From Thermoanaerobaculia bacterium (GTDB lineage Bacteria; Acidobacteriota; Thermoanaerobaculia; Multivoradales; JAIOJS01): 33,099 bases of DNA. Shown here piece by piece: positions 1-33,099 of the stretch. Location: assembly GCA_036001185.1 (NCBI GenBank), contig DASYUP010000440.1, positions 1 through 33,099 of the forward strand. Reading direction: 5' to 3'. How positions within the stretch are numbered: position 1 is the stretch's first letter; every line of letters begins with the position of its first letter. The position numbers and the translations under genes were made by a program. Under the pieces are notes generated by a model. That model saw only the letters and a program-made list of their open reading frames with translations. It was not told the DNA's origin and made no database searches.

Positions 1-1156
1 TGAAAGCGAGCACCTGCGGGTCGAGCCGCACTTCCCCGGCCGCCACCAGGAACGGCGCCAGGATGCTCTCGCTCTCGCCGCCGAGCAAGGGCAGCAGCCG
101 CAGCCCGCCAGCCGCCAGCAGCACCCCCAGGGCGCCGCCCGCCGCCGCCAGCAGGAAGCTCTCGGCAAAGAGCTGACGCGCCAGCCGCAGGCGACCCGCG
201 CCCAGGGCTCCGCGCAGCGCCAGCTCCTGCCGTCGCTGCGCCGCCCGTGCCAGCTGCAGGTGGGCGAGGTTGGCGCAGCCGACCAGGAGCACCGCGCCTA
301 CCGCCCCCAGCAGCAGCCAGAGCGTCGGTCGGCGGCCGCCCACCACCTGCTCGCGCAGCGGCACCGGCTCGAGGCCGAGGTCGCGATCGAAGTAGGGCTC
401 GTCGTGCGCCAGCCGGGCGGCGATCGCCGCCAGCTCGGCCTGCACGGCGGCGGGCGCGACGCCCGCCGCGCGCCGTGCGACCACGCCGAGGTACTTGGCG
501 CCGCGGGCGTACATTCGCGAGCGCGGTCCGCTGCCGGCGGGGTCGAGCAACGTCGGCATCCAGACGTCGACCCGCGCGTTGCCGAAGCGGAACGCCGCCG
601 GCAGCACGCCCACCACCGTGCAGGGCTTGCCGTCGAGGCGCAGCGTGCTGCCGATCAACCGGCGGTCGAGGCCGAAGCGGCTCCACAGCCGGTGGCTGAC
701 GAGCACCTCTGCGCCCGCCGCCGCCGCCCGCTCGTCGAGCGAGAGGGTGCGCCCGGCCGCCGCCCGCACGCCGAGGACCCGGAAGAGGTTGGTGGTGGCG
801 ACCCCGTAGAGCACCTCGAACGGGTCGCCGGCGCCGGTGATCGCCGCTCGCGACTGGTCGGACGACGTCCAGGCCGCCACGTCGGCGAGCGTGCGGGTCT
901 GCGCGCGCAGGTCGGCGAAGTCGGGATAGGAGAGCGGCAGCCGGGGAAAGGGCGACCCCGGCTGCTTACCCCAGATGACCACCAGCCGCTCGGCGGCGCG
1001 GAAGGGCAGAGGACGCAGCAGCACGGCGCGCACGGCGCTGAACACGGCGGTGTTGGCGCCGATGGCGAGCGCCAGCGTGAGCACCGCGGCGGCGGTGACA
1101 CCCGGCGTGCGGCGCAGCTGACGGGCGGCGAAGCGGAGCTCGTGGATGGCGCTCAT
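1..1156 (-). CDS. MacB/FtsX-type ABC transporter permease, ADOP-like (acidobacterial duplicated orphan permease); only the N-terminal ~385 aa, gene runs off the left edge
   Basis: Absent from the ORF track because no stop lies in the window. The reverse complement from the ATG (cat at 1154-1156) reads MSAIHELRFAARQLRRTPGVTAAAVLTLALAIGANTAVFSAVRAVLLRPLPF..., the canonical N-terminus and TM1 of MacB-like permeases. It stays open to the window edge and reaches a second TM (LWLLLGAVGAVLLVGCANLA). Third codon positions are G/C-dominated. Confidence 0.8.
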   Translation of the reverse strand, partial: MSAIHELRFAARQLRRTPGVTAAAVLTLALAIGANTAVFSAVRAVLLRPLPFRAAERLVVIWGKQPGSPFPRLPLSYPDFADLRAQTRTLADVAAWTSSDQSRAAITGAGDPFEVLYGVATTNLFRVLGVRAAAGRTLSLDERAAAAGAEVLVSHRLWSRFGLDRRLIGSTLRLDGKPCTVVGVLPAAFRFGNARVDVWMPTLLDPAGSGPRSRMYARGAKYLGVVARRAAGVAPAAVQAELAAIAARLAHDEPYFDRDLGLEPVPLREQVVGGRRPTLWLLLGAVGAVLLVGCANLAHLQLARAAQRRQELALRGALGAGRLRLARQLFAESFLLAAAGGALGVLLAAGGLRLLPLLGGESESILAPFLVAAGEVRLDPQVLAF

Positions 1157-1171
1157 GCGGGTTAGGACGCA

Positions 1172-1189
1172 CAGCAGCGCCTGTGCCAG
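1172..1189 (-). promoter_or_regulatory. Possible sigma-54 type -24/-12 promoter upstream of the ADOP permease
   Basis: The minus strand reads CTGGCACaggcgCTGCTg (consensus TGGCAC-N5-TTGC) and ends about 16 nt before the ATG at 1156. No Shine-Dalgarno sequence lies between them. This is a single motif match only. Confidence 0.2.
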
Positions 1190-1304
1190 CGCGCGCCTTG
1201 GGGCCAAGCTACTACAAATGCAAGACTTGTCCAGCGAGAGCCGCAAGTCCATGCGTGCGGCGCTGGGATCGGCGCGGCAAAAGCGGACAGCGGCTTGCGC
1301 CGTC

Positions 1305-1862
1305 TTAGGGAGTCCCGCTCTCCGCCCGCCGGTCGTAGCGCTGATCGAAGCGGCTGCCCTGCGCCAGCTCCTTGAGGGCCGCGATCAGCTCGTCCCCCTT
1401 GGCGAAGACGCACTCGCCGCCGTGCTCCTGGTCCACCGTGGCGCCGTGACGCTTCGCCAGCTCCGCGGTGTCGTTGCACGACGGCGCCCACTCCTCGAAA
1501 GCCGCCCCGTCGACACGCACGACGCCATACGTCCAGTTGTCGAGCTGGTCGTCGTTGATGCTGCGCATGGCGAAGGCGTAGGCCGGCTTGCCGTTGACGT
1601 CGCCGAGAGGGGTGAAGAGCATCTTCGCGTCATCGGCGGCATCGGCCTCGCCGATCCCGTGCACGCGGTAGAAGCCGCCAGCGATGCTGGTGAGCCGCTG
1701 GCTGTCCTGGCCGTCGGTCCGCGACCACACCCCGTCGGCGAACGGACGGGCGGCGTGCGCCGGGTCGAGCAGCAGCTCCTTCGACTCCCAGCAGCCGGCC
1801 AGCAGCAGGGCTGCCAGGGTGGGGAGCGCCAGCGCGAAGAGCCGCGGCAGCGGTGATCTCAT
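1305..1862 (-). CDS. Hypothetical lipoprotein (185 aa)
   Basis: ORF-track entry. Signal peptide with lipobox: MRSPLPRLFALALPTLAALLLAG|C. G/C-rich third positions. No family recognised. Confidence 0.7.
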   Translation of the reverse strand: MRSPLPRLFALALPTLAALLLAGCWESKELLLDPAHAARPFADGVWSRTDGQDSQRLTSIAGGFYRVHGIGEADAADDAKMLFTPLGDVNGKPAYAFAMRSINDDQLDNWTYGVVRVDGAAFEEWAPSCNDTAELAKRHGATVDQEHGGECVFAKGDELIAALKELAQGSRFDQRYDRRAESGTP

Positions 1863-1890
1863 GGCCGCTCTGCTAAGTATCTGACCAGAA

Positions 1891-1966
1891 TGGTGCCCGG
1901 GGGCGGAATTGAACCACCGACACCACGATTTTCAGTCGTGTGCTCTACCTACTGAGCTACCCGGGC
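1891..1966 (-). tRNA. tRNA-Phe (anticodon GAA), CCA encoded
   Basis: The reverse complement is GCCCGGGTAGCTCAGTAGGTAGAGCACACGACTGAAAATCGTGGTGTCGGTGGTTCAATTCCGCCCCCGGGCACCA. Acceptor stem GCCCGGG/CCCGGGC. D-arm AGCTCAGTAGGTAGAGC. Anticodon stem CACGA/TCGTG with loop CTGAAAA (GAA). T-arm GGTGG-TTCAATT-CCGCC. Discriminator A followed by CCA. Confidence 0.95.
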
Positions 1967-2015
1967 AGGTTGGGGACCGGCGGCACGGTGCACCGGGGCC
2001 GGCCCCGAGCGGCGA

Positions 2016-2044
2016 AGTTTCCAGCAGGGTAGCGGCAAAGTCAA
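2016..2044 (-). promoter_or_regulatory. Possible sigma-70-like promoter for tRNA-Phe
   Basis: The minus strand reads TTGACT-17 nt-GAAACT about 40-50 nt upstream of the tRNA 5' end. The -35 is good and the -10 is weak. Confidence 0.25.
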
Positions 2045-2090
2045 GGCGGCCGGCCCGGGCGCGCGCTCGACCCCGTGGCAGACTCCATCC

Positions 2091-2462
2091 ATGGCGGAAG
2101 CCCCGTTCGAGCGCCTGCGCCGGCTCTGCCTCGCCCTGCCCGAGGTCACCGAGCGGCTGAGCCACGGCGAGCCGACCTGGTTCGCCGGCAAGCGGGTGTT
2201 CGTCAACTTCGCCGACCACCACCACGACGAGAAGCTGGCGTTCTGGTGCGCGGCGCCCGAGGGGGCGCAGGCGGCGCTAGTCGCCGCCGACCCGCAGCGC
2301 TTCTTCCGGCCGCCCTATGTCGGTCACCGCGGCTGGCTGGGAGTGCGGCTCGAGGGGTCGCCCGACTGGGACCTCGTCGCCGATCTGGTGGAGGATGCCT
2401 ACCGGGTGGTGGCGCCAGCGCGGCTGGTGCGCGCCCTCGACGCCGGCGGCGCCCCGGGCTGA
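2091..2462 (+). CDS. MmcQ/YjbR-family protein (123 aa)
   Basis: MAEAPFERLRRLCLALPEVTERLSHGEPTWFAGKRVFVNFADHHHD...PPYVGHRGWLGVRL matches the YjbR-type pattern (LP.v.E....g.p.f...gK.Fa; yvg..GWv.v.l) as I remember it. Confidence 0.75.
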   Translation: MAEAPFERLRRLCLALPEVTERLSHGEPTWFAGKRVFVNFADHHHDEKLAFWCAAPEGAQAALVAADPQRFFRPPYVGHRGWLGVRLEGSPDWDLVADLVEDAYRVVAPARLVRALDAGGAPG

Positions 2463-2497
2463 AGGCCGCTCGGCCGCTCTGACGGGAGTGGGCGATC

Positions 2498-2764
2498 TCA
2501 ACGCCGAGATCGACCGGCGCCGCCGACGCGCAGCAGGCAGCGCACGCCCCCCTCGCGCTCCTCCATCGCCAGCACCTCGTGCCCCTCGCGCGCGCACCAG
2601 GCGGCGAGGTCGAGCCGCATCAGGGGATCGTCGCCGAGCACTTCGAGCAGCGCCCCCGGCGCCAGGCGGCGCACCCGCCGCTCGGTGCGCAGCACCGGCA
2701 CCGGGCAGAGCGTGCCCCTGACGTCGAGGCGCTGCGGTGTGGCGTTGGCCGGCGCGTCGGACAT
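2498..2764 (-). CDS. TusA/SirA-like sulfur-carrier protein (~88 aa)
   Basis: The active-site motif LDVRGTLCPVPVLRT (CPxP) is followed by the typical LEVLGDDP segment. I prefer the ATG at 2764; an alternative GTG lies at 2770. Confidence 0.8.
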   Translation of the reverse strand: MSDAPANATPQRLDVRGTLCPVPVLRTERRVRRLAPGALLEVLGDDPLMRLDLAAWCAREGHEVLAMEEREGGVRCLLRVGGAGRSRR

Positions 2765-2875
2765 CCGCACATCACTCTAATAGGATCGCCAGGAGCGACT
2801 CCGCAAGAATCGAGAAGCCGTCGCGGCCGTTGCCGCGCTAGCGTGGCCTGCGCACCCATAAGGGAGGAGGGAGCC

Positions 2876-3445
2876 ATGAAGACAGTCGTCCTCGCCGCCC
2901 TCGCCGGCGGCCTCGTCATGTTCCTCACCGAGTCGGTCACCCACATGATGACGCCGCTCGGCGAGGCTGGGATCCGCAATCTGCCCAACGAAGATGCGGT
3001 GCTGCCCGCCTTGCGCGCCAACGTGCACGAGCCCGGTTTCTACATGTTCCCCGGCATGGACGCGCAAGCGAAGACGCCGGAGGGGCAAAAGGCATGGCTG
3101 CAGCGCTACGTCGCCGGGCCCACCGGGCTGCTCATCTATCACCCGCACGGCGAGCAGCCGATGACGCCGCGGATGCTCGGCATCGAGCTGCTCACCGACA
3201 TCCTGGCGGTCCTGATGGCAGCCTGGGTCGCCACCCACGGCGCCACCTACTGGCGCCGCGTCGCCATCGTCGCCTCCTTCGGCCTCGCCGCCTGGTTCTC
3301 GATCGAGGTGAGCTACTGGGACTGGTACGGCTTCCCGGCGGCGTACACCCTGGCGCAGCTCGTCGACCAGGTGGCGAGCTTCGCGCTCGCCGGGCTAGTG
3401 GTGGCGAAGATCGTGCGGCCGCGGGCGATGGCGGCTGCGGCCTAG
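2876..3445 (+). CDS. Hypothetical 4-TM membrane protein (189 aa)
   Basis: The internal ATG at 2876 is preceded by AAGGGAGGAGGGAGCC (strong SD). Four hydrophobic segments. The upstream part of ORF 2579..3445 is Arg/Ala/Pro junk antisense to the TusA-like gene. Confidence 0.7.
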   Translation: MKTVVLAALAGGLVMFLTESVTHMMTPLGEAGIRNLPNEDAVLPALRANVHEPGFYMFPGMDAQAKTPEGQKAWLQRYVAGPTGLLIYHPHGEQPMTPRMLGIELLTDILAVLMAAWVATHGATYWRRVAIVASFGLAAWFSIEVSYWDWYGFPAAYTLAQLVDQVASFALAGLVVAKIVRPRAMAAAA

Positions 3446-3448
3446 GTA

Positions 3449-3547
3449 CTTGCCCCCGAGAGGGCGACCTCGTCATTGCGGAGCGGAGCGACGAAGCAAT
3501 CTCGCCGCCGCAACGTCGAGATCGCTTCGCTGCGCTCGCGATGACGA
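3449..3547. repeat. REP/MITE-like palindromic element, copy 1
   Basis: The core at 3466-3547 (gacctcgtcattgcggagcggagcgacgaagcaatctcgccgccgcaacgtcgagatcgcttcgctgcgctcgcgatgacga) is nearly identical to 24889-24971. The two arms are imperfect inverted repeats (gtcattgcg...aatctcg / cgagatcgc...cgatgac). It lies between convergent genes and starts 3 nt after the stop at 3445. Confidence 0.85.
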
Positions 3548-3568
3548 GGGCGCGCGGCTGATGCCGGC

Positions 3569-5935
3569 CTACACCGGCGTCGCCCGTCGCCGGCGCCGGT
3601 AGTCGAGGCCCGCCAGCCCGACGGCCAGCACCGCCCCAAGCCCGGCGAGGGCGAGGCCCCACGTCCACCCTGCCGGCCGGTAGTCGACCACGGCGCGCCG
3701 CGCCCTCGGCGGCGCGTCAAAGCCCAGGAAGCCACCGTTGACGCGCCGCGGCCTCACCGCCCGGCCGTCGACGTCGATGCGCCAGCCACTCATGAAGCTG
3801 ACGCTCGACACCACCAGCGCTCCGCTCGGGGTGGCGAGGTCGAGCACGAAGCCATTGGGCGTCACCCGCCGCAGCCGCGCGCCGCCCCGCTGCTCGCGCG
3901 GCGAGGTCGGGTCACCCTCGGCCACGGCGAGGGCGCGGAAGTCGCGGATGGCCGCCGCCCGGGCAACCGCCTCGCCACGGCCGCGCTCGATCTCGACGCT
4001 CGCGGGGACGAAGAAGAGCGGCAGCGCCGCGGGGTTCTCCCACATCTGTCCGCCGGCGTGGCGCCACACTCGCTGCCAGGGAAGCGGCAGCTTCCAGCGT
4101 GGCGGCGCCAGGAAGTAGCGCACCCCCAGGTAGTCGAGCAGCGGGCGGGCCGCGGCGTCGCCGCCACGGGCGCGCACGCCGATGCCCTCGTGCTCGAGGC
4201 GGATCAGGCCCCCCACCCCGTTGACGCTGGGGTAGCCCCACACCTGGTCGATGAGGGCCACGGTCGCCGCCGGCACGATGGGGTCGTTCGGGCGCGGGTC
4301 CCAGATGCCGTAGATCGCCGCCAGGTTGGGGTTGAGCGAGCCGCCGGCGCCGAGCACGCGGAAGGGGCCCGCCTTCGTGCTGCCGGCACCCGCGCCCGCG
4401 GCGAGCAGGGGTCGCAGCACCGGCGGCGGCGCGAGGTCGAAGCGCGGCGACACCCAGGCGTTGTAGCGCACGCCGAGGAGCGCCAGGTCGGCGAGCACGA
4501 CGCCGACGGCCACCCAGGCAAAGGCAGGGCGCGCCCGCGGGATCAGCAGCGTGGCGAGCGCCACTGCTCCACCCCCGAGCGTGGCGATCCACCAGGCCCG
4601 TTCCCAGCGCAGGTCCGGTGGCGGCACCAGCGCCAGCGCCGCGGCCGCGGCGACGAGCGTCGCCACGAGCGCCCAGCGACCCCGCGCGCGCCGGGGCAGC
4701 TCGTCGACGGCGAGCGCCGCGGCGACGGCGAGCGCAAAGCACCAGAGCAACCGATAGCGCACCGGCAACGCCAGACTGACGACCGGCAGTCTCGCCGCCG
4801 CAGGCGAGATGCCGGGGACACCCAACGCCACCGCCAGCGCCAAGGCACCACCGAGCACGATCCACCCGCGCCGCCGGTCGGCGACGCCGGCGAGCGCCAG
4901 CGCCAGCGGCACCAGGCCCACCCAGGCGGTCGATATCTCGTGGAAGTTGGCTCCGGCCCGCGTCCAGATGCCGTCGCGCGGGCTGCCGTAAACGAGGGGA
5001 TCGACCACCACCCGCAGGTCGGCCGGCACCCACGGCGGCGTCAGGATGGTCCCCTTCACCGCCTGCCAGCGCGCGGTCTCGGGCAGCACCTGCACGAAGG
5101 GAAGCAGCACCGGCGCCGCCAGCAGCCCGGTGAGCACCGCGGCCGCGCCGAGCACGCCGAGGAAGCGCCACCGCGGCCGCGGCCCGCGCTGCAGCAGCAG
5201 CGCACCGGCCACGCAGCCAGCGAGCACCGCCGCATGGGCGATCGTCTCCGGATGCCCGGAGAGGGCGAGCGCCAGGGCGCAGGCGACGAGGCCGGCGAGG
5301 CCGCCGCGCTCGCCGCGCCACAGGGCGAGGATTCCCAGCACGACGCCGGGCAGGAAGCTCGCCGCCATGCCGAGCGGGTAGAGGGCGAAGGAGACGAGGA
5401 ACGGGCAGAGTGCGAAGGCGACCGCGCCGAGCACCGCCGCCGCCGTGCCGGCACCGAGTGCCCGCAGCAGGGCGTCCATGAGCAGCAGACAGAGCAGCAT
5501 CTGCCAGGCGGCGGCGAGGGTGATGGCGCGCACCGGCGGCAGCGGCAGCGCCATGAGGTGGAGCGGCGCGAAGGGCGCCGACTGGGCGTTGCCGAGCAGC
5601 GGCTGGCCGGTGAACAGCGAGTGCGCCCACAGCGGCGCCTCGCCGCGCAGCAGCCGCTCGCGCACCAGCGTGCGGAAGGGCACCATCTGGAAGATGACGT
5701 CGCCGAGCAGCCCGTTGCCGGCCACCACCGGCTGCGTCTGGGTGTCCGACCAGGGGTGGTAGAAGTAGGCCGAGTCGACCGGCACCTGCACGCCGCGGGT
5801 GGCGAGGCCGGGCGACCAGAAGAGGCCGGCGAGCGCGAGGTAGCCGATGGCGACCCAGCGCGGTACCGCCCCTCGCCACCAGCGCACCAGCACGACGAGG
5901 GCGAAGCCGCCGAGGAGGAAGAGCAACAGGTCCAT
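3569..5935 (-). CDS. YfhO-like polytopic membrane protein (788 aa), paralogue 1
   Basis: Many TM segments over the first ~500 aa, then a beta-rich extracytoplasmic region and a terminal TM. The loop FQMVPFRTLVRERLLRGEAPLWAHSLFTGQPLLGNAQSAPFAPLHL resembles the conserved PLWnP...G.Pl.an.Qsa.f.P loop of YfhO-family proteins as I remember it. It aligns over its full length with 6772..9156. Confidence 0.7.
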   Translation of the reverse strand: MDLLLFLLGGFALVVLVRWWRGAVPRWVAIGYLALAGLFWSPGLATRGVQVPVDSAYFYHPWSDTQTQPVVAGNGLLGDVIFQMVPFRTLVRERLLRGEAPLWAHSLFTGQPLLGNAQSAPFAPLHLMALPLPPVRAITLAAAWQMLLCLLLMDALLRALGAGTAAAVLGAVAFALCPFLVSFALYPLGMAASFLPGVVLGILALWRGERGGLAGLVACALALALSGHPETIAHAAVLAGCVAGALLLQRGPRPRWRFLGVLGAAAVLTGLLAAPVLLPFVQVLPETARWQAVKGTILTPPWVPADLRVVVDPLVYGSPRDGIWTRAGANFHEISTAWVGLVPLALALAGVADRRRGWIVLGGALALAVALGVPGISPAAARLPVVSLALPVRYRLLWCFALAVAAALAVDELPRRARGRWALVATLVAAAAALALVPPPDLRWERAWWIATLGGGAVALATLLIPRARPAFAWVAVGVVLADLALLGVRYNAWVSPRFDLAPPPVLRPLLAAGAGAGSTKAGPFRVLGAGGSLNPNLAAIYGIWDPRPNDPIVPAATVALIDQVWGYPSVNGVGGLIRLEHEGIGVRARGGDAAARPLLDYLGVRYFLAPPRWKLPLPWQRVWRHAGGQMWENPAALPLFFVPASVEIERGRGEAVARAAAIRDFRALAVAEGDPTSPREQRGGARLRRVTPNGFVLDLATPSGALVVSSVSFMSGWRIDVDGRAVRPRRVNGGFLGFDAPPRARRAVVDYRPAGWTWGLALAGLGAVLAVGLAGLDYRRRRRATPV

Positions 5936-5975
5936 GCGGCGTGCGGGGCGGCACTGTACCAGCTACAATGTCCAT

Positions 5976-6794
5976 GTGCCCCCCAGGCCTCGCCGTCTCG
6001 CCGCGGTGTGCTGCGCCCCGGCGGCGCTCGTCCTCGCGCTGCTCGCCTCCCCCGCGGCCGCCTGGAACCCGACCACCCAGGTGGCGATCGCCCGCACCGG
6101 CGCGCACATAGCGCCGCCCGATCTGGCGCGGCAGATCGAGAAGCGCACCGACCGCTTCCGCGAAGGGGTGCTCGCCCCGTTCTCCGAGGGCATGCCGGAG
6201 CGCCACTACCGCAACCGCGACCGCGGGGTGCTCGACAAGACGCTCGCCGACGAGGTGGCCGGTGCCATCGCCGCCCTGCGCCGCCCGGCGCCTTTCGACG
6301 AGATCGTCTACCGCCTGGGCCGCGTCGCCCACTGGGTGGCCGACGCCAACAACCCGCTGAATGCGGCGGGCGACGACCCCGCCGAGGGGCGCTACTTCAC
6401 CGACTGGCTGCGCTACGCCGACAGCGCGCGGCCACGCTTCGCGCCGGTCTTCTACGCCGGCGAGCCGGTGGTGGACAGCGCGCGCGACCTGCGCTCGCTC
6501 GTCGGCCGCACGCTGCGGCGTGGCCGCGAGCTCTACCCGCTGGTGGGCGACGAGTACCGGCGCATCGACTTCAGCGCCGGCGCCGACGGCTTCGACGACC
6601 GCTCGACGGCCTTCGGCGTCGCCGCGGTGTCGTTCAGCCACGCCGTCTCCGACCTGGCGCAGGTGCTGCGCTACGTGTGGATCGCCGGCGGCGGCGCCGA
6701 CCCGCGCACGCAGCTGTGGGCGTCGCCGCCCGAGCTGCTGCTGCTGCCCAGCAGTCAGAGCGCCGGCCCGCTCACCGGGGCGCCGCAGCGCTGA
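5976..6794 (+). CDS. Secreted protein with degenerate S1-P1 nuclease / zinc phospholipase C-like motifs (272 aa)
   Basis: Signal peptide VPPRPRRLAAVCCAPAALVLALLASPAAA|W. The mature N-terminus WNPTTQVAIA compares with W-x4-H-x2-(I/V)-A of the fold, and AHWVADANNPLNA compares with H-F-x-G-D-x3-P-L-H. The start is uncertain: GTG at 5976 (a TACAAT box ends 6 nt upstream) or ATG at 5934. Confidence 0.55.
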   Translation: MPPRPRRLAAVCCAPAALVLALLASPAAAWNPTTQVAIARTGAHIAPPDLARQIEKRTDRFREGVLAPFSEGMPERHYRNRDRGVLDKTLADEVAGAIAALRRPAPFDEIVYRLGRVAHWVADANNPLNAAGDDPAEGRYFTDWLRYADSARPRFAPVFYAGEPVVDSARDLRSLVGRTLRRGRELYPLVGDEYRRIDFSAGADGFDDRSTAFGVAAVSFSHAVSDLAQVLRYVWIAGGGADPRTQLWASPPELLLLPSSQSAGPLTGAPQR

Positions 6795-9156
6795 GCGGCC
6801 CGCCCGCCGGTCTGGCTGCGCGCCGCGTCCGCTCGATCGCCAGCAGCGACAGCAGGACGCCGGCGGCCGCCAGCGCGAGACCCCACCTCCAGCCGGCGGG
6901 ACGGTAGTCGAGCCGCACGCGGTGCCGTCCCGGCGGCGCCACGAAGCCGAGGAAGCCGCCGTTGACGCGGAGCGCCGGCACCGGCTCGCCGTCGATATCG
7001 ACGCGCCAGCCGCGTGCGTGGCTGACGCTCGAGGCCACGAGGCAGCCGCCGGGCGACTCCACCTCGAGACGGAAGCCGTTGGCGTCGATGCGGCGCAGGA
7101 CGACGCCGCCACCGACCTCCGCCTCGCGCCCCGGCGCCGCCGCGAGCGGCCGCTCGACGACGGCGAGCGCGGCGAAGTCGCGATTGGCGGCGGCGTGAGC
7201 AATGGCCAGGGACTGGCTCGCCACCACCTCGACGCGGCGCGGAGCGAAGAAGAGCGGCAGCGCCGCCCGGTTCTCCCACAGGCGGTCGCTCCCCCGCTGC
7301 CACACGGGCCGCCAGGGCGCCGGCAGAGGGAGGGCCCGGTCGGCGAGCAGGTAACGCACACCGAGGTAGTCGAGGGCCGGCTGCGCCGGCGGCTCCCCGC
7401 CGCCGCCCGCGGCCACGACTGCACCGGGCTGGAGCAGCGTCAGGAATCCCTCGCGTGGTGACTGCCAGGCGCGCGCGAGCACCTCCTGCGGCGCCCAGGG
7501 GGCCATCGGATCGTAGACCCGCGCGTCGGCGAGCCCGTAGAGAGCGGCGAGGTTGGGCAACAGGGCCGGCCCGACGGCAGCGACGCGGAACGGCGGCGCA
7601 CCCCGTCGGGCCGCGAGCAGCCGCGCCACCGCCGGCGGCGCGCCGAGGTCCTCGTCCCCCGGCACCAGCGGATTGAAGCGCACGCCGAGCAGCAGCAGGT
7701 CGAGGAGGGTGAGCGAGACGATCACCGCCGGAAAGGCCCGCCGCGCCCGCGGCACCAGCAGCGTCGCCGCGGCGACAGCGCAGCCCGGGACGGCGGCCAC
7801 CCACCAGAGCCGCTGCCAGAGCGCGCGCTGCGGCGGATAGAGCGTGCCGAGGACGGCGGCGACGAGCAGCGCGCCGGTGGCGAGCCACCGCCCGCGCCGC
7901 TCGGCGGGCAGCCGCTCGAGCGCCAGGCCGGCAGCCACGGCGAGGGCCAGCACCGCCAGCAGGCGCAGCCGCGGCAGCTGCAACAGCCGTAGCAGCGGCA
8001 GGTGGTGGACGACGGCCGCCAGCGGCGGCCAGCCGAAGGCGACGGCGAGCGCCACCACCCCGGCCAGCGCCCACCCCCGCCCGCGCCCGCCGGCGAGGCC
8101 GCCGGCGAGAGCCACCGTCAGGGCAGCGAGCCCGATCCAGGCGGTGCAGAGCTCGCTGTAGTTGGCGGGGGTCCACCACCAGTTGTCGTCGCGCGGGCTG
8201 CCGAAGGCCAGCGGGTCCACCAGCACGCGCAGCTCGACGCCGTGCCACTCGCGCAGCGGCGCGGCGCCACCCAGCGAAGCCAGCAGCACGCCACGCTGGC
8301 TCTCGGGGGCCGCCTCGACGAACGGCAGCAGGCCCGGCGCGGTGAGCAGCCCGACGAGCAACGCGGCGAAGCCGAGCCGCGCCGCGAAGCTCCCGCGTGC
8401 CTCTCGCGTGGTCACCAGCAGCGCGGCGGCGAGCAGCGCGGCAGCGAGGGCCGTCTGCAGCAGGCTCTCCGGATGGCCCGCGAGCGCCGCGCCGGCCCCA
8501 CAGGTCACCAGCGCCGGCAGCGCGTGCCGCTGCCGGCGGTGCAGCGAGACGATCCCCAGCAGCACCCCCGGCAGCCATGCGGCCGCCATGCCCATCGGGT
8601 AGTAGGCCCAGACGACGAGGAACGACGAGAGCCCGTAGCCGACGGCGGCGAGCGCGGCGCCCGCCGGCCCGGCGCCGAGCGACCGCAGCAGCGCGTGCGT
8701 CAACAGCAGGGCGAGCAGCATCTGCCAGGCGGCAGTGACGGTGAGGGCGCGCACCGGCGGCAGGGGCGATGCCAGCAGGTGGAGCGGCGCGAAGGCCGCC
8801 GACTGGCCGTTGCCGAGCAGCGGCTGGCCGCTGCTCAGCTCGTGCGCCCACAGCGGCGCCCGCCCGCGCAGCAGCCGCTCGCGCACCAGGGCGCGGAAGG
8901 GCACCATCATCATCGGCACGTCCGAGAGCAGCTCGTTGCGCGGCCGCTCGGGCGGCGGTCGTGTCTCCGACCAGGGGCTGCGCGCGTAGGCGACGTCGCT
9001 CGCCACCTGCAGCGCCGGCGTCAGGAGGGCGCCACCGAAGAAGCCGCCGGCGAGCAGCAGGTAGGCGCCGGCGGCACGCCAGCTCGGCGCCGGCTGCCAG
9101 CCGCGGACGAGGGCGGCGAGCAGGGCGCCGCCCAGCGCGAAGACGACGACATCCAT
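6772..9156 (-). CDS. YfhO-like polytopic membrane protein (794 aa), paralogue 2
   Basis: Shares long strings with 3569..5935: MMVPFRALVRERLLRGRAPLWAHELSSGQPLLGNGQSAAFAPLHL, and the C-terminal RVNGGFLGFVAPPGRHRVRLDYRPAGWRWGLALA. Same architecture. Confidence 0.7.
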   Translation of the reverse strand: MDVVVFALGGALLAALVRGWQPAPSWRAAGAYLLLAGGFFGGALLTPALQVASDVAYARSPWSETRPPPERPRNELLSDVPMMMVPFRALVRERLLRGRAPLWAHELSSGQPLLGNGQSAAFAPLHLLASPLPPVRALTVTAAWQMLLALLLTHALLRSLGAGPAGAALAAVGYGLSSFLVVWAYYPMGMAAAWLPGVLLGIVSLHRRQRHALPALVTCGAGAALAGHPESLLQTALAAALLAAALLVTTREARGSFAARLGFAALLVGLLTAPGLLPFVEAAPESQRGVLLASLGGAAPLREWHGVELRVLVDPLAFGSPRDDNWWWTPANYSELCTAWIGLAALTVALAGGLAGGRGRGWALAGVVALAVAFGWPPLAAVVHHLPLLRLLQLPRLRLLAVLALAVAAGLALERLPAERRGRWLATGALLVAAVLGTLYPPQRALWQRLWWVAAVPGCAVAAATLLVPRARRAFPAVIVSLTLLDLLLLGVRFNPLVPGDEDLGAPPAVARLLAARRGAPPFRVAAVGPALLPNLAALYGLADARVYDPMAPWAPQEVLARAWQSPREGFLTLLQPGAVVAAGGGGEPPAQPALDYLGVRYLLADRALPLPAPWRPVWQRGSDRLWENRAALPLFFAPRRVEVVASQSLAIAHAAANRDFAALAVVERPLAAAPGREAEVGGGVVLRRIDANGFRLEVESPGGCLVASSVSHARGWRVDIDGEPVPALRVNGGFLGFVAPPGRHRVRLDYRPAGWRWGLALAAAGVLLSLLAIERTRRAARPAGGPLSAAAPR

Positions 9157-9283
9157 GGGACCGACCGGTGGGCGCGCAATCTACCATCGGCGTCGTCGCC
9201 CAGCCCGCTGGTACACTCCCCCGCCACCCTGCGGCCGGCCCGTCGCACGGCCGCGGCTCACCACACCCCGGAGGCTCCCCTCG

Positions 9284-10849
9284 ATGCTCCCAGCCCGTCG
9301 CGCGCTGCTCTCGGTGTCGGACAAGACGGACCTCGCCGGCTTCGGGCGCGGGCTCGTCGAGCTCGGCGTCGAGCTGCTCTCTACCGGCGGCACCTACCAG
9401 CACCTCGCCGCCGCCGGTGTGCCGGTGACCAAGGTGGCCGCGGTGACCGGCTTCCCCGAGATCCTCGACGGGCGGGTGAAGACCCTCCACCCGCGCATCC
9501 ACGGCGGCATCCTCGCCGACCGCAGCAAGCCGGCGCACCTCGCCGCGCTCGCCGAGCACGGCATCGAGCGCATCGACCTGGTGGCAGTCAACCTCTACCC
9601 GTTTCGCGAGACCGTACGCGACCCGGCGACGACGCTCGAGGCGGGCATCGAGCAGATCGACATCGGCGGGCCCACCATGGTGCGGGCGGCGGCGAAGAAC
9701 TTCGCCGGCGTGGCGATCGTCGTCGACCCCGCGGACTACCCCGCCGTGCTCGCCGCCCTGCGCGCGGGCGGCGGCGTGGTGCCCGAGCCGCTACGCCGCA
9801 CCCTGGCCGCCAAGGCCTTCGCCCACACGCAGAGCTACGACGCCGCCATTGCCCGCTGGCTGGGTGAACGCGCGGCGGCGCCGGCGGACGCCGGCGGCGA
9901 CGGGCCGTTCCCCCAGCATCTCGAGGTCTCGCTCGAGCGCGAGATCCTGCCGCGCTACGGTGAGAACCCGCACCAGGCCGCGGCGGTCTACCGCCTGGCC
10001 GACGGGCCGGGGCTGCTCGGCGGCATGCGGCAGCTGCAGGGCAAGCAGCTCTCCTGGAACAACGTGCTCGACGCCGACGCGGCGCGCCGGCTGGTCTCGC
10101 TGTTCGAGGCGCCGGCAGTCGTCATCGTCAAGCACAACAACCCCTGCGGCGTCGGCATCGGCGGCACCCTCGTCGAGGCCTACGAGCGCGCCCTCGCCTG
10201 CGACCCGACGTCGGCCTTCGGCTCGATTGTCGCCACCAACCGCGACGCCGACCTCGATTTCGTGGCGGCGATGAGCAAGCTGTTCGTCGAGGTGCTGGTG
10301 GCGCCGGGCTACGGCGAGGAAGCACTAGCGAAACTCGCGCCGAAGGAGAACCTGCGCGTGCTCGCCTGCCCGTTGCACGCCTGGCGCTCCGGCACCATCG
10401 AGCTGCGTGCCGTCGACGGCGGCTACCTGGCTCAGGAGCCCGACGACGCGCCCGAGGATCCCGCCACCTGGACCTGCCCGACGAGGCGGCAGCCGAGCGC
10501 GGCGGAGCGCGCGGCGCTGGAGCTCGCCTGGAAGGTCGTGCGCCACGTCAAGTCCAACGCCATCGTGCTCGCCAACGAGCACCAGACGGTGGGCGTCGGC
10601 GCCGGCCAGATGAGTCGCGTCGACTCCTGCCGGCTGGCGGTCGAGAAGGCGCAGTTGCCGGTGGCGGGAAGCGTGGCGGCCTCGGACGCGTTCTTCCCCT
10701 TCAGGGACGGTCTCGACGTCCTCGCCGCCGCCGGCATCACCGCCGTGGCGCAGCCCGGCGGCAGCAAGCGCGACGACGAGGTGATCGCCGCCGCCGACGA
10801 GCGAAGGATGGCCATGCTGATCACCGGCCGGCGCCACTTCAAGCACTGA
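9284..10849 (+). CDS. purH: Bifunctional AICAR formyltransferase / IMP cyclohydrolase
   Basis: MLPARRALLSVSDKTDLAGFGRGLVELGVELLSTGGTYQHLAAAGVPVTKVAAVTGFPEILDGRVKTLHPRIHGGILA ... VAQPGGSKRDDEVIAAADERRMAMLITGRRHFKH. The ATG at 9284 follows GGAGG (9270-9274). Confidence 0.95.
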   Translation: MLPARRALLSVSDKTDLAGFGRGLVELGVELLSTGGTYQHLAAAGVPVTKVAAVTGFPEILDGRVKTLHPRIHGGILADRSKPAHLAALAEHGIERIDLVAVNLYPFRETVRDPATTLEAGIEQIDIGGPTMVRAAAKNFAGVAIVVDPADYPAVLAALRAGGGVVPEPLRRTLAAKAFAHTQSYDAAIARWLGERAAAPADAGGDGPFPQHLEVSLEREILPRYGENPHQAAAVYRLADGPGLLGGMRQLQGKQLSWNNVLDADAARRLVSLFEAPAVVIVKHNNPCGVGIGGTLVEAYERALACDPTSAFGSIVATNRDADLDFVAAMSKLFVEVLVAPGYGEEALAKLAPKENLRVLACPLHAWRSGTIELRAVDGGYLAQEPDDAPEDPATWTCPTRRQPSAAERAALELAWKVVRHVKSNAIVLANEHQTVGVGAGQMSRVDSCRLAVEKAQLPVAGSVAASDAFFPFRDGLDVLAAAGITAVAQPGGSKRDDEVIAAADERRMAMLITGRRHFKH

Positions 10850-10857
10850 GAGCACCC

Positions 10858-11517
10858 ATGCGCGCCCGCACAGCCCTGCCGTTCCTGCTGCTCCTGCTGC
10901 TCGCCGGCGGAGTGCGCGCCGATTCGACGCCCGATCCCTGGGCGCTCCTTGGCAAGGCGCGCGCGCAGATGCAGCAAACCGGCGCCCAGCTGTGGAGCTT
11001 CCGCCAGACGTACCTCCCCACCGGCTTCGACCGCGGCGAGGAGGAGACCGGCCGGGTGGCCCTCGACCTGCCGCGCTGCGTGCGCTGGGACTACGACGAC
11101 CCGTACCCCAAGAGCTTCCTGCTCTGTGGCGAGAAGCTGTGGACCTGGAACCCCGGCGAGCCGGCGGGCCATATCTACGACCTCGACCAGGCGCAACCCG
11201 GCCTCGACCTCCTGCTGCTGGCGGTGGGTGACCTCGCCGAGCGGTACGACGCCAGGGCGCAACCCGCGGGCAACGCCATCCGCGTGCAGCTCGTCCCCAA
11301 AGTGGCAGCCAACCAGGCGGCTAGCGCCAACGTGCTGCGCGATGCCGCCATCCTGCTGGGCGCCGACGGCAGCGTGCGCGAGCTCACCTACCGCGACGCC
11401 GAGGGCAACCGCACCACCTTCCGCTTCGCCGATCGCCGGCCGTTACCCAACGGTACCGTCTTCACCCCGCCGGCGAACGTCAAGTGGCAGCGCGAAACGG
11501 GCGCCGATCACCCCTGA
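10858..11517 (+). CDS. LolA-like outer-membrane lipoprotein carrier family protein (219 aa)
   Basis: Signal peptide (LLLLLLAGGVRA|D). WSFRQTY...GRVALDLPRCVRWDYDDPYPKSFLLCGEKLWTWNPG follows the LolA pattern F.Q....G.l.l..P...RW.Y..P......dG..lw.Y.P. It starts 8 nt after the purH stop. Confidence 0.7.
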   Translation: MRARTALPFLLLLLLAGGVRADSTPDPWALLGKARAQMQQTGAQLWSFRQTYLPTGFDRGEEETGRVALDLPRCVRWDYDDPYPKSFLLCGEKLWTWNPGEPAGHIYDLDQAQPGLDLLLLAVGDLAERYDARAQPAGNAIRVQLVPKVAANQAASANVLRDAAILLGADGSVRELTYRDAEGNRTTFRFADRRPLPNGTVFTPPANVKWQRETGADHP

Positions 11518-11573
11518 GCCGCCGGCCGGCCCGGGCGGCGGGAGCGCCGGTGCCGCTGCGCTAGAATCGCGGC

Positions 11574-12260
11574 GTGCCTCGCGGCCGCCTCCCCCCCTCA
11601 GCCGTCCCCACCCTGGCGGCGCTGTTGCTGGCGCTGGTCCTGGTGCCCGGCTGCGCGGCGCACGCCAGCTTTGCCGGCCCGTCCGCGCGCTACAGCGCCG
11701 GCCAGTCGGTAACGGTGCAAGGGGTGGTCAACGACGGCGGTGGCCGTCCCCTCGGCGACCTGCGCGTCACCCTCGAGGCCTCGCGCCTGCGCTTCGCCGT
11801 CTACCCGTGGGGGACCCACAAGCGCGAGGTGGTCACCGGCAGCGCGCAGACGACGCCACGCGGCGAGTTCGGGCTGCAGTTCCCATGGAACGACCGCTTC
11901 AACCACTTCGAGCTGGTGGTGGGCGTGCCGGTCGCCACCGCCGGCGGCGAGGAGCTCCAGGAGCTGTCGCGGCAGGACATCACCCGCCGCGTGCTGCAGG
12001 GCAGCCCGGTGGCAGTGCCGGTGACGCTCGCCGACACCACCTTTCTCGACACCCTGCGCGACTTTCTCGGCTCGCTGCGCACCGCCGAGGAGCAGAAGGC
12101 CTACCGCGAGGGCGGCCGCCCGGATCGCGTCGATCGCGTCACCTACCCCGATCACCTGGAGACCGCCTGGTGGTACTTCCGCCAGGGCAAGGTCTATCGC
12201 TTCCGCGACGGCCACCTCGAGAAGGTCGAAACCTTCCCGCCGGTGTCGCCGGTGAGCTGA
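11574..12260 (+). CDS. Hypothetical lipoprotein with carboxypeptidase-regulatory-like beta-sandwich (228 aa)
   Basis: Lipobox LVLVPG|C. GQSVTVQGVVNDGGGRPLGDLRVTLEA is CarboxypepD_reg-like. The GTG start at 11574 is the only start that keeps the signal peptide, because an in-frame TAG lies at 11562. Confidence 0.65.
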   Translation: MPRGRLPPSAVPTLAALLLALVLVPGCAAHASFAGPSARYSAGQSVTVQGVVNDGGGRPLGDLRVTLEASRLRFAVYPWGTHKREVVTGSAQTTPRGEFGLQFPWNDRFNHFELVVGVPVATAGGEELQELSRQDITRRVLQGSPVAVPVTLADTTFLDTLRDFLGSLRTAEEQKAYREGGRPDRVDRVTYPDHLETAWWYFRQGKVYRFRDGHLEKVETFPPVSPVS

Positions 12261-12276
12261 GAGCGAGCCGGCGCCC

Positions 12277-13329
12277 GTGAACCCCCAGGCCGTCAACCCG
12301 CGCCTCTTCGAGCGCCGGCGCAAGGTGGCGCCGCCGTCGCCCGAGCGCTTCCTCGCCCTAGTGGCCGACAAGCTCGCCGCCACCGAGGGAGTCTTCCGCC
12401 GGCACCTCGGCTCCGACGTGCCGTTCATCCACCATGCCGGCGAGTACCTCGCCGGCAGCGGCGGCAAGCGCATGCGGCCCGCCCTGCTGCTGCTGGTGTC
12501 GCGCCTCCTGGGCCACGACGGCGACGAGGAGGTGACCTACGCCGCGGTGGTGGAGTTCATCCACACCGCGACGCTCATCCACGACGACGTCATCGACCAC
12601 GCCACCCTGCGCCGCGGCCAGACCACCATCAACGAGCTGTGGGGCAACAGCCTCACCGTGCTGCTCGGCGACTGGCTCTACACCAACGCCATGCGCATGG
12701 CGCTGTCGCACGGCAATCTCGAGGTGGTGCGCGAGCTGTGCGACGCCACTCTCAAGATGGTGGAGGGCGAGCTGCTGGCGCTGCAGCGGCTGGGCGCCAT
12801 CGATCTCACGGTCGACGAGTACTTCGGCATCATCGACCGCAAGACGGCGCACCTCTTCGCCGCCGCCTGCTCGGTGCCCTGCCTCATCACCCCGCTGCGC
12901 CCCGACCTGGCGATGGTGCCGGAGGTCGCGCGCCGCGCGCTGCAGCACTACGGCCGCAGCCTCGGCACCTGCTTCCAGCTGGTCGACGACCTGCTCGACT
13001 TCACCGCCTCCGAGGCCGAGCTCGGCAAGCCGGTGCTCTCCGACCTCAAGGAGGGCAAGCTCACCCTGCCGCTCATCCTGCTGCTGCCGCGGGTCGACGC
13101 CGGCGAGCGCCGGCTGGTGCAGCAGGTGCTCGAGGAGCGCGCCTTCGAGCGCGTCGCTCCCGAGCAGGTGCTGGAGATGGTCGGCCGCGAGGGCACCGTC
13201 GAGGAGGTCGAGGCGATGGCCCACGACTTCGCGGAGGAAGCGCGCGAGGCCCTCGACCCCTTCCCCCCCGGCGATGCCCGCGAGGCGCTCGAGCTGGCGC
13301 CCGACTTCGTGCTCAACCGCCGGCACTGA
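12277..13329 (+). CDS. Long-chain trans-polyprenyl diphosphate synthase (IspB-like)
   Basis: First DDxxD motif in ATLIHDDVIDHATLRRGQTTINELWG. Second in CFQLVDDLLDFTASEAELGKPVLSDLKEGKLTLP. GGKRMRP is also present. Confidence 0.9.
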   Translation: MNPQAVNPRLFERRRKVAPPSPERFLALVADKLAATEGVFRRHLGSDVPFIHHAGEYLAGSGGKRMRPALLLLVSRLLGHDGDEEVTYAAVVEFIHTATLIHDDVIDHATLRRGQTTINELWGNSLTVLLGDWLYTNAMRMALSHGNLEVVRELCDATLKMVEGELLALQRLGAIDLTVDEYFGIIDRKTAHLFAAACSVPCLITPLRPDLAMVPEVARRALQHYGRSLGTCFQLVDDLLDFTASEAELGKPVLSDLKEGKLTLPLILLLPRVDAGERRLVQQVLEERAFERVAPEQVLEMVGREGTVEEVEAMAHDFAEEAREALDPFPPGDAREALELAPDFVLNRRH

Positions 13330-15258
13330 CTACGGCGTGTTGCGCTCGTTGAGGATGGCGAGGGTGATGGTCGCCTGGTCGTCACCGAGGACGTAGCTGT
13401 TGGTGAGGTGCATGCTGGCGTTGGCGACGCCGCCCTCGGCGATGTCGAAGTTCTGCACCTGGTTGTCGTCCTCGTCGTCGCCGCCGCAGTCGTCGCTCTC
13501 GAACATCTTGCCGCGCACCTCGGCGACGACGCTGGCATCCGTCGGGTCGAGGGTCACCCGCACGTCGGTCTCCACCCGCACCTCGTCGCCGGTGCAGTTG
13601 GAGAAGTGGAAGTGGTGCTCGCGCTGGCCTGGATCTAGGACCACCGAATCTTCGAGCGAGTGGGTGCCGATCTCGTCGGAGCCGATGTTCTCGTAGTCCT
13701 TGATCCACACCGTGCCGCGCACGGTCACCCGCCGGTGGGCGCGGGAGTTGTCGGGCCGCGGCGGCGCCACCGGCGCCGTGAGGGTGAGGGTCAGCGCGTT
13801 GCCGGGGCCGGCGTGGACGTCGAAGGTCTGCAGGGCGGTGACCTCGCGCGGCGAGCCGGACTCGATCACCGTCTTGCTCGCCCTCACCTCGTAGCGGCCA
13901 CCGGGAAGCGCGATGAAGGCGGCGTGACCCGCGGCGTCGGTGAGCGCCGCCGGGAAACCGGAGATCGTCACCAGCGCGCTGGCTGCCGGGCTGCCACCGA
14001 AGAGGGTGGTGACAGTGACGTCGCCCGCGCCGGGGCTCTCGCCCCAGCGGTGGACGCGGGTGTATTCGCCCGGGCGGTAGGCCATGTCCTCGGCAAGGCC
14101 GTAGACCCCGGCCGGTGGCAGGTCCCAGCGGGTGAGGTCGTCGGGTGAGACGGCGATGCCGTCGCCGGGGTGCTTCCAGCGGTCGGAGTCCTTGGCGTCG
14201 GGCTCGCCGTCGAAGGCCATTCCCGGCTCGCTGCCGCACCAGTCGAAACCGAAGCAGTTGAGGATCTGGTTGGCGCCGTCGTCGGGGGCGTCGGTGAACA
14301 GGCGCCCCCACCAGCCGGACTTGGCGTAGAAGTCGTTGTAGATCTTCGTGTAGAAGAACTCGCCGGCCTGCTGTCGGTTGGCCTCGGGATAGACGAAGAG
14401 GCCGCGATGCGGAGCCGGCGCGTGCGGGCGATCCCCGCCCTCGACGGTGTCGTCCTCCACCGGCACGCCGGCCGCCACCGTCGAGCTCCAGGCGAGCTGC
14501 GAGCAGACGGTGCCGTCCGGCGCGTTGAGGTTGGCCCAGCCGGCGTCGGAGCCGGCGCGAGCGCCGGGGCCGGACCCGCGGCCGACGATGGCGGCGTCGC
14601 TGTAGGCGAAGAGGCGGTAGTGCCCGTGGATGGCCAGCGCCGCGTCGGCGATGCGCTGGAGGTTGGCGCGCACGGTGCGGCCGGTGCCTGGCACCACGGT
14701 CTCCTCCTGGTCGAAGGGGGGCTTCACCACCGCCGGATAGATCGGCGGCGCCTCCTCGTCGCAGCCCGCCGGATCGCGGTTGAACGACTTGAGGAGGTAG
14801 GTGCGACCGGGGTTTTCGGGATCGATCAGGTAGTGGCCCTCGTAGGCCTCGTCGATGCTCTCGGTGACGGTGCCCGGCCAGCCGAACTTGAGCACCGCGG
14901 GGGTGAAGCCGTCACTGCCGGCGGCATCGATGTAGCGCTGGTCGGCGGCGGTGGAGTGGCGCACGCGGGTGCCGTTGTCGACGATGACGCCGGAGTGCGA
15001 GTAGCGCTGGTTGGCGTCGACGTGGCGCAACAGCTCGCCGATGGTGCCGCAGCCGGGGCTGACGAGGAGGTTGCCCTTGGTGGCGTTGGCGATGTACGGA
15101 AGGCGGTAGTCGAACTCGTCGGTGGCCTGGCAGCTGATGCCGGGGCGCGGCTCGAATGCTCCCGGCGTGCAGATCTCGCCGAGCGGTTGGGGCTGGCTGG
15201 CGCGCGCCGCCAGCAGCAGGCAGGCGGCGAGCACGGTGGTGGTGGTGGTGGGTCGCAT
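13330..15258 (-). CDS. Secreted multidomain protein: permuted papain-like (YiiX/C92- or NlpC/P60-like) domain + CarboxypepD_reg-like domain + C-terminal beta domain (642 aa)
   Basis: Signal peptide MRPTTTTTVLAACLLLAARA|SQ. GNLLVSPGCGTIGELLRHVDANQRYSHSGVIVDNG (His codon 14995-14997) is followed about 160 aa later by DGTVCSQLAWSS (Cys codon 14503-14505). That His-before-Cys order is what circularly permuted papain-fold amidases show. ALPGGRYEVRASK is CarboxypepD_reg-like. The ATG at 15258 overlaps the upstream stop (TGATG); an alternative GTG lies at 15261. Confidence 0.6.
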   Translation of the reverse strand: MRPTTTTTVLAACLLLAARASQPQPLGEICTPGAFEPRPGISCQATDEFDYRLPYIANATKGNLLVSPGCGTIGELLRHVDANQRYSHSGVIVDNGTRVRHSTAADQRYIDAAGSDGFTPAVLKFGWPGTVTESIDEAYEGHYLIDPENPGRTYLLKSFNRDPAGCDEEAPPIYPAVVKPPFDQEETVVPGTGRTVRANLQRIADAALAIHGHYRLFAYSDAAIVGRGSGPGARAGSDAGWANLNAPDGTVCSQLAWSSTVAAGVPVEDDTVEGGDRPHAPAPHRGLFVYPEANRQQAGEFFYTKIYNDFYAKSGWWGRLFTDAPDDGANQILNCFGFDWCGSEPGMAFDGEPDAKDSDRWKHPGDGIAVSPDDLTRWDLPPAGVYGLAEDMAYRPGEYTRVHRWGESPGAGDVTVTTLFGGSPAASALVTISGFPAALTDAAGHAAFIALPGGRYEVRASKTVIESGSPREVTALQTFDVHAGPGNALTLTLTAPVAPPRPDNSRAHRRVTVRGTVWIKDYENIGSDEIGTHSLEDSVVLDPGQREHHFHFSNCTGDEVRVETDVRVTLDPTDASVVAEVRGKMFESDDCGGDDEDDNQVQNFDIAEGGVANASMHLTNSYVLGDDQATITLAILNERNTP

Positions 15259-16847
15259 CACTGGATCTCCCAGCCGCGGCTGGTGCGGCGGATCTTGCCG
15301 CGGCGCTCGAGGTGGTAGAGATCTTCCTGCGTCACCGTGGCGCCGCGTACGAGACCGCGCCGGTTGAGGTCGAGCAGGAAGGTGCGGGTGGCCGCATCGC
15401 TCACGTGCCGGCGCAGCGCCGGGTTGTCGCGCACCTCGAAGTAGAGGCTCGCGTAGGCCGGACGGCCGCTCTGGCTGGTGCCGATGAGGTGGTAGCCGAC
15501 GTTGCAGACGCCCGGCGGGATCTGCGTCACGTCGAGGGTGAGGAACCCCTGGTGAGTGGTCTCGGCGGGGATGACGACCACTCCCGAGAGCGGCGTGGCG
15601 GGACCCGATCCGCCGGTCCCTCCGGTGCTGGGAACCGGCGCTCCCAACCCGCCGGCGCCGCCGAGGGGCAGGGCCGCGCCGTGACCGCTGCTGGCGTCGA
15701 GCAGGCCGAGGTCGCGCCGCGTGGGGCCGGTGCCACCGGGGATGCGCGGCGGGACGACGATGGCGTCGGCGGGCAGCCCCGGCAGGCTCCGTCGCAGCTC
15801 GACGGTGGCCCGCAGGCTGGTGCTGAGGCGCGTCACGGGGATCGTCGTTGCCAACGCCTTGCCCCCCTGGAAGAGCACGCTGGCCGGCGTCGTCGCCGCC
15901 GGCGAGGCGGGGGCCTGCACGTCACAGGAGAGGTTCTCGACCAGCGCCCGCCGGAAGACCAGCGGCTCCTTCTCGAGGTTGCGGATGCGATAGGAACCGA
16001 CCAGGCGCAGGCCGCGCGACTCCATGGCGCCGCTGGTGATCGCCGGCGGCTGCAGGTTTCCCTGCCGCTTGGCGTGGTAGTAGTTGTTGGGCAGCGTCAC
16101 CGCATAGTGGCGGGCGACGCGCCGGCCCGCCGCGAAGCCCGTGGCCCGTGCCTCCCCGGTGACCTCGACGGCAAAGGTCTGGTAGGGCACCGCGCCGTCC
16201 ACGCGGTCGAAGTAGGAGTGCGAGACGTAAGGCTCGTGGGTGGTCGCGATGGCGCCGTCGTCGAAGCGCCAGCGATAGCCACTGAAGGTCTCCTTCAGCT
16301 CGGCGGCGTTGTCGAGGGTGAAGTCGACGGTGTACGGGTGATAGGGGTTGAAGCGGCTGCGCACGAGGATCGCCGGCTCGATTGCGCAGTCCCGCACCGG
16401 CACCTTCACCGTCTTGCTCTGCGACTGGTCGCCGCTGGTGGCAACGACCTGGATCAGCCGCGTCGACGGGTCGCCGAAGAGCTGCAGGTAGCGGTGGTCG
16501 CCGGAGTAGCCGTCGATGGCCACCGATACCCACTGGCCGCTGACCGGTGGCTGCGTCTCCACGGCGACCCTGAAGACCTCGCCGCGGCAGACGCCGTCGC
16601 GTTGCAGGTCCTTGCGCTTCTCGAGGTCGCGGCGGAGGGTGCGAGCGGCGGCCGCGGCGTCGGCCGGCGAGGGTGCCGGCAGCTTGGCGGCTGGCACGAC
16701 GGTGAGCCCGGTGAGCGGCTCGGCCTTGAGCGTCACCTTGGCGATGAGCCCCTGCGCCGCGGCGGCGCGGGGGTGGCCGGCGCCCAGCAGCCAGAGGAGG
16801 GCCGCCAGGGCGGCGACCGGCACGGTTGCTTTCGTCGTCGATCTCAT
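15258..16847 (-). CDS. Secreted PKD-domain-containing protein (529 aa)
   Basis: The internal ATG at 16847 is preceded by AGGAGA. Signal peptide MRSTTKATVPVAALAALLWLLGAGHPRAAAA|Q. PKD-like segment TVDFTLDNAAELKETFSGYRWRFDDGAIATTHEPYVSHSYF...YQTFAVEVT. The upstream 210 aa of ORF 15258..17483 is Arg/Ala junk that overlaps the next gene. Confidence 0.65.
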   Translation of the reverse strand: MRSTTKATVPVAALAALLWLLGAGHPRAAAAQGLIAKVTLKAEPLTGLTVVPAAKLPAPSPADAAAAARTLRRDLEKRKDLQRDGVCRGEVFRVAVETQPPVSGQWVSVAIDGYSGDHRYLQLFGDPSTRLIQVVATSGDQSQSKTVKVPVRDCAIEPAILVRSRFNPYHPYTVDFTLDNAAELKETFSGYRWRFDDGAIATTHEPYVSHSYFDRVDGAVPYQTFAVEVTGEARATGFAAGRRVARHYAVTLPNNYYHAKRQGNLQPPAITSGAMESRGLRLVGSYRIRNLEKEPLVFRRALVENLSCDVQAPASPAATTPASVLFQGGKALATTIPVTRLSTSLRATVELRRSLPGLPADAIVVPPRIPGGTGPTRRDLGLLDASSGHGAALPLGGAGGLGAPVPSTGGTGGSGPATPLSGVVVIPAETTHQGFLTLDVTQIPPGVCNVGYHLIGTSQSGRPAYASLYFEVRDNPALRRHVSDAATRTFLLDLNRRGLVRGATVTQEDLYHLERRGKIRRTSRGWEIQ

Positions 16848-16870
16848 GGGTGTGTCTCCTGGCGCCGCCG

Positions 16871-17527
16871 CTAGCGGCTGGCGCAAACCTGGTCGATCCA
16901 CAGCTCCTGGCCGCCGATGCGCAGCGTCGCCACCGGGCCGGTGAGCTTCAGGGTTCCCGTCTTGCCGTGCGCCGGCGGCGGCAGCGGTGTGGTGGCCACG
17001 GCCAGCGCCACACCGCCGATCGGCGTCGGCGCCGCCGCGAGCTCGCCGGCGTACAGCGGGCTGCCGTTGACGGCGAGGTTCTCCGCGCCGCCGAGGTCGA
17101 GAAAGCGCAGCGCCACGCGCGCCGGGCGGAAGCCGAGGGCGCGGAAGTCGAGCTGCACGTCGACGTTGTTGAGGCGCAGGCTCTGCCCGGCGGCGAACGG
17201 CCGCGGCGGGTTGACCACCGTCGCCACCTCGAAGGCGGTAGCGGCGTTCGCCGCCAGGTACTTCTCCACCGTCACCCGCACGCGCTGCGAGGTGAAGGCG
17301 AGGTCGCCGGGCGACTGCCCCACCGGCCTGCCGTAGCGCGTGCCGAGCAGCAGCGGCGGCTCGAAGTCGACGCAGACCACCGCCGGCTGCGGCGGGACGG
17401 GGAGGGGCGGTGGCTGGGGGCGAGGCTGCGCCGCAGCGGTGGCGGTGACTGCCGGTAGCCCGCTGCCCAGCAACCCCGCACACAGCACGAGCAGCAGCCC
17501 GCGGGATGTCGTTCGCAATGTCTTCAC
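16871..17527 (-). CDS. Secreted beta-rich hypothetical protein (218 aa)
   Basis: The GTG at 17527 is preceded by AAGGAGG plus 5 nt. Signal peptide VKTLRTTSRGLLLVLCAGLLGSGLPAVTATAAA|Q, then a Pro-rich linker and a beta-strand-like body (FLDLGGAENLAVNGSPLY). G/C third positions. No family recognised. Confidence 0.65.
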   Translation of the reverse strand: MKTLRTTSRGLLLVLCAGLLGSGLPAVTATAAAQPRPQPPPLPVPPQPAVVCVDFEPPLLLGTRYGRPVGQSPGDLAFTSQRVRVTVEKYLAANAATAFEVATVVNPPRPFAAGQSLRLNNVDVQLDFRALGFRPARVALRFLDLGGAENLAVNGSPLYAGELAAAPTPIGGVALAVATTPLPPPAHGKTGTLKLTGPVATLRIGGQELWIDQVCASR

Positions 17528-17582
17528 GGTCGCCTCCTTGTCAGGTGCCGGCGCCATCGCGGCGCCGAGCTCTGTCAGGGAA

Positions 17583-17609
17583 GGCGACGGTGCGGGAGGA
17601 AAGACAACA
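17583..17609 (-). promoter_or_regulatory. Candidate ECF-type promoter (TGTTG-N15-CGTCGCCT) upstream of the secreted-protein trio
   Basis: The minus strand reads caTTGTTGtctttcctcccgcacCGTCGCCTtccc, about 55 nt upstream of the GTG at 17527. The same 5-mer, the same 15-nt spacer length and the same 8-mer occur at 19477-19503. It sits in a locally AT-richer patch. Confidence 0.45.
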
Positions 17610-17622
17610 ATGCGGCCGGAAT

Positions 17623-18291
17623 CTAGCGGACGACGACTGCCGGCCCCAGCTCGACCCGGGCGCCGCGCGCCAGGGCGGCCGCGGCGTCGCGGTCGAGGTC
17701 GGCGGTGGGCGGCGGGAAGGGCTGCTCCCCGACCAGCAGCAGCGGCTGGTAGCTGCCCACCGCGTCGAGCGCCACGATGGCGCGCAGCGACCTGCCGCTG
17801 CGCACGCAAGGCTGGCGGTCGGCGCAGCGCAGCACCAGCTCGCGGTCGTTGCGGTAGACGCGCAGCTCGGCGTGCGCGGCGCCGCCGGTGCTGGCGACGA
17901 GCCGCAGCAGATCGCCCGGCCGGGCCTCGTCGCCGCGCAGGACGGCGGCGCCCCGCTGCACGTCGGCGCGCAGCGACACGCTGCCGAGGTCGCCTGCCGG
18001 GGTGCGGAGAAGCAAGAGGACGGCGAGCGCCGCGGCCAGCCCGGTGGCCAGCACCCAGGGGAGCCACCCTCGCCGCCGCGCCCGGCGGGCCTCGATGCGC
18101 CGCCAGACCTCGGCTTGCCAGCGTGGTGACGGGGCGAGATCGCCCTCCAGCGAGGCGATGCCGGCGCGCAGCCGCTCGTAGACCGCCCGCGCCTCAAGGC
18201 AGTCGGGGCAGGTGGCGAAGTGGTCGTCGAGCGGCAGCCCCTGCTCGATGCGCAGCAGCGCTTCCTCGGCGAAGCGGTTGCAGCGGCTCAT
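17623..18291 (-). CDS. Anti-sigma factor, zf-HC2 type, single-pass membrane protein (222 aa)
   Basis: MSRCNRFAEEALLRIEQGLPLDDHFATCPDCLEARAVYERL carries the H-x3-C-x2-C motif. TM segment WLPWVLATGLAAALAVLLLL. About 120 aa are extracytoplasmic. It lies directly downstream of the ECF sigma gene. The ATG at 18291 follows GGAG plus 9 nt; an alternative ATG lies at 18306. Confidence 0.75.
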   Translation of the reverse strand: MSRCNRFAEEALLRIEQGLPLDDHFATCPDCLEARAVYERLRAGIASLEGDLAPSPRWQAEVWRRIEARRARRRGWLPWVLATGLAAALAVLLLLRTPAGDLGSVSLRADVQRGAAVLRGDEARPGDLLRLVASTGGAAHAELRVYRNDRELVLRCADRQPCVRSGRSLRAIVALDAVGSYQPLLLVGEQPFPPPTADLDRDAAAALARGARVELGPAVVVR

Positions 18292-18298
18292 GGGTTGT

Positions 18299-18358
18299 CG
18301 CTCCATCTGGTGACGCTCAAGAGGGTGACGCTCAAGAGGGTGCCGCTCACGGGGTGAC
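18299..18358. repeat. Four tandem 15-bp units spanning the sigma stop codon to the anti-sigma start region
   Basis: Plus-strand units: cgctccatctggtga (18299), cgctcaagagggtga (18314), cgctcaagagggtgc (18329), cgctcacggggtgac (18344). The two middle units match at 14 of 15 positions and the outer units are degenerate. Confidence 0.8.
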
Positions 18359-18949
18359 GCCTCGCTCCTCGAGGCACCGGCGCAGCGCCGGCAGCGCCCG
18401 CGCCACGCGCGCCTGCAGCGTGGCGGCGCGCTCCCCCGACAGCTCGGCGATCTGCGGGTACGAGAGGTCGAGCTGGAAGCGCAGCAGCACCGCCGAGCGG
18501 ATGCGCGGCACCAGCTCCCGCAGACAGGCGGCGAGGGCGTCGGCGAGCGAGCGCGCCACCAGGCCGCGGTCGGCGCCGCCGCCGGGGTCGGGGCGCTCCG
18601 CCGCTTCGGCGAGGCGCCCGAAGCGCCGGCGCCGGCGACGGTCCATCTTCAGCAGGTCGAGGCAGCGGTGGCGGGCGATGCCGAAGAGCCAGGTGCGCAG
18701 CGAGGAGCGCCGGCCGAAGCCCGCCAGCGCCTCGTACGCCTGGACGAAGGTCATCTGGTGCGCGTCCTGCGCCAGCTCCTCGTCGTCGACCAGCTGCCGG
18801 CAGTAGCGATAGAGCGCCGCTCCATAGGCGCGCATGAGCAGGGTCAGCGCGGCCTCCCGGTCGGCACGCTCGAGCGCGGCGAGGGCCTCCCGCTCCGGGT
18901 CCCCGACCTCGCCAACGGGGTCCTGGCCCTCACCGGCCGTCGCGCTCAT
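18347..18949 (-). CDS. ECF-family RNA polymerase sigma-70 factor (200 aa)
   Basis: Region 2: LLMRAYGAALYRYCRQLVDDEELAQDAHQMTFVQAYEALAGFGRRSSLRTWLFGIARHRCLDLLK. Region 4 HTH: LSYPQIAELSGERAATLQARVARALPALRRCLEE. The ATG at 18949 follows GGAGG plus 6 nt. Confidence 0.9.
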   Translation of the reverse strand: MSATAGEGQDPVGEVGDPEREALAALERADREAALTLLMRAYGAALYRYCRQLVDDEELAQDAHQMTFVQAYEALAGFGRRSSLRTWLFGIARHRCLDLLKMDRRRRRRFGRLAEAAERPDPGGGADRGLVARSLADALAACLRELVPRIRSAVLLRFQLDLSYPQIAELSGERAATLQARVARALPALRRCLEERGVTP

Positions 18950-19052
18950 CGGCCGCCTCCGGCCGAGGAGGCCGTCACCGGCCATTGCCGCCGCGGGATC
19001 CATGGTCGCGCTCCTCGCTCGCCCCTGCTGGTGCCACCCGGCTCCGGCTCTC

Positions 19053-19439
19053 CTAGGGCAAGCCCTTCACCAGCGCCTGCACCGAGTCGCGCGGCGGAAT
19101 CGGCGGCGGCGGCAGCGGGCAGTCGGTGAAGCGCTCGTCGCAGCGGATCCCGCCCTGGCCGGGGGTCCAGCGACCCACCGGTTCGAGGCGATAGATCGTC
19201 AGCTCGCTGTCGGCAGGGAAGCTGGCCGACCCGGTCGTCACCGCCAGCTTGCCGCCTCCCCCCGCGGAGCCGCCCTTGCTCGCCGAGCCGAGGACGAGGA
19301 AGGCGCCGTCCGCGGGCTTCGCCGTCACCCGCACGGTATCGCCGTCGCGCTCGAAGGGCAGGTTCTGCTTGCTGCCGCTGCCGGCCACCGCGGCACCGGT
19401 GACGGCCGTGATCAGAGTGCTCAGCCAGTGAAACGTCAT
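19053..19439 (-). CDS. Small secreted hypothetical protein (128 aa)
   Basis: The ATG at 19439 follows GAGGAGG. The N-terminus MTFHWLSTLITAVTGAAVAGSGS is hydrophobic. It has a Gly/Ser linker, a beta-rich body and a Pro-rich tail (CPLPPPPIPP). Third positions are strongly G/C. Confidence 0.6.
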   Translation of the reverse strand: MTFHWLSTLITAVTGAAVAGSGSKQNLPFERDGDTVRVTAKPADGAFLVLGSASKGGSAGGGGKLAVTTGSASFPADSELTIYRLEPVGRWTPGQGGIRCDERFTDCPLPPPPIPPRDSVQALVKGLP

Positions 19440-19476
19440 GAGGTCCTCCTCTCGGTAAACCACCCTCTGAGGGTGA

Positions 19477-19503
19477 GGCGACGCCGGGGGCAGATTCGCA
19501 ACA
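19477..19503 (-). promoter_or_regulatory. Candidate ECF-type (autoregulatory) promoter TGTTG-N15-CGTCGCCT upstream of small secreted gene, sigma and anti-sigma
   Basis: The minus strand reads ccgTGTTGcgaatctgcccccggCGTCGCCTcacc, about 40 nt upstream of the ATG at 19439. It lies in the 69-nt gap after the CHAT gene. It matches the motif at 17583-17609. Confidence 0.45.
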
Positions 19504-19508
19504 CGGAG

Positions 19509-21809
19509 TCATCGCTCGAGCTCGGCACCGAAGAGCGCGAAGGGGGCCCAGGACGCCGGTGGCTCGCCGCGCGCGATGGCGGCCCGCTGGGCCCGCGCCA
19601 GGCCGGCCACCGGATCGGCCGCACCCCCTTCGCGGTAGAAGCGGAGCACGAAGTCACGCGCCACCGCATCGTCGACCGAGCGCAGCGAGGCAAGCACCGA
19701 GCGACTGCCGGCGGCGAGGAACGCCGCGGCGAGCGAGCCCCACATCTCGCGGCGCTCGCGGGCCGCCGAGGCGCAGCTCGCGAGCACCACCAACCGCGGC
19801 GCGATGCGGCGGCCGACGATCTCGCCGGCGCCGAAGTCGCGGTCGGCCAGCCGCAGCCACGGTCCGCGGGGCCCGAGGCCGCTGTGGGTGGCGAGATGCA
19901 GGAGCGAGGCCCGGGCGCCCGACGCGAGCTCGCCGGTGGTGGCCCGCTGAGCGGTGCGCACCGTGGCGTGGAGGAGCGGCCCCACGGCGAGGGCCTCGGC
20001 GGCCGCCGCCGGCAGGTCGGCGCGGGGGTCCGCCAGCACCAGCGCCGGCCCATAGGGGACCCCGGGGCGGGCGGCGATCGCCACCAGGGCGGTGAGGCTC
20101 GGTACGTAGACGACCGGGTGCTCCTCGACGAGGTAACGATCGCCGTGCCGCAGGGCGGCGAAGGCCACCTGCGCGAGGGCGCCGTCGGCGACGACGTAGA
20201 GCGGTGCGCCCGCGGCCGGCAACGCGCCGGCCGGCAGCAGCAGGTCGCCGAGGCTCGCCGCCAGCGCGCGGTCGTCGGGCCGCGCCTGCAACCGCTCGGC
20301 GAGGTCGCGAATCTCCCGCCGCGGCCGCGCCAGCCGAAGGGCCCGCACGCGGCCGCCGTGGACCGTCAGCAGCCAGTCCTCAGCGCCGGCCTCGAAGTAG
20401 GCGAGGCCGTGGCGGTCGCCGAAGGCGGCGAGGACCCGCTCGATCGGCTGCGGCGCCGCCACCGCCGAGGCGCCCATTGCCGGCAGCAGCGCGCGCAGTG
20501 CCTCGAGGCGGTCGGCCGCGCCCTCGGGAGCCTGGTCGGTCGCCACTTGCTGGCTTGCCGATGCCGCCTGGATGAAGGCGTCGAGCAGGGTGCGCGCCTG
20601 CGCCCGCTCCGCGGTCGCCAGCGCCGCCACGGCGCGCCCGCCACGCGCCTGCAGCAGGAAAAGCGACTCGAAGGGCCGCCGCTTGCGCTCGAGCAGCCAG
20701 GACTGCAGCTCACCGAGCTCGAGCTCGCGGCGCATCCCCTCGATCACGCGGGTCGAGCGCTCGTACGCCGCTTCCGCCGCCGCCGGGTCGCCGCGCGCCT
20801 CGGCGACGCGGCCGGCGAGCTGCTCGAGGTCCCACGCCCACTCGGGGACCGGCTCGCCGGCGAGCGCGCGCGCGACGGTTGCCGCGGCGGCATCGAGATG
20901 GTGACGGGCGAGCTCCACCGCGGCCTGGTAGTAGAGCAGCGCCGTCGGGCTGGCGCTGGCCTCGGCGTGCGCGCGGGCCGCCTGCAGGTGGCGCTCCGCC
21001 TGCTCCACCTGGCCGGCATCGAGGTAGGCCTCGACGAGGTCGAGGTGGGCGGAGCGCAGCGTGCGGTCATCGCCGCCGGCCGCCAGCTTCACCGCCTCCT
21101 CGAGCCGCATGGCGCCGAGCGTGGGTCGCCCCTCGGCCTTCAGCAGCAGCCCCTCGTTGACGAGGAAGCGCGCCCGCTCGAGCGGCGACTGCTCCCGGCG
21201 CAGGGAAGCCGCCATCTCCAGCGCGCGCCGCGCGCCGGCACGGTCGCCGACGTCGTAGAGCACGGTGTAGAGCCCCTCGGCGGCGCGCGCCTGCGCCTCG
21301 CGATCGCCGGCGCGCGCGGCGGTGGTGAACGCCTCGCTGGCGAAGCGCAGCGCCTCGCGGTAGCGCGAGTCCGCCCAGGCGAGATAGAAGAGACCGTAGA
21401 GGGCACCCGACATCGCCTTGGCGTCGCCCGCCCGGCGGGTCAGCGCTAGGTCGTGGCGGAAGTCGCGCTCCGCCAGGGCGAGCTCGCCGCGCTGCCAGTG
21501 GATCGAGGCGGTGAGGCTCCACAGGCCAGGCTCCCCCGCCGTGCCGGCGAGGCGCTTCACCCAGCCGAAGACCTGCTGCGGATGGCCGAGGTGGTACTGG
21601 GCCCGCGCCGCCGCCGCACCAGCGTGTGGCTCACCCTCGCGGCGGTAGACTTCCTCACAGCGGCTCGCCGCGCCGGCGTAGTCCTTCGCCTCGAGCAGCG
21701 CCGTGCAACCCGGCAGGCCCGGTTGGCGGCAGGCGCCCACACCCGGCAGGAAGCCCACCAGGGAGAGGCCGAGGAGAACGGCTGGGCGGTTCGAGCGGCG
21801 CGCGCGCAA
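19509..21809 (-). CDS. TPR-repeat CHAT-domain (caspase-fold) protease, predicted lipoprotein (766 aa)
   Basis: The TTG start at 21809 follows GGAGGGG plus 7 nt. N-terminus MRARRSNRPAVLLGLSLVGFLPGVGA|C (lipobox-like). The central part has TPR-like helical repeats (AEGLYTVLYDVGDRAGARRALEMA...). The C-terminal CHAT signature is LLHLATHSG (His codon 19884-19886) ... PRLVVLASCASA (Cys codon 19773-19775). Confidence 0.85.
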   Translation of the reverse strand: MRARRSNRPAVLLGLSLVGFLPGVGACRQPGLPGCTALLEAKDYAGAASRCEEVYRREGEPHAGAAAARAQYHLGHPQQVFGWVKRLAGTAGEPGLWSLTASIHWQRGELALAERDFRHDLALTRRAGDAKAMSGALYGLFYLAWADSRYREALRFASEAFTTAARAGDREAQARAAEGLYTVLYDVGDRAGARRALEMAASLRREQSPLERARFLVNEGLLLKAEGRPTLGAMRLEEAVKLAAGGDDRTLRSAHLDLVEAYLDAGQVEQAERHLQAARAHAEASASPTALLYYQAAVELARHHLDAAAATVARALAGEPVPEWAWDLEQLAGRVAEARGDPAAAEAAYERSTRVIEGMRRELELGELQSWLLERKRRPFESLFLLQARGGRAVAALATAERAQARTLLDAFIQAASASQQVATDQAPEGAADRLEALRALLPAMGASAVAAPQPIERVLAAFGDRHGLAYFEAGAEDWLLTVHGGRVRALRLARPRREIRDLAERLQARPDDRALAASLGDLLLPAGALPAAGAPLYVVADGALAQVAFAALRHGDRYLVEEHPVVYVPSLTALVAIAARPGVPYGPALVLADPRADLPAAAAEALAVGPLLHATVRTAQRATTGELASGARASLLHLATHSGLGPRGPWLRLADRDFGAGEIVGRRIAPRLVVLASCASAARERREMWGSLAAAFLAAGSRSVLASLRSVDDAVARDFVLRFYREGGAADPVAGLARAQRAAIARGEPPASWAPFALFGAELER

Positions 21810-21914
21810 GCAGCGGCCCCTCCGAGGGTCGAGCGGGAACGGACGGCGGGCAGTCTAGCAACGGGCGCGACGCCGCACCCTAGGGATGCTCTGCGGGCCG
21901 TCGCTTGTGGCAGC

Positions 21915-22685
21915 ATGCGGCGACTCCGGGCCACCGCCATGGAAGAGACCGTCGTCGCCGCCATCCCCGCCCGCTGGGGGTCCAGCCGCCTGCCCGGCAA
22001 GCCGCTGCTGCCGCTCGCCGGCAAGCCGATGGTGCAGCACGTCTACGAGCGCGCCGCGGCCGCCGCCGGGGTGTCGCGCGTGGTGGTGCTCACCGACGAC
22101 GAGCGCATCGCCGCCGCGGTGGCCGCCTTCGGCGGCGAGCACGAGCTGACGCCAGCCGACTGCGCCAGCGGCACCGATCGCATCGCCTGGGCGGCGCGCG
22201 CCTGGGACGCCGCGGCGGTGGTCAACGTGCAGGGCGATGAGCCGCTGGTCGACCCGGCGGCGATCGCCCGCCTGGCGCTGCACCTGCGCGCGCATCCCGA
22301 AGACGGCATGGTCACCCTCGCCGTGCCGGCCACCGGCGAGGAGCTGGGCAACCCGCACGCGGTGAAGGTGGTGCTCGACCGCGAGGGCTACGCGCTCTAC
22401 TTCAGCCGCGCCGGGATCCCCTACCCACGAGGGGAAGAGGGCGCGCCGGCGGTGCGCCACCTCGGCCTCTACGGCTACCGGCGCGAGACTCTGCTGCGGC
22501 TCGCCGCTCTGCCCCCCACGCCGCTGGAGCGCCGCGAGTCGCTCGAGCAGCTGCGGGCGCTGGAGAACGGCATCCGGCTGCGGGTGTTGATGGTGGAGAG
22601 CGCGGCACCGGGGGTGGACACGGCGGAGGATGCAGCGCGGGCAGAGCGGCTGCTCGGCGGATCGGCGGTCACGGGCGAACGGTGA
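21915..22685 (+). CDS. kdsB: 3-deoxy-manno-octulosonate cytidylyltransferase (CMP-KDO synthetase)
   Basis: VAAIPARWGSSRLPGKPLLPLAGKPMVQHVYERA ... VVNVQGDEPLVDP ... HLGLYGYRRETL ... LEQLRALENG. The start is ATG 21915 or ATG 21939. Confidence 0.9.
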   Translation: MRRLRATAMEETVVAAIPARWGSSRLPGKPLLPLAGKPMVQHVYERAAAAAGVSRVVVLTDDERIAAAVAAFGGEHELTPADCASGTDRIAWAARAWDAAAVVNVQGDEPLVDPAAIARLALHLRAHPEDGMVTLAVPATGEELGNPHAVKVVLDREGYALYFSRAGIPYPRGEEGAPAVRHLGLYGYRRETLLRLAALPPTPLERRESLEQLRALENGIRLRVLMVESAAPGVDTAEDAARAERLLGGSAVTGER

Positions 22686-23460
22686 CGCTCTCGCCGCGGC
22701 GCGTCCCCCACCGCGCCGCCAGGCTCTCATCGCGAAGGGAGAGCTCCACGGTGCCGAGCGAGCCGACGAGCGCGGCGGGCTCGCCGGCCGGCAGCTCGGC
22801 GTAGTGGGTCGCCCAGCGTCCCACCTCATGCGCGCCGACGTGCACGCGCGGCATGGCGCCCAGCGTCACGGCCACTACCCAGTCGCCTGGGAGGTCGGTG
22901 ACCAGGTTGCCGAAGTGGTCGATCCTCGCCACGCGGCCGTGCAGCACCCAGCCGTCGCCGTCGCGCTCGCGCCGCGGCGGCGGGATGGCGAGCCGCACGG
23001 GGTCGGACACGACTCCGCCCAGGGTGTGGGGGCGCTCGCCCCGCAGCAGCGCGGCGGCGATGGGGGCGAAGCGGTCGCGGCCGTGGAACGTCGCGCCCGG
23101 CGCGTCGAGAAAGAGGTCGCGGCGGCTGACCGCCCAGGCCATGCCGCCGGCGGCGAGCTGCGGCGTCAGCAGGCCATTGTCGGGAGCGACGAACTGCTGC
23201 CCGCCGGTCGCGACGACGAGCAGCCGCCGCGCGCTGCCGACGCCGGGATCGACCACCGCCAGGTGTACCGTCCCCGGCGGGAAGGAGGGCGCCGCGCCGG
23301 CGAGGAGGTCGGCCGCCCCCTCGACGTCGCCCGGCGCCACCTCGTGCGAGAGGTCGACGAGCTGGGTCTCCGGCGCCAGCCGCAGCACCGTCCCCTTGAC
23401 CGCGCCGACGTAGTAGTCGGCGAGGCCGAAGTCAGTGGTGAGGGTGAGGATGCGGGTCAT
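22669..23460 (-). CDS. SAM hydrolase / SAM-dependent halogenase family protein (DUF62, SAM hydroxide adenosyltransferase-like; 263 aa)
   Basis: MTRILTLTTDFGLADYYVGAVKGTVL...LVDLSHEV...VHLAVVDPGVGSARRLLVV...FVAPDNGLLTP is the characteristic N-terminal signature. Internal ATG at 23460. Confidence 0.85.
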   Translation of the reverse strand: MTRILTLTTDFGLADYYVGAVKGTVLRLAPETQLVDLSHEVAPGDVEGAADLLAGAAPSFPPGTVHLAVVDPGVGSARRLLVVATGGQQFVAPDNGLLTPQLAAGGMAWAVSRRDLFLDAPGATFHGRDRFAPIAAALLRGERPHTLGGVVSDPVRLAIPPPRRERDGDGWVLHGRVARIDHFGNLVTDLPGDWVVAVTLGAMPRVHVGAHEVGRWATHYAELPAGEPAALVGSLGTVELSLRDESLAARWGTRRGESVTVRP

Positions 23461-23546
23461 GTGGGCGAAGACTAACGAACGCGGCGCCCGCCGCGACAGA
23501 TCGACTTTTCTGCCATAGGCTCGACGCCCCCACCAGGAGGACATGC

Positions 23547-24854
23547 ATGCGCAAGACCGCGCTCGCCGTCGCCATGTTCGGGCTGCTCGTCGCCGCGGCG
23601 GCTATCGCCCAGCCGGGGCCCGCTGCCGCCACGCCGACCGCGACGGCTGCAGCCACGGCCGCCGCCCAGCCCACTCCCGTCCCCGTCCCCTCCCCCAGCG
23701 AGAAGGCCCTGCGCTACTTCCACAGCGGCAACGTCCTCTGGGTGGTGTCGACGCTGTGGGGGCTGCTGGTGCCGCTGGCGCTCCTCTTCACCGGCTTCTC
23801 CGCCTGGCTCCGCACCCAGTCGCGCCGTGTGGGCCGCAACTGGTTCTTCACCATCGCTGTCTTCGGCGTCCTCTTCACCCTCGTCACCTTCGTCCTCGAC
23901 CTGCCGCTCGCTTGGTACGTCGACTTCGTCCGCCAGCATGCCTACGGCCTGTCGGATCAGACGCCGGCGAAGTGGTGGAGCGACGCCGGGAAGGGGCTCC
24001 TGCTGTCGTGCCTGTTCACCGGCCTCTTCCTGTGGGTCCCCTACCTGTTGCTGCGCAAGGCGCCGAAGCGCTGGTGGCTGTACACCGGGCTGCTCGCCAT
24101 TCCCCTGCTGATCGCCGTGCTGGTGGTGGAGCCCATCTGGATCGAGCCGCTGTTCAACAAGTTCGGCCCGATGAAGGACAAGGCGCTGGAGGCGCGGATC
24201 CTCGCCCTCGCCGACCGCGCCGGCATCGAGGGCAGCCGCGTCTACGAGGTCGACAAGAGTGTCGACACCAAGACCGTCAACGCCTACGTCACCGGCATCC
24301 TCGGCACCAAGCGCATCGTGCTGTGGGACACCATCCTGCAGAAGCTCCAGCCGTCGCAGGTGCTGCTGGTGATGGGGCACGAGATGGGGCACTACGTGCT
24401 CGGCCACGTGCCGCAGCTGCTCGCCCTCGCCTCGCTGCTGGTGCTGCTCGGCCTGTGGACGATCCACCGCACGGCGGCGGGCCTGATCGCCCGCTACCGC
24501 GACCGCTTCGGCTTCTCCGAGCTGGCCGACGTCGCCTCGCTGCCGCTGATGGCGCTGCTGTTCAGCCTGGTGGGCCTGGTGCTGACGCCGGCGATCCTCG
24601 CCTTCACTCGCCACACCGAGCACGAGGCCGATCGCTTCGGCCTCGAGATCACCCACGACAACCACGCCTGCGCCACCGCCTTCGTGCGCCTGCAGCAGGA
24701 GAACCTGAGCGTGCCGCGCCCCGGGCAGCTCTACAAGATCTTCCGCTCCTCGCACCCGCCGCTGGGCGAGCGCATCGACTTCTGCAACGAGTACCGGCCG
24801 TGGGCGGAAAGCAAACCCCTGCGCTACGGCGACAAGATCCGCCCGCCCTCCTAG
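23547..24854 (+). CDS. M48-family (Ste24/HtpX-like) zinc metalloprotease, membrane-bound (435 aa)
   Basis: HEXXH in LVMGHEMGHYVLGH. Downstream EHEADRFGLE. Multiple TM segments. The ATG at 23547 follows AGGAGG plus 6 nt. Confidence 0.9.
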   Translation: MRKTALAVAMFGLLVAAAAIAQPGPAAATPTATAAATAAAQPTPVPVPSPSEKALRYFHSGNVLWVVSTLWGLLVPLALLFTGFSAWLRTQSRRVGRNWFFTIAVFGVLFTLVTFVLDLPLAWYVDFVRQHAYGLSDQTPAKWWSDAGKGLLLSCLFTGLFLWVPYLLLRKAPKRWWLYTGLLAIPLLIAVLVVEPIWIEPLFNKFGPMKDKALEARILALADRAGIEGSRVYEVDKSVDTKTVNAYVTGILGTKRIVLWDTILQKLQPSQVLLVMGHEMGHYVLGHVPQLLALASLLVLLGLWTIHRTAAGLIARYRDRFGFSELADVASLPLMALLFSLVGLVLTPAILAFTRHTEHEADRFGLEITHDNHACATAFVRLQQENLSVPRPGQLYKIFRSSHPPLGERIDFCNEYRPWAESKPLRYGDKIRPPS

Positions 24855-24888
24855 TTGCTGGCCCCGGAGACAAGGTCGCCACTCCTCC

Positions 24889-25000
24889 GACCTGGTCATT
24901 GCGAGGAGCGAGCGACGAAGCAATCTCGACGCCGCCAGGTCGAGATCGCTTCGCTGCGCTCGCGATGACGACCGCGAGCGAGGGCTCTTACCGGGGCAAG
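24889..25000. repeat. REP/MITE-like palindromic element, copy 2
   Basis: The core at 24889-24971 (gacctggtcattgcgaggagcgagcgacgaagcaatctcgacgccgccaggtcgagatcgcttcgctgcgctcgcgatgacga) matches 3466-3547. The flank ccggggcaag (24991-25000), which abuts the stop at 25004-25006, mirrors cttgccccc (3450-3458), which abuts the stop at 3445. Confidence 0.85.
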
Positions 25001-25003
25001 TGG

Positions 25004-25633
25004 CTAACGCTGCTGCTCTTCCCAGCCGAGCGGCTCGGCGACGGCCCTATCCGCGCCGTGCGCCAGCGTGCTGCCCGGCTTGTCGACGATCTGCACTGTC
25101 GTCGCCTGTGGGCCCAGGTCGCCCATCGCCTCCTCGAAGCGCACCTGGGTGCCGAGCTCGAGGCGATCCCAGTCGTCGGGCACGGCGTTCTGGTGGAAGT
25201 AGACGTCGCGCCCGTCGGGAGTCTTGAGGAAGCCGTACGACTGATCGCGGAAGAGGCGCACCACCAGCGCCAGCGGCTGGCGGTGGAACTTGACGGCGCC
25301 GCGCTGCCGCTCCGCCAGCTCGGCGAGAACGCGCTCGGCGGCGTCGAAGGCGCCGTTGATCACCGTCACCAGGTCGGCGTGCATGTCGTTGTCGCCGGGC
25401 TCCTTGCGCACCACCAGCTCGTGCCCCGGCGGCACCATGAGGTCGATGCGCGCGCGATAGGGGTTGCCGTTGGACTCGGTCTTGTGGGGCCGCTCGATGG
25501 CCACGCGGCAGCTCATGAGGTGGTCGCAGTACTTCTCGAGCTTCTCCGCCCGCCGGCGTACCCGCTCCTCGATCTCGGCCTGGCGCGCCGGCGGTATTCC
25601 GCGAAAGCTGACTTGCAGAATGGGAACGTCCAT
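25004..25633 (-). CDS. HPF/RaiA-family ribosome-associated domain fused to a C-terminal cold-shock (CSD/OB) domain (209 aa)
   Basis: The N-terminal ~110 aa (LQVSFRGIPPARQAEIEERVRRRAEKLEKYCDHLMSCRVAIERPH...YRARIDLMVPPGHELVV...DLVTVINGAFDAAERVLAE) is RaiA-like. The C-terminus VVRLFRDQSYGFLKTPDGRDVYFHQNAV...GTQVRFEE follows the CSD pattern GFI...g.DvFvH.sa....G..V.Fe. SD is AGGAGG. Confidence 0.8.
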   Translation of the reverse strand: MDVPILQVSFRGIPPARQAEIEERVRRRAEKLEKYCDHLMSCRVAIERPHKTESNGNPYRARIDLMVPPGHELVVRKEPGDNDMHADLVTVINGAFDAAERVLAELAERQRGAVKFHRQPLALVVRLFRDQSYGFLKTPDGRDVYFHQNAVPDDWDRLELGTQVRFEEAMGDLGPQATTVQIVDKPGSTLAHGADRAVAEPLGWEEQQR

Positions 25634-25716
25634 GGCACCTCCTGCGGTCCTCGCGCGGGGGCTCGCCCCGCGTCTTCAATGACCTGCGGGAGGTGCAATC
25701 GCCGTTCCGGCGCCGG

Positions 25717-27732
25717 TCAGGCGCTCGGCTGGGCGCTCTTCGCCAGCTGCTCCTCGGCCACCGCCCGCCGCAGCTCCTGCAGCTCGCGCTCGTAGCCGCC
25801 CGAGAGGATGGGGAAGCGGAACCAGGTCTTGGGGTCGAGGTTGAGGTCGTCGACGTGGAAGGAGGGCGCGTAGCGCTCGCGCTTCCACTGGTTGCGGGCG
25901 AACAGGCGGTAGAAGCGCTCCACCCAGGTCGCCACCTGCTCGGGCGGGTGGGCGGCGAAGCGGTCGCGCAACAAGCGGTAGACCTCGAGCGGCGCGCGCT
26001 TGTCGCCGATCGCCAGCTGCTCGATGGCGTCGAGCAGCTCGTAGGGCATGAGGTCGGCCTCGGCGGTCTGCCGCGCATCAGCGGGGCGCAGCTCGGGAGT
26101 GGGGTCCTGGGCCGTCACCGCCGCCAGGGCCGGGATCGGCTGCAGCCCCGCCGGGCCCTCGTCCTCGAGCCAGCGCAGCCAGCGGCGCAGGAACGGCTTG
26201 TCGATGCCGCCGATGGGCATCAGACCGCCGGCGGTGTCGCCGTCCATGGTGGCGTAGCCGACGGCGGCCTCCGAGCGGTCGCTGGTGGCGAGCAGCAGGC
26301 CCCCCTGCAGGTTGGCGATCATCCACACCCCGGGCGCGCGCACGCGGGCCTGGATGTTCTGCAGCGCCAGGTCGTCGCGCTCCCAGGAGAGCCGCCGGCC
26401 GGCCGCCTCCTCCACCAGCCGCGTGTAGTCGGCCACCAGCGGGTCGACGTCGAGGGTCAAGAAGCGGGCGCCGATCGCCTCCGCCACGGCGCGCGCCGCC
26501 GCGCCGCTGGTCGCCGAGCTGTTACGCGTGCCCTGGTAGACGCAGGTGAGCAGCTCGCCTACCGCCTCGCGCGGCGTCGCCACCTCCAGGCGCGGCAACC
26601 CGAGGCGGGAGAGGAAGGCGTCGCGCCCCAGCTCGCGCCAGCCGAGCTCGACCATCAGTGCCACCAGGCAGGCGACGGCCGTCGAGTCGGCGCCGCCGGA
26701 GAGCGAGACCACGAAGCTGCGGGCGCCGCTCTTGCGCAGGTAGTCGAAGAGGCCGAGGGCGATCGAGCGGGTGAGCTCCTCTTCCTTGAGCCGCGGCGAC
26801 AGCTCCCAGCTCGGCAGCTCGCCGGCCGCCTGCTCGGGCTCGACCTCCGGGAAACGGAAGGCCGAGCGCACCCGCCCCCCCGGCCGCTCCTCGAGCTCGG
26901 GGTTGAAGCTCCACAGCCGCGCCTGGTTCATGCGCGTGAAGTCGAGATCGACGACGGCGGTGGTGAGCTGGCGGTCGCCGAAGGTGAGCCGCGGACCGCA
27001 GGCGACCAGGCGCCCGGCGGTGGCGATGAGCCCGCCGCCGTCGTAGATGGCGCGCCCCGCCTCGTTGCCCAGCAGGTTGGTGTAGACGTAGGAGACGCCG
27101 AAGGCACGCGACCCCTCGATGACGAAGCGCTCGCGCACCTCGCGCTTGCCGAAGGCGAAGTGGCTCGCCGAGGGGTTGAGCAGCAGGTCGATTCCCTTGC
27201 GCGCCAGGCGTGCCCCGGGGCGGGTGCCGACCCAGGCGTCCTCGCAGATCTCGAAGCCGATGCCGACGCCGCCGATCTCGAACACCAGGTCGCCGAGCGG
27301 CCAGCGCTCGCCGCCGCGCTCGAGCTCGGCCACCACGTCGTGCGGCCAGGCCTTGAACCAGCGCGGCTCGTAGTGCAGGCCGTCGCCGGGGAGGAACTGC
27401 TTGGCGACGAAGCCGAGGATGCGGCCGTCGGCGAGCAGGCAGGCGCAGTTGAAGAGGGCGTTGCGGAAGAGCACCGGCAGCCCCACCGAGACGACGATGC
27501 CGGCGCTCTGGGGGGCCACCTCGTGCAGCACCTCCCAGGCGGTGTCGGCCACCGCCGGCGACAAGAAGGCGTCCTCGCAGCCGTAGCCGGTGAGACAGAG
27601 CTCGGGCAGGCAGAGGACCCCGATCCCCTGCTGGCGCGCCTCGGCGATGGCGCCCAGGACGTTGTCGCGATTGCGGTCCCAGGCGAGCGGCGTCTGGTTG
27701 AGGGCGGCCGCGGCGACCTTGAGCAGCCTCAT
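25717..27732 (-). CDS. nadE: Glutamine-dependent NAD+ synthetase (nitrilase-like glutaminase + synthetase domains; 671 aa)
   Basis: The N-terminal CN-hydrolase domain (VLCLPELCLTGYGCEDAF; FEICEDAW) is followed by the PP-loop FVVSLSGGADST. Confidence 0.93.
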   Translation of the reverse strand: MRLLKVAAAALNQTPLAWDRNRDNVLGAIAEARQQGIGVLCLPELCLTGYGCEDAFLSPAVADTAWEVLHEVAPQSAGIVVSVGLPVLFRNALFNCACLLADGRILGFVAKQFLPGDGLHYEPRWFKAWPHDVVAELERGGERWPLGDLVFEIGGVGIGFEICEDAWVGTRPGARLARKGIDLLLNPSASHFAFGKREVRERFVIEGSRAFGVSYVYTNLLGNEAGRAIYDGGGLIATAGRLVACGPRLTFGDRQLTTAVVDLDFTRMNQARLWSFNPELEERPGGRVRSAFRFPEVEPEQAAGELPSWELSPRLKEEELTRSIALGLFDYLRKSGARSFVVSLSGGADSTAVACLVALMVELGWRELGRDAFLSRLGLPRLEVATPREAVGELLTCVYQGTRNSSATSGAAARAVAEAIGARFLTLDVDPLVADYTRLVEEAAGRRLSWERDDLALQNIQARVRAPGVWMIANLQGGLLLATSDRSEAAVGYATMDGDTAGGLMPIGGIDKPFLRRWLRWLEDEGPAGLQPIPALAAVTAQDPTPELRPADARQTAEADLMPYELLDAIEQLAIGDKRAPLEVYRLLRDRFAAHPPEQVATWVERFYRLFARNQWKRERYAPSFHVDDLNLDPKTWFRFPILSGGYERELQELRRAVAEEQLAKSAQPSA

Positions 27733-27903
27733 GTCACAAACCCCCGCTGCATGCCTCGATCATAGCCCGTGGGGACCGCGCGCCTGCGCGAGGTGGGTGT
27801 AGGATTCGGGCTCCAAGACGGCATGGCTCGAACGAGCTGTTTCGGCCGGCGCCATGAGGGGCGCTCTCGAGCCTGCCGCCTGACCCGCAAACGATCGGCT
27901 GGG

Positions 27904-28875
27904 ATGATACGGACTTACGCCGCGAGCGTCTTGCTCGTCGTCTCGGTCGGGGCGTGGCAGCCGGCGCGCCTGCCCGCGGAGTCTCCGCCCGCGGCGCCGT
28001 CCCCTTCTCCCTCCCCGGCCGCTCCCTATTCGTTGCCCTGGCTCCTGCGTCCGGCCGCGGCGGCCAGCGTCATGCGCCTGGACACCACCGTCGCGCTGTT
28101 CGCGAACCCGGCCAACGGCAAGGCCGGGCACACGGTGGTCGAGAGCTTCACCGCGAGCTACAAGGCCTCTCCCCGGATCGCCCCTCTCTTCCGCGTCTCC
28201 TGGGTCGACCACCACGCCCCTGATCCCACGACCCCTGATCACACTATCCCGGGCGCCACGCGCGAAGCCTCCGGACGCGCCTTCTCCAACCCCTTGGTGG
28301 GGCTCAGCTACGTCCGCCCTCTCGCCCGGGGGTGGCGCGTCTCGCTGTTCGGCGCCAGCGCCATTCCCGTCGGCGACGGCGGGGGCGACCAACCCGACCC
28401 CGGGGCGGCAGCAGCCATCGCCCGGGGCATCCCGGCTCGCTCGGCGATGGACAACGCGTTGTTCGCGGTCAACTACTGGACGCTGATCGGCGGCGTGGGG
28501 GCGGCGCACGTAACGCCAGCGCTCACGCTCCAGGGCGAAGCGACGGTGTTCCAGCTCACTCGCGTCCGCGGGCCTCGCTCGCAGGACGATCGCCGCACCA
28601 ACCTCACGCTCGGCCTCCACGCGGGGCGCTTCCTCTCGCCGCACGTGTCGCTGGGCGGCGAGCTTCGCCTGCAGCGCTGGCTCACCAGGGCTGCCCCGGT
28701 GCGCGCCAACCCCAAGGCGCGCGAGACGCTGACCGCCGCGCTCGGCCCGCGCTTCCACTTCAAGGTCGGGGGACACTGGGTACGCCCCGGCGTTTCCTAC
28801 ACCCGCAGCCTCGACGAGCCGCTTCGGGCTCAAGGCTACGACATGGTGCAGCTCGACCTGCCGATCGCCTTCTGA
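27904..28875 (+). CDS. Putative outer-membrane beta-barrel protein (323 aa)
   Basis: Signal-like N-terminus MIRTYAASVLLVVSVGAW. Pro/Ser linker. Alternating-hydrophobicity strands. C-terminal ...MVQLDLPIAF ends in an aromatic residue. The start is uncertain and no family is recognised. Confidence 0.5.
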   Translation: MIRTYAASVLLVVSVGAWQPARLPAESPPAAPSPSPSPAAPYSLPWLLRPAAAASVMRLDTTVALFANPANGKAGHTVVESFTASYKASPRIAPLFRVSWVDHHAPDPTTPDHTIPGATREASGRAFSNPLVGLSYVRPLARGWRVSLFGASAIPVGDGGGDQPDPGAAAAIARGIPARSAMDNALFAVNYWTLIGGVGAAHVTPALTLQGEATVFQLTRVRGPRSQDDRRTNLTLGLHAGRFLSPHVSLGGELRLQRWLTRAAPVRANPKARETLTAALGPRFHFKVGGHWVRPGVSYTRSLDEPLRAQGYDMVQLDLPIAF

Positions 28876-28887
28876 GCGCTCGTCGTC

Positions 28888-29745
28888 TCACCCGGCCGAC
28901 CGCGCGCCGAGCCGCTGCAGAAACGCTTCGACCTCCTGCCAGGTCTCCGGCCGCCCCAGCAGGTCGTTGTGGCCGGCGCCCCGCACCTCCACCCAGCGCT
29001 TGGGCTCGGGCAGGGCGGCGAAGAGCTGGCGGCCGAGCGCCGCCGGGATGAGGTCGTCGCGCTCGCCGTGGATCGCCAGCGAGGGGCAGGTGACGTTGGA
29101 CGCCGCCGCCGCCGAGTCGTAGCGCTCGGGCAGCGCGGCGGCGACGATCCAGTGCGGGAAGTGGAGCCCGGCGACGTCGACCAGCCGGTTCCAGCCGCTC
29201 ATCAGGATCAACCCGTCGACCTCGCCGCGGCGGCGTGCCGCCAGCGGCGTCGCCACCGCTGCCCCCAGCGACCAGCCGGCCACCACCTTGGGGCCGGCGG
29301 TGTAGGAAACCGCGGTGCCGTCGCTGGCGTGCGCGGCAAGCCACGTCCAGGCGCTCTCGGCGGCCTCCACGTTGGCCTGCTCGCCGGGGATGCCCTCGCT
29401 GCGCCCGTAGCCCGGGTAGTCGATGGCGAGCACCCCGGCACCGAGGCGGGCGAACTCGGCGAACAGTCCGGCGCGCCGCATCGTCTCGAGGTTCTCGCCG
29501 TTGCCGTGCAGCATGAGCACCACCGGCGCCCCCGGCCGGGACGGCGGCTGCCACCAGGCGGAGAGCTCGCGCCCGCCGGAGTGCAGCGGCACCTCGACGA
29601 GTGGCTGTGGCGGTGGCGACGGCACCCGCACGTCAGGCGCGGGGTAGACCAGCTGGCGCACCACGGTGTCGATCATCAGCATCGTCCCCAGTCCCGCCAC
29701 CGCCGTTGCCAGCAGGGCGAAGAGCTGCTTGCGCGCGGCCGTCAC
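28888..29745 (-). CDS. Membrane-anchored alpha/beta hydrolase (285 aa)
   Basis: VVLMLHGNGENL..., nucleophile elbow VAGWSLGAAVA, AIHGERDDLIP and GAGHNDL give a Ser-Asp-His layout. N-terminal TM LFALLATAVAGLGTMLMI. The GTG start at 29745 overlaps the upstream stop (GTGA). The remainder of ORF 28888..30774 is artefact. Confidence 0.8.
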   Translation of the reverse strand: MTAARKQLFALLATAVAGLGTMLMIDTVVRQLVYPAPDVRVPSPPPQPLVEVPLHSGGRELSAWWQPPSRPGAPVVLMLHGNGENLETMRRAGLFAEFARLGAGVLAIDYPGYGRSEGIPGEQANVEAAESAWTWLAAHASDGTAVSYTAGPKVVAGWSLGAAVATPLAARRRGEVDGLILMSGWNRLVDVAGLHFPHWIVAAALPERYDSAAAASNVTCPSLAIHGERDDLIPAALGRQLFAALPEPKRWVEVRGAGHNDLLGRPETWQEVEAFLQRLGARSAG

Positions 29746-30587
29746 GGCGGCAGCAGCGCCACCGCCCGCAGCGGCCCACCGGTGCCGTCGCCGATCTTCA
29801 TCGGCAGCGCTACCAGCCAGGCGCCGGTCTCCGGCAACGCGTCGAGGTGGTCGAGGTTTTCGAAGGCGGGCACGTTGGCCGCCGCCACCAGCCGGTGCAC
29901 CGGGAAGTCGTGCGACGGCCCGTGGTCGATGCTCGCGGTGTCGACGCCGAGGGCGGCCACGCCGCGCTCGAGCAGCACCTTGACCGCCGCGGCGCCGAAC
30001 GAGGGGAAGTGCAGATCGGAGGCATCGCTGGTGGACGGATTGCCGAAGTAGCGCGCGCGATCGGGCCAGCGCTCGCTCCAGCCGGTGCGCAGCAGCACGA
30101 TCGCCCCGCCGGCGATGCGCCCGTGGCGCGCCTCCCAGGCGGCGACGTCCGCCGCCGTCAGGCGGTAGTCGCGATCGGCCGCCGCCGGCGCCCGCACGTC
30201 GATCACCAGCGCCGGCGCCACCAGCCGATCGACGGGCACCTCGGCGGCCGACCACTGCCCCTCGCCGAAGTGCAGCGGCGCGTCGAGGTGGGTGCCGCCG
30301 TGCTCGGGAGCGCAGAACTTGTTGGCGGCGTAGAAGAAGCCGCCGGGGGTCGGGCCATGGTGGAGCACCTCCAGGGCGAAGGTCTGCGGCGGCTGCGCCG
30401 GCCAGTAGAGGGTCTCGGCGCCGTAGGCGTGCGAGAGGTCGACGAGGCGCGCGGTGGCGAGGTCGAGGTGCGGACGCGAGGGCGCGGCAGCCGAGGTGTC
30501 CGCGGGCGCCGGCGGCTCGGTGGCGCGAGCGGTGGCCGCCAGGGACAGCACGAGCAAGGCGTGGACGAGCAGCCAGGATCGGGTCAT
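29742..30587 (-). CDS. Exported cyclase-family protein (kynurenine formamidase-like fold; 281 aa)
   Basis: The ATG at 30587 follows GGAGG. Signal peptide MTRSWLLVHALLVLSLAATARA|T. It also carries VDLSH, EHGGTHLDAPLHF and VDTASIDHG, the metal-binding motifs of the putative-cyclase family. Confidence 0.8.
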   Translation of the reverse strand: MTRSWLLVHALLVLSLAATARATEPPAPADTSAAAPSRPHLDLATARLVDLSHAYGAETLYWPAQPPQTFALEVLHHGPTPGGFFYAANKFCAPEHGGTHLDAPLHFGEGQWSAAEVPVDRLVAPALVIDVRAPAAADRDYRLTAADVAAWEARHGRIAGGAIVLLRTGWSERWPDRARYFGNPSTSDASDLHFPSFGAAAVKVLLERGVAALGVDTASIDHGPSHDFPVHRLVAAANVPAFENLDHLDALPETGAWLVALPMKIGDGTGGPLRAVALLPP

Positions 30588-30689
30588 GTCGCCTCCGCGA
30601 GGTGTGGCGGCCGGTGCAGTCGGATCTTGCCACGCCTGGTGCACCGCGCAGAGGTGGCGCGCGGGCCGCTGGCGGCGACGCCGGCCGGC

Positions 30690-30695
30690 TATACT
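30690..30695 (+). promoter_or_regulatory. Possible -10 box (TATACT) for the 30732 gene
   Basis: This is an isolated AT-rich hexamer in a GC-rich divergent intergenic region, 37 nt upstream of the ATG. No convincing -35 is present. Confidence 0.2.
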
Positions 30696-30731
30696 GGCAA
30701 CTCCTCACCCGCGTCGCCACGAGCCGAGAGG

Positions 30732-32372
30732 ATGATGGGGCGCCCGCACCGAGCTCGCCGCACCGCCGGGGCACTCGCCCCGCTCGTCGTCTCGATTTTT
30801 GCCCTGGCGATCGCCGCCCCGGCCAGCGCGCAGGTCTCCCAGCGCCTGCTCTGTGACCCCGGCATTCCCTGCCACGAGCTGGCCATCGACTTCAAGCTGC
30901 CCAGCGGTCGCAGCGCCTCCCTGTCGCTGCGCTTCGAGCGCGCCACCGGCCTCTCCACCGGCAGCTTCAAGGTCAGCGCCCAGGAGGTGCAGCCCGGGGA
31001 CGGTGCCCTCGCCGGCCGGTTGCCGGCGGGGGTGTTCGTCAACCCCCGCCTGCCGCTGCTCTTCACCATTGCCCCCAATCCCGGCGCCGGCACCAAGTTC
31101 CGCGGCATGTGGCGGCTCGAGCTGCGTACCGACGCCGTGGAGTTCGAGGGCGAGACCCCCACCGCCCGCCTCTTCCACGCCCGCGCCGGCGGCGGCTTCC
31201 GCGACGCCACCGAGGGCGTCGGGCAGGGCAGCTACCACGTGCGCAGCGTCGGCGGCGACTTCTCCGAGTTCCTGCTGGTCAACGACCTGCGGCCGCCGCG
31301 CCGCATCGCCCTCATCGCCTACCAGCAGCTCGAGGGCGACCTCGACGCCGCCATCGCCGCCAACCAGATCGACTCCACCTCCGCCGGCGTGGTGCGCGAC
31401 CGGTTGCAGCGCTCGCGCGCCGCCTTCGACAAGAACGATCGCCAGAGCGCCGTCACCCTGCTCGACGAGCTGGTCCAGGAAGTCATCGACCGCAGCGGCA
31501 CCGGCATCTTCGACCTCTACGACCCCAGCGTCGGCAAGATCAGCCAGGCGGGCGTGCTGCGCAGCAGCGCCGCCGGCGCGCGCGTCTCGGTCGAGCTCGC
31601 CTCGCGGCCGAAGAGCCAGGCCAAGGCGAGCCTCGTGCGCGCCCTCACCACCGCGCGCGGCCACCGCCTCGACCTCACCCTCGACTTCCCCAACGAGGTC
31701 GGCGACCTCTCCGGCGCGCTCGCCATCACCGCCAGCGACGTCGACCCCAACGACGCGGCGCTGCTGGCGCGGCTGCCGGCCGGCGCGCGCATCCCCGCCG
31801 CCTTCCCGGTGCTGCTGAAGATCGCGCCCACGGCGGCGGGCCGCTTCTCGTTCCGCGGCTTCTGGGAGCTGTCGCTGCACACCCGCGAGCTCGAGTTCCT
31901 CGCCAACAGCACCCTGCGCCTCTTCAAGTCGACCGGTGGCGGCGAGCTCGTCGACGTCACCGACACGCTGGGCATCGGCAGCTACCACGTGCGCGGGGTG
32001 GGCGGCGACTTCTCGGAGTTCATCATCGCCGCCGACCGGCGAGCGCTGCCGCAGGTCACCGAGGACAAGCTGTCCCGGCTGGAGGCGTTGCTCGCCGGCC
32101 TCGCGTCGCAGATCACTCCCGCCGTGCACGACGATCTCACCGGCCTGCTGGCCGCGGCGCGGGCGTCGATCCAGGAGCAGCACTTCAGCGCCGCCATCGC
32201 CACCCTCGACGACTTCCTTGCCACCGTCGACGGCGCCAGCGGCGTCGACGTGCCCGACCTCTTCCTGCAGGGCGATCGCGCGAGCGTCGCCGGCCAGCTC
32301 ATCGCCGGCGCCCGCAGCCTGCAGCTCAGCATCACGCTGCAACACAACAAGCACGTGGTGTTCGCGCCTTGA
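30732..32372 (+). CDS. Secreted protein made of two tandem ~250-aa homologous modules (546 aa)
   Basis: Internal ATG at 30732 (GAGAGG upstream). Signal peptide ...LVVSIFALAIAAPASA|Q. Module 1 covers about 30876-31601 and module 2 about 31629-32351. Shared strings include GRLPAGV/ARLPAGA, FRGMWRLELRT/FRGFWELSLHT and GSYHVRSVGGDFSEF/GSYHVRGVGGDFSEF. Each module ends in a helical segment. Confidence 0.7.
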   Translation: MMGRPHRARRTAGALAPLVVSIFALAIAAPASAQVSQRLLCDPGIPCHELAIDFKLPSGRSASLSLRFERATGLSTGSFKVSAQEVQPGDGALAGRLPAGVFVNPRLPLLFTIAPNPGAGTKFRGMWRLELRTDAVEFEGETPTARLFHARAGGGFRDATEGVGQGSYHVRSVGGDFSEFLLVNDLRPPRRIALIAYQQLEGDLDAAIAANQIDSTSAGVVRDRLQRSRAAFDKNDRQSAVTLLDELVQEVIDRSGTGIFDLYDPSVGKISQAGVLRSSAAGARVSVELASRPKSQAKASLVRALTTARGHRLDLTLDFPNEVGDLSGALAITASDVDPNDAALLARLPAGARIPAAFPVLLKIAPTAAGRFSFRGFWELSLHTRELEFLANSTLRLFKSTGGGELVDVTDTLGIGSYHVRGVGGDFSEFIIAADRRALPQVTEDKLSRLEALLAGLASQITPAVHDDLTGLLAAARASIQEQHFSAAIATLDDFLATVDGASGVDVPDLFLQGDRASVAGQLIAGARSLQLSITLQHNKHVVFAP

Positions 32373-33099
32373 CCGCCAGGGACGAGACGCCGCCCGAGCG
32401 AACCGCCGCCACCGCCGCCAAGCTCGACAGCCTGCCCACCATCGCCGGCCTCGACGGGCTGGCCAACCGCCTCGCCGAGGGCACCCTCATTGGTGGCCGC
32501 TATCGCATCGCCGGCCTGCTCGGCTTCGGCGGCATGGGCGCCGTGTATCGCGCTCACGACGAGCTGCTCGGCCTCGACGTCGCCTTGAAGGTGCTGCGCC
32601 AGGAGATCGCCGCCGACCACTCCTTCCTGCAGCGCTTCCACAACGAGCTGCTCACCGCCCGGCGGGTCACCCATCGCCACGTGGTGCGCATCCACGACCT
32701 CGGCGAGCACGGCGGCATGCCGTTCATGACCATGGACTTCATCCCCGGCCGCTCGCTGCGCCAGGTGCTGCTCGAGGAGGGCACGCTTGACGTGCCGCGC
32801 AGTCTCAAGATGGTGCGGCAGGTGGCGGAAGCGCTGTGCGAGGCCCACCGCCAGGGAGTCGTCCACCGCGACCTCAAACCGGGCAACATCCTGGTCGACG
32901 AGCAGGGCGAGGTCTACGTCACCGACTTCGGCGTCGCCCGCTCGCTGCACGCCCCCGGCCTCACCCGCACCGGCGAGGTGCTCGGCACGCCCGACTACCT
33001 GGCCCCCGAGCAGGCGCGCGGCGAGAAGGTCGACGGCCGCAGCGACCTCTACGCCGTGGGGCTGATCTGGTTCGAGATGCTCAGCGGCCAGCGGCCCTA
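32369..33099 (+). CDS. Hanks-type Ser/Thr protein kinase, N-terminal part (runs off the right edge)
   Basis: Not in the ORF track because there is no stop in the window. The frame from TTG 32369 gives ...GRYRIAGLLGFGGMGAVYRAHDELLGLDVALKVL... VVHRDLKPGNILV ... VTDFGVAR ... GTPDYLAPEQ ... SDLYAVGLIWFEMLSGQRP. The TTG overlaps the upstream stop (TTGA), so the start position is tentative. Confidence 0.9.
   Translation, partial: MTARDETPPERTAATAAKLDSLPTIAGLDGLANRLAEGTLIGGRYRIAGLLGFGGMGAVYRAHDELLGLDVALKVLRQEIAADHSFLQRFHNELLTARRVTHRHVVRIHDLGEHGGMPFMTMDFIPGRSLRQVLLEEGTLDVPRSLKMVRQVAEALCEAHRQGVVHRDLKPGNILVDEQGEVYVTDFGVARSLHAPGLTRTGEVLGTPDYLAPEQARGEKVDGRSDLYAVGLIWFEMLSGQRP

Follow-up and report, generated by a model that had tools for sequence, protein, structure and literature searches.

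A conserved four-gene module of a TPR-CHAT lipoprotein, a small protein, an ECF sigma factor and a putative anti-sigma factor in Thermoanaerobaculia

In the sigmaE-RseA-RseB-DegS-RseP pathway of E. coli, a periplasmic protease cuts off the extracytoplasmic part of a single-pass anti-sigma factor, a small periplasmic modulator is encoded in the sigma operon, and the sigma factor autoregulates; for RsiW, the site-1 protease is PrsW. CHAT domains are widespread in bacteria, and are poorly understood beyond the CRISPR craspase and DdvA. DdvA from M. xanthus is an anti-sigma factor with a fused periplasmic TPR-CHAT domain, and is the partner of the ECF sigma factor DdvS (PMC11506125, PMC6061681; PDB 8ROT, 8RW5, 8RLZ). 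The key step of this system, CHAT-mediated cleavage that removes the periplasmic domain, has only been proposed, and the bulky domain, whose active site is incomplete, was also proposed to block RseP sterically (PMC11506125). DdvA-type systems were reported from Myxococcota plus one Comamonas, and only a subset of DdvA-like pairs lies near defence genes (PMC11506125). In the type III-E craspase, the TPR-CHAT protease is Csx29, and the protein that it cleaves, Csx30, inhibits the ECF sigma factor CASP-sigma/RpoE (PMC10028731). For ECF54 of Actinobacteria, PMC8999054, which cites Huang et al. 2015, describes a conserved context of carboxypeptidase, subtilase and CHAT proteins and proposes proteolytic control. 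A preliminary description of the locus studied here regarded the use of a CHAT protease as unknown among characterised ECF pathways; this is outdated because DdvA is itself an anti-sigma factor fused to a periplasmic TPR-CHAT domain (PMC11506125), and Csx29/Csx30 (PMC10028731) and the CHAT neighbours of ECF54 (PMC8999054) are further cases.

The locus lies in a 33,099-nt stretch of DNA from a Thermoanaerobaculia bacterium (the window). Seven consecutive minus-strand ORFs occupy positions 13330-21809, with the gene for a TPR-CHAT lipoprotein first in transcription order, followed by genes for a small protein, an ECF sigma factor, an anti-sigma factor and three secreted proteins (genes 5, 6 and 7). 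The intergenic gaps in this order are 69, 103, 55, 95 and 23 nt, followed by a TGATG overlap between genes 6 and 7. Recomputed ORF coordinates were in exact agreement with the layout and gap sizes given in the preliminary description, and the public annotation has identical starts for the CHAT, small and anti-sigma proteins. An Rfam scan detected no RNA element inside the cluster. Horizontal acquisition of genes 5-7, prompted by a shift in GC skew, was rejected because GC3 is 0.91-0.95 throughout the seven genes. The genes flanking the cluster are housekeeping genes, and no CBASS, CRISPR or other defence context was found around it. Analysis of the window with PADLOC gave just a weak BovA-like match on the CHAT core, and with these flanks a link of the locus to a defence system was rejected.

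Comparison of gene neighbourhoods revealed the order CHAT-small-sigma-anti-sigma at all of about 20 independent loci in Thermoanaerobaculia (Acidobacteriota), despite wholly different flanking genes. The same order was found for 16 of 16 sigma orthologues in GTDB species representatives, and likewise at loci reached via CHAT or via gene 5. The core genes are frequently translationally coupled in the orthologous loci. Gene 5 is present at about 12 of the 20 module loci (~60%) and missing from about 8, at which CHAT is always there, while genes 6 and 7 are absent from all other module loci. The conserved unit consists of the first four genes only, encoding the TPR-CHAT lipoprotein, a small Cys/polyproline protein, the ECF sigma factor and the anti-sigma factor, and their association is a genuine, conserved and uncharacterised envelope signalling module. 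The original proposal of a seven-gene module is retained for these four genes and in part for gene 5, and is abandoned for genes 6 and 7, which belong to an independent family.

The TPR-CHAT lipoprotein (766 aa; 19509..21809, minus strand) matches the Pfam CHAT domain PF12770 over residues 516-761 with E=1.2e-35 and 123.8 bits (cutoff 24), and its Pfam TPR matches are weak. In the AF2 model (pLDDT 89, pTM 0.86), residues 32-463 form a TPR superhelix, and the CHAT domain follows at 467-761. A Foldseek search with this model gave Csx29 as the top match (8eey_B, E=1e-15), followed by DdvA (E~3e-14), with the best TM-score of all matches (0.55-0.58), and separase (E~6e-12). Sequence searches of the PDB returned only uninformative TPR-protein matches, and phmmer against the PDB did not recover DdvA. 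Lipoboxes were defined as a signal peptide ending in [LVI][ASTVI][GAS]C, and one was assigned to the window protein, with the sequence ...LPGVGAC (LLAGC or LLSGC in most orthologues) and the Cys27 codon at 21729-21731 on the minus strand. This Cys is kept in 89% of 79 full-length orthologues, a few of which have Gly instead, so that export signals are general among the CHAT orthologues and the earlier assignment as a TPR-CHAT lipoprotein stands. His638, His642 and Cys679 are invariant in all 79, as are many residues around the latter two, and His642 (codon 19884-19886, minus strand) and Cys679 (codon 19773-19775, minus strand; the codon for which a catalytic role had been suggested) fall on the dyad motifs when aligned with canonical CHAT proteins. 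By sequence and modelled fold, the protein is placed among the CHAT proteases of separase-craspase TPR-CHAT type (PF12770, clan CD), and is a predicted endopeptidase.

Among the neighbourhoods compared, locus L007 encodes a genuine DdvA homologue of 1008 aa with ZAS-TM-TPR-CHAT architecture, which matches PDB 8rot_B with E=3.5e-43. The free CHAT-like paralogues beside it (P0086 and P0087) have lost the catalytic Cys. These paralogues, together with the proposed steric block of RseP by the DdvA periplasmic domain and its incomplete active site (PMC11506125), would fit a non-catalytic TPR-CHAT protein in the window as well. Alone or with the small protein, it would serve as a ligand-binding sensor or shield on the Ig-like domain of the anti-sigma factor and block a generic site-1 or site-2 protease, and its signal-induced dissociation would allow regulated intramembrane proteolysis. 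We consider this unlikely, since the invariance of His642, Cys679 and their surroundings in 79 of 79 orthologues argues for retained catalysis.

The third gene encodes an ECF (group IV) sigma factor of 200 aa (18347..18949, minus strand); translation from another ATG, at 19003, would extend it to 218 aa. Matches to Sigma70_r2 (7.4e-13) and Sigma70_r4_2 (2.5e-7) in Pfam, and to TIGR02937 in NCBIfam (2.9e-21, over its cutoff), agree with the initial identification as an ECF sigma factor. None of the NCBIfam equivalogs reached its cutoff, the best being PRK12513 with 81 bits against 206. Sigma orthologues are 60-70% identical to the window protein. The main text of the ECF classification paper (Casas-Pastor 2021) makes no mention of CHAT. 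The 55-nt gap between the sigma and anti-sigma genes is accounted for by a 15-nt tandem repeat of 3.5 copies (18309..18360), in place of which the orthologues have a 4-nt overlap.

The anti-sigma factor (222 aa; 17623..18291, minus strand) had been called a zf-HC2 single-pass protein. It gave no match to zf-HC2 (PF13490) in Pfam at E<=0.1, and scored 23.6 bits against NCBIfam NF052375 'antisigma' (E=4.4e-5), for which the cutoff is 100. The zinc-binding, single-pass character of the protein was nevertheless upheld, with Cys4, His24, Cys28 and Cys31 invariant in 86 homologues, and with an AF2 model (pLDDT 83, >90 in the beta-sandwich) comprising a cytoplasmic helical anti-sigma domain (ASD) at residues 6-74 (helices 6-16, 24-48 and 58-74), a single TM segment at 76-95, a low-confidence, disordered linker at 96-105, and a periplasmic Ig-like beta-sandwich at 106-222. 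The pattern H-x3-C-x2-C with a fourth ligand upstream, and the predicted N-terminal helical domain, are hallmarks of ZAS proteins. Adjacency, and translational coupling in the orthologues, suggest that the protein binds and inhibits the co-encoded sigma factor. The beta-sandwich is highly conserved and carries conserved Cys156 and Cys162. No specific fold family could be named for this domain because Foldseek with the anti-sigma model returned only generic Ig/CBM/PKD-like matches, none below E=1e-3. When the PDB was searched with gene 7 and with profiles of the anti-sigma factor and gene 5, the matches were noise only (Fab, MS2 coat protein and similar).

The small protein (128 aa; 19053..19439, minus strand) is invariably encoded between the CHAT and sigma genes. 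A hydrophobic signal or anchor lies at its N-terminus, and alignment revealed a conserved C-x5-7-C-x-LPPPPPP motif near the C-terminus. It matched no Pfam or NCBIfam model and belongs to no known family; a word-indexed homologue search recovered only one relative. Its description as a secreted protein holds for most orthologues, in which the signal peptide is clear, and less so for the window protein, in which it is weak, and for that of L005, in which it is absent.

Analysis of the intergenic regions revealed a conserved ECF-type promoter motif, TGTTG[TC]-N14-CGTCGCCTC, which occurs twice in the window, before the small-sigma-anti-sigma genes and before gene 5. The first copy (P_ECF1, GTGTTGC-N14-CGTCGCCTC; 19469..19503, minus strand; PWM score 31.9) directly follows the CHAT stop codon, some 30 nt before the ATG of the small-protein gene, and the second (P_ECF2, TTGTTGT-N14-CGTCGCCT; 17575..17609, minus strand) lies in the gap between the anti-sigma gene and gene 5, about 45 nt upstream of the gene-5 GTG. 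The CGTC elements of the two copies are at about 19475 and 17581, respectively, on the minus strand. The -35 element (TGTTGT) is without the AAC typical of ECF promoters. When the motif was read on the opposite strand, neither an AAC-type -35 nor a CGT-type -10 was rightly placed, and this reading, which points away from the downstream genes, was discarded. The window contains a single exact occurrence of the P_ECF2 pattern, where 0.01 would be expected by chance, and a P_ECF2-like element precedes the gene-5 homologues in L001, L003, L018 and L026, as well as gene 5 in the independently found loci L031, L033, L034, L036, L040, L042, L044, L046 and L049. Scanning 724 kb of loci with the PWM detected the motif at the expected positions only. 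Every gene directly downstream of a motif copy encodes a signal-peptide protein, the signal of the small protein being weak in the window.

In 16 main-clade loci, the first motif copy is embedded in the 3' coding sequence of CHAT, with conserved rare T-ending codons. Across these loci, only four A/T-ending codons in the whole CHAT gene are at least 90% conserved, and three of these lie inside the embedded motif, so that selection on synonymous sites preserves a promoter within a gene here. The window and L005 lack the coding copy, and their motif immediately follows the CHAT stop codon. Consensus scans inside the cluster found no sigma-70 promoter and no convincing terminator. The cluster had initially been read as a single transcription unit, a reading replaced here by three, since the conserved promoters divide it into CHAT, small-sigma-anti-sigma, and gene 5 plus genes 6 and 7. 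From its position, P_ECF1 probably drives the small-sigma-anti-sigma genes, which would constitute autoregulation, and both copies are likely to be used by this particular sigma factor. Given the position of P_ECF1, CHAT precedes the sigma-dependent units, as would suit a sensor or protease that is made constitutively.

The embedded promoter also bears on whether the genes are mere neighbours, that is, a generic ECF pair that happens to lie beside an unrelated exported protease and secreted proteins with no common pathway. Co-directional clusters with short gaps are common, and genes 6 and 7 are indeed unrelated passengers. However, the identical core order at all of the ~20 loci despite different flanks, and a sigma promoter placed within the CHAT coding sequence, make such a coincidence highly improbable. 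Distant CHAT relatives, at L007 and L009, also adjoin ECF sigma genes, of other types, which again speaks against it.

Gene 5 (16871..17527, minus strand; GTG start) encodes a secreted protein of 218 aa, identified by its signal peptide and alignment, with conserved Cys residues near both ends (VCVxFE...GGQELWIDxVCA) and no known family. It is a partly conserved, putative output gene of the module. The three downstream secreted proteins had been suggested together as the regulon output, an idea that the ECF-type promoter directly upstream of gene 5 supports.

Gene 6 (15258..16847, minus strand) and gene 7 (13330..15258, minus strand) encode secreted proteins of 529 and 642 aa, respectively, and are lineage-specific at this position. 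Gene 6 gave no significant Pfam match, and its reported PKD domain was not borne out (PF00801 E=0.04 and PF18911 E=0.044, both sub-threshold). The gene 7 product comprises an N-terminal module of about 400 aa with conserved His84...Cys248-Ser249, followed by a CarboxypepD_reg-like domain, which is sub-threshold in the window protein and over the cutoff in homologues. Among about 150 homologues, His84 is conserved in 100% and Cys248 in 88%, and Ser249 and Trp253 are also conserved; the family spans 637 representative clusters. A permuted papain-like fold had been assigned to gene 7. The order of His84 before Cys248 is compatible with such a fold and is non-diagnostic, and searches of Pfam, NCBIfam and PDB sequences gave no match to C92 or NlpC/P60. 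In 90 of 150 gene-7 homologues, a match to gene 6 lies upstream of the part that resembles gene 7, and on this sequence evidence gene 6 is homologous to the N-terminal half of the long gene-7 relatives. From these alignments, genes 6 and 7 are one split member of an unrelated family of secreted proteins, which is widespread.

At L052-L055, a secreted protein made up of four tandem copies of the gene-5 domain is encoded directly downstream of a different TPR-CHAT gene, and HMM searches detected no sigma domain at these loci. A sigma-like ORF beside the L055 CHAT gene has no Pfam match and was set aside. The association of the gene-5 domain with another TPR-CHAT gene runs counter to a model centred on CHAT and the anti-sigma factor, and fits a relation of protease and secreted substrate. 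The CHAT lipoprotein of the window might, by the same logic, act outside sigma activation, as a protease that processes or matures the secreted proteins encoded with it (the small polyproline protein, proteins with the gene-5 domain and further outputs), with the sigma pair sensing its cue otherwise and merely regulating the substrates or partners of the protease. The small gene, which invariably adjoins CHAT and is often translationally coupled, would suit this role. We regard it as a somewhat improbable alternative, since gene 5 is missing from about 8 of the 20 module loci at which CHAT is always present, CHAT lies upstream of the sigma-dependent promoter and would not itself be an output, and TPR-CHAT is fused to the anti-sigma factor in DdvA and L007, which speaks for direct functional coupling of the two.

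The reading that we favour, to which we assign about an even chance, is that of a split DdvA-like system, with the anti-sigma factor under the control of the CHAT lipoprotein and probably cleaved by it. In this pathway, the CHAT lipoprotein would be made independently of the sigma factor and would sense an envelope or extracellular cue via its TPR superhelix. It would then inactivate the anti-sigma factor from the periplasmic side, most likely by cleavage in trans within or near the disordered linker between the TM segment and the Ig-like domain, followed by intramembrane proteolysis to free the sigma factor. Free sigma would transcribe small-sigma-anti-sigma from the TGTTG[TC]-N14-CGTCGCCTC promoter, giving both positive autoregulation and re-synthesis of the inhibitor. 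It would also transcribe lineage-variable genes for secreted proteins, here gene 5 and, probably by read-through, genes 6 and 7. The small protein may modulate the protease or serve as its substrate, in the manner of securin or RseB. By analogy, CHAT-mediated relief of ECF sigma inhibition would have precedents in DdvA and the craspase (PMC11506125, PMC10028731).

More specifically, the CHAT lipoprotein may be a dedicated, trans-acting site-1 protease for a ZAS transmembrane anti-sigma factor, and the small polyproline protein, itself induced by the sigma factor, may reset the switch as a securin-like inhibitor or adaptor; we put this forward tentatively, as a possibility with less than even chances. 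If true, it would be the first ECF pathway in which the protease and the anti-sigma factor of a CHAT system are separate polypeptides, and a tractable 'split DdvA' that could settle whether CHAT cleavage triggers this class of signalling. Since the protease, the anti-sigma factor and a possible modulator are encoded by separate small genes, the cleavage step is directly testable in trans. With the module, CHAT-linked ECF signalling reaches beyond Myxococcota into Acidobacteriota, away from any defence island, and the promoter motif can be used for regulon prediction in Thermoanaerobaculia genomes.

Among known systems, separase-securin shares with the window CHAT protein the architecture of a TPR-like superhelix and a CHAT/caspase-fold domain. 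Separase is eukaryotic and nuclear or cytoplasmic, whereas the window protein is an exported lipoprotein, and securin has no sequence relation to the small protein of the module; a securin-like role for this Pro-rich protein is conceivable by analogy. The likeness to ECF54, as given in PMC8999054, is a bioinformatic association of an ECF sigma factor with CHAT proteins; ECF54 is described there as actinobacterial and without an anti-sigma factor, whereas the window module has a canonical ZAS anti-sigma factor.

With sigmaE-RseA, the module is proposed to share the logic of a periplasmic protease, a small modulator and an autoregulating sigma factor. The candidate site-1 protease is a caspase-fold CHAT lipoprotein encoded within the module, in contrast to the PDZ serine protease DegS, and the anti-sigma factor is of ZAS type. 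The craspase has a free TPR-CHAT protease whose target in trans is a sigma inhibitor from the same locus, an action that is proposed for the window. The craspase is cytoplasmic and RNA-activated through Cas7-11, whereas the window CHAT protein is exported, and Csx30 is soluble, unlike the ZAS transmembrane anti-sigma factor of the window. The window contains no Cas7-11/gRAMP, Csx30/Csx31 or CRISPR array.

The closest comparison is with DdvA. Both systems have a CHCC zinc-binding cytoplasmic anti-sigma domain, one TM segment and a flexible periplasmic linker, together with a periplasmic TPR-CHAT domain of separase/craspase type carrying a His-Cys dyad. DdvS and, as its motif suggests, the window sigma factor autoregulate from a promoter with a CGT(C) -10 element; the motif geometry resembles that of the DdvS promoters (GTAA-N16-CGT), with TGTTGT in the window at -35 against GTAA for DdvS. 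The TPR-CHAT lipoprotein is encoded by a separate gene at all of the ~20 loci, whereas in DdvA it is fused to the anti-sigma factor. The window anti-sigma factor has its own small Ig-like periplasmic domain, and the additional small protein, which is always present, further sets the module apart, as does its occurrence in Acidobacteriota without a defence context, compared with Myxococcota plus one Comamonas for DdvA. The window CHAT domain gave a match to that of the L007 DdvA homologue over 49 aa only (BLAST E=2e-4), and the window sigma factor is about 28% identical to the partner sigma of this homologue. Because this similarity is marginal, the window and DdvA systems are considered analogous or distantly related, not orthologous.

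The window, 33,099 bp long, is one contig of a metagenome-assembled genome from Thermoanaerobaculia (Acidobacteriota). The seven minus-strand ORFs at 13330–21809, their gaps of 69, 103, 55, 95 and 23 nt and the subsequent TGATG overlap were all correctly given in the preliminary description. In transcription order they encode a TPR-CHAT lipoprotein (CHAT, gene 1, 766 aa), a small 128-aa protein (gene 2), a sigma factor (gene 3), an anti-sigma factor (gene 4) and the products of genes 5–7. GC3 is 0.91–0.95 in each of the seven genes, so none appears compositionally foreign. Housekeeping genes flank the cluster, encoding polyprenyl synthetase, PurH and two YfhO paralogues on one side, and KdsB, SAM hydroxide adenosyltransferase, an M48 peptidase and NadE on the other. 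The polyprenyl synthetase gene (plus strand, ending at 13329) and gene 7 (minus strand, ending at 13330) are convergent with zero bases between their stop codons, and no terminator-like structure was predicted at this convergence. The two paralogous YfhO-family membrane proteins, of ~800 aa each, are encoded on the minus strand (3572–5962 and 6775–9180) on either side of a plus-strand ORF of unknown family, and a tRNA-Phe(GAA) gene lies at 1891–1966.

Related loci in other genomes and metagenomes (L001–L055) were gathered by three independent routes, namely from CHAT homologues, from sigma orthologues (one genome per GTDB species) and from gene-5 homologues in metagenomes, and their gene content was determined by HMM scans on six-frame ORFs. 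The order CHAT-small-sigma-anti-sigma was found in every one of ~20 distinct loci with an orthologous sigma, with the genes mostly overlapping or 3–10 nt apart and the surrounding genes wholly different between loci; the module is present twice in one MAG. Coincidental adjacency of these genes is effectively excluded. Gene 5 follows the module at ~12 loci and is missing at ~8. No other locus yielded genes 6 and 7, not even the closest relative (L030), where a different secreted protein of 1312 aa is encoded ahead of gene 5. The conserved unit therefore comprises four genes, not the seven originally proposed.

The CHAT gene (19509–21809, minus strand) encodes a protein with a strong Pfam CHAT match (E=1.2e-35) and weak TPR matches. 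Among 79 full-length orthologues with 49–71% identity, the lipoprotein Cys is kept in 89%, a Cys35/Cys51 pair in 97–100%, and His638, His642 and Cys679 are invariant; the Cys codon singled out earlier for mutation (19773–19775) is that of Cys679. The invariance of the His/Cys dyad argues against a role for CHAT as a non-catalytic shield or sensor. An alignment-based AF2 model was confident (pLDDT 89, pTM 0.86), and predicts a TPR superhelix at residues 32–463 and a CHAT domain at 467–761. The best PDB matches to this model were Csx29, the TPR-CHAT protease of craspase (E=1e-15), the periplasmic domain of the Myxococcus xanthus anti-sigma factor DdvA (E~3e-14) and separase, with DdvA giving the highest TM-scores among them (0.55–0.58).

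Gene 3 encodes an ECF sigma factor with r2 and r4_2 domains, for which no NCBIfam equivalog was found at cutoff. Gene 4 had been described as a zf-HC2 anti-sigma factor; the Pfam zf-HC2 match is absent, and its identity as an anti-sigma factor stands on a CHCC site and the AF2 domain layout. Its family includes at least 171 proteins, annotated as 'hypothetical', and in 86 aligned members C4, H24, C28 and C31 are invariant, forming a CHCC zinc site like the one reported in DdvA (PMC11506125). The AF2 model comprises a helical anti-sigma domain, a TM helix (residues 76–95), a low-confidence linker (96–105) and a very confident Ig-like beta-sandwich (106–222) with two invariant cysteines, for which Foldseek returned generic Ig-like folds only. 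A 15-nt unit (GGTGACGCTCAAGAG) is repeated in 3.5 copies at 18309–18360, running from the end of the sigma gene into the spacer before the anti-sigma gene. Since orthologous loci show a 4-nt stop/start overlap at this junction, the 55-nt gap is attributed to local tandem duplication. The nearest relatives of the sigma/anti-sigma pair outside Acidobacteriota are in a Myxococcales MAG (L027, 1–4500; sigma 43% identical) and have no TPR-CHAT gene alongside. There, a SLOG cluster2 protein is encoded before the pair and a 270-aa Peptidase_C14 caspase (E=3e-11, no signal peptide) after it, a further caspase-fold neighbour in a possible conflict-system context.

Distant CHAT relatives likewise adjoin ECF sigma genes. 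At L009, a CHAT gene of 29% identity is convergent with a sigma operon. At L007 (9967–16981), a free membrane-anchored TPR-CHAT-like paralogue (34% identity, catalytic Cys lost) adjoins an ECF sigma gene and a 1008-aa DdvA homologue with fused ZAS, TM and TPR-CHAT parts (PDB 8rot_B, E=3.5e-43); a 74-aa sigma-4-like fragment lies between the sigma and DdvA homologue genes. Because the fused form exists in DdvA and at L007, the gene-fusion argument suggests cooperation between the anti-sigma factor and the free CHAT lipoprotein.

ECF sigma factors are held by co-encoded anti-sigma factors, and their release commonly occurs through regulated proteolysis. We favour a split DdvA-like pathway, to which we give about an even chance. 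The exported CHAT lipoprotein would sense a cue via its TPR domain and inactivate the anti-sigma factor from the periplasm, most likely by cutting it close to the disordered linker; the freed sigma factor would then amplify its own operon and induce variable secreted proteins. Two systems provide precedents: in DdvA, a ZAS anti-sigma factor, the periplasmic TPR-CHAT domain has been proposed to clip the protein's own linker, with RseP acting afterwards (PMC11506125), and Csx30, the protein cleaved by Csx29, inhibits an ECF sigma factor (PMC10028731).

Neither gene 2 nor gene 5 (218 aa) matched any known family. The gene 2 signal peptide is clear in orthologues, weak in the window and absent in L005, and the orthologues share a C-x5-7-C-x-LPPPPPP motif close to the C-terminus. 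Always present and encoded alongside the sigma factor, this small Pro-rich protein may be a modulator or substrate of the protease. Its gene is duplicated in tandem in L012 (6640–7976) and L019 (6774–7971), the two copies in L019 being separated by a short CHAT-like fragment. The gene 5 product has a signal peptide, conserved Cys residues near each end and the C-terminus GGQELWIDxVCA. In a different lineage (L052–L055), a 971-aa TPR-CHAT protein (Pfam CHAT, 3e-53) is encoded directly 5' of an 819-aa secreted protein with four tandem gene-5 domains and a T9SS/FlgD_ig C-terminal tail (e.g. L055, 1833–4748 and 4870–7329), which is a second, independent genomic link of CHAT to the gene-5 domain. 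This arrangement supports an alternative to the split pathway, in which CHAT processes the secreted small and gene-5 proteins and not the anti-sigma factor.

The PKD domain suggested for gene 6 matched at only E=0.04 and is unsupported. The gene 7 family is large (637 clusters at 50% identity), and its CarboxypepD_reg domain scores above threshold in homologues. Conserved His84 and Cys248-Ser249 are compatible with the permuted-papain identity guessed for gene 7, which no profile confirmed. Of the 150 best gene-7 homologues, 90 have an N-terminal part homologous to gene 6, the two parts being fused in proteins of 1000–1700 aa; genes 6 and 7 are thus a split copy of one widespread secreted protein. 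The split (13330–16847) appears genuine rather than a frameshift, since gene 7 has gained a signal peptide of its own.

A candidate promoter, TTGTTGT-N14-CGTCGCCT (P_ECF2, 17575–17609), lies in the anti-sigma/gene-5 spacer. This exact pattern has a chance expectation of 0.01 in the window and was found there once; L001, L003, L016, L018 and L026 each have one occurrence at the corresponding position. A PWM built on these sites detected a second window copy (P_ECF1, 19469–19503) directly 3' of the CHAT stop codon and ~30 nt ahead of the small gene, a position shared by a copy in L005. CHAT and the small gene nearly abut in the 16 main-clade loci, and a variant, CGTGTTGCGAT-N11-[CT][AT]GTCGCCT, was found in each of them inside the last 30 CHAT codons, in the stretch encoding QRVAIGRGQSP. 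Among 14 main-clade CHAT genes (proteins 60–88% identical), 8% of 200 degenerate codons for invariant residues are identical throughout; over the full length of the gene, just four codons ending in A or T reach 90% conservation, three of which (CGT, GTT and CCT) lie within the motif. This stretch of CHAT has no copy of the motif in the window or in L005, where the element is located in an enlarged intergenic gap. These patterns are strong evidence that the motif has a DNA-level function retained upstream of the small gene.

Elsewhere in 724 kb, no site scored 17 or higher with the PWM, save two, in L017 and L020, that precede other signal-peptide proteins (with an HEFGHxxxxxH motif in L017). 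Among loci retrieved independently via gene 5, the motif again lies directly upstream of gene 5 in L031, L033, L034, L036, L040, L042, L044, L046 and L049, with one probable false match within a gene in L055. In L016 (9316–9795), the same motif precedes a 159-aa Cys-rich secreted protein in gene 5's place, with three internal repeats GMHAC...G.HVG.N.L.C and no match to known families. In its CGTC -10 element and spacing the motif is similar to ECF promoters, those of DdvS among them (GTAA-N16-CGT); the -35 element TGTTGT is atypical in lacking AAC. Position and conservation suggest that the module's own sigma factor uses P_ECF1 and P_ECF2.

In the 20 nt that precede the CHAT start codon in L001, L003 and L011–L026, TGnCATCAT or GATAAT was found exactly 7 nt 5' of the ATG at 16 main-clade loci, which suggests an extended -10-like element and an mRNA that is leaderless or nearly so. 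In the window (equivalent site ~21810–21830), GGAGG and a TTG start codon take its place. No terminator-like sites were found between the cluster genes. We infer three transcription units: CHAT, expressed independently of sigma; small-sigma-anti-sigma from P_ECF1; and gene 5 from P_ECF2, probably with readthrough into genes 6 and 7, given the 23-nt gap and the 1-nt overlap that follow.

The complete novelty initially claimed was overstated, as DdvA and craspase already link CHAT with ECF sigma inhibition (PMC11506125, PMC10028731). CHAT neighbours have been noted for ECF54 (PMC8999054); in the ECF re-classification paper, CHAT goes unmentioned in the main text. In the DdvA study, fused DdvA-like proteins were reported only from Myxococcota and one Comamonas, and no split versions were described (PMC11506125). 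The literature searched contained no report of the conserved four-gene arrangement, the additional small protein, the Ig-like domain of the anti-sigma factor or the coding-embedded promoter. The module would work like DdvA-DdvS yet falls outside that family, lacking the defining fusion; sequence similarity is marginal, and the defence-island context is absent at the window locus. It has the same parts as DdvA, carried on separate polypeptides.

Follow-up and report, generated by a model that had tools for sequence, protein, structure and literature searches.

[quoted passage not shown] In this circuit, TGTTG (in extended form TGTTGYGNT) would be the -35 element read by domain 4 of the sigma factor and (C)GTCGCCT(CA) the -10 element read by domain 2, with the fixed 15-nt spacer placing GTT 16 nt from CGTC, the geometry of AAC-N16-CGT. 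Release of the sigma factor from a membrane-spanning, zinc-binding anti-sigma factor, possibly involving a TPR-CHAT lipoprotein that acts on the anti-sigma factor by analogy with DdvA, would switch both promoters on. The upstream copy, P1, would then transcribe a small ORF, sigma and anti-sigma, giving positive feedback, and the downstream copy, P2, would transcribe the secreted cargo genes sec1-sec2-sec3.

Table. Predicted promoters and genes of the sigma factor cluster in the window.
Feature	Position	Strand	Product	Basis
TPR-CHAT protein	19509..21809	-	766 aa	Pfam CHAT (1.2e-35), weak TPR matches
P1, predicted autoregulatory ECF promoter	19476..19503	-		exact match; syntenic intergenic copy in locus L026
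Small secreted protein, first gene of the P1 operon	19053..19439	-	128 aa	ORF and Shine-Dalgarno site
ECF sigma factor	18347..19003	-	218 aa from ATG at 19003	Sigma70_r2 and r4_2, TIGR02937
Anti-sigma factor	17623..18291	-	222 aa; alternative start 18306	weak NCBIfam anti-sigma match NF052375
P2, predicted ECF promoter of the secreted-cargo operon	17582..17609	-		exact match; conservation after the anti-sigma stop
sec1, first cargo gene under P2	16871..17527	-		signal-like N-terminus
sec2, second cargo gene	15258..16847	-	529 aa, signal-like N-terminus	ORF and hydropathy
sec3, third cargo gene	13330..15261	-	643 aa	ORF, weak CarboxypepD_reg domain

The original prediction, made by reading the sequence by eye, held that an identical motif occurs twice on the minus strand. 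An exact search of the window returned precisely these two matches, P1 and P2, and none of 100 dinucleotide-preserving shuffles contained any. The 5' ends first proposed (19503 and 17609) were right, and the 3' ends (19477 and 17583) fell one base short because the pattern is 28 nt long. A relaxed search for TGTTG-N13-18-CGTC on both strands of the window likewise found only P1 and P2, in line with the earlier statement that no further TGTTG or CAACA site has this spacing. This relaxed pattern is not rare by itself, being present at least twice in 25 of the 100 shuffles, so what makes the sites significant is that they share the 8-mer and the exact spacing and are conserved, as described below. 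Neither site overlaps coding sequence. P1 starts 6 nt past the CHAT stop codon and comprises TGTTG (19503-19499), the 15-nt spacer and CGTCGCCT (19483-19476), extended as CGTCGCCTCA to 19474; the small ORF begins (ATG) 44 nt past its CGTC. P2 starts 14 nt past the anti-sigma stop codon and consists of TGTTG (17609-17605), a 15-nt spacer and CGTCGCCT (17589-17582), with CGTC 62 nt before the GTG of sec1. Shine-Dalgarno sites are present at both start codons, and we infer transcription starts on the minus strand near 19470 for P1 and near 17576 for P2. Searches of the block found no sigma-70-like promoter and two terminator-like matches, no more than shuffles give. Because the stretch from anti-sigma to P2 lacks a terminator, transcripts from P1 could already reach and express the cargo genes.

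The gene assignments underlying the circuit were borne out. The sigma protein contains PF04542 and PF08281, scores 75.8 bits against TIGR02937 (cutoff 42.9) and is followed directly by the anti-sigma gene, as expected of an ECF sigma factor; the database gene call is shorter (200 aa, start 18949). None of the specific NCBIfam sigma models reaches its cutoff with this protein, its best relatives in the PDB score only E ~1e-10, and those of its 957 homologs that carry a name come from Thermoanaerobaculia or Acidobacteria. Sequence and hydropathy of the single-pass anti-sigma factor reveal an N-terminal zinc motif (Cys4/His24/Cys28/Cys31), a transmembrane helix at residues 75-99 and a periplasmic domain of ~120 aa. 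The TPR-CHAT protein carries a lipoprotein-type signal (..LPGVGAC) and, judged by sequence features, an intact His642/Cys669 dyad, and probably serves the module as periplasmic protease and sensor. Both genes are syntenic in all orthologous loci. So is the small secreted protein, whose aligned positional homologs occur in every locus and share a C-terminal motif, C-x(4-6)-C-P-x-P-P-P; Pfam and NCBIfam searches gave no family match for it. All three cargo proteins, sec3 included, have signal-like N-termini. The 56 homologs of sec1 are all unnamed, forming a small family of hypothetical proteins, and its AlphaFold model (pLDDT 89) is a beta-sandwich with weak structural matches that are carbohydrate-binding-module-like (E ~1e-2). 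sec2, starting 23 nt past the sec1 stop codon, has neither a family match nor a homolog among the retrieved loci. Its stop overlaps the start of sec3 by 4 nt, and the operon ends with sec3 abutting a convergent polyprenyl synthetase gene. According to the family searches, the cluster encodes no DNA-binding protein other than sigma. An ORF at 21855-22829 on the minus strand was discarded; it has no family match, is rich in Arg, Gly and His, and was judged by eye to be a likely non-gene in GC-rich DNA.

The main evidence for the promoter assignment comes from phylogenetic footprinting across 19 orthologous Thermoanaerobaculia loci (213 kb), contrasted with 15 unrelated ECF loci (112 kb). Orthologous loci were collected by sigma protein scans of genomes (six loci) and metagenomes (four), the rest coming from contigs encoding homologs. 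The sigma strand of the orthologous loci holds 30 copies of the core TGTTG-N15-NGTCGCC against a chance expectation of ~0.28, although these counts do not represent independent events, the sites having been found by motif search in phylogenetically related loci. The core is absent from the opposite strand of the same 213 kb, from the sigma strand at spacings of 13, 14, 16 or 17 nt, and from the 15 unrelated ECF loci. Such a fixed two-block arrangement in a single orientation is expected of an ECF promoter. Eighteen copies are intergenic; they display a bipartite conservation profile with unconserved flanks, a partly conserved spacer, TGTTG as -35 in every copy, CGTCGCCT as -10 in 18/18, and a long conserved -10 block (CGTCGCCTCA, 10 nt). 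Across loci, CGTC lies 29-75 nt from start codons preceded by Shine-Dalgarno sites. Conservation in orthologous clusters, a check proposed with the original prediction, was confirmed: the motif keeps its register, strand and syntenic position even though the sigma orthologs are only 62-75% identical. With the genome at 74% GC and CGTCGCCT alone occurring 10 times in the window, one might take the two copies for a chance match or for a functionless relic of some short repeat or mobile sequence. The shuffles and the syntenic conservation amid diverged flanks speak against this, as does the lack of any longer repeat containing the motif, similarity ending at the motif edges; the comparative data already refute this explanation, and we give it negligible weight.

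Conservation without the identity of the binding protein would also agree with an operator for another DNA-binding protein, or with a promoter for a sigma factor encoded elsewhere and merely linked to the cluster, and the long -10 block and partly conserved spacer could fit an additional factor. We regard this as unlikely. The motif is asymmetric, with no palindrome, and always points at the downstream gene (30 copies vs 0), and ECF promoters share its CGTC box, its 15-nt spacing and its distance to start codons (PMC3426412, PMC8103513). It co-occurs only with the sigma family of this cluster, a copy is invariably placed ahead of the sigma gene, in agreement with autoregulation, and no second candidate DNA-binding protein is encoded nearby. 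We therefore infer that the cluster's own sigma factor, and not another factor, binds the motif.

The upstream copy is retained at varying positions. In all 16 loci with a complete upstream region, a copy precedes sigma (in one, L030, as TGTAG), the footprint expected of autoregulation and thus in support of the proposal that one copy is autoregulatory. In about 12 loci this copy falls within the CHAT gene, at its 3' end. T-ending codons that are otherwise rare (CGT, GTT, GGT and CCT, each at 7-12% gene-wide) are fixed at this place, with a joint probability of 7.5e-5. P1 is intergenic in the window and in its closest relative, L026, lies directly before sigma in L031 and precedes CHAT in L006; these four loci, which lack the in-CHAT copy, are exactly those in which a canonical copy sits between genes, ahead of sigma or CHAT. 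No copy was seen in L014, whose contig begins inside CHAT, so that this locus may have a promoter ahead of CHAT, like L006. In the in-CHAT copies, T, A or G replaces C at the first -10 position; the -10 reads NGTCGCCT in all but one of them, L034 having TGTCGCCC, and the copy of L003 reads TGTTGCGATTCGCCAGGGTCTGTCGCCTCA. As these copies deviate and overlap coding sequence, they are less certain to be active than the intergenic ones. The pattern points to promoter turnover, with the autoregulatory promoter embedded in the preceding gene in most lineages and replaced by an intergenic one in others.

P2 follows the presence of cargo. After the anti-sigma stop codon, the motif is found in 13/13 loci with a co-directional cargo gene vs 0/4 without one (Fisher p = 4e-4, with loci treated as independent despite their phylogeny), which supports the view that the second copy drives an effector operon. 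Homologs of sec1 stand behind P2 in L002, L027, L028 and L034, and L004 has an additional motif copy before an additional cargo gene. Where sec1 homologs occur away from the sigma module (L040, L041), neither the module nor the motif is present. A further locus found via sec1 homologs, L038, is cut at the contig end and has no overlap with L026. We also weighed the idea that the shared sequence acts in RNA, with read-through transcripts carrying it as a leader or an anti-Shine-Dalgarno element. The -10 box of P2 (GUCGCCU) can pair with AGGCGAC overlapping the sec1 Shine-Dalgarno site and start, which 5.5% of shuffles equal, and a partner for the box also exists in L003, L005 and L035, where GGCGACGC lies 25 nt past the C of CGTC (p ~0.01). 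However, 13 of the 18 sites show either no complementarity or no more than chance would give, folding is weak (z-scores -0.2 to -2.3), Rfam gave no match and nothing pairs with the TGTTG block. The fixed 15-nt spacing and the relocation of P1 into coding sequence would also go unexplained by an RNA element, which we regard as a very improbable substitute for the promoter reading.

The original assignment had been called tentative on account of a -35 without the AAC core. AAC is indeed absent, and the -10 does contain CGT/GTC. The worry is answered by the sigma family itself, which we compared at published specificity-determining positions; in RpoE, Arg171 reads the C of the AAC core (PMC7776599). 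The Arg171 position (reading -31) is Gln in 120/120 sigma homologs, the Ser172 position is Ala or Val in the family, the Phe175 position (-32) is Ala in 102/120, and the Asn84 position (-12/-13) is Asp in 120/120. Gln in place of Arg171 fits a non-AAC -35. An AAC -35 is common rather than universal, ECF41 sigma factors using TGTCACA (PMC3426412); a literature search on Thermoanaerobaculia sigma factors or a TGTTG -35 found nothing relevant.

The proposed circuit is a fairly ordinary kind of regulation and well supported, and it leaves the basic understanding of ECF signaling unchanged. What it adds is a promoter consensus, together with the residues likely to read it, for an uncharacterized ECF family common in soil Acidobacteriota metagenomes, and a natural non-AAC -35 example for the ECF specificity code. 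With consensus and residues defined, the regulon of this sigma family becomes predictable from sequence. More speculatively, the block of CHAT lipoprotein, small secreted protein, sigma and anti-sigma might be a DdvA-like proteolytic switch that has been split and acts in trans, and would define an undescribed Thermoanaerobaculia ECF clade with a non-AAC promoter code peculiar to it (TGTTG-N15-CGTCGCCTCA, read by a sigma factor with Gln at the position of Arg171), serving as a fixed regulatory platform for exchanged secreted cargo; we put this forward tentatively, as a possibility that we would not favor at present. If true, the cargo cassettes would comprise the sec1 beta-sandwich family, a 160-aa family, an FG-GAP protein and Cys-rich peptides with a lanthipeptide-like leader, and each added cassette would bring its own promoter copy, as in L004.

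ECF promoters generally follow an AAC / CGT rule, and the E. coli RpoE promoter reads GGAACTT-N16-TCAAA. Like canonical autoregulated ECF promoters, P1 and P2 are bipartite, with a CGT(C)-type -10 and GTT spaced from CGTC as in AAC-N16-CGT, and in the usual arrangement one copy precedes the sigma/anti-sigma operon and another the adjacent targets. They differ from canonical ECF promoters in the TGTTG -35 lacking AAC and in the unusually long -10 block, and the sigma factor differs from RpoE in having Gln, Ala/Val and Ala at the Arg171, Ser172 and Phe175 positions. The regulon seems confined to the locus, a pattern reported for many ECF sigma factors (PMC7776599, PMC8103513). The ECF41 group, with its promoter TGTCACA-N16-CGTC, shares a non-AAC -35 starting with TGT, a CGTC -10 and targets confined to neighboring genes (PMC3426412). 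The present sigma factor nevertheless falls outside ECF41: the -35 sequence is another one, the first T lies 20 nt from CGTC here vs 23 nt there, and ECF41 sigma factors carry a regulatory domain fused at the C-terminus and lack an anti-sigma factor, whereas this one (~200-218 aa) lacks the extension and is paired with a separate membrane anti-sigma factor.

Another close parallel is DdvS/DdvA of Myxococcus xanthus, where a locus likewise has several sigma-dependent promoters, including an autoregulatory one (PMC6061681, PMC11506125). DdvS promoters are of the type GTAA-N16-CGT (PMC6061681), unlike the TGTTG-N15-CGTC found here, and the cargo consists of secreted proteins and peptides rather than CBASS or CRISPR systems; PADLOC defence-system models gave only one weak match, to the CHAT protein. 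Among PDB chains, none matched the CHAT protein (E <= 0.01), the anti-sigma factor had a single chance-level match, and none of the 13 sigma matches was labeled DdvS. In DdvA, TPR-CHAT is fused to the C-terminus of the anti-sigma factor. The anti-sigma factor of the window is not such a fusion: of its 222 aa, ~120 make up the periplasmic part, and a CHAT domain is lacking; TPR-CHAT instead forms a separate upstream 766-aa lipoprotein with an apparently complete His/Cys dyad. The separate periplasmic TPR-CHAT protease suggests that activation of the DdvA type may exist in a two-protein form outside Myxococcota.

An exact search of the 33-kb window (GC ~74%) for TGTTG-N15-CGTCGCCT returned two matches, here called P1 (predicted promoter of the sigma operon) and P2 (predicted promoter of the secreted cargo), and none of 100 dinucleotide-preserving shuffles contained a match. 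The relaxed pattern TGTTG-N13-18-CGTC, searched on both strands, recovered the same two sites and none besides; on its own this pattern is not rare, with at least two matches in 25 of 100 shuffles. The original prediction of two identical copies, with no other at this spacing, was thus borne out, except that its 3' coordinates were one base short.

Features of the ECF sigma block in the window
Feature	Position	Strand	Characteristics
TPR-CHAT protein (CHAT), 766 aa	21809-19509	minus	Pfam CHAT, 1.2e-35; lipoprotein-type signal (..LPGVGAC); intact His642/Cys669 dyad
P1	19503-19476	minus	begins 6 nt past CHAT stop codon
Small secreted protein, 128 aa	19439-19053	minus	
ECF sigma	19003-18347	minus	Sigma70_r2 and r4_2; TIGR02937 above cutoff
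15-nt tandem unit GGTGACGCTCAAGAG, 3.5 repeats	18309-18360	plus	covers sigma stop codon and gap before anti-sigma start
Anti-sigma	18291-17623	minus	Cys4/His24/Cys28/Cys31; one transmembrane helix; ~120-aa periplasmic domain
P2	17609-17582	minus	begins 14 nt past anti-sigma stop codon
sec1	17527-16871	minus	signal-like N-terminus
sec2	16847-15258	minus	signal-like N-terminus
sec3	15261-13330	minus	signal-like N-terminus

Within the ECF block, neither a sigma-70-like promoter nor a convincing terminator was found. The three predicted secreted cargo genes, sec1, sec2 and sec3, are closely spaced, and the end of their operon abuts a convergent polyprenyl synthetase gene. No specific NCBIfam sigma model scored above its cutoff for the window sigma. 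In several orthologs (e.g. L026, L027, L028, L030, L033-L035) the sigma and anti-sigma genes overlap by 4 nt, a close coupling that has been lost in the window; by eye, a Shine-Dalgarno site is not apparent at either candidate anti-sigma ATG (18306, 18291). The small secreted protein has positional homologs in all loci and no family match; its overall conservation is poor, but a signal peptide and the motif C-x(4-6)-C-P-x-P-P-P at the C-terminus are retained.

Sigma homologs numbered 957 at E <= 1e-10, the named ones coming from Thermoanaerobaculia or Acidobacteria MAGs. We compared 19 non-redundant orthologous loci (213 kb, sigma identity 61-75%), which share the gene order CHAT, small ORF, sigma, anti-sigma. 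The conservation that the original prediction had proposed to check was found: all 30 occurrences of the core TGTTG-N15-NGTCGCC lie on the sigma strand, with none on the opposite one, against ~0.28 copies per fixed spacing expected by chance from half-site frequencies. On the sigma strand of these loci the same half-sites never occur at spacings of 13, 14, 16 or 17, and the core is absent from 15 unrelated ECF loci (112 kb). The consensus derived from eighteen intergenic copies is TGTTGTg.Ttc..Ctccc.gCGTCGCCTCA, with CGTC lying 29-75 nt before start codons that carry a Shine-Dalgarno site, which is the only signal in the downstream flanks. Their upstream flanks are unconserved. A chance match or the remnant of a repeat is excluded by this conservation profile, by the shuffles, and by the lack of any longer repeat containing the motif.

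P2 tracks its target gene. In 13 of 13 loci whose next gene is co-directional (the window, L001-L006, L026, L027, L028, L034, L035 and L036), the end of the anti-sigma gene is followed by a copy, usually 5-10 nt beyond the stop codon. The copy is absent from all four loci without such a target: three have a convergent next gene (L031, L033, L014), and in L030 the next gene belongs to an unrelated toxin-antitoxin pair (Fisher's exact p = 4e-4, uncorrected for phylogeny). The cargo itself varies: the sec1 family (window, L002, L027, L028, L034), a 160-aa family (L001, L004, L036), a 421-aa FG-GAP protein (L006), or a Cys-rich peptide of 47-57 aa with a leader similar to those of class I lanthipeptides (L003, L005, L035). 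In L004, two copies each precede one of successive cargo genes. Two loci with sec1 homologs distant from the sigma module (L040, L041) lack the motif, so it goes with the module rather than the cargo. That the motif is an operator for another factor is less favoured than a cognate promoter, since it is asymmetric and strictly oriented, has an ECF-type -10 at a fixed spacing, and is linked exclusively to this sigma family, with a copy constantly present upstream of the sigma gene.

Regarding the cargo proteins, sec1 is modelled with confidence as a beta-sandwich (pLDDT 89) in which two cysteines, C52 and C215, are invariant, and its structural similarity to the carbohydrate-binding modules CBM29, CBM6 and CBM22 is only weak; all 56 members of its family are unnamed. 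The Cys-rich peptide (L003 7376-7546; L005 2394-2561; L035 7379-7522; L004 ~3047-3224), with a leader such as MKKQ.KRLSLSRETINLLDGD.LT.VNGG, fell slightly short of the NF038153 cutoff (20.6 against 22 bits). In L005 no LanB or LanC gene adjoins it; the genes that come next are those of a sigma-54 activator and a Ser/Thr kinase. In L027 (8136-12231) the genes past the sec1 homolog are, in order, those of a TPR protein, a caspase-family protein (Peptidase_C14), a protein of 428 aa and a DUF4384 protein, the Peptidase_C14 protein being a second caspase-like component behind the same promoter.

A role of the motif at the RNA level is unlikely. Base-pairing is possible between the P2 -10 box, GUCGCCU, and AGGCGAC over the Shine-Dalgarno site and start codon of sec1 (window 17531-17589), and similarly between the box and GGCGACGC in the peptide-cargo leaders (L003 7305-7337, L005, L035), but this complementarity is not general, being marginal at the window P2 and significant only in those three homologous leaders; moreover, there is no Rfam match and folding z-scores are weak. 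The pairing at sec1 is possible only in read-through transcripts from upstream, and could tie cargo translation to initiation at P2.

The promoter reading also fits the relocation of P1. About 12 loci have their upstream copy within the last ~30 codons of CHAT, reading TGTTGCGAT-N11-[T/A/G]GTCGCCT in the codons CAG CGT GTT GCG ATY.GC C.G GGT C.G TCG CCT. Here CGT, GTT, GGT and CCT are fixed, although each accounts for only 7-12% of the usage for its amino acid in these CHAT genes (joint probability 7.5e-5 per locus), while adjoining synonymous sites vary, which indicates selection on the nucleotides themselves. Loci encoding a QRAAIA..GEPP-type sequence at this point have lost the in-gene motif, and each has a canonical intergenic copy. 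In the window and its closest relative L026 this copy comes directly after the CHAT stop codon; in L031 its CGTC precedes the sigma ATG by 29 nt, and in L006 it precedes the CHAT ATG by 30 nt. L014 has no upstream copy on its contig, which starts inside CHAT and would not include an L006-like position. A required autoregulatory promoter would give rise to just such a complementary pattern.

The RpoE reference sequence used agreed with the residue numbers in PMC7776599. We aligned 120 sigma homologs to E. coli RpoE at the specificity-determining positions, where Arg171 reads -31, Ser172 -34, Phe175 -32 and Asn84 -12/-13 (PMC7776599). Arg171 is replaced by Gln and Asn84 by Asp in 120/120, Ser172 by Ala or Val in 105/120, and Phe175 by Ala in 102/120. 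The family therefore departs from RpoE at the residues contacting the AAC core, and a -35 without AAC can be compatible with its residues. The ECF41 promoter, TGTCACA-N16-CGTC, is a precedent for a -35 starting with TGT combined with a CGTC -10 (PMC3426412).

Taken together, conservation, orientation, spacing and the tracking of P2 with its target provide strong comparative support for the predicted cognate promoters, a pair that would serve an uncharacterised Acidobacteriota ECF clade. Points of interest are the unusual -35, the turnover of promoters from coding to intergenic positions or the reverse, and variable secreted cargo. The module is predicted to behave like a conventional ECF circuit, autoregulated and with a regulon confined to the locus. 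It does not belong to ECF41, whose sigmas carry a fused extension at the C-terminus and lack an anti-sigma. In the DdvS/DdvA system the anti-sigma itself carries a fused TPR-CHAT domain and promoters read GTAA-N16-CGT (PMC11506125, PMC6061681); the separate CHAT lipoprotein gene and the differing promoter rule out strict identity with it. None of 13 PDB matches of the sigma carried a DdvS label, and PDB searches gave no sequence match to CHAT at E <= 0.01 and none to the anti-sigma beyond one at chance level. The predicted periplasmic TPR-CHAT lipoprotein, with its complete His/Cys dyad, is encoded near the gene of a zinc-type transmembrane anti-sigma. By analogy, one may reasonably infer a trans-acting form of the proteolytic switch of DdvA, and the separate CHAT and anti-sigma would be a two-protein counterpart, in a different phylum, of the fused DdvA of Myxococcus.
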